Positions 1-64,000 of a DNA stretch of 64,000 nucleotides are shown here, one piece after another. The notes below the pieces were generated by a model. That model worked only from the letters and a program-made list of their open reading frames with translations, did no database searches and was not told the origin of the DNA. Where the stretch lies: NCBI GenBank assembly GCA_016213895.1, contig JACQZJ010000076.1, positions 1,291 to 65,290 on the forward strand, written 5' to 3'. The position numbers and the translations under genes were made by a program. Origin of the DNA: Planctomycetota bacterium (GTDB lineage: Bacteria; Planctomycetota; B15-G4; JADJEK01). Within the stretch, counting starts at the first letter, position 1. The number at the start of each line of letters is the position of its first letter.

Positions 1-680
1 AGGATCAGCGTGGAGTGGACGACCGCGATGCCCGCGGAGCCCTGGCGGCCGTCGTTCGAGAACTCCTCGTTGACGCCGTTGTCGCCCGTCGCGCCGTGGA
101 TCTCGGCGGCGGTCACGCGCACCGTGGAGTTGAGGACATACACGGTCTTGCAGGAATAGTAGAGCTGACTGCAGCCTGGCGCGGCGCCCGGCAGGATGAC
201 CAGGCCGTCGATCGAGACGTTGGCGCAGTCCGCGATTTTCGCGCGTTCGGCGTTGTCGTCTGTGCAGCCGCCCAGGCAGTCGATGGTCACGCGCTCCAGG
301 ATCACCTCTCCCGCGCACTGCAACACCGCCAGGAAGATGGTCTTGGAGTTCGCGGCGAACGTCATGCCGGAGATGCCCGCCCGCTTACCGGCGCCGACTC
401 CCGAGATGGTCACCGGACTGGTCCCGCTCGGCGCCACGGACCGCACGGTGAACGATCCGGCCGCGGCGCGCACGATGATGCCCTTCGACAGCGTGAAGGG
501 CGCGTACGTCCCGGGCTGGACCAGGATGACGTCGCCGTCCGCGCCCGCGAAAATCGCCGCCTGGATCTGGGTGAAGTCGCCGCCGCCGCCGGCGTCCACG
601 ATCCAGACCTTGGCTTCGCAGAGTTGCGTGGCAGACAAGGCGCACAACAGGATGAGCAAGCAGATCCTGGCTCTCATGGC
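1..680 (-). CDS. Partial CDS (5' part inside window, runs off window start): secreted protein with parallel beta-helix-like sequence
   Basis: Manual minus-strand translation from ATG (rc of 678-680) gives MRARICLLILLCALSATQLCEAKVWIVDAGGGGDFTQIQAAIFAGADGDVILVQPGTYAPFTLSKGIIVRAAAGS... This shows a signal peptide followed by motifs typical of right-handed beta-helix proteins. There is no stop before the window edge, so it is absent from the ORF track. Confidence 0.5.
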
Positions 681-822
681 GTCTTCTTCCTGGCTTGGGC
701 CCCGCTTGCGGGGCGAACGTCGTTCCTGAGCTGATGATACCTGCGTTTCCCCGGGTGTCGGGCAAGTACACTTTCCCGGGTGCGTCTGCGATCTCCTGCG
801 GCCGCGACGGAAGGACGGGTTT

Positions 823-1431
823 ATGCAGCGAGCGATCAGGCTGATCGCCAGGGCGTTGCTCGTGCTGAGCGTTCTGCACAGCGTCTTCTGCCTTCTGGTC
901 GGCTTCGTCCTCTCGGGCGCTCCGGATTCGCCGGGCTACGGGCTCGTGGGAGCTGCCGTTCTCGCCTTGCCGTTTCAGTTGTTCGCCTGGCGGAGCCCGG
1001 CGTGGTGTCAGTTCGGGGTGGTCGTGCTGACGTTTCTTCTGATCCGTTTCTGGCGAGAGGCGACACCGGAGTTCGACGTCGGGCTTGAATCCGAGGAAGT
1101 GGCGACTCGTTTCCTCGACCAGCTATCCGCCGGCCATCTCGACGCGGCCTACGCGCTCTGCGCCGAGGGCGTTTCGCGCGAGGAACTCGCGACCCTAGTC
1201 GAGGCGAAGCGGCTGGACCAGATCCAGAGCTTCAGGCTGGTCAGAAGCGACGACGTCCGTCGTCTGACCACGTGGGTCGAATTCACGGTGATCCAGAAGG
1301 CGGCGTCCACGACAGACCAGGAGCCGGAGCGCCTAATTGGCCTGTGGGTCGTGGCTCGGCGTTGGAAGTCGCCGGCCGTCTGCTCGATCGCCTTTGACGG
1401 TCAGGAGGAGATCCCTTTCTCCCGGCAGTGA
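823..1431 (+). CDS. Hypothetical membrane protein (two N-terminal TM segments)
   Basis: 202-aa ORF with a coherent non-artefactual composition and hydrophobic segments LLVLSVLHSVFCLLVGFVL and FGVVVLTFLLIRFW. No recognisable family. Confidence 0.45.
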   Translation: MQRAIRLIARALLVLSVLHSVFCLLVGFVLSGAPDSPGYGLVGAAVLALPFQLFAWRSPAWCQFGVVVLTFLLIRFWREATPEFDVGLESEEVATRFLDQLSAGHLDAAYALCAEGVSREELATLVEAKRLDQIQSFRLVRSDDVRRLTTWVEFTVIQKAASTTDQEPERLIGLWVVARRWKSPAVCSIAFDGQEEIPFSRQ

Positions 1432-1504
1432 ATGGCCGCCGCCGACTCCAGGCGGAGTCGCCGTGCCCGCCCCGGAGTCCGCACACCCCGAACGTGATTC
1501 TGGA

Positions 1505-2938
1505 TCAGGCGCCGCGCCCCGCCTCCAGCCGGATCAGGTCGATCGCCTCGTCCAGGCGGTCCTGGTGCGTGCGGAAGCTCAGGACGCAGATGCGCTGGGT
1601 GAAGCGGCCCTTGACCCAGGCGCCGCTCATCCACACGCGCTGGTGGGCGAGCACGCGCTCGAGGAGCGCGACGTTGGCGCGGTCCTCGTCCTCGCCCGGA
1701 CGGGCCTCGTAGCGGAAGGTCACGAGCGACAGGTCGGGCGGCGCGAGCACGCGGATGCGCGGGATCTCCGCGAGGCGCACGGCGGCGCGCTCGGCGAGGT
1801 CGAGCTTCTCGTCCAGGCAGGCGCGAAACGCCCGCGCGCCGAAGATCTTCAAGGGCAGCCAGACGCGCAGGCCGCGAAAGTCGCGCGACAGCTCCGGCGA
1901 GTACTCGCAGAAGTCCTGCGCGACCGCGTCGTCCTGCAGGGTCGGCAGATACCCGGTCTCGGCCTGGTGGGGGGCGCGGAGATCCGCGCCGTGCCGCACC
2001 AGCAGGCAGCCGGTGCCGTAGGGCAGGAACAGCCCCTTGTGCGGATCGACGGTGATCGAGTCGGCGCGCTCGATGCCGTCGAGGCGCTTCTTGCCGCGCT
2101 CGGTCAGGAGGAAGAAGCCGCCGTAGGCCGCGTCCACGTGCAGCCAGAGGTTCTCGTCGCGGCAGACCTCCGCGATTCCCGGGAGATCGTCCACCACGCC
2201 GGTGTTCGTGGTGCCCGCGCTCGCCACCGCGATGGCGGGCCGGAGCCCCGCGCGCCGGTCGCGGGTCACGGCGTCCCGGAGCGCCGCGGCGTGGAACCTG
2301 AGGTCCTCGCCGGTCTCGATCGTGCGCACGCAGTCGCGCGGGAAGCCGATGACGCGCGCCGCCTTCGCCACCGAGTGGTGCGCCTGATCCGAGACGTACA
2401 CCACGCCGTCCTGGAAGCGTTCGCCGAGCAGCTTGTGGCGCGCGCACACCAGGCCCACCAGGTTGGCGAGCGACCCGCCGCTCGTGAGGATGCCGCGCGC
2501 TTCCTCCCCGAAGCCGGCCATGTCCAGGAACCAGCGCAGCACGTTCATCTCGAGGCGCGCGAGGAGCGGCGCGGGCGCGAACATGCCGGTGTAGCGGTTG
2601 GTGATGTTGGCGATCAGGTCGGCGATGGCCGCGGGCACGATGCCGCCGCCGGGAATGTAGGCGAGGTAGCCGGGCCCGGCCGTGTTGAACGAGCGCGGCG
2701 CGTACTCCCGCACCACCTTGCGCATAAGCTCGCCCGCGTCCGCGCCGTCTTCCGGCAGGGGCTCGATCAGCGCGCGCGCCTCGTCCAGGGCGTTCGCCGC
2801 GTTCGCCGCCGGCTGCTCGGGAAGGGCCCGCAGGTGCTCGAGGACGAGGCTGGCCGCCTGGTCGAGCCAGGCGCGCACCGTGACTTCGTCAGGCTCGAGC
2901 GGATGGCGCGCGCGGGCCGTGCTGGAGTTCTCGCTCAT
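1505..2938 (-). CDS. Pyridoxal-phosphate-dependent decarboxylase, group II (aromatic-L-amino-acid/glutamate decarboxylase family)
   Basis: The ORF carries the DPHKGLFLPYGTGCLL motif (PLP-lysine in DPHK) and SGGSxAN. Length and layout fit the group II decarboxylase fold. The likely start is MSENSS (2938), with an alternative MTEG at 2974. Confidence 0.85.
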   Translation of the reverse strand: MSENSSTARARHPLEPDEVTVRAWLDQAASLVLEHLRALPEQPAANAANALDEARALIEPLPEDGADAGELMRKVVREYAPRSFNTAGPGYLAYIPGGGIVPAAIADLIANITNRYTGMFAPAPLLARLEMNVLRWFLDMAGFGEEARGILTSGGSLANLVGLVCARHKLLGERFQDGVVYVSDQAHHSVAKAARVIGFPRDCVRTIETGEDLRFHAAALRDAVTRDRRAGLRPAIAVASAGTTNTGVVDDLPGIAEVCRDENLWLHVDAAYGGFFLLTERGKKRLDGIERADSITVDPHKGLFLPYGTGCLLVRHGADLRAPHQAETGYLPTLQDDAVAQDFCEYSPELSRDFRGLRVWLPLKIFGARAFRACLDEKLDLAERAAVRLAEIPRIRVLAPPDLSLVTFRYEARPGEDEDRANVALLERVLAHQRVWMSGAWVKGRFTQRICVLSFRTHQDRLDEAIDLIRLEAGRGA

Positions 2939-2990
2939 GCGCCCGAAATGACGCCTTCGCGGACCCTCCGTCAAGGGCCTGCAGCGCGGA

Positions 2991-3431
2991 TCAGCGCGCG
3001 GCCACGATGTGGTCGAAGCGCTGATAGGCCTCGAAGCACAGGGTCAGGAGCGCGGTCGCACCCACGCGTCCGAGCGGGTTGCCCTGCGGATCCCAGGATC
3101 CCTGCTTGCAGCCGTCCTGCCGCTGGCTCCTCACCACGGCCTCGAGCAGATGGCTCTGCCACGCGTCCCAGTCCGCGCCGCCCATCTGGAACATAGCGTA
3201 GGACCCGAAGAACCAGTAGGGGAACTCGGCGGCGCCGGCGGTGCCGTTCTTCTCCCACTCCGGAGGATGCGCTCGCAGGAGCGCGGCAGCCGCGCGCAGC
3301 TCGGCGCCTTCTGGATCCGCGCCGAGCAGGATGAGGCCGAGCAGCGCGGCGGCGGCGGGCCGCTCCGGATGAGCCTCGCTGCTCGCCGCGTCGAGCGCCA
3401 GGCGCAGCCGCTCCTCGAGGAACCTGCGCGC
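2991..3431 (-). pseudogene. In-frame continuation of the VIT-vWA gene downstream of TAG (3432-3434): 146 further codons of the same repeat domain (possible pseudogene, sequencing error or stop-codon readthrough)
   Basis: In the same frame (offset 441 nt, which is 147 codons) the sequence reads ARRFLEERLRL...WEKNGTAGAAEFPYWFFGSYAMFQMGGADWDAWQSHLLEAVVRSQRQDGCKQGSWDPQGNPLGRVGATALLTLCFEAY. There is no Met before MFQMGG, and the QW-like motif continues the upstream domain. Confidence 0.7.
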
Positions 3432-6092
3432 CTAGTCGAGCGCCGTTGGATCGACCGACAGCCCGAAGTCTCGAGCCGACTTCAGAGCCAGCACGACCCA
3501 GCTCGTGAGGACCACGTCCTCGACCCGGTCCGCGCCGTCTCCCATGCGCCAGGCCCCGTCCGGCACGCGCGCCGCGAGCAGGAAGTCGATCCCCTTCTGC
3601 GCGGGGTCCTTCAGGAGCGGCCACTTCGCCAGCCCGCAGCACTCGGTCACGGCCAGCGTGGCGATGGCGTGATCGAGCAGGAAGCCGTCCCGGGACTTGC
3701 CCTCGCCGAAGCCACCGTTCGCCTGGTCCTGCAGGGACAACAGGTGCCTCGCGGCCACTCGGACCCCGTCCCGGTAGGTGCCCTGCTTCGCCGTGTTTCC
3801 CGCTCCGAGGTGCGCGAGGAGGGCCAGTCCGTTCATGCCGGCGTCGCGGCCGACCTCCCCTTCCCCGCCGCATTGGCTCGTGAAGCAGCAGTTGCTGAAC
3901 CTGCTGCTGGACCAGAAGCCGCGCGGATCCTGATGCCTCCTCAGCCACTCCAGGCTTCGCTCCACGTGCTGCAAGACGCGCACTACCTTCTGGCTCGCCT
4001 TGCAGCCGCCCACGCCCAGGACATCGTATTCGCCCCCGTCCATCATTGGCGCGTCGCGGGCGAGCAACTCTCTCACCGTCTCGGGGAGGGCCTCGTCCTT
4101 CTCCGTGTCGTCCTCGGAGACGACCTGCTCGTCGAGCTGGACCGCCTGCTCCGCGATGGGGTCCATCCGGGAAACCGGAGATGCGTTGACTCCCACGTCG
4201 GCCGCCGCGGGGTCGAGCCCGGCCAGCTCCCGGCGCCGCGCGGTCACCCGTTCCAGCGCCGCGTCCAGAGCCGTGGCGTCGCCCGGCGCGAGGCGCGCCC
4301 GGTCCTCGGGCAGGCGCGCGAGAAACGACGTGTACGGGCAGTGCACGCCGGTTTCGAGGGACAGGTCGATCTCCGCCTGGACCAGCTCGTCCTCGGTCGA
4401 GTACCGGCCGCGCTCGAGGGCCGCGAAGTAGGCCTCGTCCGAGAGGCCGGCGCGCAGGCGCAAGGCCCTCTCCAGCCAGCCGAGCTTGGCGCGCGCATAG
4501 AGGTCGCGCGCGACCGGCTCGCCGCGCGCGGCCGGCGCCTCGGCCTGGCCGAAGTCGACGGATGCGCTGAGAGCGCGCTTCCTTCCGTCCAGGATTCCCT
4601 CGACGGTCACGCGCTGCTCGCCCGCGCCGCGCCAGCGGCCCGTGATCACCGCCTGCTCGCCGAGGTAGATGGTGGGAAGCGGCCGCGGCAGCAGGTCGTC
4701 CACCACGCGGCCGTCGATGGTGACGCGCAAGCCGGCGACGGCCGGCGAGGACGTGCGCGCCAGGAACGCGCAGAGGCGCGACTCGATCTCGCCCTCCGGC
4801 CGGAACACCTCCGCGCTGCCGCCTCCGGCCGCGGCGATGCCCTCGAGCAGGGCGGAGTCCACGTCCGCGCCCACGCCGAAGGCGAAGGCGTGCGGAGCGC
4901 CCTCGGCCTGCTGCCGGGCGCACTCGATGATGCGCTCGGGCTGCGTCTCTCCCGCCGTGGGCAGGCCGTCGGTCAAGAACACGGCGAGGCCCACGCGGCC
5001 GTCCTCCCGGCCGCCGGCCGAGCAGGCCGCCTGCACCGCGTCGCCGAGAGCGGTGCCGCCGCCGGCCTCGGCGGTCTCGACGAAGCGCCGGAGCGCCGCG
5101 AGGTTCTCGCCGGTCGCCGGGACCGGCGCGTCCGCGAAGCGGCTCACCACGTCGCTGAAGAGCAGCACGTTCACGCGGTCCCTCTCCCGCAGGTGCTCGA
5201 GCAGCCAGAGCGCGGCGCGCTTCGCCTGCGCGATCTTGGCGCCCTCCATGCTGCCGGACACGTCGAGAGCGAGCGTCACGTCGCGCGGCAGCACCTGGCT
5301 CTCGGCGAGCGCGGGCGGCGTGACCAGGGCGGCGAAGAACGCATCCCCGCACGCGGGCCGGAAGACATGCACCGCGAGCGACGGCTCGGGCGTGGCGACC
5401 CTGGCGGTCACGACCACGTCCTCGCCGAGGAGCGCGCGCGACTTCTCGAGCGAGGCGTGCGCCTCGTGCTCGGAGACGAGGTGTGTTGCCATGCCCTCGG
5501 TGGGGGAGGAGACGTTCTTGATCGGGACCGACGAGCGCACGGCTACGGACACGGTGAGGTCCTGCTCGGTCGAGGCAGCGCCCGCGGCGAGCGCCAGCGG
5601 ATAGACGTAGCGATACTCGTCGTTCAGGAGCGGCAGGGCCTCGATCCAGGTCAGCTCCACCACGGTCGGCTGGTCCGGCAGCACCGGGAAGACCGAGAGG
5701 CGGAAGGCCGAGCGGCCGATCTGCTCCACGAGCGCCGGGTCGCGCTTCTGGCGCACGATGGCGTCGTAGGCGCGACGCGCAATCATGCGCTCGGCGAGGA
5801 ACCCCTCGAGCCGCTGATCGCCCAGCTCGAGCGCCAGGCCGGTCAAGGCCGCGCCTTCTGGCAGCGGGAAGACGTAGAGCGCCTCGAGCGCCCGGCCGTG
5901 GGGGTTCACGAACGTCTGGCGGAGCGTGGTGCGCGCCAGGCCGTCGTGAACCTCGGCCGTGACGCGGTGCGAGCGCACCTGGATGGGAGGGCTGCCGTCC
6001 CGCGGAACCAGGAGCCCGGCGCCGAAGGCGCGCTCACAGGCGAGCGCGGTAAGCACGAGACAGACGGAGAGCGGGAACCGCGACCAGGACAT
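3432..6092 (-). CDS. Secreted VIT (vault/inter-alpha-trypsin) + von Willebrand A domain protein with C-terminal prenyltransferase/terpene-cyclase-like (QW-type) repeats; ORF terminated by in-frame TAG
   Basis: There is an N-terminal signal peptide (MSWSRFPLSVCLVLTALA). A VIT-like N-terminal region is followed by a vWA MIDAS motif (LALDVSGSMEG...TALGDA). The C-terminus carries QDPRGFWSSS, QANGGFGEG and PDGAWRMGDG repeats typical of alpha/alpha-toroid prenyltransferase/SHC-like repeats. Confidence 0.85.
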   Translation of the reverse strand: MSWSRFPLSVCLVLTALACERAFGAGLLVPRDGSPPIQVRSHRVTAEVHDGLARTTLRQTFVNPHGRALEALYVFPLPEGAALTGLALELGDQRLEGFLAERMIARRAYDAIVRQKRDPALVEQIGRSAFRLSVFPVLPDQPTVVELTWIEALPLLNDEYRYVYPLALAAGAASTEQDLTVSVAVRSSVPIKNVSSPTEGMATHLVSEHEAHASLEKSRALLGEDVVVTARVATPEPSLAVHVFRPACGDAFFAALVTPPALAESQVLPRDVTLALDVSGSMEGAKIAQAKRAALWLLEHLRERDRVNVLLFSDVVSRFADAPVPATGENLAALRRFVETAEAGGGTALGDAVQAACSAGGREDGRVGLAVFLTDGLPTAGETQPERIIECARQQAEGAPHAFAFGVGADVDSALLEGIAAAGGGSAEVFRPEGEIESRLCAFLARTSSPAVAGLRVTIDGRVVDDLLPRPLPTIYLGEQAVITGRWRGAGEQRVTVEGILDGRKRALSASVDFGQAEAPAARGEPVARDLYARAKLGWLERALRLRAGLSDEAYFAALERGRYSTEDELVQAEIDLSLETGVHCPYTSFLARLPEDRARLAPGDATALDAALERVTARRRELAGLDPAAADVGVNASPVSRMDPIAEQAVQLDEQVVSEDDTEKDEALPETVRELLARDAPMMDGGEYDVLGVGGCKASQKVVRVLQHVERSLEWLRRHQDPRGFWSSSRFSNCCFTSQCGGEGEVGRDAGMNGLALLAHLGAGNTAKQGTYRDGVRVAARHLLSLQDQANGGFGEGKSRDGFLLDHAIATLAVTECCGLAKWPLLKDPAQKGIDFLLAARVPDGAWRMGDGADRVEDVVLTSWVVLALKSARDFGLSVDPTALD

Positions 6093-6254
6093 GGCATCGG
6101 CCTCCTCGATCGACTCGGTTGGGGACTCTTGCGCGGCCCTTCAACTCGTGGCCGCGTTCGCGCGCCTTGCTGCTCCATCCGAACGGACGCCGCCCTTCCC
6201 GGTTCACGGACTTGACAGACGAACGCACCGGCGACACTCCACGCGCGGTGCGTA

Positions 6255-6520
6255 CATTCCGTGCTTGATCTGACGGGCGGTGCAGTCATTCCGTGCGATC
6301 GCGGGCTCCTGGCCCGCGATCGCCCACGTCCGTCTGGCGCGGACGCTGCGCGCCGCGCCAGACGCCGTGGCTTGATCCGACGGGCGGGGCGCCCGCGGCT
6401 CAGCCGCGGCACCGCGCGTCCACGCGACGCCGCGGCTTGATCCGACGGGCGGGGCGCCCGCGGCTCAGCCGCGGCACCGCGCGTGCACGCGCCGTGCATT
6501 GATTCCGTGCGATCGCCTAC
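6255..6520. repeat. Complex direct-repeat region: two near-identical tandem 65-bp units (6361-6425, 6426-6490) plus degenerate flanking copies; each unit contains a CCGCGG-CTCAG-CCGCGG near-palindrome
   Basis: The unit GCTTGATCCGACGGGCGGGGCGCCCGCGGCTCAGCCGCGGCACCGCGCGT is repeated with 65-bp periodicity. The related stretches cattccgtgcgatcgc (around 6287) and attgattccgtgcgatcgcc (around 6498) flank the units. The region lies in the 680-bp divergent intergenic space between the VIT-vWA gene and the SGNH gene. Confidence 0.85.
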
Positions 6521-6770
6521 CTCAAGTAAGTTGTCCCGAAGCAAGCTCACCTCGCCCTGAGCATCGAGACGGCGCGCCGGTGGAGCGAGCGGCGTTTCCC
6601 CGGATCCCGGGGAAACGGCCGCGATGCTCCCTACGCCAGCCTCCCCTCCGGCTCCGGGGAAACCGCCGCCAGCGCCTCGCGCCCGGCCGCGCCGTGGTAT
6701 CCTGGAATACACGGTCCGAAGGCGCGGGCGCCTGCCCCCCGGCGTTTCCGGATGCGCAAGACGGACCACG

Positions 6771-8009
6771 ATGAAGAAGAAGAACCCGAGCGCGGGCGCG
6801 CGGCGCCGCCGGCTCCTGCCGGCCGCCGTTCTCGCCCTCGCTGTCACGGCGCTCCTGCTCTCTGCCGCCGAGCTGGTGCTGCGCGGCCTGCGCGGCGAAC
6901 CCGGGCTCTACGCGGGCTATCGCTGGCTTTGCGGCACGCACCTCGTGGACCCGACTTTCTCCGAGTTCCGCGCCAGGCAGGAGGAGATCCAGGAAGAGCG
7001 CGCGGCGCAGGGAATGGAGCGGGGCCGCGACCATCCCCTTTTCGGCTGGACCTACAACCCGGGGTTCCACGCCAGCGCCAGCGGCCTCGACATCCGCATC
7101 AACTCGCACGCGCTGCGCGGTCCGGAGTTCCCGGAGGAGAAGCCGCCCGGCGAGATCCGCGTGCTGGCGCTCGGCGGATCGACCACGGCCGGCGAGGAGG
7201 TCGCCGAGGCGGACACGTATCCCGCGCAGCTTGAGCAGATGCTCCGCGAGCGCTTCCCGGGGAAGAACCTCCGCGTCATCAACGCCGGCGTTCCGTCGTA
7301 TCACGTGGAGGACTCGTTCCGCCACTACAGCCTGCGCCTGTTCCGCCTGCGCCCGGACTTCGTCACGATCTACCACGGCATCAATGACGTGCGGCTCTAC
7401 GGCCGCGGCGGGCCGGACATCGCGCCAAAGCAGAACTACTCGGGCCGCGCGCTCTCGCCGTTCGTGTACGAGGGCGACGCGCTTGGCCCGCGCGCGGAAT
7501 CGGCCTTTCGCTGGCTGCTGGGCGCGTTCGCCGACCGGAGCCAGCTCGTGAGCGGCGTGCGCTCGGTCGTGAAGTCGCTCGAACCCAAGGAGGCGCGCGC
7601 GGCAGAGGAGGTCACGCCCGCGGGCATCGCCGCGTTCCAGGCCTACGCCGGCGCTCTCGTGCGGCAGATCCAGGCGAGCAGCGCCGTGCCCGTTCTCGCC
7701 ACGTTCGCCATTGCCTGGCCCGGCCGCTTCGACGAGCACGACCAGTTGAAGATCGACGAGAGCTTCCGCACGTGGCTCAAGAAGCCAGGCCTTTCGCTCG
7801 CCGCCGGCCGGCAGGTGCTCGACCTGCAGAACCGCTTCCTCTTCGAGCTTGCGGCCGAGGAGGGCATCCCCGCCTGCGACGTGGCCGCGGCCGTGCCTGC
7901 CGACCGCGAGCACTTCATCGACGTCTGCCACTTGACGCCGCAGGGCAACCGCCGCATCGCCGCGGCCCTGGCCGACACGCTCGCGCCGCTCATAGCCGCG
8001 CGGCGGTGA
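6771..8009 (+). CDS. SGNH/GDSL-family hydrolase (secreted/membrane-anchored)
   Basis: Starting from MKKKNPSAG there is an N-terminal hydrophobic anchor. The GDS(L)-like block VLALGGSTTAG and a C-terminal DVCHLT (DxxH) are the SGNH catalytic signature. The long upstream part of the ORF is Pro/Arg-rich and probably not translated. Confidence 0.75.
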   Translation: MKKKNPSAGARRRRLLPAAVLALAVTALLLSAAELVLRGLRGEPGLYAGYRWLCGTHLVDPTFSEFRARQEEIQEERAAQGMERGRDHPLFGWTYNPGFHASASGLDIRINSHALRGPEFPEEKPPGEIRVLALGGSTTAGEEVAEADTYPAQLEQMLRERFPGKNLRVINAGVPSYHVEDSFRHYSLRLFRLRPDFVTIYHGINDVRLYGRGGPDIAPKQNYSGRALSPFVYEGDALGPRAESAFRWLLGAFADRSQLVSGVRSVVKSLEPKEARAAEEVTPAGIAAFQAYAGALVRQIQASSAVPVLATFAIAWPGRFDEHDQLKIDESFRTWLKKPGLSLAAGRQVLDLQNRFLFELAAEEGIPACDVAAAVPADREHFIDVCHLTPQGNRRIAAALADTLAPLIAARR

Positions 8010-10154
8010 CGAGGAGCGCGAGCAGCAGCGCGAGCGCCGCGCCGGCTGCCGCGAGCGCCGGGCCGAGTCCCCGCGGCGAGTACTCGAAGACCACCTGATG
8101 CACGCCAGCTTCGAGGAACACGCCGAGCAGGGCGTGGTCGGCGACTCGCAGCTCCGCCTGCTCGCCGTCGACCGTGACCGACCAGCCCGGGTCCCACCCC
8201 TCGGCCAGCACCAGCACGCCCGGGAAGCGCGCTTCGAGCGAGATGACGTGCCGGCCGTCCTGGCTCTTCTCGAGGGTGGCCTCCTGCATCGCTCCCCGGG
8301 ACGGCAGCTCGACCGGAAGCGGACGCTCGACGAGCACGGTCTCGTGGACCGGGAAGGCGCGGTCCGCGAGGCGGCTGAGGCGCTCGGCCGCGTCTTCCAC
8401 GAGTGCGGCCCCGCCGCAGAGGAAGGCGCGCGGCCCGGCCGTGGGCCGCGCGAGCGCGCCCAACCGGTCCTGCTCATCCTCGAACAGAACCGGCAGCCCC
8501 GTGCGCTTTGCCAGGTCGCGATCCGCGTGCACCACCGTGTCCACGTTGAGCAGGTCGAGGAGCGGGTGGGTCAGGCTCGCAAGATCGCGCAGCGGCCGGC
8601 CCACGCGCGGATCGACCGGATCGTAGAGCGGGCCCTCGAGGCACGCGACGAGTTCGGCGCCGCGCGCCGGGACCATGGGCAGGATGCCGTGGATCGATCG
8701 GATGCCGAAGAGGCCGGCGAGCGAAGACGGCAGAACGTTCGGGGCGGCCGCGAACACGCAGATCCGGCCCGGCCTCTCGGAGAGGCGCGCGAGCGAGGGA
8801 GTCCGCGGGTAGTGCTCCTGCTCCGGAGCACGGCGCCGAACTTCCAGGGCGGCCTGGCGCGGCGCTCGAGAATCGCCTGCAGCACGAGTGCGCCCGCCAC
8901 GGGCCAGCAGGCCGCGACCAAGGCCAGCATGCGCTTGATGTTCCCCATGGCGAGCACGTCGGCCCCGGGCACGAGCCGCATGAGCGCCGGGCCAACGAGG
9001 CACGCGGCGAATGCGACGAGCGAGACCAGGACGAGGCGCCGCGCGAACGGTGCGAGCGCGCGGCGAAAGGCCAGCGGCAGCAGCAGGAGCACGAGCACGC
9101 CGCAGTAGAAGGCGTTGTACGGGATGCTGTTCTGGATCTCGTCGCCGAGCCAGCGGCGGTGGGGGAGCCAGGCCTCCATGGTCTGCGCCGGCGCGTCCGG
9201 CAGGCTGAAGTCCGGAGGATGCCCGAACAGCTCCGGCAGCACCGCGGTGGCGAGCGCGGCCGGGGCCAGGCCGCGCTCGGCCGCGGCCTGGCGCGTCTCT
9301 GGCGCCGAGCGGAGCGACGACTCGTAGGCGTCGCCGGAGAGGAGCATCTGCGGCAGGCCGAGCGCCAGGCCGATGAGCAGCGCTGCGGCGAGGACGAACC
9401 CAGCGCGCACGTTCCAGAGGGATCGCTGGAGGGTGGCGAAGAGGATCGTGCCGAAAGCGAGCACGAAGGCGACCTGCGGGAAGCCGGAGAGCATCATCAA
9501 GCCGGTGGCGAGCGCGCCCTCGCTGATTGCGCGCCGGAAGCGCCCTTGCCGCAGCCACTCCACGGCGAGGACCTGCGCCGGCCACCAGGAGATCGTGTAG
9601 ACCTCGTGTGGCGACTGCCAGCGGGTGTAGACCCACGCGGAGAGGGCGAACCCGACGGCCCCGGCCGCCGCGGCCGGTGGCGACGCCCCGAAGGCGCGGC
9701 AGGCGCGGTAGGCGAGAAGGGCGGCGAGGGCAAAGTGGAACCACAGCATCCAGTCGAGCGCCGTCATCGGATCGAGGGGACGCGTCAGCCAGGTGGCGGG
9801 CGAGAAGAAGGGGAAGGGGATGCACGCGACCAGCGGATAGCCAAGCGCCTGCGAGCCGTCCCACCAGGGAAGGCGGCCGCTCTCCTCGATCTGCCGGGCG
9901 CGCATCATGCCCGGCAGCACGAACGCGTCCACGTCTGGCGAGATGGGGTTGATGGGTGGAAGCGGCCCGCTCGCGGCTCTGGCCCAAGGGTGCAGGTCGA
10001 TGCGCGGGTCGTCGCTGGTGAAGGTGCGCGTGCACCGTCCCGCGAAGAGCGGCTGGTAGAGCACGGCGGAGGCCAGCACGGCGCAGGCGAGAGCAGCGAG
10101 CGCTGCCTCCCGCCATCCGAGCTGCTGCTGCGGTCGTTCCGAGGAAGGTAGCAC
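7990..10154 (-). CDS. YfhO-like polytopic membrane protein (putative glycosyl/acyl-transferase-type envelope protein), apparently disrupted by a frameshift near 8850-8875
   Basis: The 527-aa ORF (8571-10154) encodes about 430 aa of credible multi-TM protein up to ...VLQAILERRARPPWKF and then degenerates. A second frame (7990 to about 8870) encodes a credible C-terminal domain (EHYPRTPSLARLSERPGRICVFAAAPNVLPSS...VFEYSPRGLGPALAAAGAALALLLALLVTAARL) ending in a final TM segment. The two halves join only through a +/-1 shift. Confidence 0.6.
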
Positions 10155-10252
10155 CAGACCCCGTCTCCTCCGGCGACCAAGAGGCGGCTATCCTCTGCGC
10201 AGTGTAACCGCGCCGCGGTCAGGATCCGCCCTCTTGCGGCTTCGCAGCAGGC

Positions 10253-11011
10253 ATGAAGACAGAACAGCGCGTGATGCTCGGCGTGGACGTGGAGTCGGAC
10301 TGGGGAAGCGGTTCGCGCTCCGGCATCGAGACGGTGCTGCCGCGCCTGCTGGCGCTGTTTCACGAGTGCGCGGTGCGGGCCACGTTCTTCGTGGTCGGCG
10401 AGCTGGCCGCCGCTTTTCGCGAGCAGGTCGATCCAGGCGGTCCCCACGAAGTGGGCTCGCACGGGTTGACCCACGCGCTCCTCGACCGTCTCGATTGGGA
10501 CGGGGTAATGCGCGAGGTCGTCGGGTCGAAAGAGCGCCTCGAGTCCGCCGGCTACGAGGTCAGGGGCTTCCGCGCGCCGTTCCTGCGGTCGCCTCCCTGG
10601 CTCGCGACCATCGTGAGAGACGCCGGCTACGGGTACGACGCGTCCGAAGGCTCCGTCTACCCCGATCCCCGCGTCTTCTTCTCGCGCTCGCGCCGGCCTC
10701 GCCGCCAGGACGGCCTGCTCCGGCTGGGCGTGTCCACGCTTCGCGATCGCATCACGCCTGCTTCCCTGACCTACCTCAGGCTCTACCATCCGCTCGGGCT
10801 CCGGCTCTTCTCGCCGAGCGCGCACTTCTTTTCCTGCCATCTCCACGAGCTCTTGGAGGCGCGCGGCGGCTGGCAGCGCCTGCCGTCCCCGCTGCGCCGG
10901 CTGCATGGGCGAAAGTCCGGGCAAGCGGCCTTTCGCATCCTCGAGACGCTGCTCCGGCGCCCCGGCCTGCGCTTCGTCAGTTGCCGGGAGTTCCTCGACG
11001 AGGCGCTCTGA
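10253..11011 (+). CDS. Polysaccharide deacetylase (NodB-homology, carbohydrate esterase family 4-like)
   Basis: The motifs LGVDVESDWGSG, ATFFVVGE and the conserved HGLTH histidine motif are present, at about 250 aa. Confidence 0.85.
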   Translation: MKTEQRVMLGVDVESDWGSGSRSGIETVLPRLLALFHECAVRATFFVVGELAAAFREQVDPGGPHEVGSHGLTHALLDRLDWDGVMREVVGSKERLESAGYEVRGFRAPFLRSPPWLATIVRDAGYGYDASEGSVYPDPRVFFSRSRRPRRQDGLLRLGVSTLRDRITPASLTYLRLYHPLGLRLFSPSAHFFSCHLHELLEARGGWQRLPSPLRRLHGRKSGQAAFRILETLLRRPGLRFVSCREFLDEAL

Positions 11012-12434
11012 GCGGATCGCGGGCGGCGAGCGTTCCTTCCTCGGCGTACTCCTCGAGCGTGTTCACCGACCACACGTCGTGCCGCGCTCCGTCGAGCGCG
11101 TTTCTCACCGAGAGCACGCCCGTCATCATCGCGTGGTCCTGGCTGTTGTAGTTGTGGAGCCCCTTGCGGCCCGCGGGGTAGGCGTTCGCGAGCGCGGCGC
11201 CGATCCAGCGCTTGAGGATCTCGCGGTTTCTCCGGTACGCCGCGTCGTAGACGGGATAGGCGTCGAGCGAGCGGTGCACTCGCCCGCCGGCGGCCGCCTT
11301 GGCGTGCGACAGGCCGAGGTGTTCCAGCTCTTGCCGGGCGAGGGCCAGGAGGGACGAATCGTCCAGACCGAAGAGGCCGTCGTCGCGCGCGCAGAAGTAC
11401 TCCATGCCGATCGCGGTGGTGCGGGAGTCGGGGCACATGTCCTCGCTCCAGTTCGCGTAGTTGGTGATGCGCGCGACGCGCACGTCCGGCGCGTGAACGT
11501 AGATCCACTGATCGGGGAAGAGGCTCTGCCGCTCGACGATGAGCACGGCCGTGATCAGGTCGCGGTGCCGGAGCGCCTCGCCCGCGGTCAGGACCTCGGG
11601 GGGCGGCGGCGGATCGAGGGCGCGAACGAGGTTCCGGAGCGTCATGGTCAGATAGAAGTGCGTGCCCGCGAAGGAGCGGCCGGAGGCGGACTCGACGCAC
11701 TCGACCCGGCCGGCCCGGTGGCGCACGCGGACCACGGGCTCGCCGGTCTCGATCCGGCCTCCCCGGCGCAGCACGTCGTCGAGCGCCGACTCCCAGAGCT
11801 GGCCCGCGCCGAGGCGCGGGTAGAGGAAGCGGTCCACCAGCGACCGAGCGCCTCGCCCGCGGAGAGGCCCCAGCACCGCCTTTCGCAGCATCTCGACGAG
11901 AGACAGGCCGCGGATGCGCTGCGCCGCCCAGTCCTTGTCGAGCTCCGCGCACGGGACGCCCCAGACCTTCTCGGTGTAGGTCCTGAAGAACGTCTCGTAC
12001 AGCTCCCGGCCGAAGCGGTTGACCACCCAGTCCTCGAACGACGCCTCCGGCCGCCGGGGCGAAAGCCGCGCGCCGAGGCAATCGCAGAGGGCGCGCGCCG
12101 CCCGCCGCGGGCCGATGCCGCGGAGCGTCTCGCCGAGCGACAGGGGATACGAGTAGAACTTCCCCTCGTAGAAGACGCGCGTGCGGCGCTTCACTTCCAT
12201 GAGCCCCTCGGGGAGCATCTCGCGCCACATCTCCTGGATCTCGTCGCTCTTGGTGTAGAAGCGGTGCGGGCCGAGGTCATAGCGGTGACCCTGCAGCTCC
12301 ATGGTCCGCGCCAGGCCGCCGGCCGCCCTCGGGTCCTGCTCGAGGAGCAGAACCTCCTTGTTCCTCCGCGCCAGCAGCCAGGCCGCGGTCAGGCCGGCCG
12401 GCCCCGCTCCGACAATGACGTGCCTCTCGCCCAC
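10977..12434 (-). CDS. FAD/NAD(P)-binding oxidoreductase (amine-oxidase/UDP-galactopyranose-mutase-like Rossmann protein)
   Basis: HVIVGAGPAGLTAAWLLA is a GxGxxG dinucleotide-binding motif followed by LLLEQDPRAAGGLARTME. The coherent sequence runs for 481 aa to the stop at 10977. There is no ATG upstream of the motif, so a GTG start (VGERHV, around 12434) is inferred. The N-terminal part of the 866-aa track ORF is artefact. Confidence 0.7.
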   Translation of the reverse strand: MGERHVIVGAGPAGLTAAWLLARRNKEVLLLEQDPRAAGGLARTMELQGHRYDLGPHRFYTKSDEIQEMWREMLPEGLMEVKRRTRVFYEGKFYSYPLSLGETLRGIGPRRAARALCDCLGARLSPRRPEASFEDWVVNRFGRELYETFFRTYTEKVWGVPCAELDKDWAAQRIRGLSLVEMLRKAVLGPLRGRGARSLVDRFLYPRLGAGQLWESALDDVLRRGGRIETGEPVVRVRHRAGRVECVESASGRSFAGTHFYLTMTLRNLVRALDPPPPPEVLTAGEALRHRDLITAVLIVERQSLFPDQWIYVHAPDVRVARITNYANWSEDMCPDSRTTAIGMEYFCARDDGLFGLDDSSLLALARQELEHLGLSHAKAAAGGRVHRSLDAYPVYDAAYRRNREILKRWIGAALANAYPAGRKGLHNYNSQDHAMMTGVLSVRNALDGARHDVWSVNTLEEYAEEGTLAARDPLRAPRRGTPGN

Positions 12435-12731
12435 GCGGTCTCCGCGTCCTGCTGCCGGCCGCTCGCGGCCGCGACCCCTTCCCTCGACGACTTCGATCCA
12501 GCGCTTGATGCGACGGAGCGACTCTACCGGTGCGACCGTGCCGGGGACAAGTCCTGCCGCCGCGCCAGCCGGGAGCGGCGCCCATGCCGGCCTCCATACC
12601 TGGAAGGCAGCAGACGCAGCGCTTTCCCCTTGACTTGCCCGCGCTTCGATCGACACAATCGTGGCCGTAGTGAACGGGTCGCTCCAGGGGTTCGATGGGT
12701 CCGGGCATCGCCCGCCGGGAGAGGCGACAGG

Positions 12732-13448
12732 ATGAAGGAGCATCTCGCGTACGACTGGGACGCGGCCGGGGAGCCGGACGGCCTGTCCGTCGTGATCGCG
12801 GCCTTGGAGAGCCTCGAGAACGCCCCGGTCATCTCGCAGCGCGATGCCGTCGACCCGGATCGCGTGGCCGACGTGCTGCTGGACGTGGGGCACCGCTTCG
12901 ACGGCACTCGGCTGCTCTACCTGATGACCGCGCTGCAGCTCGATCGCTTCGACGACCTGGCGTGCGAGATGTGCGCGCGCGAGTACTTGCTGCTCGACGC
13001 CGAAGGGCTGGCCGAGGAAGCAGTGGTCGCGGTGTACACGGGCTGGGTGGACGGCACGCGGCGCCAGCCCTTCGGCGACTGGGCGCGGCGCATCGTGCGC
13101 CACGTGGTGCGGCGCGCCTGCGTGGACCCGAAGCTCGCGGTCTACTCTCCGCCGGGAGGGGACGCGGCCGAGCGGCTGGTCATGGAGATCCTGGCGGAGA
13201 AGGCGAACCGGCTGGACTTCGAGGTGCGGCGAGTCGTCTGGTTCTCGTGGGTGGAGCACATGCGCATCCCGGAGATCGCTCGGGTCACGGGCATGCCCTT
13301 CGAGCGCGTGGAGTGGGTCTTGGCCTCGGTGATGGAGGAGACGCAGAAGACGGTGAAGGACCTGCTCGAGGGCAAGTTGCGGCGAGAAAGCGAGGCCCCG
13401 GGGGACGACTGGAGCATTGAGGAGAAGGAGGGCGGCCATGGAGCCTGA
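12732..13448 (+). CDS. Divergent ECF-type sigma-70 family protein (region 2- and region 4-like segments)
   Basis: The real start is MKEHLAYDWD at 12732; the upstream part of the 847-aa ORF is an artefact. FGDWARRIVRHVVRRA resembles sigma region 2. RRVVWFSWVEHMRIPEIARVTGMPFERVEWVLASVMEETQKTV resembles the region 4 HTH. Confidence 0.5.
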   Translation: MKEHLAYDWDAAGEPDGLSVVIAALESLENAPVISQRDAVDPDRVADVLLDVGHRFDGTRLLYLMTALQLDRFDDLACEMCAREYLLLDAEGLAEEAVVAVYTGWVDGTRRQPFGDWARRIVRHVVRRACVDPKLAVYSPPGGDAAERLVMEILAEKANRLDFEVRRVVWFSWVEHMRIPEIARVTGMPFERVEWVLASVMEETQKTVKDLLEGKLRRESEAPGDDWSIEEKEGGHGA

Positions 13449-14454
13449 ACCCGTTCCCGTTGCCGCGCGCGACCTGATCTGGCATCTGCCCGAGCTGCTG
13501 GAGGGCACGGACCCGGTCCTGGCGCGGCCGCAGGTGCGCGAGTACTTGAAGACCGATCCGGCGGCGGGCGCGTCCATCGAGGCCGTCGCGTTGCTGGCTC
13601 AGGCCATGAGCCGCGGCGCGCAGCGCGTTCGCTCCCTGCCGCGGGCGACCCTGCGGCCGCTCACGCGGCCCGTCGAGAAGGCGCGCCGTTTTTTCAAGAA
13701 GGAGCTGGTGGACCTGCTCTTCGACGCGGGGCTGGCGGAGTTCGACGAGGCCACCAAGGCGACGGGGCTGGCGTTCGACTCGCACCTCGCGAGCAGGTCC
13801 CCACGCTGCGCTGAGGGACTCTCTCGGCCCATCGACGATCTGGCGCGCAGTCTGGAGCTGGACCCTCGGAGCTTCCTGCCCGCGGAGGTCCTTGCCATCC
13901 TCGGGAGCGAACGCTGCTCGCACGTGGGTCGACCTTCTCTGGCGCGCGCGGAGCGCCTCATGCGAGCATGCGACGCCACGCTCCCAGGCCTGGACGGAGT
14001 TCGTTTCTACCTCGTTCTTGTCCCCCAGCTCCAGGGGACCCCGTCCGACGTATCGGTCTGGCTGGACTACGCGGCATCCTCCCGCACCATGTTCACGACA
14101 CATGCCGGGCTCGCCCAGGCGGCGCACGCGGCTGTTGTCGCGGGGCGTCCGGATCAGGCCGTGGACCTGAGTCAGCGCGCCCAGCGTCTGTCACCCGGAT
14201 CCATCTTGGTTCCGTACTTCGTGGCGCTTTACGGAGCGCTCGCCGGCCAGTTGGACGCGCTTCCCTCGCGGGTGGCTGAGTGGTCCAGTTCGATCGGCTC
14301 GTCGCGAGCGGTAGTGGATTTGGCCGCGACGCAGGTGCGCTCCGATGCGGCTCTCTGGCTCAGAGTGCGCGACTTGCATAGCGACGCTCTGTTACGCATG
14401 GCCGCACGTCTGCCCGCGGCGCTCGCCATGGCATTCGACAAGGTGATGCGATGA
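13438..14454 (+). CDS. Hypothetical protein co-translated with the sigma-like gene (11-nt overlap ATGGAGCCTGA)
   Basis: MEPEPVPVAARDLIWHLPELLEG... is a soluble-looking protein of about 339 aa. It overlaps the upstream stop codon, the usual arrangement of a sigma/partner pair. Confidence 0.5.
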   Translation: MEPEPVPVAARDLIWHLPELLEGTDPVLARPQVREYLKTDPAAGASIEAVALLAQAMSRGAQRVRSLPRATLRPLTRPVEKARRFFKKELVDLLFDAGLAEFDEATKATGLAFDSHLASRSPRCAEGLSRPIDDLARSLELDPRSFLPAEVLAILGSERCSHVGRPSLARAERLMRACDATLPGLDGVRFYLVLVPQLQGTPSDVSVWLDYAASSRTMFTTHAGLAQAAHAAVVAGRPDQAVDLSQRAQRLSPGSILVPYFVALYGALAGQLDALPSRVAEWSSSIGSSRAVVDLAATQVRSDAALWLRVRDLHSDALLRMAARLPAALAMAFDKVMR

Positions 14455-14639
14455 AGACCCGACGCTTGCTCGTGGCACTGTGCCTTCTCCTCGCCAGTGA
14501 TCCCGGCCTTGCCGGTCCACGGGAGCCCGTCGTCGCGGGTCGCGTGGCGACAGTCACGGGGGGTGGGCCTAATCCTACTAGTCCAGGCGGCGGTGCCAGG
14601 CCGAGGAGCAAGGACGCGCCCATGCCGCGGCAGCCGTAG
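14451..14639 (+). CDS. Possible small secreted protein (62 aa) with signal peptide
   Basis: MKTRRLLVALCLLLASDPGLAG is a signal-peptide-like N-terminus, and there is an ATGA overlap with the previous gene. The rest is Pro/Gly-rich and the ORF is short. Confidence 0.3.
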   Translation: MKTRRLLVALCLLLASDPGLAGPREPVVAGRVATVTGGGPNPTSPGGGARPRSKDAPMPRQP

Positions 14640-14648
14640 GATCCGGCT

Positions 14649-17600
14649 GTGAGGCCTCGCTCGCGCCTCGCGGGGATCGTTGCGTTGGGTCTGGCCGGGA
14701 TAGCGGCCGCCGTGCTTCTGCTGCTGCGCGGGGGCCCAGGCGACCCCGAGCCCGTGTCCGAGAGCACGCCCGGCGTGGGGGCGGACGTGTCACTGGACGA
14801 GGGCCAGGAGCCGGATGTCGCGGCGCCGGAGGCAGAAGAGAGCCCGGCTCGCGAGGCCGTGCGCCAGGTGCGCGAGATGTGCTTCTTGCTTGGCGGGGAG
14901 CCCGCGGCCGCGACCGAGGTCTTCCTGCTGCCTTGGAGCGAGGAGATTCAGCGCGAGGCCGCATCGCAGGTCGGGCTGCGCAAGGACGTCATCGCGGCCG
15001 AGGCAGCGCGCCACGTGTCGGACGCCTCGGGCAGGCTCGCGGTGGAGCTGCCCGTGCCCCCGTTCTTCGTCGCCGCGCGCGCGCCAGGGTCCGCGCCGTT
15101 CGGCCGCCGCTTCGACTCATGGCCCGAGTCGATCACGCTCGATCTGCCCCTGGAGGAGCGCCTGCGCGGCATCGTCGTGAACACCCTGGGCGGCCCGACG
15201 GCGGGCGCGGTCGTTCTGGCGTACCGTGCCTTCCGCGACGAGTCCAACTTCGACGGCGTGACGGATGACGAGCAGCGCTTCGCCGGCATGTTCTTCGAGA
15301 GCCGGGTGGCAGTGGGCCTGGACGGCCGCTTCGACCTCGGGGGGCTGCCCGCGGCGCGGATCTACGCCATCGCCTACGCTCAGGGCCTGGCGTCCGATCG
15401 CCGTGCCGACTTCGTCTTGCCTTCCGGCGACCTCTGCGAGCTGCTGCTCCGGCCCGCGGTCACGGTGCGGGGCCGGGTGATCGCCGCCGAGTCCGAGCTT
15501 CCCATTGCTGGCGCGCAGGTGTCCCTCTACCAGCGCAACGGGCCCGTGGGCATCTTCGAACAGGAGATCACGGTCACGGACCGCGCGGGGCTGTTCGAGC
15601 TGCGCGCTGCCTACGTGGGGACGGAGCCCCTGAGCTTCCGCGTGGTGAAGCAGGGCTACGCCGCACTCATGGAGCGGGTCGAACGTTCGGCACTCGCTCG
15701 AGGCGAGGGGCTGGTGCTGCGGCTGCTCACCGCGCACCCGGTCGAAGGAACCGTCCGCTCGCAGGCCGGCGAGCCGCTCCCGGACGTGTGGGTCCAGGTC
15801 CACGAGGACGTGACGCTCGATCTCATCCACTTCACGAAGTCGGGCGAGGGCGGGCGCTTCCTGCTCGACTTCGTGGCGCCGGGACGGACCTACACGCTGA
15901 TCGGTTCGGGATACGGCTACTACGTGGAAACGTACGAACGCCTGGACTTGTGCGCGCAGGAGAACCTGGAGATCGTGCTCATGCCGCAGCCGGCGCTGCG
16001 CGGCCGCGCGGTGGTTCCTGATTACCCGCTGAGGAACGGACGGGCGCGTCTCGTCCAGGAGGACGAAGCCGGCAACCGTCTCGAGGTCAAGACGGCGGAC
16101 ATCGACGCGGACACCGGGGAGTTCGAGTTCAAGGACCTGGTCACGATGAACTACCTGCTGGACGTGGCGGCGGAAGGGTATGCCCCGGCGCGCGTCGGCC
16201 GGGTCGGGATCCTCGACCCTCCGGAGAAGAACGAAGTCGAAATCGCGCTGCAGCGCGGCGCCACGCTGCGCGGCCGCGTGTTCGATCGGGGCACGGGCAA
16301 GGCGGTGATCGGCGCCGCGATCGCGCTCGCCGACGTGAATCTCGGAGGCCACGCCCTCGGCGCCCTGCCTCTGGCCGCGGAGAGCACCACGGACGGCGAG
16401 GGGAACTACGTCCTGGAGCACGTGCCGACGGGAGCGCCGCTCCAGGTGACCGTGGATCATCCGGACTACGCCCTGGAACATCCGGATCTCCTGGTCGATC
16501 AGGGTGGCCTGTTCGCCCGTCTGGACGTTGGCCTGCGTCGCGGCGCAACGGTCACGATGACCATCGCCGACGAGCAGGGAGAGCGTTTCTCCGTGCTGGA
16601 AGGCGCGGCCTACAGCCCGGACGGTGCCGCGCGCTACGGCAGAGAGAGCGGTGGGGTGCTCCGCTTCGAGCGTCTACCTCCGGGCAAGACGATTGTGGAC
16701 GCGGGGATTCCGCCGCAAGTGCGCGAGGATCTCCGGCATCGCCACTTCGTTCGCGAGATGGTGCTCGCGGAGGGAGAGGAGCGGGCCGTCGCGTTTTCCC
16801 TCGCGGGCGGAGCGAGGATTCACGGCGTGGCCGGCGGTCCTGGGCTGTGCAACAGGTTCCGTCGGATCAGCATCGCCTCGCGGCCCGTCGAGGGATCTGA
16901 CACGGCGTTCGACCTCTGGACCGAGCCGGATGAGAAGGGCCGCTACGTGCTTCCCGGCGTGCCCCCGGGCCGGCGCTCCGTGTGGGTCGAGCCCGACGAC
17001 GTGGGCAGCGGCTTCAAGATCTCCAAGGTCGTGGACGTGACTCCGGGCGCGGACATCGAGCTGGACTTCTACCTCCCGCTCTCCGGCATCGAGGGCGCGG
17101 TGACGCGAGCGGATGGATCGACGATCGTGGGCGCGCTCGTCGAGGTGCGGCCGTGGGACCAGGCGAAGGGCGCGCCGGCGGAGAGCGCGGACTTCGAGCG
17201 CCAGGAGGCGAAGTCGACCCAGGAGGGCAGGTACTTCCTCGCGGGAGTGAAGCAGGGCACGTATGGCCTTGCGGCCGAAGCGGAGGGCTTCGGCCGCGTG
17301 GAGGACGTGGTCACCGTGCCCGATGAGGAGACGGTCCTCCGCCGCGACGTGGTGCTCGAGCCCGAGGCTCTGCTCGAGGTTCTGGCGACCGACCGGGGCG
17401 GTGCGCCGCTGGCTGAGGTCGAGTGCTCGGCGCGGCGCGCCGGCGGGTCTTGGTCGGCCGCTCTCCCGGTGCGCAAGGAGTGGCTGCCCGAGCGCCGCGT
17501 GTTCTTCGGCGCGGCGAGCGGCGAGTACCTGGTGCGCGCGGCGGCCGAGGGCTTCTTCCCGGCCGAGGTCCAGGCGTCTTGCCGCTCCGGGCAGACCACG

Positions 17601-17909
17601 AACCTGACGATCGCGCTGCGCCGCCGGGGCGTGCTGCGCGTGAAGGTCATCACCGCGGCGGGCGCACCGGCACGATCCATGCCGCTCGAGGTCATCGACG
17701 TCGAGACCGGGACCTCCGCCGGCGCGTGGCTCGCCGCGGGTCTGGTGACGAGCACGCCGTCCTCGGCCGTTACGGACGAGAAGGGGGAGCTGCGTCTGGA
17801 CGGCCTGCCGGAGGGGCAGTTCCGCGTGAGCGGGCTGGGCGTGACCGTGACCGCGCGCGTGGCCGCGGGCGAGGAGGCCGGCCAGGTGACGCTGATGCTG
17901 CCGCAGTGA
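14649..17909 (+). CDS. Giant membrane-anchored protein with multiple carboxypeptidase-regulatory-like (CarboxypepD_reg / transthyretin-like) beta-sandwich repeats
   Basis: An N-terminal TM segment (LAGIVALGLAGIAAAVLLLL) is followed by repeated modules of the pattern TVRGRV...G.P..GA.V.L......TD..G.F.L, for example TVRGRVIAAESELPIAGAQVSLYQ...TVTDRAGLFELR and TLRGRVFDRGTGKAVIGAAIALADV...TTDGEGNYVLEHVPTG. Probable GTG start. Confidence 0.75.
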   Translation: MRPRSRLAGIVALGLAGIAAAVLLLLRGGPGDPEPVSESTPGVGADVSLDEGQEPDVAAPEAEESPAREAVRQVREMCFLLGGEPAAATEVFLLPWSEEIQREAASQVGLRKDVIAAEAARHVSDASGRLAVELPVPPFFVAARAPGSAPFGRRFDSWPESITLDLPLEERLRGIVVNTLGGPTAGAVVLAYRAFRDESNFDGVTDDEQRFAGMFFESRVAVGLDGRFDLGGLPAARIYAIAYAQGLASDRRADFVLPSGDLCELLLRPAVTVRGRVIAAESELPIAGAQVSLYQRNGPVGIFEQEITVTDRAGLFELRAAYVGTEPLSFRVVKQGYAALMERVERSALARGEGLVLRLLTAHPVEGTVRSQAGEPLPDVWVQVHEDVTLDLIHFTKSGEGGRFLLDFVAPGRTYTLIGSGYGYYVETYERLDLCAQENLEIVLMPQPALRGRAVVPDYPLRNGRARLVQEDEAGNRLEVKTADIDADTGEFEFKDLVTMNYLLDVAAEGYAPARVGRVGILDPPEKNEVEIALQRGATLRGRVFDRGTGKAVIGAAIALADVNLGGHALGALPLAAESTTDGEGNYVLEHVPTGAPLQVTVDHPDYALEHPDLLVDQGGLFARLDVGLRRGATVTMTIADEQGERFSVLEGAAYSPDGAARYGRESGGVLRFERLPPGKTIVDAGIPPQVREDLRHRHFVREMVLAEGEERAVAFSLAGGARIHGVAGGPGLCNRFRRISIASRPVEGSDTAFDLWTEPDEKGRYVLPGVPPGRRSVWVEPDDVGSGFKISKVVDVTPGADIELDFYLPLSGIEGAVTRADGSTIVGALVEVRPWDQAKGAPAESADFERQEAKSTQEGRYFLAGVKQGTYGLAAEAEGFGRVEDVVTVPDEETVLRRDVVLEPEALLEVLATDRGGAPLAEVECSARRAGGSWSAALPVRKEWLPERRVFFGAASGEYLVRAAAEGFFPAEVQASCRSGQTTNLTIALRRRGVLRVKVITAAGAPARSMPLEVIDVETGTSAGAWLAAGLVTSTPSSAVTDEKGELRLDGLPEGQFRVSGLGVTVTARVAAGEEAGQVTLMLPQ

Positions 17910-17934
17910 CGGCCCGCGCGCGGCCGGCGACTTG

Positions 17935-19776
17935 CTACTTCCCGGCCGGCTCGCCCAGGAGCGTGCGGATCTCGGCGATGCGCTTCAGGAACTCCTGCGC
18001 CTGTGCGCTGTCCGGGTTGGCCTCGGCCAGCTTGAGGAACGCGCTCTCGGCGCCGTCGAGATCGCCGGAGAAGAACGAGACGTAGCCGAGCAGGAAGCGG
18101 GCGTCGGCGTCGGTGGGGTTCGCGTCCGTAAACACGCGGAGAGCGATGGTGTGCTCGGCCAGGTCATCCGGCCGGCCGTAGAGTTCATGCAGGGACGCGC
18201 CCGCCGCCGGCCACTCGGGCATGACCTCCATGCCGCGGCGGATGAAGAAGGCCGCATACTGGTACTCGCCCAGGGCGAAGAGCGCGTGCGCCAGCGCGAA
18301 CTTGGGGATGGCGTTGTGCGCCTCGGCGAGCATGGCTCGCCGGAACAGGTCGGCCGCGCCGCGGTAGTCGCCCGACTTGAACTTGGCCGCGCCTTGTTCC
18401 AGGCAGGCCACGGCGTTCTCGTCTTCGCCCAGCTCGCGCAGCTCCTCCCCGAGGCGTGCGGGGATTTCCGGCTCCGCCGCGGGCTCGGGAGCTGCCGCGG
18501 GCTCGGCATAGGTCGGGTAGTAGACCACGGTCTCGGAGTAAGACGGAACCGCGACCGGCTGGTAGCTCACGTACGCCGGATAGGCGTAGTGGTTCCAGAT
18601 CGGGTAGTAGCCGAACCAGAAGTGCCACCAGAAGTAGTCGTGGAAGTAGTGGTGGTGGCCGTGGAACAGGTAGTGGTGGTGGTAGTAGGGGTAGTGCCAG
18701 AAGCAGTCGAAGACGCCGCCGACCAGGCCCCAGGCCAGGTAGTCCTCCCAGTCCCAGTCGTCGTAGTCCACGTCCACGTCGACGTCCACGTCGACGTCGC
18801 CGTCATCCACGTCGACATCGACGTCCACGTCCACGTCCTGCGGAACGGCGTCGATGTCCTCCTTGAGGCGGGCGTTCGTGTCCGGCCCGTCCGCGAGCTG
18901 GCCGCGGATCTGGTCGCGCAGCGCGTCGTTCCGGTGCAACCTCGCGCTGGTCGCGTTCCGGCCGGTGTTCAGGGAGACCGGCGATGCCGCCCGGGCAATC
19001 GTCGCGTCCCGGCCGCCGAGGGTCGTGGCGCTGCCGGCCGAGCGGAAGGCCGAGGGCTCCATGCGCGTGCCCAGGCCCGACGAGGTGATGGTGCGCGGGG
19101 TCGAGGAGCGCGAACGCGTGAACGAGTCGACGCTCATGGAGCGGCCGAGGTGGCTCGGCGAAATCGTGTCGGTCGAGGAGAAGCCCGAGCGCGTGCCTCT
19201 CACGAGCGTGCCGGAAGAGCGCAGCCCGTCCGAAGAGGAGCGCGTGAAGGTCCTGGTCGAGGAGCGGGGCGCGCTGGTCAGAGAGCCGCTGCTCCGGTCG
19301 CGGAACACCCTGTTCGAGCGGAAGGACGGTGTGCTGTCGCTGCCGAACGAGCGGCTGCTCGAACCGAAGGACCGGCTGCTGCCGCCGAACGAACGGGTGC
19401 TGCCACCGAAGGACCGGCTGCTGCCGCCGAATGAGCGGGTGCTGCCGCCGAAGGACCGGCTGCCGCCGCCGAACGAACGGTTGCTGCCGCCGAAGGACCG
19501 GCTGCTCGAGCCGAACGAGCGGCTGCTGCCTCCGAAGGAGCGGCTGCTCGACCCAAAGGACCTGCTGCTGCCGCCAAACGATCGGCTGCCGCCGCCGAAG
19601 GACCGGCTGCTCGACCCGAACGACCGGCTGCCGGAGGAGACCCCGCCGCCGCCCGAGCGGCCGCCGCGCGAGCCCGCGTCGAGCAGCGTGACCGGAACCG
19701 CCACGGCGCCGACGAGCAGCACTGCCAGCAGAGTTCCCCTGCGGCCAGGAAGGATGGAACGTGCGATCATGCGCAT
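17935..19776 (-). CDS. Secreted/anchored low-complexity repeat protein: signal/TM, 22 x SRSFGGS heptads, S/T/R-rich tract, (DV)n acidic tract, His/Tyr/Trp-rich block, C-terminal TPR domain
   Basis: The start MRMIARSILPGRRGTLLAVLLVGAVAVPVTLL is preceded by GAGGAGG 7 nt upstream. The tandem heptads SSRSFGG/SSRSFGS/STRSFGG follow, then QDVDVDVDVDVDDGDVDVDVDVDVDYDDWDWEDY, then WHYPYYHHHYLFHGHHHYFHDYFWWHFWFGYYPIWNHYAYPAY. The C-terminal 180 aa look TPR-like (GDYRGAADLFRRAMLAEAHNAIPKFALAHALFALGEYQYAAFF...). Confidence 0.75.
   Translation of the reverse strand: MRMIARSILPGRRGTLLAVLLVGAVAVPVTLLDAGSRGGRSGGGGVSSGSRSFGSSSRSFGGGSRSFGGSSRSFGSSSRSFGGSSRSFGSSSRSFGGSNRSFGGGSRSFGGSTRSFGGSSRSFGGSTRSFGGSSRSFGSSSRSFGSDSTPSFRSNRVFRDRSSGSLTSAPRSSTRTFTRSSSDGLRSSGTLVRGTRSGFSSTDTISPSHLGRSMSVDSFTRSRSSTPRTITSSGLGTRMEPSAFRSAGSATTLGGRDATIARAASPVSLNTGRNATSARLHRNDALRDQIRGQLADGPDTNARLKEDIDAVPQDVDVDVDVDVDDGDVDVDVDVDVDYDDWDWEDYLAWGLVGGVFDCFWHYPYYHHHYLFHGHHHYFHDYFWWHFWFGYYPIWNHYAYPAYVSYQPVAVPSYSETVVYYPTYAEPAAAPEPAAEPEIPARLGEELRELGEDENAVACLEQGAAKFKSGDYRGAADLFRRAMLAEAHNAIPKFALAHALFALGEYQYAAFFIRRGMEVMPEWPAAGASLHELYGRPDDLAEHTIALRVFTDANPTDADARFLLGYVSFFSGDLDGAESAFLKLAEANPDSAQAQEFLKRIAEIRTLLGEPAGK
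19340..19645. repeat. About 14 tandem copies of a 21-bp unit (ccgaaSgaSCggctgctgccg) encoding the SRSFGGS heptads
   Basis: Direct reading of the plus strand shows repeated ccgaacgagcggctgctgccg and ccgaaggaccggctgctgccg units. All three frames on both strands give repetitive ORFs (the 316-aa and 120-aa plus-strand track ORFs are repeat artefacts). Confidence 0.9.
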
Positions 19777-19978
19777 GGGGGGCCTCCTCGTCACGGACGG
19801 GTGACGGCCACGCCAGACCAGCGGAGAGGTGCATTCTAGCCCAAGGACAGCGGGGTGCGCCAGCGGCGCAGCGATCACGCGGCCAGCCGCGCAGACCCCG
19901 GCGCGGATGAACCCGGCGTGGGGAGAAGTCCTCACCGCTTGCCCGTTCAACGACCCGCCGGTGCGGACGGCCGCGGCG

Positions 19979-20476
19979 TCAGGTCTCGCCCACCTCCCTG
20001 CACGCGAAGTCGATGAGCCAGTCGGCGATGTAGTAGCCGCTTTCTCGGATGGCCCGGAGCAGGGGCCCGACTGCTGACACGAGCTCGTGCCTGCGGGCTG
20101 AGACCACCGTACCGACCACGCCCCGGACGCGCAGACCATACGCGAGGACCGCCACCCGTCGCGCCCTCAGGTCGTCGATCAGGAGCAGGCTGGCGCCCCG
20201 CCGGGAGGCGAGGGTGATGGCTTCGGCCTCTCCAGCACCGAAATCCTCGGAGAGGAGCGAATCCGGGGGCCGTTCCAGCTGAACGCGCTCGACCCAGTCC
20301 GCGGCCCTCAGCTCCCTCGATCCCGGGAGGCTCTCACCCTGGATGACGGTTTCGCGCCAGACGGCATCGGGAACCAGGAGTCTGCCGTACAACTTCGCAA
20401 GGAGATCCAGTCGCCCAACAACCGCGAGAGCGATGATGGGCCCGGTGTTGGACACGACGGGCCCGCGCTCAGTCAT
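19979..20476 (-). CDS. DUF3368/COG2405-type PIN-like nucleic-acid-binding protein (putative toxin)
   Basis: The sequence MTERGPVVSNTGPIIALAVVGRLDLLAKLYGRLLVPDAVWRE matches the characteristic N-terminus of the DUF3368 family (PIN-like). At 165 aa it is paired with the upstream UPF0175 gene. Confidence 0.65.
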   Translation of the reverse strand: MTERGPVVSNTGPIIALAVVGRLDLLAKLYGRLLVPDAVWRETVIQGESLPGSRELRAADWVERVQLERPPDSLLSEDFGAGEAEAITLASRRGASLLLIDDLRARRVAVLAYGLRVRGVVGTVVSARRHELVSAVGPLLRAIRESGYYIADWLIDFACREVGET

Positions 20477-20720
20477 CAGCGCACTCCCGCGCGGCCTCGT
20501 CGCGGTCGATGTTGACCACGGAAACGCCCATCCGGCTCGCTCGTCCCAGGAAGTCGACCCGGCTGATCCCGCAGAGCACGGCGGCCTTTCCCGACGAGAC
20601 CCTGCCCAGTTCGAAGAGTTTCAGAGCGAGCAGGAACTTCGCCTCCCGCACGAACTCGTCCCGGGAAAGTCCGGTGGAGAGCAGCACGCTCTCCGGCAAC
20701 TCGATCGTGAGCGGCGGCAT
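20469..20720 (-). CDS. UPF0175-family small protein (putative antitoxin partner of DUF3368)
   Basis: The 83-aa sequence MPPLTIELPESVLLSTGLSRDEFVREAKFLLALKLFELGRVSSGKAAVLCGISRVDFL matches the UPF0175 signature. It overlaps the downstream gene by 8 nt. Confidence 0.65.
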   Translation of the reverse strand: MPPLTIELPESVLLSTGLSRDEFVREAKFLLALKLFELGRVSSGKAAVLCGISRVDFLGRASRMGVSVVNIDRDEAARECADD

Positions 20721-20835
20721 GACCTGATCACCTCTCGCGCAGGGAACTCGACAGAAGCGGACTTCATGTTACACGAGGCTGCGGCAACCGAACACCCATC
20801 GTCCCGGCCTGGGGCGCGGCCGGCTCCCCTCCCCC

Positions 20836-21294
20836 TCAGTCCGCGGACGACGTGTGGTCAAGCACGATCCGCCACTCGTCGCCGATCCGACGGAAGAGCA
20901 GCGTGAACCTGCCCTTGGGCTGATCTTCCGGCCGTTCCAGGAGCCATGCGCCCGTGACCACGGCCGCGTCCTCGGCCAGCACGCGCACCTCGAGGTCGGA
21001 GAACGAGAGCTTGCCCATGCGGCCGGGCTCGCCGTAGGCCGCGTGGTAGCCGTCCCGGGTCTCCTGCCAGCCCCGGCGCACCTTGTCCCCGGACACGAAC
21101 ACCAGCTCGGGCGAACGCAGGTAGCCCTTCATGTACTCGTCGATGAGCCCGGCGTTCCAGGCGCGCTCCTGCTCGGCGAGCACGCCGCGCACCGCCTCCT
21201 CGGCCCGTGTGAACTCGGCCACGGTGAGCCCGGACGGTCCCTGCGTGCAGGCGAGGAACGGCAGAACGAAAAGGCAGCGGAGGGGCGCTATCAT
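20836..21294 (-). CDS. NTF2-like/SnoaL-like (DUF4440-type) lipoprotein
   Basis: The start MIAPLRCLFVLPFLACTQG has a lipobox-like LAC. The mature protein is about 130 aa with W/Y-containing NTF2-like fold segments (RAEEAVRGVLAEQERAWNAG...GAWLLERPEDQPKGRFTLLFRRIGDEWRIVLDH). Confidence 0.55.
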   Translation of the reverse strand: MIAPLRCLFVLPFLACTQGPSGLTVAEFTRAEEAVRGVLAEQERAWNAGLIDEYMKGYLRSPELVFVSGDKVRRGWQETRDGYHAAYGEPGRMGKLSFSDLEVRVLAEDAAVVTGAWLLERPEDQPKGRFTLLFRRIGDEWRIVLDHTSSAD

Positions 21295-21377
21295 GGCGGG
21301 GACGACTCCTGTAGCGGTCGCCGTGGCCGGCTGGCAGTGCGCCATATTATGACTCCGCGGGAGAGGATGCCCGCCGC

Positions 21378-22115
21378 ATGCGGAAGGAGAGCGACGTGAT
21401 GCGACCGGCCATCGCCCTGGACATCGAGACCGTCGGAGTCGGCTGGGACGAGCTGGACGAGCCGACGCGGACCTACCTGGTCACGCGCGCCGCGCGCAAG
21501 ATGGGGCGCGAGGGCATCACCGACGGCAGCGCCGAGGCCCTGGCGCGCGAGGCCCTGGGGCTCTCGCCCGGCACGGGCAGGGTCGTCGCCATCGGCCTGG
21601 TGAACCTGGAATCGGAGCAGGGCGCGCTGCTCTACGAGGGCACGGAAGGGTGGCTCGCGACCGAGCCCAACGCCACGCGCCTCTTCCGCGGCCCGGAAGC
21701 GGCCATCCTGCGCGAGTTCTGGCAGCTGCTCGAGCGCTACGGCCGGATCGTGACCTACAACGGCCGCGGCTTCGACCTGCCCTACGTGTACCTCCGCTCC
21801 GCCCTGCACGGCATCCGCCCGAGCCGCCAGGTGCTCGGCAACCGCTACTCCATCGCCGAGCACTGCGACCTGGCCGAGGTGCTGACCTTCTTCGGCGCCG
21901 CGCAGGAGCGCTTCTCGCTCGACTACTGGTGCCGCCGCTTCGGGATCACGTCGCCCAAGGCCGAGGGCCTGGACGGGTCCCAGGTGAACGCCTTCTACCG
22001 GGACGGCAGGATCGAGGAGATCGCCGAGTACTGCCTGCGGGACGCGGCCGCGACCGCCAAGCTCTACCGCGCCCTGGAAGGCACGCTCATCGACCTGCAG
22101 GGCAAGCGCGCCTGA
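21378..22115 (+). CDS. RNase H-like 3'-5' exonuclease (PolB-exonuclease-related, COG3298-like)
   Basis: AIALDIETVG is the Exo I acidic motif. YNGRGFDLPY, HCDLAEV and YCLRDAAAT are further Exo motifs. Confidence 0.7.
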   Translation: MRKESDVMRPAIALDIETVGVGWDELDEPTRTYLVTRAARKMGREGITDGSAEALAREALGLSPGTGRVVAIGLVNLESEQGALLYEGTEGWLATEPNATRLFRGPEAAILREFWQLLERYGRIVTYNGRGFDLPYVYLRSALHGIRPSRQVLGNRYSIAEHCDLAEVLTFFGAAQERFSLDYWCRRFGITSPKAEGLDGSQVNAFYRDGRIEEIAEYCLRDAAATAKLYRALEGTLIDLQGKRA

Positions 22116-22151
22116 GCGCCGCCCCCCGGGGGGCGCGGTCAGCCGCGCGGG

Positions 22152-22547
22152 TCAGTGGCGGCGCTGGACGTAGTCCTGGAGGATGGCCTCGTGATCGAAG
22201 GCCAGCTCCGGGAGCTGGTCGAGGGGGAAGGCGCGCGCCGTCTTGGCGTCGTCGCCGCCCTTGGGCTCGCCGTCGGCCGTGGCCAGGAAGACCACGCTCA
22301 CCGTGTGACCGCGCGGATCGCGCTCGGGATCGGAGTAGGCGTGGAACTGGCGCCCCAGGGTGACGTCGAGGCTGGTCTCCTCCTTGGCCTCGCGCACCGC
22401 GGCCTGCTCCAAGGTCTCGCCCCACTCCACGAAGCCGCCGGGCAGCGCCCAGCCGAGAGGCTCGTACTTGCGCTCGACCAGGACGACCCCGTCCGCGACC
22501 TGGATGATGAGGTCGACGGTCAGGCGCGGCTGGCGCTGTTCATTCAT
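22152..22547 (-). CDS. NUDIX hydrolase
   Basis: The Nudix box [24 protein letters not shown] is present in a 131-aa protein. Confidence 0.85.
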
Positions 22548-22620
22548 GTGGCGTGCTCCGCGGGAAGCGAATGCGCCACTTTACGCGTCGCTGCGCGGCG
22601 CCGCCAGCCCCTGCGCAGCC

Positions 22621-25600
22621 CTAGCGCGCGACCGGCTCCTTGTACTCGGGGCGCGGCCGCGGCGGGTCGCGCTCGAGCGCGGCCAGAGCCAGCTCCACCG
22701 CCTTCTCGAGCTGCGGATCGCGGCCGGCGATGACCTCCTTCGGCCACTCGATGACCTCGTAGTCCGGGGCCACGCCGATGTTCTCGACCGCCCACTCGCC
22801 GTTCTCGTCCATCACGCCGAAGTTCGCCGCGGTGACGAACCCGCCGTCCATGAGCGCGGGGTAGCCGGAGATGCCGACCAGGCCGCCCCAGGTGCGCGTG
22901 CCCACGAGCGGTCCGACGCCCTCCTTCTGGAAGGCCCACGGCATCCAGTCGCCGCCCGAGCCCGCCGACTCGTTGATGATCATGACCTTCGGCCCTTCGA
23001 TCGTGCCGAAGGGGGTCTGGCCGACCCACCTCTCGCGGTTCATCCAGTAGGAGATCACGTTGCGCGAGAGGATGTCGATCACGTAGTCCGCGGCCTGGCC
23101 GCCGCCGTTGTAGCGCTCGTCCAGGATCACGCCCTGCTTGCCGAGCTGGCTGAAGAAGTCGCGGTCGAAGGCGGCCATGCCGCCGCCCGCCGTATCCGGC
23201 ATGTAGATGTAGGCCAGCCGTCCGCCGGACAGCTCGCTCACGCGCTGGCGGTTCGACTCGATCCAGGAAAGGTGGCGCAGGCCGAACTCGTCCCCGATCG
23301 GCACCACCGTCATGGTGCGCGCGTCGTTGCCGTCGGGCTTCGAGGCGAGCGTGATTTCCACCTGCCGGCCCGCGGTGTTCTCGAAGGCGCGGAAGATGTT
23401 CTCGTCCGCCATGACCGGCCGGCCGTTCACGGTGATCAAGTAGTCGCCGGCGCGTGCGTCCACGCCCGGGCCGGTCAAGGGCGCGCGCAGCCCGGGGTTC
23501 CAGTTCTGCCCGCGGTAGATCCGGGTGATGCGGTAGCGCTGCCGGTCGACCTCGTAGTCGCAGCCGAGCAGGCCGACGGAGACGCCGCCCGGCGGGCCCG
23601 GCATCTCGCCGCCGCCGCAGTACTCGTGGCCGCAGCACAGCTCGCCGATCATCTCGGAGACGAGCACGTTCAGGTCGGCGCGGTGCTTGACGTGCGGTAG
23701 GAAGGCGGACCAGCGCCGCCATATCGCCGGCCAGTCGACGTGGTGCATGTTCGGGTCGTAGAAGTAGTCGCGCTCGATGCGCCACGCCTCGCGCAGGATC
23801 TGCGGCCACTCCTCGGCCGGCTCGACGCGCACCGTCACCCCGCCGATGTTCAGGCCCTTGGCGTCCTGGCCCGAGGCGTTTCGGATCGACCAGCCGCCCC
23901 CCTCGCTGGTGAGCAGCCACTGGCCGTCCCCGGACACGCGGAAGCCGTTGATCCCGCCAGCCAGCGTGTTGCTCTTGCGCGAGTCGAAGTCGAAGCTCTT
24001 GAGTTCGGGCCCGCCCCCGCGCGGCGCCTGGATGAAGAGCAGCTTGTCCTTGCTGCAGGCCAGGTTGTAGTAGATGCCGGAACCGAGCGGCAGGGCCAGG
24101 ATCCGCTGGTCGAGGCCCTCGAGGTCGATGGAGGGCTTCTCCTCCTTCTTCTCTTCCTCTTTCTTCTCCTCGGGCTTGGGCGCCTCCTCTTTCTTCTCCG
24201 CGGCCGGAGCCTCTCCCTCGGCCTTCTTCTCGCCCTCCTGGGGCGCTTTCTCCTCTGCCGCGGCCGCGCCTTCCCCGCCGTCTTCCTTCTTCTCGTCCTT
24301 CTTGTCCTCCTCCTTCTTGTCCTTGTCGGGCTTGTCCTTCTCGTCCTTCTTCTTCGTTGGCCGCGCCGAAGTCGTCCGTGAGCGAGGTGGTGGTGCGGGT
24401 CGCCAGCTCGTAGAGGGAGATGTGGTCGTAGAGAGTGCGCAGGTTGCGGTTCTCGTAGGCGATCCACTTGGAATCGGGCGACCACACGGCCGTGGGCCGC
24501 ACCACGCCGAGGGAGCCCTGCACGCTGCCGAATTCGGTCAGCACGCCGCTCTCGAGCGTGACTAGGCCCAAGCGGTTCCCCTTGTCCGTGAACAGGATGT
24601 GCTTGCCGTCCGGGCTCCAGACCGGGTCGTAGAAGAAGCCGCCGTCGCCGAGGTCGTAGCTGCGGGCGGGCTTTCGGCCGCGCGCGTCTCCCACCATGAG
24701 CTGGTACTCGCCGCTCGCGTCCGAGAGCCATGCGACCTGCTCGCCGTCCGGCGACCAGACCGGGCTGCGCTCGTGCACCCCGGGCGAGTTGGTGAGGTTG
24801 CGCGGGTCGCCGTGCTCGCGCGGCACGGTGATGATCTCGCCGCGCGCCTCGAAGACCGCGCGCTTGCCGTTCGGCGCCACGTCCGCCGCGCGCACCGCGC
24901 CGCCCACCGCCTGCCAGCGCGGCAGGGCGGCCAGGTCGTCGGCGCGGATCCGGATGGCGAGGCGCTCCGAGGTGCGTCGTTCCGGGTCGTAGAGGTGCAG
25001 CGACCCGGCCTGCTCGAAGACGATCACGCCTCCGCCGGCGCTCATGGAGCGGATGTCGAAATCGGTGAAGTAGGTGAGCTGCTCGGCCTTGCCCGAGCCG
25101 GGCGCGTAGCGCCACAAGTTCATGTGGTCGTCGCGGTCCGAGGCGAAGTAGACCTGGCCGTCGAGCCAGCAGGGGAAGGTGTCGGTAGCGTGCGCGTGGG
25201 GGATCTCCTCGACCTCGTGCGTCGCGGGGTCGTAGATCCAGACGGGCGGGACCGTGCCGCCGCGATGCCGCTTCCAGGTGCGGAAGGCGTCGCGGATGGG
25301 GGTGTAGGCGATGCGCGAGGCGTCCGCGTTGTAGGCCGCGTGGTTGGCCTTGGGGATCTCGAGCATGGCGGGCGTGGAGCCGCCGTCGGTTTCTGCCAGG
25401 AAGAGGCGCGGTGCCGGCGCGCCCGAGGCGCGCATGCTGCGGAACAGCACGCGCTTGCCGTCCGGATGCCAGCCGAGCACGCGGTCCTCCCCAGGGTGCC
25501 AGGTCAGGCGGCGCGGCGCCCCGCCCTCGACCGGCACGACGTAGACGTCGGTGTTGCCTTCGTACTGGCCGGAGAAGGCGATGTGGAGTCCGTCGGGGCT

Positions 25601-25840
25601 GAAGCGCGGCGCGACCTCGGCGCCGGAGCTGCTCGTGAGCCGGCGCGCTTCGCCTCCCCTGCGCGGGGCGACCCAGATGTCCGCGGCGTAGACGAAGGCC
25701 ACATGCTCGCGCGAGACCGAGGGGTCCTGGAGCAAGAGGGTCTCCTCGTCGGGCCGCGCGCGCGCGGTTTGCAGGGCGAGGCACAGGAGGAAGGCAACGG
25801 CGCAGGCGGCGCGCCACGGGGACGGGCGGGCTGCGGTCAT
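22621..25840 (-). CDS. Tricorn-protease-like S41 peptidase with N-terminal PD40/TolB-like beta-propellers and a K/E-rich linker; reading frame shifted near 24345-24365
   Basis: The N-terminal frame (25840 to about 24360) has a signal peptide and WD-like PD40 repeats (SPDG...). The C-terminal frame, open upstream of the 438-aa ORF to about 24355, gives KKDEKDKPDKDKKEEDKKDEKKEDGGEGAAAAEEKAPQEGEKK...KPSIDLEGLDQRILALPLGSGIYYNLACSKDKLLFIQAPRGGGPELKSFDFDSRKSNTLAGGINGFRVSGDGQWLLTSEGGGW followed by the S41 peptidase domain. The two parts join only via a 1-nt frame change in gccaacgaagaagaagg. Confidence 0.8.
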
Positions 25841-26022
25841 GGGCGGCTCCTCAGTGGTTCGCGAGAGGGCGGCGAGTCCGGCAATCTACCTCGGCCGGTC
25901 GGGTCGAGCCATCGCGGGGCAATCCTTACTGGAGCGGGGAGGCCCCTGTTGGGAGGAAATCCCCGTCTCGCGGCTGGCGGCGGCTCTGCGGCGCCGCCGC
26001 CCTGTGCTACTTTCGTAAGATC

Positions 26023-27429
26023 ATGGCTGGAGAAGAGCGTTTCGCCGGCGCCGCCGTGACCGCGGAGCTGCTGCGGAAGTACGACCGGCCCGGGCCGCGC
26101 TACACCTCGTATCCCACGGTGCCGGTGTGGAGCGGCAGCTTCGGCCCCGCGGATTACGAACGCCGCCTGCAGCGCGCCGGGCGCGAGGCCCGGGATCTGC
26201 CCTTCTCCCTGTACGTGCACGTCCCCTTCTGCGCCTCGCTCTGCTTCTACTGCGCGTGCAACGTGGTCGTCACCCGCAGGCGCGAGGTGGTGGCGCCGTA
26301 CCTCGCGCACGTGGAGCGCGAGATCGAGCTGGTCTCCGCCCGGATCGGCGAACGGCGCACGGCCACGCAGCTCCACCTGGGCGGCGGCACGCCCACTTAC
26401 CTTGCGCCGGCCGAACTGCGCCGCCTGGTTTCGGCGCTCCGCGCGCGCTTCCAGATCCTGCCAGGCGCCGAGATGGCAATCGAGGTCGACCCGCGCGTCA
26501 CCACGCGCGCGCACCTGGAGGCGCTGTCTTCCCTCGGCTTCAACCGCGTCTCGCTCGGCGTCCAGGACTTCTCGCCGCGCGTGCAGCGCGCGGTGAACCG
26601 CCGCCAAAGCGAGGAAGAGACGCGCGCCGCGGCCGACACGGCGCGCGCGCTCGGCTTCGCCTCGGTCAACGTCGACCTCATGTACGGGCTGCCGGAGCAG
26701 ACCGAGGAGGACTTCGCGCGCACGCTCGACGTGGTCCTCGACCTGCGGCCTGATCGCGTGGCGCTCTTCTCCTACGCCCACCTGCCGTGGCTCAAGCCGG
26801 CACAGGCCTCGTTCGAGCGCAAGGGATACGACCTGCCCGGGGCGGAGCGCAAGTTCGCCATCTTCCGCGCCGCCCACGACCGCTTCCTGAGCGCGGGCTA
26901 CGGCCAGATCGGCATGGACCACTTCGCCCTGGCCGAGGACGAGCTGGCGCGCGCGCGCGACGGCGGCTACCTCTTCCGCAACTTCCAGGGCTACACCGTG
27001 CGGCCCGCGCCCGACTCGCTCGCTTTCGGCGTCACCGGCATCTCGGACGTGGCCGGCTGCTACGCGCAGAGCGCGCGGCAGCTCGAGGAGTACTACCGCT
27101 TCCTGGACAACGGGTCGCTGCCGGTGGTGCGCGGCTGCGAGGTGACCGCCGAGGACGCGCTGCGGCGCGACGTGATCCTGGGCCTCCTCTGCAACTTCAC
27201 GCTCGACCTGGGGAAGATCGAGGAGCGGCACCGCATCGCCTTCGCCGAGCACTTCGCCGCCGAGCTGGCGCAGCTCCGGGACTTCGCGGCCGACGGGCTG
27301 GTCAAGCTCTCCGCGCGCGCCATCGACGTCACGCCGCTCGGGCGCTTCTTCATCCGCAACGTGTGCATGGTCTTCGACGCCCGCCTGCCGCGCGCGGGCG
27401 ACAGGCCGCTCTTTTCTCGCACCGTGTGA
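26023..27429 (+). CDS. hemN: Oxygen-independent coproporphyrinogen III oxidase (radical SAM)
   Basis: The CxxxCxxC cluster CASLCFYCAC and the GGGTPTYL and HemN C-terminal motifs are present, at 468 aa. Confidence 0.9.
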   Translation: MAGEERFAGAAVTAELLRKYDRPGPRYTSYPTVPVWSGSFGPADYERRLQRAGREARDLPFSLYVHVPFCASLCFYCACNVVVTRRREVVAPYLAHVEREIELVSARIGERRTATQLHLGGGTPTYLAPAELRRLVSALRARFQILPGAEMAIEVDPRVTTRAHLEALSSLGFNRVSLGVQDFSPRVQRAVNRRQSEEETRAAADTARALGFASVNVDLMYGLPEQTEEDFARTLDVVLDLRPDRVALFSYAHLPWLKPAQASFERKGYDLPGAERKFAIFRAAHDRFLSAGYGQIGMDHFALAEDELARARDGGYLFRNFQGYTVRPAPDSLAFGVTGISDVAGCYAQSARQLEEYYRFLDNGSLPVVRGCEVTAEDALRRDVILGLLCNFTLDLGKIEERHRIAFAEHFAAELAQLRDFAADGLVKLSARAIDVTPLGRFFIRNVCMVFDARLPRAGDRPLFSRTV

Positions 27430-27460
27430 ACGAACGGCGCCTGGCCCCCTTCGCCGCGGG

Positions 27461-29004
27461 TCAGTTCCCGCCGCTGCCCAGCTCCGCGAGCACCTCGCTG
27501 TCGAGGCCCCAGGTCAGTGTGCTGTCGTACGGGTCCATGTCGATGGCCAGGAGCTGGTACTTCTTGCCCGTGTCCTTGGAGTCGCCGTCCGCGAGCTTGC
27601 GGTAGGCCTCGCCCAGATGGCGGTACATGTGCGGGTTCATGGGATCGAGCTGGATCCCCTTCTGCAGGACCTCGATCGCCTCCTTGGCCTTGTCGTCCTC
27701 GATGAGCAGCTCGCCATAGCCCAGGTAGGTGCTCGGGTTGGTGGTGTACCCCTCGATCGCCTTCTTGAAGAACACGCCCGCGCGGACGTTGCGGTCCCAG
27801 CGCTTGCAGAACATGGCGGCCGCGTGGTAGCCGCGCGCCGACTCCACCTTCATCGAACGGATGTAGTCGTACCACTCCTTCTCGTAGGCATCGAGGTCCT
27901 GGACGCCGAGCGTCTTCTTGAACTGATCGATGGCGAAGTCGCGCTTCACCCACATGAAGTTCGGGTTGCGCGGGTTGGCCTCGCGTTCGGCCGTGCCCCG
28001 CGCCAGCTTGTCGACGTAGGCCTTGAACTTCGGCCGGGTCTTGGCGTTCTCCATGAGCTTGTGGCAGAGCGACCAGGCCCAGGCGTACTTGATGCCGTCC
28101 TGGAACACGCTGTCGCGCAGCAGCCCTTCCAGGTCCTGGTTCTCGCCGCCGTCCATCTCGTCCATGAGTATGACCAGGCGCCCTTCCTGCTGGTGTCCGA
28201 GCGACATCTGCTTGGTGGTCGGATCCCACTGGCTGGCGCCGTAGTACTCGGCCATGCCCTCCTCGATCCAGGGCTCGAGCTGCCAGTTGTCCTTCGTGTG
28301 CAGGAAGAAGAGGTAGTGGTTCAGCTCGTGGAAGAGCACGTCGAGGGTGAGGCGCTCGTCCTGGCGCTCGTAGAAGAAGTTCAGCTCGATTGGGTCGACG
28401 AAGCGGAAGTAGCCCAGGACGTTCTCGCTCACGTTGCCGATCCGCGTGAAGTCCTCGCGCTTGTTGTAGAAGCAGACCTTGAGCTTCTTGCCCTTGGGCT
28501 GCTGCACCTTCCACTCCTTGGCGAAGGTGTCGTAGTAGACCTCGAACATGTCCATGTACTGGCGGCCGACGTCCAGCGGCACGGTGAACTCGAAGGAGAA
28601 GTGCTTGGTGTCCTGCTGGTAGCGGTCGCGCCACTCCTGGTGCTTCCTGTACTCGTCGAGCTGCGCGCGCCGCTCCTGCTGCTGCTTCTCGACGAGCTGG
28701 TCGCGCCGCGCCTTGGGGATCCACTTGCCCTCGAACGGCACCAGGCCCAGGGCGAGCTTCTCGGCCTCCTCGGGGGTCCGCGCCTCGACGCTGCCTCCTC
28801 CCTCGGCGCAGAAGAAGTCCTGCACCAGCTCCTTCGCGACGATGACCGAACCGTGCGGATAGACCACCTCGAAGTCCTTCTCGCGCTCGATGAGCTTGGG
28901 GACCTCGTAGTAGCGCCCGTCCTTGAAGAAGAGCGAGTCGCCCGCCGCGCTGGCCGCGGCGGCGCACACAAGAAACAGCGTGCTCAGGGTCGTTCGCGCG
29001 CGCA
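27461..29004 (-). CDS. Secreted HExxH-motif putative metallopeptidase (DUF1570-like) with C-terminal TPR-like region
   Basis: The real start MRARTTLSTLFLVCAAAASAAG is a signal peptide, with GGAGGGA upstream. The HExxH motif sits in VLFHELNHYLFF. The C-terminal ...YLGYGELLIEDDKAKEAIEVLQKGIQLDPMNPHMYRHLGEAYRKL is TPR-like. The upstream 360 aa of the 911-aa track ORF are artefact. Confidence 0.65.
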
Positions 29005-29019
29005 TGACTCGTCCCTCCG

Positions 29020-30759
29020 TCACTTCGTGCGGCCTTCGGCGTACTTGCCCCACGAGCTGTCCAGGCTGTTCCAGTCCCCGTCGTCCCAGTCCTTGAAGGT
29101 GAGCTGGAAGGCGTCCTCGAGCAGGCGCTCGGCGACCTTCTCGTAGGCCTGGTCGCGTCGCTTGCGGTACTCCTCGTCCTCGGCCTTGAGCCGCTCCTCG
29201 TCGGACATGCCGGCGCCGCTCTTGGCCCCCGACTCCTTCCTGTCCTTCTCCAGGTCGGCCTCGACCTTCTGCACCAGGTCGTAGAGGTTGCCGATGTAGT
29301 GGGTCACGAGGGACGCGGTCTTCTTGTTCTTGCTGCCTGGACCCTCGATGAGGTAGCGCACCACCGAGGCGCACTGCGCCTGGGTGAAGCGCCCGAGCTG
29401 GCCCTGCCACAGCTCGTCTGGCGTGGTCGTGATCAGGGTCTTGACGGGCTTGATCGGCGCCAGCGCCGGGTTCGATCCCTCGAACTTCCGCTGCTCGAGC
29501 ATGGCATCGTTCAGCGCGTCCTCTTCCCACTGCTCGGGATTGAAGACGAGCTTGGAGCCTTTCAGCACCCCGTTGTTCACGTACTCCTGCAGGCCCCACG
29601 AGAGCCAGCGCGGCATCCTGTCCCAGAGCTGGTCGTTCTTGCCCTCCAAGAAGTTGCAGGTGATGTCCGTTGACAGGCCGCGGAACTCGGAAATCCAGCC
29701 GACGCTCTCGGGCTTGGCGAACTCGATCTCGCGCACCGTGCCCGGGACCAAGAGGATCAGGCGCGCACCCGTGGGGATGTCCGCCTCCTTCTCGTACACG
29801 CGGATGATCATGGATTGGACCTGCCCCGAGCCGACCGTGCCGAAGTGCGCCTCCATCCAGTCGCAGACCGCCTCGGCGTGCTGGCCCACTTCCTTGGCGT
29901 ACTTCGGCGGGCAGGCGTGGGCGATGAGGAAGTGCTCGGTCTCGAAGCTGCGCCAGCCCGCGGGCAGGGCGTCGATGCACTTCTTGAAAGCGTCTTCCTT
30001 CTGCTTCTTGCGCCGGGCGAGCAGCTCCTCGGCCGAGAGCTTGTCCTCGTCGACGTCGTCGCCGAGATCCAGGTCCACGGAGGCGCTGTCCGTGTCCTTG
30101 AGCTTGAGGCCGGCCTTGTCGAGCAGCTTGAAGCTGTTGAAGGTCTTCTTGAACTCCGCCGTCAGCTCCTCGAAGTGCTGCTCGGTGCAGCTGCACACGA
30201 TGGCGAACTCGCCGTTCGGCACCTTGAAGGCGCAGGCCATCCAGCGCTGCGGGATGTTGGTGCCCTTCTCGAACTTCATTTCATAAATGGTGGCGTCGAA
30301 GCCCGCGATCTTGGCCGGCTTCTCGCCGTCGAAGAAGAAGCCGGTGATCTGGTCCGAGGCGTACTCCTTGAAGTTCCGGTACAGGCGGCCGTTGATGAGC
30401 CAGCTCACCCGCGTCTTGCCTTCCTCGTTCGCACCCTTCTGGCTCTCCTCCTGCGCCTTGGCCACGTCCGCGGCCGAGCGCTCGGGGAAGAAGTAGGTGG
30501 CCATGTGCCGGTGGAACGTCCAACCGATCTTGCTCGGCAGCGCCTTGGTGCACTTGAAGGTGTCGACCAAGTAGTAGTCGAGGATCAGCCCGGCGAGGTC
30601 GCCCGCGTCCGGCGTCACCTCGAAGTCATCCGGGAGCGAGATGCGGTAGCCGATCTTTTCGTTCACGTGGGCGCCGGCGGCCAGAGCCGGGGCGGCCAGG
30701 AACGCGCACAGCAGAGCCGCGCGCCCAGCCAGGCGGATGGTCTTGTTCATGCATGTCAT
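29020..30759 (-). CDS. Secreted hypothetical protein (K/E/F/W-rich), co-oriented 15 nt upstream of the HExxH protein
   Basis: The start is MTCMNKTIRLAGRAALLCAFLAAPALAAGAHV (signal peptide), with GGGAG upstream. The protein is about 580 aa, coherent and non-repetitive, and matches no family I recognise. Confidence 0.6.
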   Translation of the reverse strand: MTCMNKTIRLAGRAALLCAFLAAPALAAGAHVNEKIGYRISLPDDFEVTPDAGDLAGLILDYYLVDTFKCTKALPSKIGWTFHRHMATYFFPERSAADVAKAQEESQKGANEEGKTRVSWLINGRLYRNFKEYASDQITGFFFDGEKPAKIAGFDATIYEMKFEKGTNIPQRWMACAFKVPNGEFAIVCSCTEQHFEELTAEFKKTFNSFKLLDKAGLKLKDTDSASVDLDLGDDVDEDKLSAEELLARRKKQKEDAFKKCIDALPAGWRSFETEHFLIAHACPPKYAKEVGQHAEAVCDWMEAHFGTVGSGQVQSMIIRVYEKEADIPTGARLILLVPGTVREIEFAKPESVGWISEFRGLSTDITCNFLEGKNDQLWDRMPRWLSWGLQEYVNNGVLKGSKLVFNPEQWEEDALNDAMLEQRKFEGSNPALAPIKPVKTLITTTPDELWQGQLGRFTQAQCASVVRYLIEGPGSKNKKTASLVTHYIGNLYDLVQKVEADLEKDRKESGAKSGAGMSDEERLKAEDEEYRKRRDQAYEKVAERLLEDAFQLTFKDWDDGDWNSLDSSWGKYAEGRTK

Positions 30760-31403
30760 GGAGAACTCCCTCTTCCTTTCCAACCCTTTCACCAATGTTC
30801 CTTCCTCGTTCGGCGCGGCCGATCCCCGGCACGGCGCCAAGGGGGAGGACGCCTGCCGTTGAAGACCGGCCTTCCGCCGCCGGGTTCCGCGGACTACTGT
30901 AGCCGAAGCCGGGCGGGCCGCGATAGACCGGATTTTCGCCGCCGGCAGCGCCCGCCTGGTCCTTCGCGCCGGGCCCGGGGGACGCGTTCCCCCTTTGATG
31001 GCTCGGGTCGCGGGTCTTTGCGTTGATTTTCAAGAAAAAGCGAACGGCGGGGGGCGCGCGGCGGCGTCCGGGCCTGCTGCTGCTCGCGCACCGCGGCCGT
31101 GGCCGTGCCCGTGGCCGGCCTGGCGCTGGCCGGCGCGCTCTGGGAGAGCGGCCGGGTCACGCTGCCCCTGCCCCGCGCGCGGCCCGCGGCCCTGCCCGCG
31201 CCCGAGCAGGCGCGCCGCGCCGGCGACGACTACCTCGTGGTGACGCGGCGGAACGTCGCCAACCTGGAAGCCGCGCTGGCGCGAAACAACAAGTAGGGTC
31301 GAGGCGGCCGGGGCGCCGCTTTCCCGGACGGCCGCATCCTGGCGGCGCATATGATGTCCGTCCCGCCGGCGCGCGCCGGCTTGCACCACGGAGATCGACC
31401 CAG

Positions 31404-32288
31404 ATGCGTTGTCTGCCGCTTGCGTTCTGCTGCCTCGCCTTGGGCTGCGCCGCCTACTGTCCGCCGCGCGAGGTCGCCGCCACCCTGAACCAGGCGGTGC
31501 ACGCCGCGCAGATCCAGATCGAGCGCGAGAACCCCCTGGCGGCGGCGCAGCTCGTCGAGGCGGTGCTGCGCATCGACCCCGAACACGCGAGCGCCCGGCA
31601 GGTGAAGGAGTCGATCTCCTCGCCGCAGGTCGAGTTCCTGTTCGAGCAGAGCCCGATCGGCTCGAACCGCGCGCGCCGCGTGCCGATCGAGCGCTCGCTC
31701 GGCGCGCGCATCGGCCTCTACCTGCCGGACCGGCTGCTCGACCTGCTGGACGTGCTCTCCTTCGACGTGCACCTCGGCCTGGGCGTGCTGGTGAACGTGC
31801 ACGTCACGCGGGCGGTGCAGGTCGGCGCGGGCGGACGCGCCACCGGCGGCTTCGGCTGGCACGACCACCGCTCGCTCGGGGTGCTGGCCCAGACGGAGAG
31901 CGAGTTCGTCCTGCCCGGAGTGGGCGCCCAGGCCTACCTGGGGGCGCTCGCCGGCACCTCCGGCCTGCTGGCGACCGGCGACGCCCTGGCCGGCGTGCAT
32001 GCGCCTTCCGCGGAGCTGTACCAGGAATACCGCGACTACTGGGCGGTGGGCGTCTCGGTCACCGCGGTGGTGGTCGGGCTCGACCTCGACATCCACCCGC
32101 TGGAGATCGCCGACTTCGCGGCCGGCCTTTGCACCTTCGACTTCCTGTACGACGACCTCGCCGCGACCACGGGCCTGGGGCTTTCGCACACCGAGCGCGC
32201 GCTGCTTTGGCAGCTGTCCGACATCGGCCGCTCCCAGCGCACGATGGAGGCGTACCTCGCGACCGTGGAGGCGGAGCGCGGGAAGTAA
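31404..32288 (+). CDS. Hypothetical lipoprotein
   Basis: The start is MRCLPLAFCCLALGCAAYCP (lipobox LALGC). The 294 aa downstream look like a real protein. The upstream 380 bp of the 421-aa track ORF are Arg/Gly-rich artefact. Confidence 0.5.
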   Translation: MRCLPLAFCCLALGCAAYCPPREVAATLNQAVHAAQIQIERENPLAAAQLVEAVLRIDPEHASARQVKESISSPQVEFLFEQSPIGSNRARRVPIERSLGARIGLYLPDRLLDLLDVLSFDVHLGLGVLVNVHVTRAVQVGAGGRATGGFGWHDHRSLGVLAQTESEFVLPGVGAQAYLGALAGTSGLLATGDALAGVHAPSAELYQEYRDYWAVGVSVTAVVVGLDLDIHPLEIADFAAGLCTFDFLYDDLAATTGLGLSHTERALLWQLSDIGRSQRTMEAYLATVEAERGK

Positions 32289-32303
32289 CCCCTGGGGGCG
32301 AAC

Positions 32304-33023
32304 ATGGACTGGGCACTGGTGACCGGCGCGAGCCGGGGGATCGGGCGGGCGATCGCGCTGGCGCTGGCGCGCCTGCCGGCGCACGTGGTGGTCAACTACA
32401 AGTCGTCGCGCGAGCAGGCCGAGGGGGTCGCGGCCGAGATCGGCGCCGCGGGCGGATCGGCCGAGGCGTGCGGCTTCGACGTCGCGGACGCGGCCGCCGC
32501 CGAGCGCGAGGTGCGGCGCCTGATCGAGCGGCGCGGCGCGCCCTACGCCGTGGTCAACAACGCCGGCGTGGTGCGGGACGAGCTCATGGTCTGGCTGACG
32601 CCGGCGGAATGGGAGAGCGTCATCGCCACCAACCTGGGCGGCTTCTTCAACGTGACGCGCCTCTGCCTCAAGGACATGCTGGTGGCGCGGCGCGGCCGCA
32701 TCATCAACGTCAGCTCGGTCGCCGGGCAGCAAGGGAACGCGGGCCAGGTGAGCTACGCGGCTTCCAAGGCCGGTCTGAACGGCGCCACCATGGCCCTGGC
32801 GCGCGAGGTGGCGCGGCGCGGCATCACCGTGAACGCCGTCGCCCCGGGCTACGTCGAAACGGAGATGACTCGTTCTCTCGACGCGGCTACACTGCAGAAG
32901 GCGATCCCGATCGGCCGCTTCGGCCGGCCGGAGGAGGTCGCTTCCCTGGTCGCGTTCCTCTGTTCCGACGGCGCTGCCTACATCACCGGCCAGGTCATTG
33001 CGGTGAACGGAGGTCTGGTCTAG
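32304..33023 (+). CDS. fabG: 3-oxoacyl-ACP reductase (SDR family)
   Basis: TGASRGIGRAIA is the cofactor-binding motif. The NNAG, S...YAASKAG catalytic triad (YxxxK) and PGYVETEMT are also present, at 239 aa. Confidence 0.9.
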   Translation: MDWALVTGASRGIGRAIALALARLPAHVVVNYKSSREQAEGVAAEIGAAGGSAEACGFDVADAAAAEREVRRLIERRGAPYAVVNNAGVVRDELMVWLTPAEWESVIATNLGGFFNVTRLCLKDMLVARRGRIINVSSVAGQQGNAGQVSYAASKAGLNGATMALAREVARRGITVNAVAPGYVETEMTRSLDAATLQKAIPIGRFGRPEEVASLVAFLCSDGAAYITGQVIAVNGGLV

Positions 33024-33313
33024 TGGCAGGTTCCGAGTCCGCGGATCCCGGCGTCGAGGCCGTCGTGAACCGCATCATGATCGACGAGTTCGAGTGCGCG
33101 GAGGCGGCGCTGCGGCCCGAGGCCCTGCTGAACGAGTACCTCAGCCTCGACAGCCTGGACGGCGTCGATCTGGTCGTGGCCCTGGAGAAGGCGTTCCGCT
33201 GCCGCATCGCCGAGGAAGAAGCGCGCGGCATCAAGACGCTCGGGGACATCTACGCGAAGGTTCGCTCCCGGCTTGCCGGCGCCGCGGCGCCCGCGGACGG
33301 AGGGGGTGCTTGA
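33024..33313 (+). CDS. Acyl carrier protein
   Basis: LDSLDGVDLVVALEKAF is the phosphopantetheine-attachment motif DSL. A GTG start immediately after the fabG TAG (TAGTG) gives the expected helix-I spacing. Confidence 0.75.
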
Positions 33314-33597
33314 GCGGCGCGGCCGAGCCTCCCGCGGAGTTCATTCCGCACCGGCCGCCGATCCTTTGCGTGGACGAGATCGTCGAGATGGCGGAGGAGC
33401 GCGTGGTGTGCGCGGGGCTGGTGCAGGCCGGGCCGCACGCGTGCGCGGGCGAGATGTGGGAGGAGGGGCTGATCGAGGGGCTGGCGCAGGCGGCCGGGGT
33501 GATGCACGGCGCGCTCCTCAGGAAGCGCGGCCTGCCTCCCGGCTTGGGGCTGCTCGTCGGGATCCGCGGATTCGCGGTGCGGCGCCGCGCGCGCTGA
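33311..33597 (+). CDS. Short hot-dog-fold protein, FabZ/FabA-like N-terminal segment (IPHRPP motif), non-canonical start
   Basis: FIPHRPPILCVDEIVEM matches the FabZ LPHRYPFLLVDRV block. Only about 95 aa are open, and a TTG/CTG start overlaps the ACP stop. Confidence 0.45.
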
Positions 33598-33603
33598 AGT
33601 GTC

Positions 33604-33625
33604 CCCTCTCCCCTTGGGGAGAGGG
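33604..33625. other. Perfect 10-bp inverted repeat hairpin (CCCTCTCCCC-TT-GGGGAGAGGG) between two hot-dog genes
   Basis: The hairpin is read directly from the sequence. It lies between the TGA at 33595-97 and the GTG at 33631, just upstream of the AAGGAGG RBS of the next gene. Confidence 0.8.
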
Positions 33626-33630
33626 CCAGG

Positions 33631-34026
33631 GTGAGGGGTAAGGAGGTCGACGCGCTGCGCGTGGTCTGGCACGGCCACTACCTCACCTACTTCGAGGAGG
33701 GGCGCACCGCGTTCGGCCGGGAGTACTCCCTCGGCTACGAGCAGATCCTCGCCGCGGGCTGCGTCGCGCCCCTGGTGCGGGTGGAGGTCGACTTCCTGGC
33801 GCCGGCGACGTACGGGGACCTGCTCAGCGTGCGCACGCGCATGCACGCGGCCAGCGGCGCGCGCCTCGACTTCTCGTACCTGATCACGGACGGCGCCGGC
33901 CGCAGCCTCGCGGCCGGGTCCTCGGTGCAGGTCTTCACCGAGCTGGACGGGACCCTGGTGCTGACGCGTCCCCCCTTCTTCGAGCGCTTCCTGGCCGAGA
34001 ATGCCGGGCGGATGAGGGCGGGATGA
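33631..34026 (+). CDS. 4HBT/YbgC-like acyl-CoA (or acyl-ACP) thioesterase, hot-dog fold
   Basis: VVWHGHYLTYFEEGRTAFGRE matches the 4HBT block (HxNYLxYFExxRxxx). The gene is 131 aa, has an AAGGAGG RBS, and overlaps the next gene via ATGA. Confidence 0.7.
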   Translation: MRGKEVDALRVVWHGHYLTYFEEGRTAFGREYSLGYEQILAAGCVAPLVRVEVDFLAPATYGDLLSVRTRMHAASGARLDFSYLITDGAGRSLAAGSSVQVFTELDGTLVLTRPPFFERFLAENAGRMRAG

Positions 34027-34439
34027 GCGCACGCGGCGGGGCGGCGGGGCTGCGCGAGGAGGCGGCGGGCTGCTTGACCGCCGTCGAGCCGGGCGCGGGC
34101 GCGCTCAGCGCGACCTTCCTCTTCCCGCGGGATCTCGCCGTGTTCGCCGGGCACTTTCCCGGCTCTCCGCTGGTGCCCGGGGTCTACCTGGTCGAGGCGG
34201 TGCGCGCGGCGCTGGAGCGGGCGCGCGGCCGCTCCCTCAGGCTGGTCGAGGTGCGGGACGCGCGCTTCACGGCGCCGGTCCTGCCGGGCGACCTGGTGCG
34301 CGTGGAGGTGGCGCACGCGGGCGGCGCTCCGCCCTGGTCGTGCCAGGCGGTCCTGTCGCGGCGCGGGGAGGTCGCGGCGCGCATCGAACTCGTGCTGGCG
34401 CTCGAGGAAGGGCAACGGGACGCGGACCCTGGGCTATGA
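34023..34439 (+). CDS. FabZ-like 3-hydroxyacyl-ACP dehydratase (hot-dog fold)
   Basis: FAGHFPGSPLVPGVYLVEAVRAA matches the FabZ catalytic block FxGHFPxxPVMPGVLxxEA. Confidence 0.75.
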   Translation: MSARGGAAGLREEAAGCLTAVEPGAGALSATFLFPRDLAVFAGHFPGSPLVPGVYLVEAVRAALERARGRSLRLVEVRDARFTAPVLPGDLVRVEVAHAGGAPPWSCQAVLSRRGEVAARIELVLALEEGQRDADPGL

Positions 34440-34482
34440 TGGCGGTACCGCCCGCGCCGGGGCGCAAGGCGGCGAGAGAACC

Positions 34483-35715
34483 GTGAGCCTGGAACAGCGA
34501 GTCGTCGTCACCGGCATGGGGGCGATCTCCTGCCTCGGAGAGAGCCTGGAGGAGATCGCGCGCGCCCTGCGCGAGGGGCGCTCCGGCGTGGTCTACGCGC
34601 CTGAGCGCAAGGAGCGCGGCTTCCGCTCGGCGCTCATGACGCGCCTGCCGGAGGTAGACGTCAAGGGCGAGCTGGATCGTAAGGCGCGCAAGTTCATGCC
34701 CGAGGCCGCGGTCTACTGCGCCCTCGCCGCCAACCGCGCGCTCCGCTCCGCGCATCTCCGCCGCGAGCAGGTGGCGCGCCCGGACGCCGGCATCATCATC
34801 GGCAACGACTCCTCCTCGGAGTGCCTGCCGGAGATGATGGCCACGCTGCAGCAGTACGGCGAGTCGCACTTCCTCGGCTCGAACATGGTCATCAAGGTCA
34901 TGAACTCGACCGTGTCCATGAACCTCGGGCCGTACCTCGGTGCCAAGGGCATCAACCTGACGATCAGCGCGGCGTGCAGCAGCGGCGCGCACGCTCTCGG
35001 TCTCGCCTACCAGCTCATCCGCTCCGGCGCGCAGCGCCTGATCTTCGCCGGCGGCGCCCAGGAGACCAACTGGGTGTCGATGGTGAGCTTCGACGCGCTC
35101 AACACCTTCAGCGTGCGCCACGAGGACCCGCGCGCCGCGTCGCGGCCGTTCGACCGCGGCCGCGACGGCCTCGTGCCCGGCGGCGGCGGCGCGCTGCTCG
35201 TGCTGGAGAGCCTGGAGAGCGCGCGCGCGCGCGACGCGCGCATCTACGGCGAGATCGTGGGCTACGCCTTCTCCTCGGACGGCGACCATCTGACGCTGCC
35301 TTCCGGGGACGGCGCGCTGCGCTGCATGCGGGCGGCGCTGGCCGCGGCCGGGATCGCGCCGCGCGACGTGGACTACATCAACGCCCACGCCACATCGACG
35401 CCGCAGGGCGACCAGGTGGAGGCCGGCGCCATCCACGAGCTGTTCGGCGCCGCCGGCCCGCCGGTCTCCTCGACCAAGTCGATGACCGGCCACGAGTGCT
35501 GGATGGCGGGCGCCTCCGAGGCGATCTACTGCCTGCTCATGATGCAGGACGGCTTCCTCGCCCCGAACATCAACTTCGAGGCGTTCGACGAGCAGACGCC
35601 CGAGATCAACGTCATCGCCGAGACGCTCACCGGCGAGGCGGACGTCGTGCTGTCGAACTCCTTCGGGTTCGGCGGCACGAACGCATGCCTCGTGCTGAAG
35701 CGCTTCCGGCAGTAG
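34483..35715 (+). CDS. Beta-ketoacyl-ACP synthase (KAS I/II-type)
   Basis: The active-site Cys is in ISAACSSGAHA. The His residues are in INAHATSTPQGD and MTGHECWMAGASE, followed by C-terminal NSFGFGGTNA, at 410 aa. Confidence 0.9.
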   Translation: MSLEQRVVVTGMGAISCLGESLEEIARALREGRSGVVYAPERKERGFRSALMTRLPEVDVKGELDRKARKFMPEAAVYCALAANRALRSAHLRREQVARPDAGIIIGNDSSSECLPEMMATLQQYGESHFLGSNMVIKVMNSTVSMNLGPYLGAKGINLTISAACSSGAHALGLAYQLIRSGAQRLIFAGGAQETNWVSMVSFDALNTFSVRHEDPRAASRPFDRGRDGLVPGGGGALLVLESLESARARDARIYGEIVGYAFSSDGDHLTLPSGDGALRCMRAALAAAGIAPRDVDYINAHATSTPQGDQVEAGAIHELFGAAGPPVSSTKSMTGHECWMAGASEAIYCLLMMQDGFLAPNINFEAFDEQTPEINVIAETLTGEADVVLSNSFGFGGTNACLVLKRFRQ

Positions 35716-35731
35716 GGAGGGGCGGGCGGCA

Positions 35732-37210
35732 GTGGCGCAGGCCGACGTCGTCGTCATCGGCGCAGGGCTGTCGGGGCTGGTTTGCGCCATCCTCCAGGCC
35801 GAGACCGGGCGCAGGGTGGTCGTGCTCGAGCGCCACGATGTGCCCGGCGGCTACCAGCAGCAGTTCCAGCGCAAGGGCACGGTGTTCGACGTCGGCTACC
35901 ACTACATGGGCTCGACCGCCCCCGGGCGGCCCATGCGCCAGTTCCTGGAGTACCTGCGCATCTGGGACAGGCTGCGCCTCTTGCCGCTTCCCGAGGACGC
36001 GGCCATCGAGGTGGCGAACGGCGCGCGGCGCTTCGCTTACCCGAACGGCTGGGCGCGCTTCCGGGAGAAGGCGCTCGCCGCCTGGCCGCACGAACGGGCG
36101 GGGCTCGAGCGCATGTTCCAGGACATTCCCGCCGTGACCGGGGAGTACAAGTGGTTCGACCTGGCGCGCGGCAAACCGTACGCGCACCCGCTCGACCTCG
36201 GGTTCACGTCGATCTCACTCGCGGAGTACCTGCGGCCGCTGGTGCAGGACCCCTGGCTCCTGCAGGTGCTGGGGGTGCAGGCCTTCAACCTGGGACTGCT
36301 GGCGCACGAGGCGCCGTGGGTCAAGTACGCCCTCGCCCTGCGCTCGAACTTCGACCTGACCAGCCGCATCGCCGGCGGCGGCGGCGCGCTGGTCGCGGCG
36401 CTGGTGGAGCGCGGCCGCGAACTCGGCGTGGACTACCACCTGCGCTCCGAGGTCGTGGGCTTCGAGTGCGCGCAGCGGCGCGTGCGGCGCGTGCGCACCG
36501 CCGACGGCGGCGCCTACGCGGCCGACCTGTTCATCGCCGCCTGCCACCCGAAGGCGGTCCTGGCGCGCATCCGCGACGAGGACGTCAGCCCGGTTTTCAA
36601 GGAGCGCGTGCAGAGCATGAAGGACTCGCGCGGCGCGCTGCAGGTGTTCCTGCGCCTCAAGGAGCTGCCGCGCTCGCTCGGCCGCTCCTGCCTGATGATC
36701 GTGGACGAGGAGGAGGCGCGCCGCGATCCGCCGATCCACATCGTGCTGGTGTGCAACCCCGCCGCCGTCGAGGGGCCGGAGCTCGGCGGCCCGCGCCTGG
36801 AGCTCATGACCTTCCTGGAGCACGCGCCGTTCGCCTCCTGGGCCGGGACGCAGGCCATGCGGCGCGGGGCGGAGTATGAGCGCTTCAAGTGGGCCCTCGC
36901 GCAGCGCGTCATCGACTTGACCACGCGCTTCGCGCCCGAGCTGCCGGAGCTGATCGAGGACATGTACGCGTCGACTCCGCTCACCGACGAGTGGTACACG
37001 CTGAACGCGCACGGCGCGGTCTTCGGCGTGAGCCACGACGTGACCCAGCAGGGCCTGGCGCGGCCGCTGCCGCGCGTGCGCCTGCGCAACCTCTTCTTCA
37101 GCGGGCACTCGATCCAGATGCCCGGCATCTGCGGCGTCTTCATAAACGCCTTCGACACGTGCGAGATGCTGCGCGGCGACGGCGCGCTCTTCGCCGCGGT
37201 CGCGACCTGA
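35732..37210 (+). CDS. FAD-dependent oxidoreductase of the phytoene-desaturase/CrtI-like family
   Basis: VVVIGAGLSGLVCA...VLERHDVPGGY is the dinucleotide-binding fold. The 492-aa length and overall layout match CrtI-type amine-oxidase-fold enzymes. Confidence 0.8.
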   Translation: MAQADVVVIGAGLSGLVCAILQAETGRRVVVLERHDVPGGYQQQFQRKGTVFDVGYHYMGSTAPGRPMRQFLEYLRIWDRLRLLPLPEDAAIEVANGARRFAYPNGWARFREKALAAWPHERAGLERMFQDIPAVTGEYKWFDLARGKPYAHPLDLGFTSISLAEYLRPLVQDPWLLQVLGVQAFNLGLLAHEAPWVKYALALRSNFDLTSRIAGGGGALVAALVERGRELGVDYHLRSEVVGFECAQRRVRRVRTADGGAYAADLFIAACHPKAVLARIRDEDVSPVFKERVQSMKDSRGALQVFLRLKELPRSLGRSCLMIVDEEEARRDPPIHIVLVCNPAAVEGPELGGPRLELMTFLEHAPFASWAGTQAMRRGAEYERFKWALAQRVIDLTTRFAPELPELIEDMYASTPLTDEWYTLNAHGAVFGVSHDVTQQGLARPLPRVRLRNLFFSGHSIQMPGICGVFINAFDTCEMLRGDGALFAAVAT

Positions 37211-37339
37211 GGCGGCGTCTCGTCGTCCTTGCCGGAGAATCGCGGCACCGAGAGAGAGCGCGCGCATTAAAGCCCTCTGTTCGGAGTCGCGCCGCAGGCG
37301 CGGCTTCCCACCCAGTTCACAGAAGGACGGAGGACTGAC

Positions 37340-37849
37340 ATGCTTTCGCGTCGTTCCATGGTGGCGGCCTGCGCCGTGCTGCTCGGCGTCGCAGCCTTCG
37401 GCTTCACCTCGCACGCGGGCCCGGGCTCGACCGCGTGCATCTTCGGCGACACGCACGGCGACTGGCAGACGCCCACGCTCGTGACCCAGGGGTACGCAAA
37501 GGGCCTGCTCTACACGACCAGCGGCACCCTGATGTTCAAGATGGACGCCAAGCTCACGCTCGGGCCGGCGACGTCCGCGACCCAGAAGAGCGGCTACGTC
37601 AAGGGCTACCTCTGGGCCGTGAACAGCCCGACGCCGTCGAGCCAGCCGTACGCCTACGTCCTGGGCAAGTGGGTCGGCGACAGCACCGGCCACGGCAAGT
37701 TCAGCGCGAGCATCTACAAGCTGCCGACGACGACGCCCGTTCCGGCGCCGATCGGCCAGATCAGCGGGGAGTTCTACGATCCGCCGATCTCGACCACTCC
37801 CTATGACCCGGTCGGGAAGTACAAGGGCACGTGGCACATGTGCTTCTGA
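37340..37849 (+). CDS. Small secreted hypothetical protein
   Basis: There is a signal peptide (MLSRRSMVAACAVLLGVAAFGFTSHA). The protein is 169 aa, rich in T/P/Y/G, ends in C-terminal HMCF, and belongs to no recognised family. Confidence 0.5.
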   Translation: MLSRRSMVAACAVLLGVAAFGFTSHAGPGSTACIFGDTHGDWQTPTLVTQGYAKGLLYTTSGTLMFKMDAKLTLGPATSATQKSGYVKGYLWAVNSPTPSSQPYAYVLGKWVGDSTGHGKFSASIYKLPTTTPVPAPIGQISGEFYDPPISTTPYDPVGKYKGTWHMCF

Positions 37850-37928
37850 GGCCGAGGTTCACCCAGCAGGAGGCCGGGCTCCCTCGGGGGACCGGCCTCT
37901 CTTCTTGCATCGACGGCCGGCCGCGGGC

Positions 37929-38666
37929 ATGCTCGGCAGGGTGATCTCCACGGCACGCTCTCGCCCTATCCTGCTTGCGGCCCTGCTTCCAGCGCTGGCC
38001 GCCTGCTCCCTCTTCACTCGGTCGAGCGAGGCGGATCTGAGGAGGGTCGAGAGCTTCGGCGCGGGCAGGGTGGCGGGAGCGGTGGGGAACAAGCTCGTGG
38101 CGCACTTCGCGCCCGGGACGGAGGTCTACTCCTTCGACCACGAGGAGGGGGGGATCACTGTCGCGGTCACCGAGGTCGAGAACGACTACGACCGGCTGCG
38201 CATCGTGGCGCACCTCACCCTGCGGAGCCGCTTCGCGGAGGAGCTGCGCTTCACGCTCGCCGACGTGCGGCTCGACTACCGGGGCGTGGAGTACGGTGCG
38301 CAGGACGCCGCGCTTTGGCGCGAGAAGTCCGGGTTGAAGCCAGGCGTGGAGGAGAGCCGGTCCTGGGCCTTCCCGATCGGCACCTGGGTGGACGCCGGGA
38401 TCTACCAGGTGACGATTCGCGCCTTCCACCGCTCCGTGGACGGGCGCCTCGCGCCCGTCGCTTTCCAGGTCGCCTTCCCGATCAAGGTCCCGGGCGAGAA
38501 GCGTTCGCGGCTGTTCGGATGGGAGCCGGAGGGGGCGGTGAGCGGAGCGGTCGCGGCCGCTTCCCCGGCCTCCGGGGCCGGATCGCGACTCCCGGTGCAT
38601 CGAGCGCGCGACGAACGTCGAGCGGCTCTACGAGGCGTAGGCGAAGCAGGCGGTTCGTCGTGGTGA
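37929..38666 (+). CDS. Hypothetical lipoprotein
   Basis: The start is MLGRVISTARSRPILLAALLPALAACSLF (lipobox LAAC). The upstream part of the ORF is artefact. The C-terminal about 35 codons overlap the conserved 60-bp element, so the true stop is uncertain. Confidence 0.5.
   Translation: MLGRVISTARSRPILLAALLPALAACSLFTRSSEADLRRVESFGAGRVAGAVGNKLVAHFAPGTEVYSFDHEEGGITVAVTEVENDYDRLRIVAHLTLRSRFAEELRFTLADVRLDYRGVEYGAQDAALWREKSGLKPGVEESRSWAFPIGTWVDAGIYQVTIRAFHRSVDGRLAPVAFQVAFPIKVPGEKRSRLFGWEPEGAVSGAVAAASPASGAGSRLPVHRARDERRAALRGVGEAGGSSW
38559..38617. repeat. Copy A of a conserved ~60-bp element (GCTTCCCCGGCCTCCGGGGCCGGATCGCGACTCCCGGTGCATCGAGCGCGCGACGAACG)
   Basis: It aligns base-by-base with copies at 41599-41656 and 51274-51333. 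Confidence 0.8.
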
Positions 38667-38836
38667 AGGTACGCAGGGTGACGTGGTACGTCGTCGCTGC
38701 CGGCTCCTTCGCCGGGGAAGCGCCGCTCCGGTGCAACGTACTTGCGGACGGCGGTCGCGGGCCGGAGCCCGCTCCCGCCCCGGAATGAACGCGCCGCGCA
38801 GGGCGCGCGGCGCCGGAGAGGACGCGCGGGCGCGCC

Positions 38837-40462
38837 TCAGTCCAGTTCCGGGGCAAGGGGGGTGATGTGCGTGCCGTCACTGCTCACGTTCCCGATGAAG
38901 CTGGCGATCGTGCCGCTCTTGGCGAAGTCGATGCGGTTCTTCTTGGCCGTGTTGTCGTTGATCACGGCGTTGGTGCCGTTGTTCTCGATTCCCTCGGCGG
39001 CGTTGTCCGTGGCCGTGTTGTTGGTGAGTGAGTTGCCGTTTCCGGACTGCTCGTCGAAGCCGTCCCGGCCGTTGCCCTTGGCCTCGTTGTCGATCACGTC
39101 CATGCTGTTGCCGGACAGATAGAAGCCGTCGCCGGAGCAGCCCTTGGCCACGTTCTTGGCCAGGTCGTGGCCGTTGCCCTCGATGTGGAACACGTCGCGG
39201 CTCTGGCCGCCGCAGTCCTCCACGATGTTCAGCTTGATGCTGAAGTTCGTGCAGTTGGAGGTGACCTGGATGCCGTGCGATCCAGAGCCCTTCACCCTGT
39301 TGCTCCGCACCACGCCGTTCACCACCGCCACCCCGTCGACACGGATGCCCTCGCTGTTGCCGAACACCTCCTCGCAGACGTTGCCGATGATGCGCGGCAG
39401 CAAGCCCTCGTAGCGGATGGCCTCGTTCGACACTCGGCGGATGCGGTTGTCCTCCACCGTGTTGCCATCGCCGTCAATGTTGATGCCGTAGTTGGCGATG
39501 TCGAGGAGGCTGTTCTCCTCCACCGCGTTCGAGTTCCCGGACATGTAGATTCCGTAGTTCGCTATGGAGCGCAGCTTGTTGTTCCGCACCAGGGTGCCGT
39601 TGCCCGACATGTAGATGCCCCAGTTCGAGTTGTAGGCGATGTCGTTGTCGAGGACCTGGGCGTCGTCTCCCTCGATGTAAACGCCCCAGTTGTCTCCGTA
39701 GCGGAGCACGTTGTTCCTCACCACGGCGTTGTTGCCGTTGACGCAGTAGCACCAGTTGCCGTTGTGGAGCGCCTTGCAGTCCTCGATCAGGCAATCCGCG
39801 CCGATGATCTCGACCGCGTGTCCGTTCACGTAGTCGAAGGAGCACTTGGCCACGCGAGCCGAGTTGCCGGTGATGCGGATGGCGTCGCCCGCGCAGTGCT
39901 TGACCGTGAGCTTCGAGACGAGCGTCACGTCTCCCGTCGCCAGCACGCAGCGGCCGAAGGTGCCCCACGAGGCGCAGTCGGCGATCACGGCGCTGTTCGC
40001 GGTCTCGACGTAGACGTCGGCCGTCTCGTTGGCCGTGAAGTCGCATCCCTTGACCGCGAGCTGGTCCTGCTTGCCGTGGACGCCGTAGCCGCCGAGGCCG
40101 CCGTTGTTCAGGGCGTTCTTGATCGTGAAGCCGTGGATGGTGACCTCGCTGGAGTCGACCAGGATGCCCGGGCCGGCGCCCGCGCCGCCCGCTGGCCGGG
40201 CGTCGATCGTCACCTTGCCCGCCGCCTTGAGCGTGAGTCCGTTCTTCCCGGCCGGGATCGAGACGTTCTCCTGGTACAGGCCCTTCTTGACCAGGACGGT
40301 GTCGTTCGGGCCGGCGAGGTTGACGCCGGACTGGATGGTGGGATGAGGCCCGCCCTTCTTGACGACGATCGTGGCGGCGTGCGCCGAGCCCGCGAGGAGC
40401 AGGATGGCCAGAAGTGCGAAGAGGCGTGCACCGGAGGTGCCGTGGGCCTTGTGATTGAACAT
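38837..40462 (-). CDS. Secreted right-handed parallel beta-helix repeat protein (pectate-lyase/NosD-like fold)
   Basis: There is a signal peptide (LFALLAILLLAGSAHA). Many N/G-rich PbH1-type repeats follow (NNVLRYGDNWGVYIEGDDAQVLDNDIAYNSNWGIYMSGNGTLVRNN...). Confidence 0.8.
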   Translation of the reverse strand: MFNHKAHGTSGARLFALLAILLLAGSAHAATIVVKKGGPHPTIQSGVNLAGPNDTVLVKKGLYQENVSIPAGKNGLTLKAAGKVTIDARPAGGAGAGPGILVDSSEVTIHGFTIKNALNNGGLGGYGVHGKQDQLAVKGCDFTANETADVYVETANSAVIADCASWGTFGRCVLATGDVTLVSKLTVKHCAGDAIRITGNSARVAKCSFDYVNGHAVEIIGADCLIEDCKALHNGNWCYCVNGNNAVVRNNVLRYGDNWGVYIEGDDAQVLDNDIAYNSNWGIYMSGNGTLVRNNKLRSIANYGIYMSGNSNAVEENSLLDIANYGINIDGDGNTVEDNRIRRVSNEAIRYEGLLPRIIGNVCEEVFGNSEGIRVDGVAVVNGVVRSNRVKGSGSHGIQVTSNCTNFSIKLNIVEDCGGQSRDVFHIEGNGHDLAKNVAKGCSGDGFYLSGNSMDVIDNEAKGNGRDGFDEQSGNGNSLTNNTATDNAAEGIENNGTNAVINDNTAKKNRIDFAKSGTIASFIGNVSSDGTHITPLAPELD

Positions 40463-40534
40463 GGTCCTGTTCTCCTGTGCCGGCCGTACTTCGCCATTCT
40501 AGCGAAAGGGCTTGGCCTCGCGGCAGGACACTGG

Positions 40535-41438
40535 TCAGGGTGCGGGCGCGGCGAGAAAGACCAGGGGTTCTCCCGGGAGGATGGGGTCCGCGCGCCTGGC
40601 GGGCAGAATGAGCACGGCGTCCGCTTCCAGCGTGACGCGCCGGCCGTCCGGGTAGGCGCCGAGCGCCGTGCCGCGCGCCGCGGGCTGGAGGTTCCGCTCC
40701 ATGCCCTCGAACCAGCGGAAGCCTCCGGCCTCGCACAAGAGCACGTCCCGGACCTCGAGCCTCTCCTTCCTGCCGCGCGTGCGGAAGGCCCGCCCCAGGA
40801 TCATGCCGAGCCCGGCCATGAGGTTGATCATCTCGTCGCGGGCGAAGCGCAGCAGGTCCCTGGGCTCCTCGAGGCAGCCCAGCTCGTAGCGCACGCCCAC
40901 GCCGCCGCAGGCGAAGAGGACGCGGTCGAGAGGGGCGCCCGCGGCGCAGGGCAGCGGGTCGGAGATGAGCACGCGGGCCGCGAGCAGGTTCGTGACCTCG
41001 ATGTGGCGCGGGCAGGCGAGGGGCGCCTGCTGCACGAGGAAGCCGCGGCCGGGCGCGGCGCCTGCGTGGAAGTCGACCAGGATCTCGATCTCCGCTTCGG
41101 CCAGGAGGCGCACGATCTCCCGCGCGCGCCGTTCCTCGTAGGCTCCGGGCGGCCGCGCCAAGGCGGCCGGGTGGAAGCAGCGGTCCAGATCGACGCCGTC
41201 CTTCGACCAGGGCAGGTCCTGGGCGAGGGCGCGCGGGTTGGAGGCGAGCAGGAGCACTTTCCCCTCGGACAGTCCGAGCTCGTCCGTGGCGAACATGGCC
41301 AGGAGCTGCTGGATGGCATCGACCGGCGCGGGCTCGTCTCCGCGCACGCCGCCGGCGATGCACAGGCTCGGCCCGCTCGACCCCGAGTCGATCAGGCACA
41401 CGCCGCTGTCTCGGATCCGCTCGACCATAGGACCGGGA
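40535..41438 (-). CDS. Succinylglutamate desuccinylase/aspartoacylase (AstE/AspA) family protein
   Basis: The start is MVERIRDSGVCLIDSGSSGPSLCIAGGVRGDEP. HAGAAPG and VLLCEAGGFRWFEGME fit the M14-like deacylase family. The upstream 70 codons of the track ORF are probably not translated. Confidence 0.65.
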
Positions 41439-41598
41439 ACCGTCTGCAGGTTGCACCGCAGGATAGAGAGCGACTTCGCTTGGGGGAACCGAGACGAGCG
41501 AAGGCGATGGGCGTTGGAAGGACGCGAAGAGGGAGAGGAGGAGCTCGCGGCTGTCTGCCCGGATCCGGAGGGGAGCGCGGTGAGAGGAGCGTCGCAGC

Positions 41599-41656
41599 CG
41601 CTTTCCCGGTTCCGGGGCCGGGTGCGCGCCTTCCGGTGCATGGTGTGCGCGACGAA
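41599..41656. repeat. Copy B of the conserved ~60-bp element, in the divergent region between the AstE-like and GT2-fusion genes
   Basis: The sequence is GCTTTCCCGGTTCCGGGGCCGGGTGCGCGCCTTCCGGTGCATGGTGTGCGCGACGAATG. Confidence 0.8.
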
Positions 41657-41796
41657 TGATGCCTGGCCTGCTGGCGGCGGAGGCGACGCGGGCGGCTCGG
41701 CGCGGACGTGCCGCCGAAGCCGCGGGCGAAGGGCCCGCGCCTGCCAACCATGAACGCGCCGAAGACGGCGCGGGGCATCGGCTAGGATCGGCCGGG

Positions 41797-44412
41797 ATGA
41801 GGCCCTGCGTCATTGTTCCGGCCTACGAGAACGAGCGCACCGTCGCCGCGGTGGCGCGCGGCGCCGCGGCGCTGGGGCTTCCGGTCATCGTCGTGGACGA
41901 CGGGTCGCGCGATCGCACGGCCGAGGCCGCGCGGGAGATCGACGGCGTGACCGTGCTGCGCCACGAGCGGAACCAGGGGAAGGGCGCGGCCCTGCGGAGC
42001 GGGTTCTTGGCGGCCGCGGAGCGGGGATTCACGCACGCGCTGACCATCGACGCGGACGGCCAGCACCTGCCCGAGGACATTCCGCGTTTGCTGGAAGCCG
42101 CGCGCGCGGAGCCCGCGGCGCTCATCCTCGGCGCGCGCGACCTGGCCGCGGCCGGGGCCGGGCGCGGCTCGCGCTTCGGCCGCGCCTTCTCGAACTTCTG
42201 GACCCTGGTCGAGACCGGGCTCCGGCTCGAGGACACGCAGAGCGGATTCCGCCTCTATCCCCTCGGGGCGCTCGCGGCGTTGCGCCTCGAGGCCAGCGGC
42301 TACGACTTCGAGATCGAGGCGCTGGTCAAGGCCGCCTGGAGCGGCGTGCCCGTGCGCTCCGTCCCGGTGCGCGCGCGCTACTTCCAGGGAGCGGAGCGCG
42401 TGTCGCACTTCCGGCCGTTCCTGGACTTCGCCCGCATCAGCCGCCTGAACACGCGCCTGGTGACGCTGCGCATCTGTCTGCCGCGAGCCTGCCTGGCAGC
42501 CCTGTTCCGGCGCGATCTGGCCCATCTCTCCTGGCCGCGGCGTCTGTGGCGAGGCCTCGCGCTCGCCCGCGGCCGCGCGCGGCGCAGGGTCCCTCTGCCG
42601 TTCCTGCTGCTTCCGGCCGGAACCGGCCTCGTGCTCGCGGCCGCGGCGCTGCAGGGCGCGGCGCGGGTCGTCTCGTTCGCGGGCGCGCTCGGGCTCCTCG
42701 CCGGCGCCGCCGCCATCCTGGCGTTTCTCTTCCGGCGCGCCGAGCTCTTCCTGGCGGCCTTCCTGCCGGCCGCGGTCGGACTGCTGCTGGCGCTCGGTGT
42801 CGCGGGCTTCCTGGGCGGCGTTTCTCCAGGTCCGGCCGCGGGCGCCGCGCTTGCCGCGGCACTCGCGCTCGAGGCGGCCGCCCTGCTCCTCGCCTATCTG
42901 CGCCGCTTCCGCGGGCAGAAGGACCGCGTCGCCCTGGTCGCCTGGAGCGTGCCCGTCACGGCCGCGCTCGCCGCCCTCGCCTGGCGCGCCGGCCTGGGAC
43001 CGCCGTGGCCGCAAGGCTGGCCGGCCCTGGTCGCGGGAACGTGCGGCGTGCTGCTCCTCTCGCCCTTCTGCTGCCGCGCCGTGCTGGTGCGCGCCGGGCC
43101 AAACGGCACGCCCGCGCCCGCGAACATGCTCGCGGCCCTGCGCGTGTTCTGGCTGATGCTCGCCGGTGGCGCGCGGCACTTCCTGGCGCGCGCGCCGGGC
43201 GCGAACCGGCGAGCGGCGCAGCGCGCCGCGGTCGATCGCATCCAGGCCATCGCCCGCGCCATCCAGCAGGGCGTGCCGCTCGGCCGGCGCGTCTTCCTCG
43301 GTCTGGAGCGCATCCCGCGCGGCCAGCCCTGCGTCGTGGTCGCGAACCACGAGTCCATGTACGACATCATGGCAGCTCTCGCCCTGCCGCTGCCCCTTCG
43401 CATCCTCGCCAAGAGGTGGGTGTGGAGGATGCCCGTGCTCGGGGCCATGGTGCGCGCCGCCGGCTACATCCTGGTCGAGGAGGATCGCACGGAGGCCCTG
43501 TTCGAACAGGCGGCCCGTTCGCTCGCGGAAGGCGTCTCGCTTCTCGTCTTTCCCGAGGGGACGCGCAGCCGCAGCGGCAGGATGGGCCGCTTCCACAACG
43601 GCGCCTTCGCCATCGCGCGGCGCTGCGGCGTGCCCGTGCTGCCGGTGGCCATGGTGAACACGCGCGAGACGGTTCCGCCGGGCACCTGGTGGGTGGGGGA
43701 GCACGACGCGCGCATCGTCGTGCTCGAGGCCATGGACCCGGGCGCCTTCAGCGGCGAGGGCGCCGACCGCAGGATGGCTCGCGCGGCGCGCGAGCGCATC
43801 GCCGCGTGCTGCCGCGACCTCTGGCTCGAGACCCAGTACGGGCCGGTCTGGCATCGCATCCTCTCCGGCATGTACCGCTGCCGGGGACTGCGCGCGAACG
43901 CGGCCGCGCGCGGGATCCGGAGCGATCCGTTCCTTCACGCCCTGCCGCGCCTCTGCGCGGGGAACGGGCGCGTCCTCATCCTCGGCTGCGGCTTCGGTCT
44001 CAGCGCCGCGCGCCTGGCGCTCGCCTATCCGGCGCGCGAGATCATCGCGGTCGGGCCGCCCGGCCGCGCGCTGCGCGCCGCGCGCGCCGCCCTGGGGGAC
44101 CGCTTCCCCGTCGCCTTCGTCGCGGCGGATCCAGCCGCGTGCGAGGCGCCGCCGGCGCAGTGGACCATCCTCGACGTCCTGGCTCTGCGCCAGGAGGCGT
44201 TTCCCGCGCTCTTGCGGCGCGTGGCCGGGGTCGCGGCGCCGGGCGCGCGCCTGCTGCTGCGCGGCCGGCAGGGCGACTGCGAGCGAGCGCTCGCGGAATG
44301 CGGCTTCGCCGTGGACGAGGAGCGCGGCGACCTCTGCCGGGCCGGAGAGGTCGTGCTCCTCTGCACCCCGCGGGCGTTCAGCCCGTCTGGCGGAACGTCG
44401 CGGTGCGGTTGA
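41797..44412 (+). CDS. Tri-domain fusion: GT2 glycosyltransferase + polytopic membrane region + lysophospholipid-acyltransferase (PlsC-type HX4D) + class I SAM methyltransferase
   Basis: The start is MRPCVIVPAYENERT. The GT2 region has the motifs VVDDGSRDRT...TIDADGQH. The membrane region has Ala/Leu-rich TM runs. The acyltransferase region has VVANHESMYD (HX4D) and FPEGTRS. The C-terminal region has VLILGCGFG (GxGxG SAM motif). Confidence 0.8.
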   Translation: MRPCVIVPAYENERTVAAVARGAAALGLPVIVVDDGSRDRTAEAAREIDGVTVLRHERNQGKGAALRSGFLAAAERGFTHALTIDADGQHLPEDIPRLLEAARAEPAALILGARDLAAAGAGRGSRFGRAFSNFWTLVETGLRLEDTQSGFRLYPLGALAALRLEASGYDFEIEALVKAAWSGVPVRSVPVRARYFQGAERVSHFRPFLDFARISRLNTRLVTLRICLPRACLAALFRRDLAHLSWPRRLWRGLALARGRARRRVPLPFLLLPAGTGLVLAAAALQGAARVVSFAGALGLLAGAAAILAFLFRRAELFLAAFLPAAVGLLLALGVAGFLGGVSPGPAAGAALAAALALEAAALLLAYLRRFRGQKDRVALVAWSVPVTAALAALAWRAGLGPPWPQGWPALVAGTCGVLLLSPFCCRAVLVRAGPNGTPAPANMLAALRVFWLMLAGGARHFLARAPGANRRAAQRAAVDRIQAIARAIQQGVPLGRRVFLGLERIPRGQPCVVVANHESMYDIMAALALPLPLRILAKRWVWRMPVLGAMVRAAGYILVEEDRTEALFEQAARSLAEGVSLLVFPEGTRSRSGRMGRFHNGAFAIARRCGVPVLPVAMVNTRETVPPGTWWVGEHDARIVVLEAMDPGAFSGEGADRRMARAARERIAACCRDLWLETQYGPVWHRILSGMYRCRGLRANAAARGIRSDPFLHALPRLCAGNGRVLILGCGFGLSAARLALAYPAREIIAVGPPGRALRAARAALGDRFPVAFVAADPAACEAPPAQWTILDVLALRQEAFPALLRRVAGVAAPGARLLLRGRQGDCERALAECGFAVDEERGDLCRAGEVVLLCTPRAFSPSGGTSRCG

Positions 44413-46638
44413 CGAGGAAGACCTTCTTCTCGGTCTTGCCCGTATCCGGCCAGGTGACGCTGATGCGTACCTTGCCGCGGTAGTCGCCCAGGCCGAAGTG
44501 CAGCGTGTAGCCGTCCTGGGAGGTCGTGCCGCGCCCGCCGTTCTGCTCGCGCACCAAGGAGAACGCCGCCTCGCCCTCGGCGGGCTCCGCCACCACGCGC
44601 GCCCCCACGCCGAAGCGGTTCCTCTTGCGACCCACCAGGTTCACCTTGACCCAGTGGTTGGCGTTGCCGCGATTGCGGAAGAGCTTCATGCCCGAGCCGG
44701 AGCCGATCACCAGGTCGAGGTCGCCGTCGTCGTCGTAGTCGAACCACGCCTGCCCCCAGCCGTTGAAGGCGATCGCGCGGCCGCGGCAGGTGATGGGCTG
44801 GAAGCGGCCCGCGCCGTCGTTCTGGTACAGGCAGGAGGGCACGCCCTCGTAGGTGCACGTCACCGAGAGGTCGAGGTCGCCGTCGTTGTCGAGGTCGGCG
44901 AAGGCCGGATCGGAGTGCGTCTCCTGGAAGCGGATGCCGCGCGCGCGCCGTTCCTCCGAGAAGGCGAAACCCTGCGCCGCGCCGCCGTTGAGATAGAGCA
45001 TGGACAGGTTCGAGAAGCCCTGCACGATGAAGCGCGGGTGGGCGAGGTTGGCGCAGAACAGGTCGAAGTCGCCGTCGTTGTCGATGTCCCCCCAGACCGA
45101 GCCGATGGTGTGGCCGTAGTACTGGTGTTCGCGCCGGTCGGCCTCGCCCTGCAGGCCGATCTCGGCAGCTAGGTCGATGAACTTGCCCTTGCCGTCGTTC
45201 CGGAACAGGAAGTTCGGGTTGAGCCGGTAGTTCGAGACGTACACGTCCTGGTCGCCGTCCGCGTCGAAGTCGCAGGCGGCCACGCCGCGCCCGCAGCGCG
45301 CGGCCACGGCCAGGATGCCCGCGTCCTGGGAAACGTCGCGGAAGGTGCCGTCGCGGTTGTTCCGGACCAACAGGTCCGGGTGCCCCACGGCCATGGGCTC
45401 TTCGTACACGGCCAGGTAGAAGTCGAGGAAGCCGTCGCCGTCCAGGTCGAGCCAGGCCGCCCCCTCGGGCTGCGCCTCGACCTTGAGCGCCGCGAGCCCG
45501 GCCTGGTCGGTGACGTCGCGGAACGCGTACTTCTCCTTCTTGCCGCCGTTTTGCAGCAGGAAGGGGTGGGGCGCCGCGGGAAGGAGCAGGTCGAGGTCGC
45601 CGTCGTTGTCGTAGTCGCCGAACAGGGCCGAACCGCCGCGCGCCTTGATCCCGGCCTGCTCGGTGACGTCCAGGAACGAGCGCCCGCCCTCGTTCCGCAG
45701 GAGCACGCCCGAGCAGCACAGGTCGGGATCGCCGTCTTCGTCATAGTCGGCGGCCGCGACGCGCCCGTGCCGCATCCCTTCGAGGCCGGCTTCCTTCGTG
45801 ACGTCGTCGAAGACCGCTCCCGGCTCCGCCTCGCGCGCCGTGAGCGGGTTCTCGGCCGCGTCCAGGCAGCCGCTGAGCGAGCAGGCCAGCACCAGGTTGT
45901 TGAAGGCGCCGTCGCAGTCGACGTCGCACCTCTCGCGCTTCTCCAGGTCGCCGGCGCCGGATGCGTCCGCGCCCGCGTAGCTCTGCGCGCGCGCCGCCTC
46001 GTCCCAGGCCAGGGCGAAGGCGCGGCGCGCGAGGTCGAGCGTCTTCTCGCCGCCGCTGCCGGCGCGCACGTGCGCCTGGCAGTAGAGCGTGAGGAGCGCG
46101 CGCTCTGCCGCCGGGCTGCCCTTGGCCCGCTCCAGCCACTGGTCGAAGCAGCCGGCGAAGCGCTCCGCGGCCGCCGCGTCGCCGCTTTTCAGCGCGGCCA
46201 TGAGCAGGCGCGACGCTGGAGTGCTGGAGTAGGGGCTGTCCGGGAAGGCGGCAAACAGCGCGCCCCAGCACTTCTCGTTGAACGCGGGATCGAAGTTGGC
46301 CCAGCAGTGCATGTAGATGGCGTCCACGACCTCGGCCAGGGGCGAGCCGAACGCGCCGAGGGAGTCCTGCGCGTGGAAGCCGCCCTGCTCCAGGGCCTGC
46401 AGCTCCTTGACGCTCTCGTCGAACTTCATCTGGCCGGCGAGGGCCACGGCGAGGAAGGCGCGCGCGGCCAGGTCCTCGGCGTCCGCGGCCAGGCGCTCGG
46501 CGCACAGCTTCTCCAGCTCGGCGAAGCTCGAGCCCTCCTTGAGCGCGGAGGCGCGCTGGAAGAAGTCCGCGTCGCTCTGCCGCGGCGCCGCCAGGAGGAG
46601 CGTCAAGAGCCAGTGCGCGGCGAGCCAGTGAGCAGGCA
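44378..46638 (-). CDS. Secreted CRTAC1-family protein: N-terminal TPR-like region, FG-GAP/VCBS repeats, C-terminal ASPIC/UnbV domain
   Basis: The start is MPAHWLAAHWLLTLLLAAP (signal peptide), with AGGAGGAA upstream. DxDGDGxxD repeats recur (DYDEDGDPDL, DYDNDGDLDL, DLDGDGFLDF, DFDADGDQDV, DIDNDGDFDL, DLDNDGDLDL, DYDDDGDLDL). The C-terminal HWVKVNLVGRKRNRFGVGARV...GGRGTTSQDGYTLHFGLGD is the UnbV_ASPIC signature. Confidence 0.75.
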
Positions 46639-46685
46639 TGGGTTCCTCCTGCGCGGGAAGCGGCCGCTCGAGAGCATAGCGACCG

Positions 46686-49600
46686 TCAGCCCGCCTGTTC
46701 GGCGCCGGCCGGCGCCCGCGGCGCCGTGAAGCGTCCCGTGGCAAGCCAGCGCAGGCAGTTCTTCAGGTCCTCGAAGATGAGGTAGAAGGTCGGCAGGATG
46801 ACGAGCGTGATGACCGTGGCGAACAGCAGGCCGAAGACGAGCGACACCGCCATGGGAATGAGGAACTGCGCCTGGAAGCTCTGCTCGAGCATGAGCGGGA
46901 AGAGGCCGGCGACGGTGGTGACCGTGGTGAGGATGATGGGGCGCAGGCGGATGCGCGCGCTCTCGACCACCGCCTCGAACAGGGGCGCGCCCTGCGCGCG
47001 GTCGTGGTTGACGCGGTGCACCAGGATGAGGCTGTCGTTGACCACGATCCCGGCCAGGCCCACGGCGCCGATCATCGACAGCAGGGTGAAGGGGTAGCCG
47101 GTGAGGTAGTGGCCGAGGACCGCCCCGACGAGCGAGAAGGGGATCACGGCCATGACGATGAGCGGCTGGGTGTAGGAGCGGAAGAGCACGGCGATCAGGG
47201 CGTAGATCCCGAGCAGCGCCGCCGGGAAGCCGATGGCCAGCGAGCCGAGCGCCTCGCGCCGTTCCTTCTCCAGGCCCTCGAAGCTGACCGACACGCCGGG
47301 GAACTCCTGGCCGATGCCGGCGAGCCGCTCGCTGAGGTCGGCCGTGATCTCCTCGACGTTGGCGCGCGCCTTGTCGACCTGGGCGGTCACGGTCACCGCC
47401 CGCTTGCCGTCCGCGCGCTGCAGCATGGCGTAGCCGCGCGCCGTGCTCAGGACCGCGACTTCGTCGAGCGGCACGCGGCCTCCGCCGTCAGTCGCGATCC
47501 TCAGCCGTCCCAGGTCCGCCAGGTCGCGCCGCGCCGCCTCCGGCAGGAGGACGCGCACCTTGACCTCGTCCTCCTTCTCCTGCAGCTCCTGAGCCTCGAA
47601 GCCGAACACCGCGTTTCTGAGCTGCGCGGCCAGTCCCTGCGTGGTCAGGCCGAGGGAGCGCGCGCCGTCCTGCAGCCGGAAGCGCGCCTCGAGCTTCCCT
47701 TCGCGCAGGTCCTTCTCCACCTCGCTCACCCCGCCGTAACCGGCGAGCAGCTCGCGCACGCGGTCGGCCGCGCGCGACGCCTGCTCCAGGTCCTCGCTGC
47801 GCACGCGCGCCTCGATGTCCGCCCCGCGCTGGCCGCCGCTTTCCGCGCGGAAGGCAAGACGATCGACGCCGCTGATGGCAGCGCTGCGCGCGCGCATCTC
47901 CTCGATGATGCGTGCCGAGCTGCGCAGGCCGCGCAGCTCGCGCTCCTCGCCCGTGAGCAGCTCGATGCGCAGCTGGCCGATCGTGGCGGGATCGGCCACG
48001 TTCTCCTGCCCGCGGTCGTTGAAGGACGCGCCGGCCACGGAGTAGACGCTCGCCACCTCCGCGTACTCCTGGACCATGCGCTCCAGATCGGCGATCACCT
48101 CGACGGTGCGCTCCTCCGGCGTGCCGGCCGCCATCTCCAGGTTGACGGTGACCGCCTCGGCGTCGATGTCCTGGATCAGCACGAACGGCACGATGCCGCC
48201 GGCCACGAGCCCGAGGATGGCGAAGAACACGCCCAAGGAGGAGGCCGCGACCGGGTAGCGCCAGCGCAGGATGAAGCGCACCAGCCGCTCGAAGCTGTTC
48301 TTGAGCCTGCGGTCGAGCAGCTCGTCCCGCGCCGCGGCCACGCGCGCGGCCAAGGCGCGCGTGCGGAACAGGAATCTCCGCGGCAGGCGGCGCGGGTGCC
48401 CGAGGTGGCTCGGCAGGATGAGGAACGCCTCGACCAGCGAGACGCTGAGCGCCGCGATCACGACCACCGGGATCACGCCGAGGAAGTCGCCCCAGATCCC
48501 GCGGATGAAGGCGAGCGGCAGGAAGGCGATGATCGTGGTCAAGACCGCTGCCAGGACCGGCATCGCGACCTCGTTCGCGCCCTGGACCGCCGCCTCCGCG
48601 GGCGGCATGCCCTCGTCGATCTTGGCGTGGATGTTCTCCCCGATGACGATGGCGTCGTCGACGAGCATGCCGAGCACGATGATCAGGGCGAAGAGCGAGA
48701 GCAGGTTGATGGTCGTGCCCCAGAGCGCCATCACCGTGAACGCCCCGAGCAGGGCGACCGGCATGCCCAGGGCGACCCAGAAGGAGGTGCGCACGCTGAG
48801 GAAGAGGGCCAGGGAGATGATGATCAGGATCAAGCCGGAGCGCGCGTTCCTGAGCATCAGGTCGAGGCGCTGCCCGATGAAGCGCGACAGGTCGTTCGTC
48901 ACGCGGAGCGTGGCGGCGCCGCCAAGCAGCTCGCCGTGCGCCGCGACGTACGCCTTCACCTTGGCGGCGATGTCGAGCGCGTCCTGCTCGGGCGTCTTGA
49001 ACACGACGAGCGAGACCGCCGGCTTGCCGCCGAAGCGGCTCTGCATGACGCGGTCCTCGAAGGTGTCGCGCAGGCGCGCGACGTCCGCGAGGCGCAAGGC
49101 CGTGCCGTCCGGCCGCGCCTCGACCACGAGCTCCTCGAGCTCCGCCGCGCGCCGCGCCTCGCCCATGGTGCGGATGCGGACGTTGCCGGTGGCGCTTTTC
49201 AGCTGCCCGCCCGGAGCGTCCAGGTTCCCCGCCGCCAGCGCGCGCCCGACCTGGTCGAAGGTCAGGCCGTGCTCCTCGAGCTTCTCGGGCAGGACCTCGG
49301 CCCAGATCTCCGGGCGGCGCACGCCCAGCACGTACACCTCGGACACGCCCTCCAGGTCGAGAAGGTCGTCGCGCGCGTCGAACGCGGCCTGGCGCAGGCG
49401 CTCCTCGGGCACGTCGCCCGTGACCACGATGGAGATGACCGGCACGTAGGGCCGCACCTCCACGATCTCCGGGTCCTCGGCCGACTCGGGGAACTCGGGC
49501 TTGACCTGGTCGATCTCGCTGCGGATCGAGTTGAGCACGCGCTCGCGGTCGGCGTCGTCCTCCATGGTCACGACCACGGCGGTCAGACCCTCGAGCACCG

Positions 49601-49847
49601 AGGAGCGGATCTCCTTGATGCCGTCGATGTCGCGGATCTCGCGCTCGATGCGCAGGGTGATGGCGCGCTCCACGTCCTCGGGCGTGGCGCCGGGGAAGGG
49701 CACGATGATGGAGATCTGCTCGGCGTCCAGCGCCGGGAAGAACTCGCGCACCAGCGTGAACCAGAAGTAGAGCCCGCTGGCGATGATCCCCGCCATCAGC
49801 AGGTTGACGGCCACGGGGTTGTCGACCGAGAAGCGCGGGAGGTTCAC
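46686..49847 (-). CDS. RND-family efflux transporter (AcrB/CzcA-like inner membrane pump)
   Basis: VNLPRFSVDNPVAVNLLMAGII is the typical RND N-terminus (GTG start). The length (about 1050 aa) and the 12-TM plus two periplasmic loop layout fit the family. The GTG overlaps the MFP stop (GTGA). Confidence 0.9.
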   Translation of the reverse strand: MNLPRFSVDNPVAVNLLMAGIIASGLYFWFTLVREFFPALDAEQISIIVPFPGATPEDVERAITLRIEREIRDIDGIKEIRSSVLEGLTAVVVTMEDDADRERVLNSIRSEIDQVKPEFPESAEDPEIVEVRPYVPVISIVVTGDVPEERLRQAAFDARDDLLDLEGVSEVYVLGVRRPEIWAEVLPEKLEEHGLTFDQVGRALAAGNLDAPGGQLKSATGNVRIRTMGEARRAAELEELVVEARPDGTALRLADVARLRDTFEDRVMQSRFGGKPAVSLVVFKTPEQDALDIAAKVKAYVAAHGELLGGAATLRVTNDLSRFIGQRLDLMLRNARSGLILIIISLALFLSVRTSFWVALGMPVALLGAFTVMALWGTTINLLSLFALIIVLGMLVDDAIVIGENIHAKIDEGMPPAEAAVQGANEVAMPVLAAVLTTIIAFLPLAFIRGIWGDFLGVIPVVVIAALSVSLVEAFLILPSHLGHPRRLPRRFLFRTRALAARVAAARDELLDRRLKNSFERLVRFILRWRYPVAASSLGVFFAILGLVAGGIVPFVLIQDIDAEAVTVNLEMAAGTPEERTVEVIADLERMVQEYAEVASVYSVAGASFNDRGQENVADPATIGQLRIELLTGEERELRGLRSSARIIEEMRARSAAISGVDRLAFRAESGGQRGADIEARVRSEDLEQASRAADRVRELLAGYGGVSEVEKDLREGKLEARFRLQDGARSLGLTTQGLAAQLRNAVFGFEAQELQEKEDEVKVRVLLPEAARRDLADLGRLRIATDGGGRVPLDEVAVLSTARGYAMLQRADGKRAVTVTAQVDKARANVEEITADLSERLAGIGQEFPGVSVSFEGLEKERREALGSLAIGFPAALLGIYALIAVLFRSYTQPLIVMAVIPFSLVGAVLGHYLTGYPFTLLSMIGAVGLAGIVVNDSLILVHRVNHDRAQGAPLFEAVVESARIRLRPIILTTVTTVAGLFPLMLEQSFQAQFLIPMAVSLVFGLLFATVITLVILPTFYLIFEDLKNCLRWLATGRFTAPRAPAGAEQAG

Positions 49848-51190
49848 CGCGCGCTCCCGGCCTGCTCGGCGGACTCGATGGCCTGGACGGCCGCGGGCTC
49901 CACGCCCGCCGCGCTCTCCGCGACGCGGATCAGCGAGCCGCCGGCGATCCTCTCGAGGTTGGTGACGATGACCTCGTCGCCTTCCTCCAGCCCCGCGTCG
50001 ACCAGGGCGACGCTGGGCAGCAGGCGCAGCACGTGCGGCTGCCTCGGCGTCGCGATCGCCTCGCCCGCGTCCTTCCCCGCCTCGCGCTCCGCCACGTAGA
50101 CCTGCTCGCCGACGAAGGCGATGCGCGGGATGGCGGCCACTCCCTCGAAGCGCCTGCCGTCGATGGTCGCCACCACGAACGCGCCGGGCGCCAGCGCGGA
50201 CGGCTGCTCCGCGCCGGAAACCACCAGGAAGGCGTTGAAGGTGCGATTCACGGCGTCCACGTCCGGGGAGACGCGGGCCACCTGGCCGCGCCACGCCACC
50301 TCCCCGCCCTCGCTCAGGCGGATGAGCGCGGCGCTTCCGGCCTCGACCTCGCCGAAGCGCGCGGCCGGGAGCGCGACCGGCACCTCGATGCGCGAGAGAT
50401 CGATGATCTCGAAGAGCACGGCTCCCTGCGCCACGCGCGCGCCCGGCTCGGCGAAGCGCGCGCTGATGCGCCCGGCGTAGGGCGCGCGCACCACGGCGCG
50501 CTCCAGGTCGAGCTCCGCCTGCGCGAGCGCGGCCTCGGCGCGCGCCACGTCCGCCTCGTCGCTCATTCGGCGCGCGGACGAGCCCGCGGCCTCGGCCTCG
50601 AGCTGCAGGACCTGGCGCTCGAGCAGCAGCGTGGCGCGGCGCTGCTGGTCCAGCTCCTGGCGCGAGACCGTGTCGTCGCCGGCGAGCAGCTCGCTGCGCT
50701 CCAGCTCCTGGCGCGAGGTCTCGTGCTCGCGCCGCGCCACCGCGAGGCGCTTCTCCGTGCCAGCGCTCTCGATCAGCGTGCGCGCCAGGCGCGCGCGCCC
50801 CCCCTCGACCTCGGCGCGCGCGCGCGCCGCGGCGTTCTCCAGGTCGCGGGCATCGATCTGCACCAGCTCGGCGCCTTGCAGCACGGCGGCGCCCGCCTCC
50901 AGGTCGGCGGAAACCCAGGCCACGACGCCCGCCACCTCGGCCGCGACCTGGGCCCGGCGCAGCGCCGCCGCCTTGCCGTAGCCGGTCAGCGGCTCGACGA
51001 AGGGGCCGAAGGAGACGCGCGCCACGCGCACCGCGGGCCGGCGCAACGCGCCGGTGCTGCGCTCCGGGGGCTTGCGGCTCGCGGCCAGCTCGGAGAGAGT
51101 CCAGGCGCCGGCGGCGAGGAACATCGCCGCCAGTCCGATCGAGACCAAGATCCGCCACCTCAGGGCGGCTGGCGCGCGCGTAGAGGGCAT
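49844..51190 (-). CDS. RND efflux membrane-fusion (periplasmic adaptor, HlyD-like) protein
   Basis: The start is MPSTRAPAALRWRILVSIGLAAMFLAAGAWTL (TM anchor). Coiled-coil and lipoyl/beta-barrel-like segments follow (VVRAPYAGRISARFAEPGARV...). The upstream part of the 1348-aa track ORF is artefact. Confidence 0.8.
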   Translation of the reverse strand: MPSTRAPAALRWRILVSIGLAAMFLAAGAWTLSELAASRKPPERSTGALRRPAVRVARVSFGPFVEPLTGYGKAAALRRAQVAAEVAGVVAWVSADLEAGAAVLQGAELVQIDARDLENAAARARAEVEGGRARLARTLIESAGTEKRLAVARREHETSRQELERSELLAGDDTVSRQELDQQRRATLLLERQVLQLEAEAAGSSARRMSDEADVARAEAALAQAELDLERAVVRAPYAGRISARFAEPGARVAQGAVLFEIIDLSRIEVPVALPAARFGEVEAGSAALIRLSEGGEVAWRGQVARVSPDVDAVNRTFNAFLVVSGAEQPSALAPGAFVVATIDGRRFEGVAAIPRIAFVGEQVYVAEREAGKDAGEAIATPRQPHVLRLLPSVALVDAGLEEGDEVIVTNLERIAGGSLIRVAESAAGVEPAAVQAIESAEQAGSAR

Positions 51191-51273
51191 CCGCCGACTG
51201 TACCGCGCCGCGCGGGGCTTCGCAGCTTCTTGGTTGGGAACCGGAGGGGTTGGTCCGTGGAGCGATCGCGGGC

Positions 51274-51333
51274 GCTTCCCTGGTTCCCGGGGACGGATGC
51301 ACGCCTTCCGGTGCATCGTGCGCGCGACGATCG
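51274..51333. promoter_or_regulatory. Copy C of the conserved ~60-bp element; contains a perfect 7-bp inverted repeat GATGCAC-N8-GTGCATC (51296-51317); candidate operator in the divergent MFP-RND / ECF-sigma promoter region
   Basis: The sequence is GCTTCCCTGGTTCCCGGGGACGGATGCACGCCTTCCGGTGCATCGTGCGCGCGACGATCG. The palindrome was read directly from the sequence. Confidence 0.6.
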
Positions 51334-51458
51334 TCGTGTGGCTTTTCGAGGCGGAGGCGATGCTGGCGATCCAGAGTCGTGAAGGTGCGCCGGGTGCAGT
51401 GTGTTCGGCGCGCGCTCCGTGGGCTTGCAGTGCGCGGCCGGCTAGGAGACAATCCAAG

Positions 51459-51545
51459 GAATGGCGGCGAGGAGACTCGCCACCAGTCCGATCGAGACCA
51501 GGTTCCGCCACTTCAGGGCGGCTGGCGCTGACGCGGAGGGCCCGA
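51459..51545. repeat. Degenerate direct duplicate (~85% identity) of the 5' coding end of the MFP gene (51095-51190) located in the intergenic region
   Basis: Compare gcggcgaggaacatcgccgccagtccgatcgagaccaagatccgccacctcagggcggctggcgc with gcggcgaggagactcgccaccagtccgatcgagaccaggttccgccacttcagggcggctggcgc. The start codon is lost in the copy. Confidence 0.8.
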
Positions 51546-51595
51546 CCGTGCCGCGGCGCGCGCCGGCCCGCGAGAGTGCGAAGGCCCAGCGCACC

Positions 51596-52258
51596 ATGGC
51601 GCAGGACGACAGGCAGCTCGGACCGCCGTCGAGCAGGATCCTCCTGACTCGCGTTCGCGCCGGGGACGACGACGCGTATCGCGAGATGTTCGCGCGGTAC
51701 ACCGAGCGCCTGGAGAAGAGGATGGTCTCGGCGCTCGGGCCCAAGCTGCGCCGCCGCCTGGGGGTCGACGACCTCCTCCAGGACGTGTGGACGCAGTTCA
51801 GCCGGAATGCCGGCCGCCTGGAGTACCGCGGCGGCGGGTCGCTCTACCGCTGGCTGTGCCGCGTGGCGGACAACGTGGTGCGCATGGCCCAGCGCGCGCA
51901 CGTGGTGTCGGATTGCCGCGCCGTGGCGCGCGAGGACACGTTCCAGCCGGCGCCCGGCTCCAGCGGGTTCGAGGCGCGCCTGCCGGCGTCCATCGACCCG
52001 TCGCCGTCGGCCGCGGCCTCGAACACGGAGCGCCTCGAGGCCCTCTCGCGCCTGCTCGGGCGGCTCTCGGACGACCACCGCGGGGTGATCCGGCTGGTCT
52101 ACGTGGAGCGGCGCTCGGTGGCGGATGCTGCCCAGGTCCTGGAACGATCGCCGAACGCCGTCAAGAAGCTGCTCGGCCGCGCCATGGCGCGCTGCGCCGA
52201 GCTCGCGGCCAGCGATTCCTTCGCGGCGTACCGCTCGGATGTCGAGCTGCGCGGGTAG
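51596..52258 (+). CDS. ECF (group IV) sigma-70 factor
   Basis: Starting from MAQDDRQLGPPSSRILLTRVRAGDDDAYREMFARYTERL there is a region 2 block (DLLQDVWTQF), and a region 4 block LSDDHRGVIRLVYVERRSVADAAQVLERSPNAVKKLLGRAMARC. Confidence 0.8.
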   Translation: MAQDDRQLGPPSSRILLTRVRAGDDDAYREMFARYTERLEKRMVSALGPKLRRRLGVDDLLQDVWTQFSRNAGRLEYRGGGSLYRWLCRVADNVVRMAQRAHVVSDCRAVAREDTFQPAPGSSGFEARLPASIDPSPSAAASNTERLEALSRLLGRLSDDHRGVIRLVYVERRSVADAAQVLERSPNAVKKLLGRAMARCAELAASDSFAAYRSDVELRG

Positions 52259-52276
52259 CGCGGGCAGCGCGCGAGC

Positions 52277-55417
<3,141 letters not shown>

Positions 55418-55505
55418 TGCGCGGTGCGGCGGCGACGCGGCATGGCCTGCCGGCCGAGGGGTCGATCGGCCTTTCCCGTCCGACGCTGCGGAGGGCCAAT
55501 CCGGC

Positions 55506-57095
55506 TTACTGGAAGGTGAGCGTCAGTCCGCTGCTGGCCGAGAAGCCGTTGACGGTCAGGGCGTCGGCGACGAAGGCCTGCGTGTGGACGGACTGGCCGG
55601 CGAGACCGGGCGGGACGACCGCGGCGACCGCGGCCTGGCCGCCGGAGTCGGTGAACAGCAGAAGGAGCGGCCCGACGAGCGGCCACACGTTCAGGGTGCA
55701 TGGCCCGGCCGGCACGCTCGCCGGCTGCGCGCCGAAGACCAGGAGCGCCGGGTTGTAGGGCACGCCCTCGTCCAGGAGCAGCGTCACGGCCGCGAAGGCC
55801 TTGAGGTCGCAGGGCGCCTCGATCACGAGCCGCGGCGCCTTGCCGCTCCCACCTGGGCAGCCGGACCCGAAGGGGCTCACGCCGTCGCAGCGGCCGGAGA
55901 TGAGGTCCACGCGCCACTGTTTGTGGTCGGACGTGATGGGCACGCGCCGGAAGTAGTCGCCGAAGCCGTCGCCGTCGACATCCTCGACGCCGGTGACCAT
56001 CCGGCCGGGCGTGCGGGCCAGCAGGTCGAGGCTGCCGCCGCGCCGGATCTCCATGTCATCGGAGACGCCATAGCGGATGTAGTCGGCCACGGCGTCGCCG
56101 TTGATGTTGCCGAGGCCGTCCATGGGGCTGTTGTCGCTGACAGACACCACGGACAGTTCCAGCACCGCGCTGCTTGTTCCATCGAGGAGCGAGATTGCCG
56201 GAGTCGATCCTCCGGCGACGCCCAGCGACCACGCCAGCACGTCGCAGGTACCATCGGCGTTCACGTCGCCTGCAGCTCCGGCCTCCCAACCGAGGAAGTC
56301 CAGATACCCACCGGTCCAGCAGCGCAGAAGCGACGCGTCGAAGCCCGAAAGCTCGTAGACGGCCCCGGCACCCGCCGGCTCGCCCGGGGCCCCCACGACG
56401 AAGTCGGGGCGGCCGTCCTGATTCACGTCCCCGACGGAGTCAGCAGACCGACCGTGGGTGGCCATCCAGACCGTGCCGTGAAGGTCGAACAGGACCGCGC
56501 CGTTCATGCCCGAGAACACCTGCACGCGGCCCGCGTCCATCACGCCCAAGACGTCCGCCGTGGGACTGGCCACGAGCCAGTCGGGAAACCCGTCGAGGTT
56601 CACATCCCCGAGGCCGGTGACGGTTCCACCGAATATGTCGTAGGCGGCGCTTCCGAAGCCGGTCCAGAGCGTGCCGGCGCCGCCGCCCCCTTCGATGCGC
56701 GCCATGCCCGCCCACGTGGCGACCGTACTGTCCTGAGGAGTCCCGATCAGGAGGTCATCGAAGCCGTCCCCGTTCACGTCGCCCACCGCGGAGACCTCGC
56801 CCGTGTGGTCCTCGGCGTTCTGCCCGAAGAACGTGGCAAGAGGACTCGTGCAGGAGATCGTCGAGTACACGAACACGGCTCCGGCATTCGGCGCCACTGT
56901 CGAATCGCGGAGATCCGACAGCGCGAGGTCCGGAAAGCCGTCACCGTTGAAGTCGCCGACTCTGCACAGGCCGTAGCCGAACTCGCTGTCGTTCGTACCA
57001 CCAAGCCAGGAGCAGAGGGTGCCCTGTGCCTCTGCCCTCCCACCGATGAGCCAGGAGATGCACAAGAGAAGGGTCGATGTCAGGCATCTTGTCAT
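55506..57095 (-). CDS. Secreted FG-GAP repeat (integrin-alpha-like beta-propeller) protein
   Basis: There is a signal peptide, and repeated GDVNGDGFDD, GDVNLDGFPD, GDVNQDGRPD and GDVNADGTCD blocks. Confidence 0.75.
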   Translation of the reverse strand: MTRCLTSTLLLCISWLIGGRAEAQGTLCSWLGGTNDSEFGYGLCRVGDFNGDGFPDLALSDLRDSTVAPNAGAVFVYSTISCTSPLATFFGQNAEDHTGEVSAVGDVNGDGFDDLLIGTPQDSTVATWAGMARIEGGGGAGTLWTGFGSAAYDIFGGTVTGLGDVNLDGFPDWLVASPTADVLGVMDAGRVQVFSGMNGAVLFDLHGTVWMATHGRSADSVGDVNQDGRPDFVVGAPGEPAGAGAVYELSGFDASLLRCWTGGYLDFLGWEAGAAGDVNADGTCDVLAWSLGVAGGSTPAISLLDGTSSAVLELSVVSVSDNSPMDGLGNINGDAVADYIRYGVSDDMEIRRGGSLDLLARTPGRMVTGVEDVDGDGFGDYFRRVPITSDHKQWRVDLISGRCDGVSPFGSGCPGGSGKAPRLVIEAPCDLKAFAAVTLLLDEGVPYNPALLVFGAQPASVPAGPCTLNVWPLVGPLLLLFTDSGGQAAVAAVVPPGLAGQSVHTQAFVADALTVNGFSASSGLTLTFQ

Positions 57096-57127
57096 CGCCG
57101 GTTCCTCGCTACGTTCTGATTACCTGA

Positions 57128-57711
57128 TCAGGGCACCAGGAAGGTCGCCACGAACATGTCCTTGGAACCGCCGGAGTTGGCTTGCGCCGCCGGGGTCGGA
57201 ATCGGCAACGACGAGCCGTCCGTGGCGCCGAGGCCGTCCGCTCCTTCCACCCGGATGGAGAGGTCGTTTACCGCGGCCGGGTGGTCCACGAGCAGGTCGT
57301 AGCGCGGCGCGCCGCCTTCGCACGTCAGCCGGACGTCGACGCCCGGAGACGCGTCCGGCCAGGTGAGATGGTCGTAGGCGGGGACCCTCGGCCGCCAGCC
57401 AGAGGGATCGCCGATCAGGAAGTGGAAGAGGCCCTTCTGGTCAGCGGGCGCCCAGATGGCGGAGCGAGGAGTCTCCAGGTGGAAGGCGACCATCTGAGCC
57501 CGAAGGCTCGGGCCAGCGCCGGTGATGGGAATCACCTGGAAGCCGTCGTCGGTCGAGAGCATCTGGAAGCAGCCCGCGCGCGCCCGGAAGCGGGGCGCCT
57601 CCGCGGTCGAGTCGGCGGCGAAGAGCGACGGCACCAGGGAGGCCCGGATGTCCTTCAGCTCGAGCGCGGTGGAAGCGTCAGTCAGCAGAAGAGAAGAGAA
57701 GAGAAGAGCAT
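57128..57711 (-). CDS. Hypothetical secreted protein
   Basis: Manual extension of the 168-aa ORF upstream to the ATG gives MLFSSLLLTDASTALELKDIRASLVPSLFAADSTAEA... (signal-like). There is no family match. Confidence 0.4.
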
Positions 57712-57954
57712 GGAGAGCCTCCTTCGGTGCTACGTGTCCTAATCCAACGTGTTGAGGATACCCGGTTTCCGCGCCGTGGCAACGGGTTTCTCAGGCCGGG
57801 GCCTGTGCCACATCCTGGCGGCGCCGCAACCAAACGCAGCGACTCCCCGGGCGACTGCTTCGGCGCCGCCGCGATGTGAAGATCCTGGCGGCTCGTGGCA
57901 CAGAAGCCCGCGGCCGTTTGTGCGCCGTAGCGGTCTGCCGTAGCATGCCGGCGC

Positions 57955-59694
57955 ATGGAGTTCGCCCGACTCGCGCGCGCGGCGCTCGTGGCCGTGCTGT
58001 TCGTGTGCGCCTGCGAAGCGCTGGCGCGGCGCGCCGGCTTCCTCGATCCCACGGTCATCGACGATCCCTACCTCGGCCTGCCCGGCTCGGGGCCGCTCTA
58101 CCGGCCGGCGCGGGCGCAGGACGGCGCGGCCTGGTTCGAGCGTTCCCCGAACAAGGAGAGCTACCGTCCCGAGCGCTTCCCGCGCGACAAGGACCCGGCC
58201 GAGTACCGCGTGTTCTGCATCGGCGGCTCCTCGGTGCGGTCCATCGCCTTCGTCGAGCCGGACGCCTCCTTTCCGCGCCTGATCGAGATCTACCTCGAGG
58301 CGCTCCTGCCGGGACGGGTGCCGCGCGTGGTGAACGCCGGCGGCGGCGGCGCCGGCTCCATCCAGAACCTCGAGGTGCTGCGCGAGGTCCTCGACCACGA
58401 GCCCGACCTGATCGTGGTCTATCCAGAGGGCGGCGAGAAGAACTACATCCCGCCGTCCCCGCAGGGCGTGCTGGCGCGGCGCGACGACACGAGCGCCCTG
58501 CGCGTCGGCGCGCGCCGCCTGCTCGCCCGCCTGCGCGTCTACCACGCGGTTCGGCTGGCCTTCCAGGGGCTCCTGCCGCGCGCGCGCGGCGGCGACGCAA
58601 GGCTCTCGGCCTTCTCGGCCTTCGCCATGTACGCCACGTCGCGCGCTTTCGCCAAGGACAGTTTCACGCGTCTGTTCGAGCTGAAGGCGGATCGGCCGCC
58701 GGTGCTCATGCGCCACGTCATTCCCGCCGAGGAAGTGGCGCTCGCTCAGGCGCGCCTGCGGAAGAACCTGGCGGCCATGGCCGAGTGCGCCGCGGGGCGC
58801 GGCGTGCCGCTCCTCTTCGTGCAGCCGCAGCGCAACCTGAAGTCGTCCTTCTACCTGCGCTTCCACATCGACCCGGACGAGCTCCGGCCGGACGCGCTCG
58901 AGGAGTGGCGCGCGGCCTACGCCGCGGGCCTCGCGGCCAAGCGTGCCGGGCGCCACGAGCAAGCGCTCGCGCACCTCTCTGCGGTGCGCGCGTGCTACGT
59001 CGAGGATCGGGACGAGATCCTGGCCTTCTACCTGGCCGAGTGCCTGGAGGCGCTGGGGCGGAAGGACGAAGCCCTCGAGGAGTACGCGCGACCCTACCGC
59101 AGGCACCCGCTGCACGACCTCCTGCGCGAGGTCGCGGCCGCGCAGGGCGTCCCGCTGGTCGATCCCTTCCCCGCCCTGGTCGAGGCGGCCGCGGGCGGCG
59201 CGCCCGGTTACGACCTGTTCATCGACTCGTTTCACCCGGCCGCGGAGACGAACCGCATCATCGCGCGCGCCGTGGTCGAGGCGCTCGCGCGTCACGGCCT
59301 GGCGCCAGGACTGGTCCAGCTTGACGGCGCCGCGCTCGCGGCCGCCGAGCGCGCCGTGGCCGAGGTGGTCGCGCGCGCCGCGCCGCCGCCGCATACGCTC
59401 ATGCTGCGCGCCATCCTCGCCCGGGACTTCGCCGAGGCGGCGCGCATCGGCCGAGCCATTCCCGAGGCGCAGCTCGTGGGCGACCCGCGGCGCGGCGTGC
59501 CGGGCGAGATGGTGGTCGAGCCGCTTTACCTCGGGTGGGCGCTCGCGCGCCTGGGCAGGTGGCAGGAGGCGCGCGCGCTGCACGCGCAGCTTTCCGCCAC
59601 CTGGGGCCGGCGCGGCGCGCGCCTGCCGCCCCTCGACACGGACGAGGCCATGATCCGGAACGTCTTCTCCGGCGACGTGTTCGCCTGGTTCTGA
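57955..59694 (+). CDS. Membrane-anchored SGNH-fold hydrolase/acyltransferase-like protein (DltD/AlgX-type) with TPR-like C-terminal half
   Basis: There is an N-terminal TM (LVAVLFVCACEAL). The GDS-like block VFCIGGSSV and the DSFHP (DxxH) block are present. The C-terminal helical repeats are TPR-like (EALGRKDEALEEYARPY...). Confidence 0.65.
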   Translation: MEFARLARAALVAVLFVCACEALARRAGFLDPTVIDDPYLGLPGSGPLYRPARAQDGAAWFERSPNKESYRPERFPRDKDPAEYRVFCIGGSSVRSIAFVEPDASFPRLIEIYLEALLPGRVPRVVNAGGGGAGSIQNLEVLREVLDHEPDLIVVYPEGGEKNYIPPSPQGVLARRDDTSALRVGARRLLARLRVYHAVRLAFQGLLPRARGGDARLSAFSAFAMYATSRAFAKDSFTRLFELKADRPPVLMRHVIPAEEVALAQARLRKNLAAMAECAAGRGVPLLFVQPQRNLKSSFYLRFHIDPDELRPDALEEWRAAYAAGLAAKRAGRHEQALAHLSAVRACYVEDRDEILAFYLAECLEALGRKDEALEEYARPYRRHPLHDLLREVAAAQGVPLVDPFPALVEAAAGGAPGYDLFIDSFHPAAETNRIIARAVVEALARHGLAPGLVQLDGAALAAAERAVAEVVARAAPPPHTLMLRAILARDFAEAARIGRAIPEAQLVGDPRRGVPGEMVVEPLYLGWALARLGRWQEARALHAQLSATWGRRGARLPPLDTDEAMIRNVFSGDVFAWF

Positions 59695-59697
59695 ACC

Positions 59698-59859
59698 ATG
59701 CGTGAGTCACAGCGAGTCGTTCGGCGCGCGCGCCGGCTGCTCGGCCTGGCCTGGAGCGAACTGCTCGTTCCCGTGCTGGTCGCGGCCGGGCTCTTCTTCA
59801 TCGCCGTGGCCCTGATCGAGGGCTCGCCGCTTGAGCCGTTCCTGTACGCGGTGTTCTGA
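59698..59859 (+). CDS. Candidate 53-aa single-TM membrane peptide immediately downstream of the SGNH-TPR gene (not in ORF track)
   Basis: Translation gives MRESQRVVRRARRLLGLAWSELLVPVLVAAGLFFIAVALIEGSPLEPFLYAVF. The ATG lies 3 nt after the upstream TGA. The size and topology are reminiscent of DltX-like peptides. Confidence 0.35.
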   Translation: MRESQRVVRRARRLLGLAWSELLVPVLVAAGLFFIAVALIEGSPLEPFLYAVF

Positions 59860-59888
59860 GCGCGGCGCGTCCTTGCGCGGGCGCCGGG

Positions 59889-61088
59889 CTACCCCGCGCC
59901 GAACAGCGCCGCGAAGTAGGCGAGAGCCGGCTCCAGGCGGCTCGGGTCGATCGCGACCAGCACCCAGGTCAGGCACACGAAGTGGAAGGTGAGGAGGACG
60001 CAGAGGACGCGGTAGAGACGCGAAGCGGCGAGCCGCTTCTTCAGGCGGAAGCGCCGCCGCAGCCACTGCGTCCAGGCTTGGTGCAGGGAGAGGCCGGCGC
60101 CGTGCAGGAAGCCCCACGCGATCCAGCCGGCGTTCGGCCCGTGCCACAGGCCGCAGAGCGTCATGGACACGAGGGCGGCGAGATGCGGCCGCAGGCGCGA
60201 GGCCGAGCGGCCAGAGAGCGGCAGGAACAAGTAGTCGCGGATCCAGAAGGAGAGCGACAGGTGCCAGCCGCGCCAGAACTCGGCGATGCTGCCGCGCAGA
60301 TAGGGATTGTCGAAGTTCTCCGCCAGGCGGATGCCGAGCAGGCGCGCCGCGCCGATCGCCAGGTCGCTGTAGCCCGCGAAGTCGAAGTAGGCGAAGAGGG
60401 CCACGGCGTAGAGCGCGCTCCAGGCGCGCCACCAGGGTGGGCCGGGCGCATCGGGCGCGAAGGAGAGGATGGGCGCGGCCCACTGCAGCAAGATCGAGCC
60501 GAGCACCACGCGCTTCAGCAGGCCGAAGAAGATCCGCTTCACGCCTTCCCCGACGTCGGCGAGATCGGGCCGGCCGAGACGGTCGAAGGTCTCCTTGAAG
60601 TGATCGGCGCGCTCGATGGGGCCGGCGATGAGCGCCGGGAAGAACGAGTTGTAGGCCAGGAAGTCGAGGAGGCCGAAATGCAGCGTTCCTTGGCGGCGCG
60701 CGTCCAGCACGAAGTGCAGCGCGCGCAGCGTGTAGTAGGACGCGCCGATGAAGAGCACGAGGCGCGATCCAGCCAAGTTGCTGGCGCTGGCGCCGGCGCT
60801 CGCCGCGGCGAGGAACGGGAGCTTGGGCAGGAAGAGGAAGGCGAGCAGCGGAGCCGCGGCCAGCCAGAGGAGGGCCCGCGGCGCCCCGCGCGCCGCGACG
60901 CGCGCCGCGGCGAAGGCCAGGCAGGACGCCGCCAGGAAGAGCAGCGGGGCGAGCGGATGGAACAGGTAGAGGAAGGCGGCGTTGAACAGGAGCAGCAGGC
61001 CGCGCTTCGCCCTTCCGGGGAGCGGCAAGAGCAGCGCCCCGGCCGCGGCCGCCAGGAACAGGAGCGCGCCGCTGCTGATCACGTCCAC
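59889..61088 (-). CDS. MBOAT-family membrane-bound O-acyltransferase (DltB/AlgI-like)
   Basis: The protein is polytopic. It has the conserved MBOAT histidine block TLCGLWHGPNAGWIAWGF and the WRGWHLSLSFWIRDYLFLPL block. GTG/ATG start. Confidence 0.85.
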   Translation of the reverse strand: MDVISSGALLFLAAAAGALLLPLPGRAKRGLLLLFNAAFLYLFHPLAPLLFLAASCLAFAAARVAARGAPRALLWLAAAPLLAFLFLPKLPFLAAASAGASASNLAGSRLVLFIGASYYTLRALHFVLDARRQGTLHFGLLDFLAYNSFFPALIAGPIERADHFKETFDRLGRPDLADVGEGVKRIFFGLLKRVVLGSILLQWAAPILSFAPDAPGPPWWRAWSALYAVALFAYFDFAGYSDLAIGAARLLGIRLAENFDNPYLRGSIAEFWRGWHLSLSFWIRDYLFLPLSGRSASRLRPHLAALVSMTLCGLWHGPNAGWIAWGFLHGAGLSLHQAWTQWLRRRFRLKKRLAASRLYRVLCVLLTFHFVCLTWVLVAIDPSRLEPALAYFAALFGAG

Positions 61089-61094
61089 GGGCGG

Positions 61095-61364
61095 TCACCG
61101 GCGCGCGGCGATGTAGCGCACGATCTTGTCGATGGACTCGAAGCGCTCGACCGAGGCGTCGCCGTCCGGCACCCTGACGCCGTACGCGCGCTCGATCAGG
61201 AGCAGGAGCTCGGCCAGGCCGAAGGAGTCGAGGATGCCCTCTTCCGCGAGCGACTGGGAATCGGCGGGCAGGAGCGCGGGATCGCCGCCGATCTTGGCCA
61301 GGAAGTGGGCGCGCAGCGGAGCGCGGTCGACGGCGGCGGCGTCACTCATGGTCCGTTCCGGCAC
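61095..61364 (-). CDS. Small acyl/peptidyl carrier protein (DltC-like)
   Basis: At about 85 aa, it has a phosphopantetheine-site-like LDSFGLAELLLLIERAYG (DSxG + helix). It overlaps the 3' end of the ligase gene. Confidence 0.7.
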   Translation of the reverse strand: MPERTMSDAAAVDRAPLRAHFLAKIGGDPALLPADSQSLAEEGILDSFGLAELLLLIERAYGVRVPDGDASVERFESIDKIVRYIAARR

Positions 61365-63051
61365 TTCTCTTCCGCGGCTCGATCTCGTGCAGGCGGCGCA
61401 GGTTGGGGATGCGGGCGATCTTACCGCTGGAGGTCTTGTAGAGCCACTTGTGCGGCGCGACGAACACGCGCTCGCAGCGCGCGTTCAGGCGCTGGAAAAC
61501 CTGGCGCCTGACGAAGCGCACGATGTCCGCGTGCACCGCGGGGTCCTCGGATTTCGACTCGGCGATCACGATCAGCTTCTGCGTGCCCGTTTCCTCGTCC
61601 GCCACGCCGATGGCGGCCACGCGGCCGGCGACCACGGCCGGGTGCTCGGCGGCCAGATACTCGACGTCCTGCGGGTAGATGTTGTCGCCGCCGATGATGA
61701 TCAGGTCGCTCTTGCGGCCGGTGACGTAGAGGATGCCGCCGGCGCGATAGCCGAGGTCGCCGCTGAAGTACCAGCCGTCCGCCACGCGCTCGGCCGTCGC
61801 CTCCGGGTTGTTGTGGTAGCCGTGGAACAGGCACGCCGAGCGGATGGCGATCTCGCCCACGCGCCGCTCGGGCAGCTCCTGGCGGCTGTCGTCCACGATC
61901 TTGAAGGCCGTGCCGGCGAATCCGCGGCCCACGCCCAGCAGGCGCAGGGCGCGCGGGTGCTCCGGGGGCACGGGCGCGGCCTCGTGCCTCTCCTGCAGAG
62001 CGAGGCGGTCGATGCAGTCCACCTGGATCGGCTCGCGATGGCCGGCGCCGATGACCGAGTTCACCACCTCGGCCATGCCGTAGACGATGCCGAGCGCCTC
62101 GCGGCGGAAGCCGGCGCCGGCGAAGCGCGCCGCGAACATCTCATGGCTGTCGTGGAGGCACGGCTCGGCGCCGTTGCCGCACAAGCGCAGAGAGGAGAGG
62201 TCGATGCCCGCGAGCTCCTCCTCGCGCACGCGCTTGGTCATGAAGTTGAAGGCGAAGTTCGGCTGCCAGTAGACCGTCGCGCGGAAGCGCGTGATCGCCT
62301 CGAGCGCGATCGCCGGCCGGGCCACCCAGTGGACGGGCGAGATGAGCACGAACTCGGCGCCGAGCACGAGCGGGTGGATGGCGGCGCACACGAGGCCCCA
62401 GTCGTGATAGAGCGGCACCCAGGTGACGAAGACGTCGCGCGCGTCCATCTCGAAGAAGCCGCCCACGCCGGCGCACTCGGCCAGGATCGCTCGGTGCGAG
62501 AGCTCCGCCCCCTTCTGCAGGCCGGTGCTGCCGGACGAGTACTGGATGAGCGCCACGTCTTCCGGCCCGGCGGCATGCGGCTCTCCGGCCGGCGGCGCAT
62601 CCGCGTCCACCTCCTCCATGACGATGAGACGCGGCGCGAGCTCGGCGGCGCCGGCGAGCAGCCCGACCAGCTCCCGCGCCAGCTCCGCGTAGGCGATGAC
62701 CGCGTGCGGCCGCGTGCGCAGCGCCAGCGCGCGCAGGTCCTCGCGGTACTTCTCGGCGTGCAGCTTGCCCGTCGGGAAGGGCAGGAAGGCCGGGATGGCG
62801 CCGAGCCACATGGCGCCGTAGAAGGCCGGGAGCATGTCCGGGTGGTGGCGCAGGATGATGAGCACCACCTGGCCGGGGAGAGTTCCGGCCGCGGCGAGGC
62901 GCGCCGCGTACTGGCGCGTCCGGCGCTCCAGGTCCGCGTAGGTCTGCAGCGCGGGCGGGCCGTCCGGGAAGAGGTAGCGCGCGTGCGTACGTTCTGGCGT
63001 GGCGCGCGCGCGCCGGCAAAGGACGTCTATGATCGTGCGCGGTTCGGTCAT
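61342..63051 (-). CDS. AMP-dependent synthetase/ligase of the fatty-acyl-AMP ligase (FAAL)/DltA-like type
   Basis: The AMP-binding motif I is IQYSSGSTGLQKGAELSH. YGMAEV, GWYFSGDLGY and SSGKIAR (A10 lysine) are also present, at 569 aa. Confidence 0.85.
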   Translation of the reverse strand: MTEPRTIIDVLCRRARATPERTHARYLFPDGPPALQTYADLERRTRQYAARLAAAGTLPGQVVLIILRHHPDMLPAFYGAMWLGAIPAFLPFPTGKLHAEKYREDLRALALRTRPHAVIAYAELARELVGLLAGAAELAPRLIVMEEVDADAPPAGEPHAAGPEDVALIQYSSGSTGLQKGAELSHRAILAECAGVGGFFEMDARDVFVTWVPLYHDWGLVCAAIHPLVLGAEFVLISPVHWVARPAIALEAITRFRATVYWQPNFAFNFMTKRVREEELAGIDLSSLRLCGNGAEPCLHDSHEMFAARFAGAGFRREALGIVYGMAEVVNSVIGAGHREPIQVDCIDRLALQERHEAAPVPPEHPRALRLLGVGRGFAGTAFKIVDDSRQELPERRVGEIAIRSACLFHGYHNNPEATAERVADGWYFSGDLGYRAGGILYVTGRKSDLIIIGGDNIYPQDVEYLAAEHPAVVAGRVAAIGVADEETGTQKLIVIAESKSEDPAVHADIVRFVRRQVFQRLNARCERVFVAPHKWLYKTSSGKIARIPNLRRLHEIEPRKRSAGTDHE

Positions 63052-63101
63052 GCGAAACGTCTCGCGGGCCGGGCCATACAGTAGGGCTCGAGGAGGGCCG
63101 C

Positions 63102-63437
63102 ATGTCCGAGTTCCCGGAGTTCATTCGCGACCTGCCGCAGGCTGACGTTCCCATTTCCGGCGTGACCGGCCGCCTGCTGCAGGGCGAGCGGAACCAGGTG
63201 GTCTTCTTCTCCTTTGCGCGGGACGTGGCCGTGCCCGAGCACAGCCACGGCGCGCAGTGGGAGATCGTGGTCGCGGGCGAGGTGCGGCTGACGCTCCAGG
63301 GCGAGGAGCGGACCTACCGCGCGGGAGAGAGCTTCTTCGTGCCCGCGGGGGCGCAGCACAGCGCACAGGTGCGCGCCGGCTTCCGCTCCATCGCCGTCTT
63401 CGATCAGGCGGACCGCTATCGCGCTCTTCCCGCGTGA
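63102..63437 (+). CDS. Cupin-domain protein
   Basis: At 111 aa, it has a PEHSHGAQWEIVVAGEV (cupin motif 1 with His) and a GESFFVPAGAQHSAQ (motif 2). Confidence 0.75.
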   Translation: MSEFPEFIRDLPQADVPISGVTGRLLQGERNQVVFFSFARDVAVPEHSHGAQWEIVVAGEVRLTLQGEERTYRAGESFFVPAGAQHSAQVRAGFRSIAVFDQADRYRALPA

Positions 63438-63454
63438 CGCGGGCGGCGCCGCTC

Positions 63455-64000
63455 ACTTGCGGCGCAGGCAGAGCGCGGCGTTCCCCTTGTGGCGCGCCTC
63501 GCGGCCGTGCGCGAGGCCCGCGGCGCGCGCGGGCCGCTTCAGTCCCTCCATCTGGCTGGTCCCCACGGCGAGGAGGAGCAGGCCCTTGCCGTCCGCGCGC
63601 AGGGCAGCCCCGCAGGCGCTGAGCGTCGCGGCCAGGGCGCGCGGCCCTTCCTTCCACAGGAGGGGGCCTGCGATCAGGTCGTAGCCGGGGTCAAGGGCGC
63701 CGGCTGGAGCCGGGAGCCAGGGCGTCGCGGCGAGCGCGGGGGCCGGGACGAGCCGCGTCTCCTCCGTCCGTCCCCAGGCCTGCAGCGCGGCCGCGATGTT
63801 GGCGCGCGCCGCTTGCTCGGCCAGCGTGTCGCGCCCGAGCAGCGCGATCTCGGCGGGACGGCGCGTCTCGAGCAGCAGGGCCGGGAGGAAGCCGTGCTCG
63901 GGATTGAAGGCCAGGATGCGCTCGCCTCCCGCGGCCGGAGCGAGCGCCTGCGCTGCGAGGCGCGCCAGGAGGGGCGTGCGATGGTGGGGGGAATCGAACT
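63455..64000 (-). CDS. Partial CDS (3' end in window): possible small-domain SAM methyltransferase-like protein
   Basis: Manual minus-strand translation ending ...GKGLLLLAVGTSQMEGLKRPARAAGLAHGREARHKGNAALCLRRK* is coherent over about 180 codons. The match to a family is tentative. Confidence 0.35.

Follow-up and report, generated by a model that had tools for sequence, protein, structure and literature searches.

A planctomycete gene set built like the Dlt machinery, with a predicted fatty-acyl-AMP ligase as its loading enzyme

The Dlt machinery of Gram-positive bacteria places D-alanine on teichoic acids. What might a gene set of similar build do in a planctomycete? Here, we analyse a window of 64,000 nucleotides of planctomycete DNA in which five open reading frames, confirmed at 57955-63051, encode a ligase, a carrier protein, an MBOAT protein, an SGNH-TPR protein, and a 53-aa microprotein. 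By sequence comparison, every catalytic element of this module is present and conserved, and the linkage of the genes is kept as well. As we read it, the set is built like the Gram-positive Dlt machinery, with a loading enzyme of the predicted fatty-acyl-AMP ligase (FAAL) type instead, and probably puts a fatty acyl group on an extracytoplasmic target. We propose, with moderate confidence, that the five genes form a Dlt-like, carrier-protein-dependent acyl relay over the cytoplasmic membrane that is fed by this ligase. No description of such a five-gene system was found in the literature searched. The features are as follows.

57955-59694, plus strand: membrane-anchored SGNH enzyme, predicted to transfer acyl groups, 579 aa (SGNH fold, catalytic set)
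59698-59859, plus strand: DltX-like microprotein, 53 aa (TM helix, FXYXXF end, homologues in 11 of 12 loci)
59839-59856, plus strand: candidate C-terminal acyl-shuttle motif FLYAVF of the microprotein (FXYXXF match; Tyr50 codon 59845-59847)
59889-61088, minus strand: DltB-like MBOAT, 399 aa (Pfam MBOAT, E 3e-23)
61095-61349, minus strand: stand-alone phosphopantetheine carrier, 84 aa with the ATG start at 61349 (Pfam PP-binding, 25.8 bits)
61342-63051, minus strand: FAAL-type adenylating ligase, 569 aa (Pfam AMP-binding, E 4e-54)
61951-62019, minus strand: FAAL-specific insertion, ligase residues C345-A367 (23-residue gap in E. coli FadD)
6624-8009: second SGNH gene (Lipase_GDSL_2, 58 bits)

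Which acid does the ligase activate? Its core motifs are all intact (SSGSTGLQKG, PLYHDWGL, YGMAE, GDLGY, GRKSD, and SSGKIAR with Lys544), and in the PDB it best matches two FAALs, 3kxw (2.8e-64) and 3pbk (5.6e-60). The top NCBIfam match is the PRK09192 fatty acyl-AMP ligase, at 329 bits and below the cut-off of 600, and identity to characterised FAALs is about 33-35%. The insertion is continuous in the ligase and its FAAL-like relatives and aligns to the structures 3kxw and 3pbk free of large gaps, whereas its 23 residues are missing from E. coli FadD (alignment A3). These matches bear out the preliminary description of a FAAL-type adenylating enzyme and set the protein apart from ordinary acyl-CoA synthetases; with a family score below cut-off and moderate identity, it likely belongs to the FAAL family. 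Orthologues at the equivalent gene position are 53-91% identical. Adenylation domains that activate amino acids carry an alpha-amino-binding Asp in the A4 motif, the position occupied by His in PLYHDWGL. The nearest outside relative, 56% identical and with near-identical pocket motifs, is a FAAL encoded with an ACP ahead of a PKS. Together, the insertion, the PLYHDWGL motif, and this PKS-loading relative make D-alanine an unlikely substrate and a fatty acid a likely one.

In place of a fatty acid of medium or long chain, the same relay might carry a short or unusual acyl group (from an acetyl or propionyl group to a hydroxy-, branched, or aromatic acid). Modules of ACP, MBOAT, and microprotein in Armatimonadota and Cytophagia come with an acetate--CoA-ligase-like enzyme, so that sister designs appear to use short acyl groups; the FAAL clade includes loaders of non-fatty starters, with McyG and a keto-acid-selecting domain among the PDB matches of our ligase; and most known MBOAT-SGNH systems transfer acetyl (PMC12148441). 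We nonetheless consider such a cargo unlikely, as the closest structural and family matches of the ligase are long-chain FAALs, its pocket motifs hardly differ from those of a PKS-loading FAAL, and a need for acetyl only could be met by acetyl-CoA, as in PatA, without ligase and carrier.

The carrier, previously given as 85 aa, is either 84 aa long from the ATG at 61349, which is the start used by gene callers and orthologues (84 aa, called in loci L001 and L086), or 89 aa long from an alternative GTG at 61364 (61095-61364, minus strand). The ATG overlaps the ligase stop codon, and the two genes share 8 nt (ATGAGTGA). The 23-nt overlap reported earlier is found only with the GTG start, and the spacing of 7 nt has to be corrected to a carrier-MBOAT gap of 6 nt. 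The protein lies above the Pfam PP-binding cut-off of 20.8 bits, and its NCBIfam matches to ACP and DltC models are weak and all below cut-off. The predicted attachment serine (codon 61224-61226; Ser42 in 84-aa numbering, Ser47 in 89-aa numbering) is the DSF serine of EGILDSFGLAEL, which is invariant in 11 orthologues.

The MBOAT has the length of DltB and carries no fused C-terminal shuttle motif. Its only PDB sequence matches are DltB structures (6bug, 8jem; E 5e-40), with WHxSLSFW and GLWHG aligned, and its His276 and His316, aligned to DltB His289 and His336, are invariant in 23 orthologues. DltB is also the top fold match of an AF2 model (pLDDT 81.9; TM 0.72-0.73), followed by HHAT and PORCN (TM 0.61-0.70), with LPCAT3 among the further fold neighbours. 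The DltB role first suggested for this protein is thus matched by a DltB-like architecture, but its score against the DltB equivalog is 196 bits, below the cut-off of 375. In a rough NJ tree the MBOAT clade adjoins fused-motif planctomycete MBOATs and not DltB, a placement which suggests that the Dlt-like design of the module may have arisen convergently.

In known systems, FXYXXF is the acyl-shuttle motif of DltX and of fused MBOATs, with a role established for DltX and PatA, and the acyl group travels from DltB to DltD on the motif Tyr of DltX (PMC12148441). The microprotein, for which only a DltX-like position had been noted, matches at the level of sequence, as its FLYAVF end fits FXYXXF. 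Starting 3 nt past the SGNH-TPR stop codon, it has an Arg-rich N-terminus, the single TM helix described before (residues 22-40, hydropathy peak 2.93), and a predicted extracytoplasmic tail, EGSPLEPFLYAVF. Among open reading frames of at least 30 aa in the window it alone ends in F.Y..F, with about 0.001 such endings expected by chance. Its orthologues all end in FLY[AG][VI]F, and FXYXXF is invariant across 11 orthologous loci and in 13 cluster representatives (50% identity, 45-64 aa). Elsewhere the peptide is not unannotated, as had been stated, since the gene is called in Logan/ENA assemblies (53 aa in L086, 51 aa in L001).

The SGNH-TPR protein is, as described, a membrane-anchored SGNH protein with a TPR part: an N-terminal transmembrane helix (residues 2-27) precedes a full catalytic set of Ser92 (58228-58230), Gly129/Gly130, Asn163, and Asp424 with His427 (59224-59235), SGNH strands are separated by a TPR-like helical insert (about 315-397), and the C-terminus consists of a helical domain (about 459-578). 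The SGNH fold is confident; generic esterases are its best fold matches, above known transferases, with PatB in 19th place, and the protein could hydrolyse instead of transferring. DltD is not among the top fold matches, and neither Pfam nor NCBIfam gives a DltD family hit. The protein may therefore be called the equivalent of DltD by positional role, but not by family. The second SGNH protein noted earlier in the window is real, while for the YfhO-like protein we obtained no confirmation: the best candidate, at 8571-10154, has no Pfam hit. Both genes lie about 50 kb from the module. As those immediate neighbours of the module that were tested are not kept beside its orthologues, nothing indicates that either gene is part of it.

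Do the two halves of the module belong together? We compared 12 orthologous Planctomycetota loci, 10 of which hold all five genes together, as the preliminary description would predict. Ligase, carrier, and MBOAT occur in every locus whose contig extends far enough (one contig ends ahead of ligase and carrier), and the SGNH-TPR gene and microprotein, the latter always directly after the former, adjoin the rest in 11 of 12. The layout is convergent in most loci; in L011 the genes are co-directional, and in L003 and L016 an insert of 2.4 kb splits them. Because the five-gene arrangement recurs beside flanking genes that are unrelated between loci (except L006, 85-94% identical), chance is excluded.

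Ligase, carrier, and MBOAT might conceivably have a membrane lipid as their direct acceptor, with the SGNH-TPR protein an independent esterase or lipase nearby and the microprotein not the downstream half. The two sets form distinct transcription units that converge, the SGNH fold resembles generic esterases best, and direct acylation of lipids is known from eukaryotic MBOATs such as LPCAT3. In L008, moreover, the SGNH-TPR gene and microprotein were not found within 7 kb of ligase, carrier, and MBOAT, and three CarboxypepD_reg-domain paralogues stand in their place. Against this speak the adjacency in 11 of 12 loci, through three arrangements and unrelated flanks, and the lack of a fused FXYXXF tail in the MBOAT clade, which leaves the microprotein as sole supplier of the tail. 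The SGNH-TPR family is also small (57 proteins found, every taxon-bearing source name being Planctomycetes or Planctomycetota), in agreement with the distribution of the MBOAT clade. Direct lipid acylation thus seems to us decidedly improbable.

How could the proposed five-gene relay work? As family membership suggests, the substrate of the ligase would be a free carboxylic acid, most likely a fatty acid of medium or long chain, which the enzyme would adenylate and attach in thioester linkage to the carrier's phosphopantetheine arm at Ser42/Ser47. By analogy with DltB, the MBOAT would bind the acyl-carrier at the cytoplasmic face and move the acyl group, via His316, to the outer-face Tyr50 in the FLYAVF tail of the microprotein. 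The acyl-Tyr tail may then, as from DltX to DltD and from PatA to PatB, hand the group to Ser92 of the SGNH-TPR enzyme, which would transfer it to an extracytoplasmic acceptor at a hydroxyl or amino group. Polysaccharides, peptidoglycan, LPS, lipids, and proteins are all candidate acceptors. Envelope acyl transfer via a loaded carrier, as first put forward for this locus, is supported by the FAAL-type ligase, the carrier serine, the DltX-type motif, and the co-occurrence of the genes. The reading as a Dlt-like acyl-transfer module likewise holds, with all five genes present, a ligase distinct from acyl-CoA synthetases, recurrence in other genomes, and a conserved carrier serine.

A true Dlt orthologue, activating D-alanine or another amino acid to aminoacylate an anionic envelope polymer and lower surface charge, as happens in Gram-positives and some Gram-negatives, would share the identical five-part gene logic, the DltB best match of the MBOAT, the DltX motif, and the DltC models among the weak carrier matches, but is very hard to reconcile with a ligase that best matches FAALs, has their insertion and His for the alpha-amino-binding Asp, and finds no DltA among 48 PDB sequences (E<=1e-20) or the top 25 NCBIfam families, nor with an MBOAT so far below the DltB cut-off and an outer enzyme without a DltD hit.

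The module is nevertheless like Dlt of Firmicutes (DltX-DltA-DltB-DltC-DltD, D-alanylation of teichoic acids) in its five roles and their logic: an adenylating enzyme loads a small carrier, followed by an MBOAT of ~400 aa without fused tail, a separate single-TM FXYXXF microprotein of ~50 aa, and an outer membrane-anchored Ser-His-Asp acyl-transfer enzyme (PMC12148441). It differs in its FAAL-type ligase in place of DltA, its acyl group (probably a fatty acid instead of D-Ala), its outer enzyme of canonical SGNH fold with TPR-like inserts outside the DltD family, its MBOAT under the DltB equivalog cut-off and outside the DltB group in the rough tree, its two convergent units with the microprotein after the SGNH gene, and its diderm planctomycete host. 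We know of no teichoic acid in this host. PatA/PatB (peptidoglycan O-acetylation), AlgI/AlgJ/AlgX, and WssH/WssI use acetyl-CoA directly, without ligase or carrier, and their MBOAT has two additional, fused TM helices that bear the motif (PMC12148441), whereas here the donor would be a loaded carrier and a separate microprotein bears the motif. The eukaryotic protein-lipidating MBOATs HHAT, PORCN, and GOAT, homologous to the module MBOAT at superfamily level only, similarly bring a fatty acyl group of long or medium length to a far-side substrate, but they use acyl-CoA and acylate protein directly, with no carrier, Tyr shuttle, or SGNH partner. AlmEFG, which modifies lipid A of Vibrio cholerae with glycine, is a Gram-negative envelope change for which a DltA-like ligase and a DltC-like carrier supply the acyl group; this group is an amino acid, its AlmG is a cytoplasmic-face lipid A acyltransferase and not an MBOAT, and it has no microprotein or SGNH partner. 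Finally, the FAAL and ACP loading modules of polyketide and lipopeptide pathways (such as mycobacterial FadD32/FadD28, Legionella and E. coli FAALs) have the ligase family, the insertion, and the hand-off to a carrier protein instead of CoA in common with our module, whose 56%-identical relative stands in a PKS context; their acyl group goes to a ketosynthase or condensation domain, whereas the acyl-carrier of the planctomycete module would go to a predicted acyl-exporting membrane MBOAT.

We show that every element needed for a carrier-fed acyl relay is present, conserved and linked in the five-gene module, in which a plus-strand pair converges on a minus-strand trio:

61342-63051, minus strand, ligase, 569 aa
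61095-61349 (alternative start 61364), minus strand, carrier protein
59889-61088, minus strand, MBOAT, 399 aa
57955-59694, plus strand, SGNH-TPR protein, 579 aa
59698-59859, plus strand, microprotein ORF, 53 aa

The ligase stop codon is overlapped by the carrier ATG (ATGAGTGA), 6 nt lie between the carrier stop and the MBOAT start, and the microprotein ORF begins 3 nt past the stop of the 579-aa gene. All five genes, the 53-aa one included, are predicted by independent gene callers, and a GC3 of 0.93-0.95 in the four longer ones corresponds to the codon bias of real genes (the 53-aa ORF is below the size limit of this analysis). A promoter and terminator scan of 57000-63600 returned nothing above shuffle expectation. 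The window has a G+C content of 70-75% and comes from a Planctomycetota MAG; its MBOAT is 100% identical to an "MBOAT family protein [Planctomycetes bacterium]" encoded on a 91.7-kb contig, and the closest relative locus carries the label of a Phycisphaera MAG.

The preliminary description had proposed a Dlt-like module from these five genes and suggested looking at their co-occurrence, and in the 12 loci that we examined the genes do recur together in other genomes. At 47% identity or more, about 80 cluster representatives match the MBOAT, after which scores drop sharply to other MBOATs, and all taxon-bearing source names among these representatives are Planctomycetes or Planctomycetota. GTDB species representatives account for 11 of the 12 distinct orthologous loci in our sample. 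The ligase and the carrier adjoin the MBOAT wherever the contig reaches, and the SGNH-TPR and microprotein genes are adjacent to this trio in 11 of the 12. The layout is convergent in most loci, co-directional (SGNH-microprotein-ligase-carrier-MBOAT) in locus L011, and split by two unrelated genes in L003/L016. Since the flanking genes are unrelated among orthologous loci, the near-identical L006 excepted, while the module itself is kept, the five genes form a conserved unit. The sole exception is L008, which has no shuttle peptide within 7 kb; our search of that distance for an SGNH and a microprotein gene turned up, at the convergent position (L008:8374-13468), only three paralogous membrane-anchored CarboxypepD_reg-domain proteins of 537-577 aa.

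The key element of the module is the microprotein. It has six Arg in its first 13 residues, a single TM helix (residues 22-40) and the end ...EGSPLEPFLYAVF, with FLYAVF as its last residues. The extreme C-terminus of DltX bears a FXYXXF hexapeptide known as the "acyl shuttle" motif: DltB transfers D-Ala from DltC to the DltX Tyr, from which DltD then takes it, and PatA and other MBOATs that use acetyl-CoA carry this hexapeptide as a fused part of the enzyme itself (PMC12148441). Applying the motif definition from that paper, we call the microprotein DltX-like on the basis of motif, size (about 45-65 aa) and topology (one TM helix, N-in/C-out). Of the 826 ORFs in the window that run to a stop codon and reach at least 30 aa, exactly one has an F.Y..F end, where 0.001 are expected, and this one is the 53-aa microprotein, 29 nt from the MBOAT stop. 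A microprotein ending in FLY[AG][VI]F directly follows the SGNH-TPR gene in every orthologous locus that has this gene, and 13 more microproteins of 45-64 aa, with the same ending and variable N-termini, came out of an exhaustive search through 1.84 billion representatives. The peptide had been singled out earlier for its DltX-like position, and its terminal shuttle motif, invariant in relatives, bears this out.

What kind of acid does the ligase activate? The protein is an AMP-binding enzyme (Pfam AMP-binding, E 4e-54) with intact adenylate-forming core motifs, SSGSTGLQKG, YGMAE, GDLGY, GRKSD and SSGKIAR (A3 P-loop, A5, A7, A8 and the A10 Lys), and residues G174, T176, G177, K180, D432, R446 and K544 are invariant throughout our ligase alignment, which includes E. 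coli FadD and relatives resembling fatty acyl-AMP ligases (FAALs). Its best NCBIfam match is PRK09192/NF006624, a FAAL subfamily (329 bits vs a cut-off of 600), and its best PDB matches are the FAALs of Legionella (3kxw, 2.8e-64) and E. coli (3pbk, 5.6e-60). FAALs differ from acyl-CoA ligases by an N-terminal-domain insertion of about 20 residues. Opposite residues C345-A367 of the ligase there is a 23-residue gap in E. coli FadD, an acyl-CoA ligase, and the window's ligase aligns through this region with both FAAL structures. The proposal of a FAAL-type adenylating enzyme is thus upheld by the best matches and the specific insertion, although the ligase stays below the cut-off of every curated NCBIfam FAAL model, so that it resembles FAALs but belongs to no named subfamily. 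The A4 motif reads PLYHDWGL, the FAAL form, with His at the position of the Asp that binds the alpha-amino group in amino-acid-activating enzymes. This His, together with the lack of a strong DltA match (the top 25 NCBIfam matches include no DltA model, and the PDB matches at E<=1e-20 no DltA chain), makes a DltA or other amino-acid-adenylating enzyme unlikely.

Relatives of the ligase at 55-60% identity are also found outside the module. One of them is a FAAL which, with an ACP, lies ahead of a modular PKS, and the pocket-forming motifs of the two ligases are nearly identical. Both this FAAL+ACP+PKS cluster and the adjoining, translationally overlapping carrier gene provide the context for the carrier as putative acyl acceptor. 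The contexts of the relatives, combined with pocket motifs like those of the PKS-associated enzyme, point to a fatty or fatty-like acid as the predicted cargo, and not to D-alanine. Other relatives, at L088:4202-8710 and L089:6670-8734 (KSB1, Acidobacteria; 52-55% identity), directly follow an 82-87-aa protein without a Pfam match within glycosyltransferase/sulfotransferase clusters, in L088 also after a FG-GAP/ASPIC protein; this arrangement may represent another FAAL-fed glycolipid or polymer pathway.

The carrier passes the Pfam PP-binding gathering threshold (25.8 vs 20.8 bits) but stays under every specific NCBIfam ACP or DltC cut-off, and is thus a generic stand-alone carrier. Its segment EGILDSFGLAEL holds the predicted attachment Ser and does not vary among 11 orthologues; LDSFG, with the Ser in a DSx motif, is likewise invariant in orthologues. 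For the MBOAT, DltB is the sole match among solved structures (E 5e-40), and the aligned WHxSLSFW and GLWHG motifs equate His276 and His316 with His289 and His336 of DltB; both are invariant in 23 MBOAT orthologues. The architecture is of the DltB type, with both His, a length of 399 aa where about 400 are expected, and no FXYXXF at the C-terminus. The best Foldseek superposition of an AF2 model (pLDDT 81.9) is with DltB (TM 0.72-0.73), and next come HHAT and PORCN, fold neighbours that are palmitoyl-transferring MBOATs. The protein nonetheless falls short of the DltB equivalog (NCBIfam TIGR04091, 196 bits vs a cut-off of 375), and a rough NJ tree built from the 80 nearest MBOATs has DltB as an outgroup. 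The 579-aa protein belongs to the SGNH/GDSL superfamily by its SGNH fold and by blocks I, II, III and V with Ser, Gly, Asn and Asp-x-x-His; 39 homologues all retain Ser92, Gly129/130, Asn163, Asp424 and His427. Tested for sequence membership in the DltD family (Pfam DltD), it falls outside.

We infer each step of the following relay by analogy with Dlt and PatAB. The ligase would adenylate a free, probably fatty, acid and load it onto the carrier, the MBOAT would use His316 to place the acyl group on the microprotein's Tyr50 at the outer face, and the microprotein tail would pass it to Ser92 of the SGNH-TPR enzyme, which would then acylate an extracytoplasmic acceptor. As all catalytic residues can be predicted (carrier Ser42 or Ser47 in 84-aa or 89-aa numbering, His316, Tyr50 and Ser92), the proposal is directly testable in vitro. 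A more specific and more tentative idea, to which we give about one chance in three, is that an envelope polymer or protein is lipidated extracytoplasmically with a long-chain fatty acid along the path FAAL, carrier, MBOAT, microprotein Tyr and SGNH enzyme, and that the module is one of a wider set of undescribed carrier-dependent MBOAT systems in diderm phyla with a swapped ligase, a FAAL in this case and an acetate-CoA-ligase-like enzyme in Armatimonadota and Cytophagia. If so, Hedgehog and Wnt lipidation would have a carrier-fed bacterial counterpart in this module, which would also be the first relay of the Dlt type demonstrated to transport cargo other than D-alanine.

For the acceptor, we looked in the orthologous loci for six nearby genes of the window: the Ser/Thr kinase-FGE and sigma-factor genes and, as immediate flanks, the FG-GAP, DUF7948 and cupin genes and the last ORF (63453-63998). 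Only the FG-GAP, DUF7948 and cupin genes recur, in the near-identical L006 and in no other locus; with no conserved neighbour beside the module, gene context indicates no acceptor. The kinase-FGE gene (52277-55417) encodes a 1046-aa protein with an N-terminal Ser/Thr kinase and a C-terminal FGE-sulfatase (formylglycine-generating-enzyme-like) domain, and directly follows the gene of an ECF-type sigma factor (51461-52258).

Elsewhere in the window, 32304-37210 and 41656-44412 hold a fatty-acid-synthase-like gene set (FabG-like SDR, 4HBT thioesterase, FabA-like dehydratase, ketoacyl synthase and a FAD amine-oxidase/desaturase-like protein) followed by a fusion of a GT2 and a PlsC-type acyltransferase (918 aa). 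Together these could make an unusual lipid or glycolipid; the Pfam scan places them 16-27 kb from the module and shows no link to it. A second SGNH protein, also named in the preliminary description, is recovered at 6624-8009 as an SGNH/GDSL match (461 aa, 58 bits). The YfhO-like protein named with it stays unconfirmed, the likely candidate (8571-10154, 527 aa) having no Pfam match. A polysaccharide deacetylase gene (10253-11011) lies by these two genes.

Is the combination of a carrier with a separate shuttle peptide particular to Dlt? Among the 80 nearest MBOATs we find at least three further designs:

L023, L026, L028, L029, L031, L036-L044, L053, L061, L066, L072, L004/L054 and others: design 1, microprotein directly downstream of the MBOAT
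L074:3540-7976; L085:4793-8913; L050:3780-6307; L059:6243-7813: design 2
L077:5724-10412 (Tepidisphaerales); L081:5667-12711 (Verrucomicrobiia): design 3

In the first, many short MBOATs (385-435 aa) are followed by a separate microprotein of about 40-60 aa that ends in FIY[TVI][DE]F, and no carrier or ligase lies within 7 kb; this design, seen in Pelotomaculum/Desulfotomaculia, Chthonomonadales, Binatia, Myxococcota and Vulcanimicrobiota, is probably split-shuttle and CoA-fed. The second, from Armatimonadota, Cytophagia, Ignavibacteria and Cloacimonadota, combines an ACP, a short MBOAT, a protein of about 320-365 aa without a family match and a microprotein ending in NPFxYxNF or PFVYARF. The ligase in L074 and L085 is acetate--CoA-ligase-like (PRK04319, 720 and 621 bits vs a cut-off of 729). 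With its different loading enzyme, the design stands as a second type of MBOAT module that depends on a carrier. In the third, a weak-GDSL protein (408-423 aa) precedes a fused-motif MBOAT (471-472 aa, ending in FVYFQF or FVYLQF) and an ACP, which indicates that carrier-fed MBOATs also occur with a fused shuttle; L077 adds a FAAL-like ligase 33% identical to that of the window, and L081 another AMP-binding enzyme. A 2025 paper describes the other MBOAT-SGNH pathways as having neither a carrier protein nor a DltX-like microprotein (PMC12148441). Contrary to this statement, the three further designs show that carrier proteins and split shuttle peptides are not unique to Dlt. In a rough NJ tree without support values, the FAAL-linked MBOAT clade lies beside fused-motif planctomycete MBOATs, the clade with a SPFIYTNF tail being nearest, and not beside DltB, which suggests that the Dlt-like design may have arisen more than once. 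Planctomycete genomes that bear the module also encode a second MBOAT, 496-626 residues long as a stop-to-stop ORF and with a SPFIYTNF tail fused to it, at L018, L024 and L030 (from the MAGs of L016, L015 and L014, respectively).

In conclusion, the module, read entirely from sequence, is of clear interest for envelope acylation. It places a carrier and a DltX-like microprotein in a diderm phylum together with a fatty-acid-type loading enzyme. Teichoic acids are not known from this phylum, and none of the papers in the full-text library that we searched describes a FAAL-ACP-MBOAT system. The Dlt relay itself was elucidated only recently. If our model holds, the Tyr-shuttle relay would be a general, modular means of exporting activated acyl groups with the cargo set by the ligase, and the envelope of Planctomycetes would have an unrecognised fatty-acylated component. 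The module shares with Dlt all five roles and the shuttle motif, but lies outside DltA, the DltB equivalog and DltD by sequence membership. Unlike PatAB, Alg and Wss, it works with a carrier and a free-standing microprotein, and unlike PKS-type FAAL modules it gives its acyl-carrier to an MBOAT.
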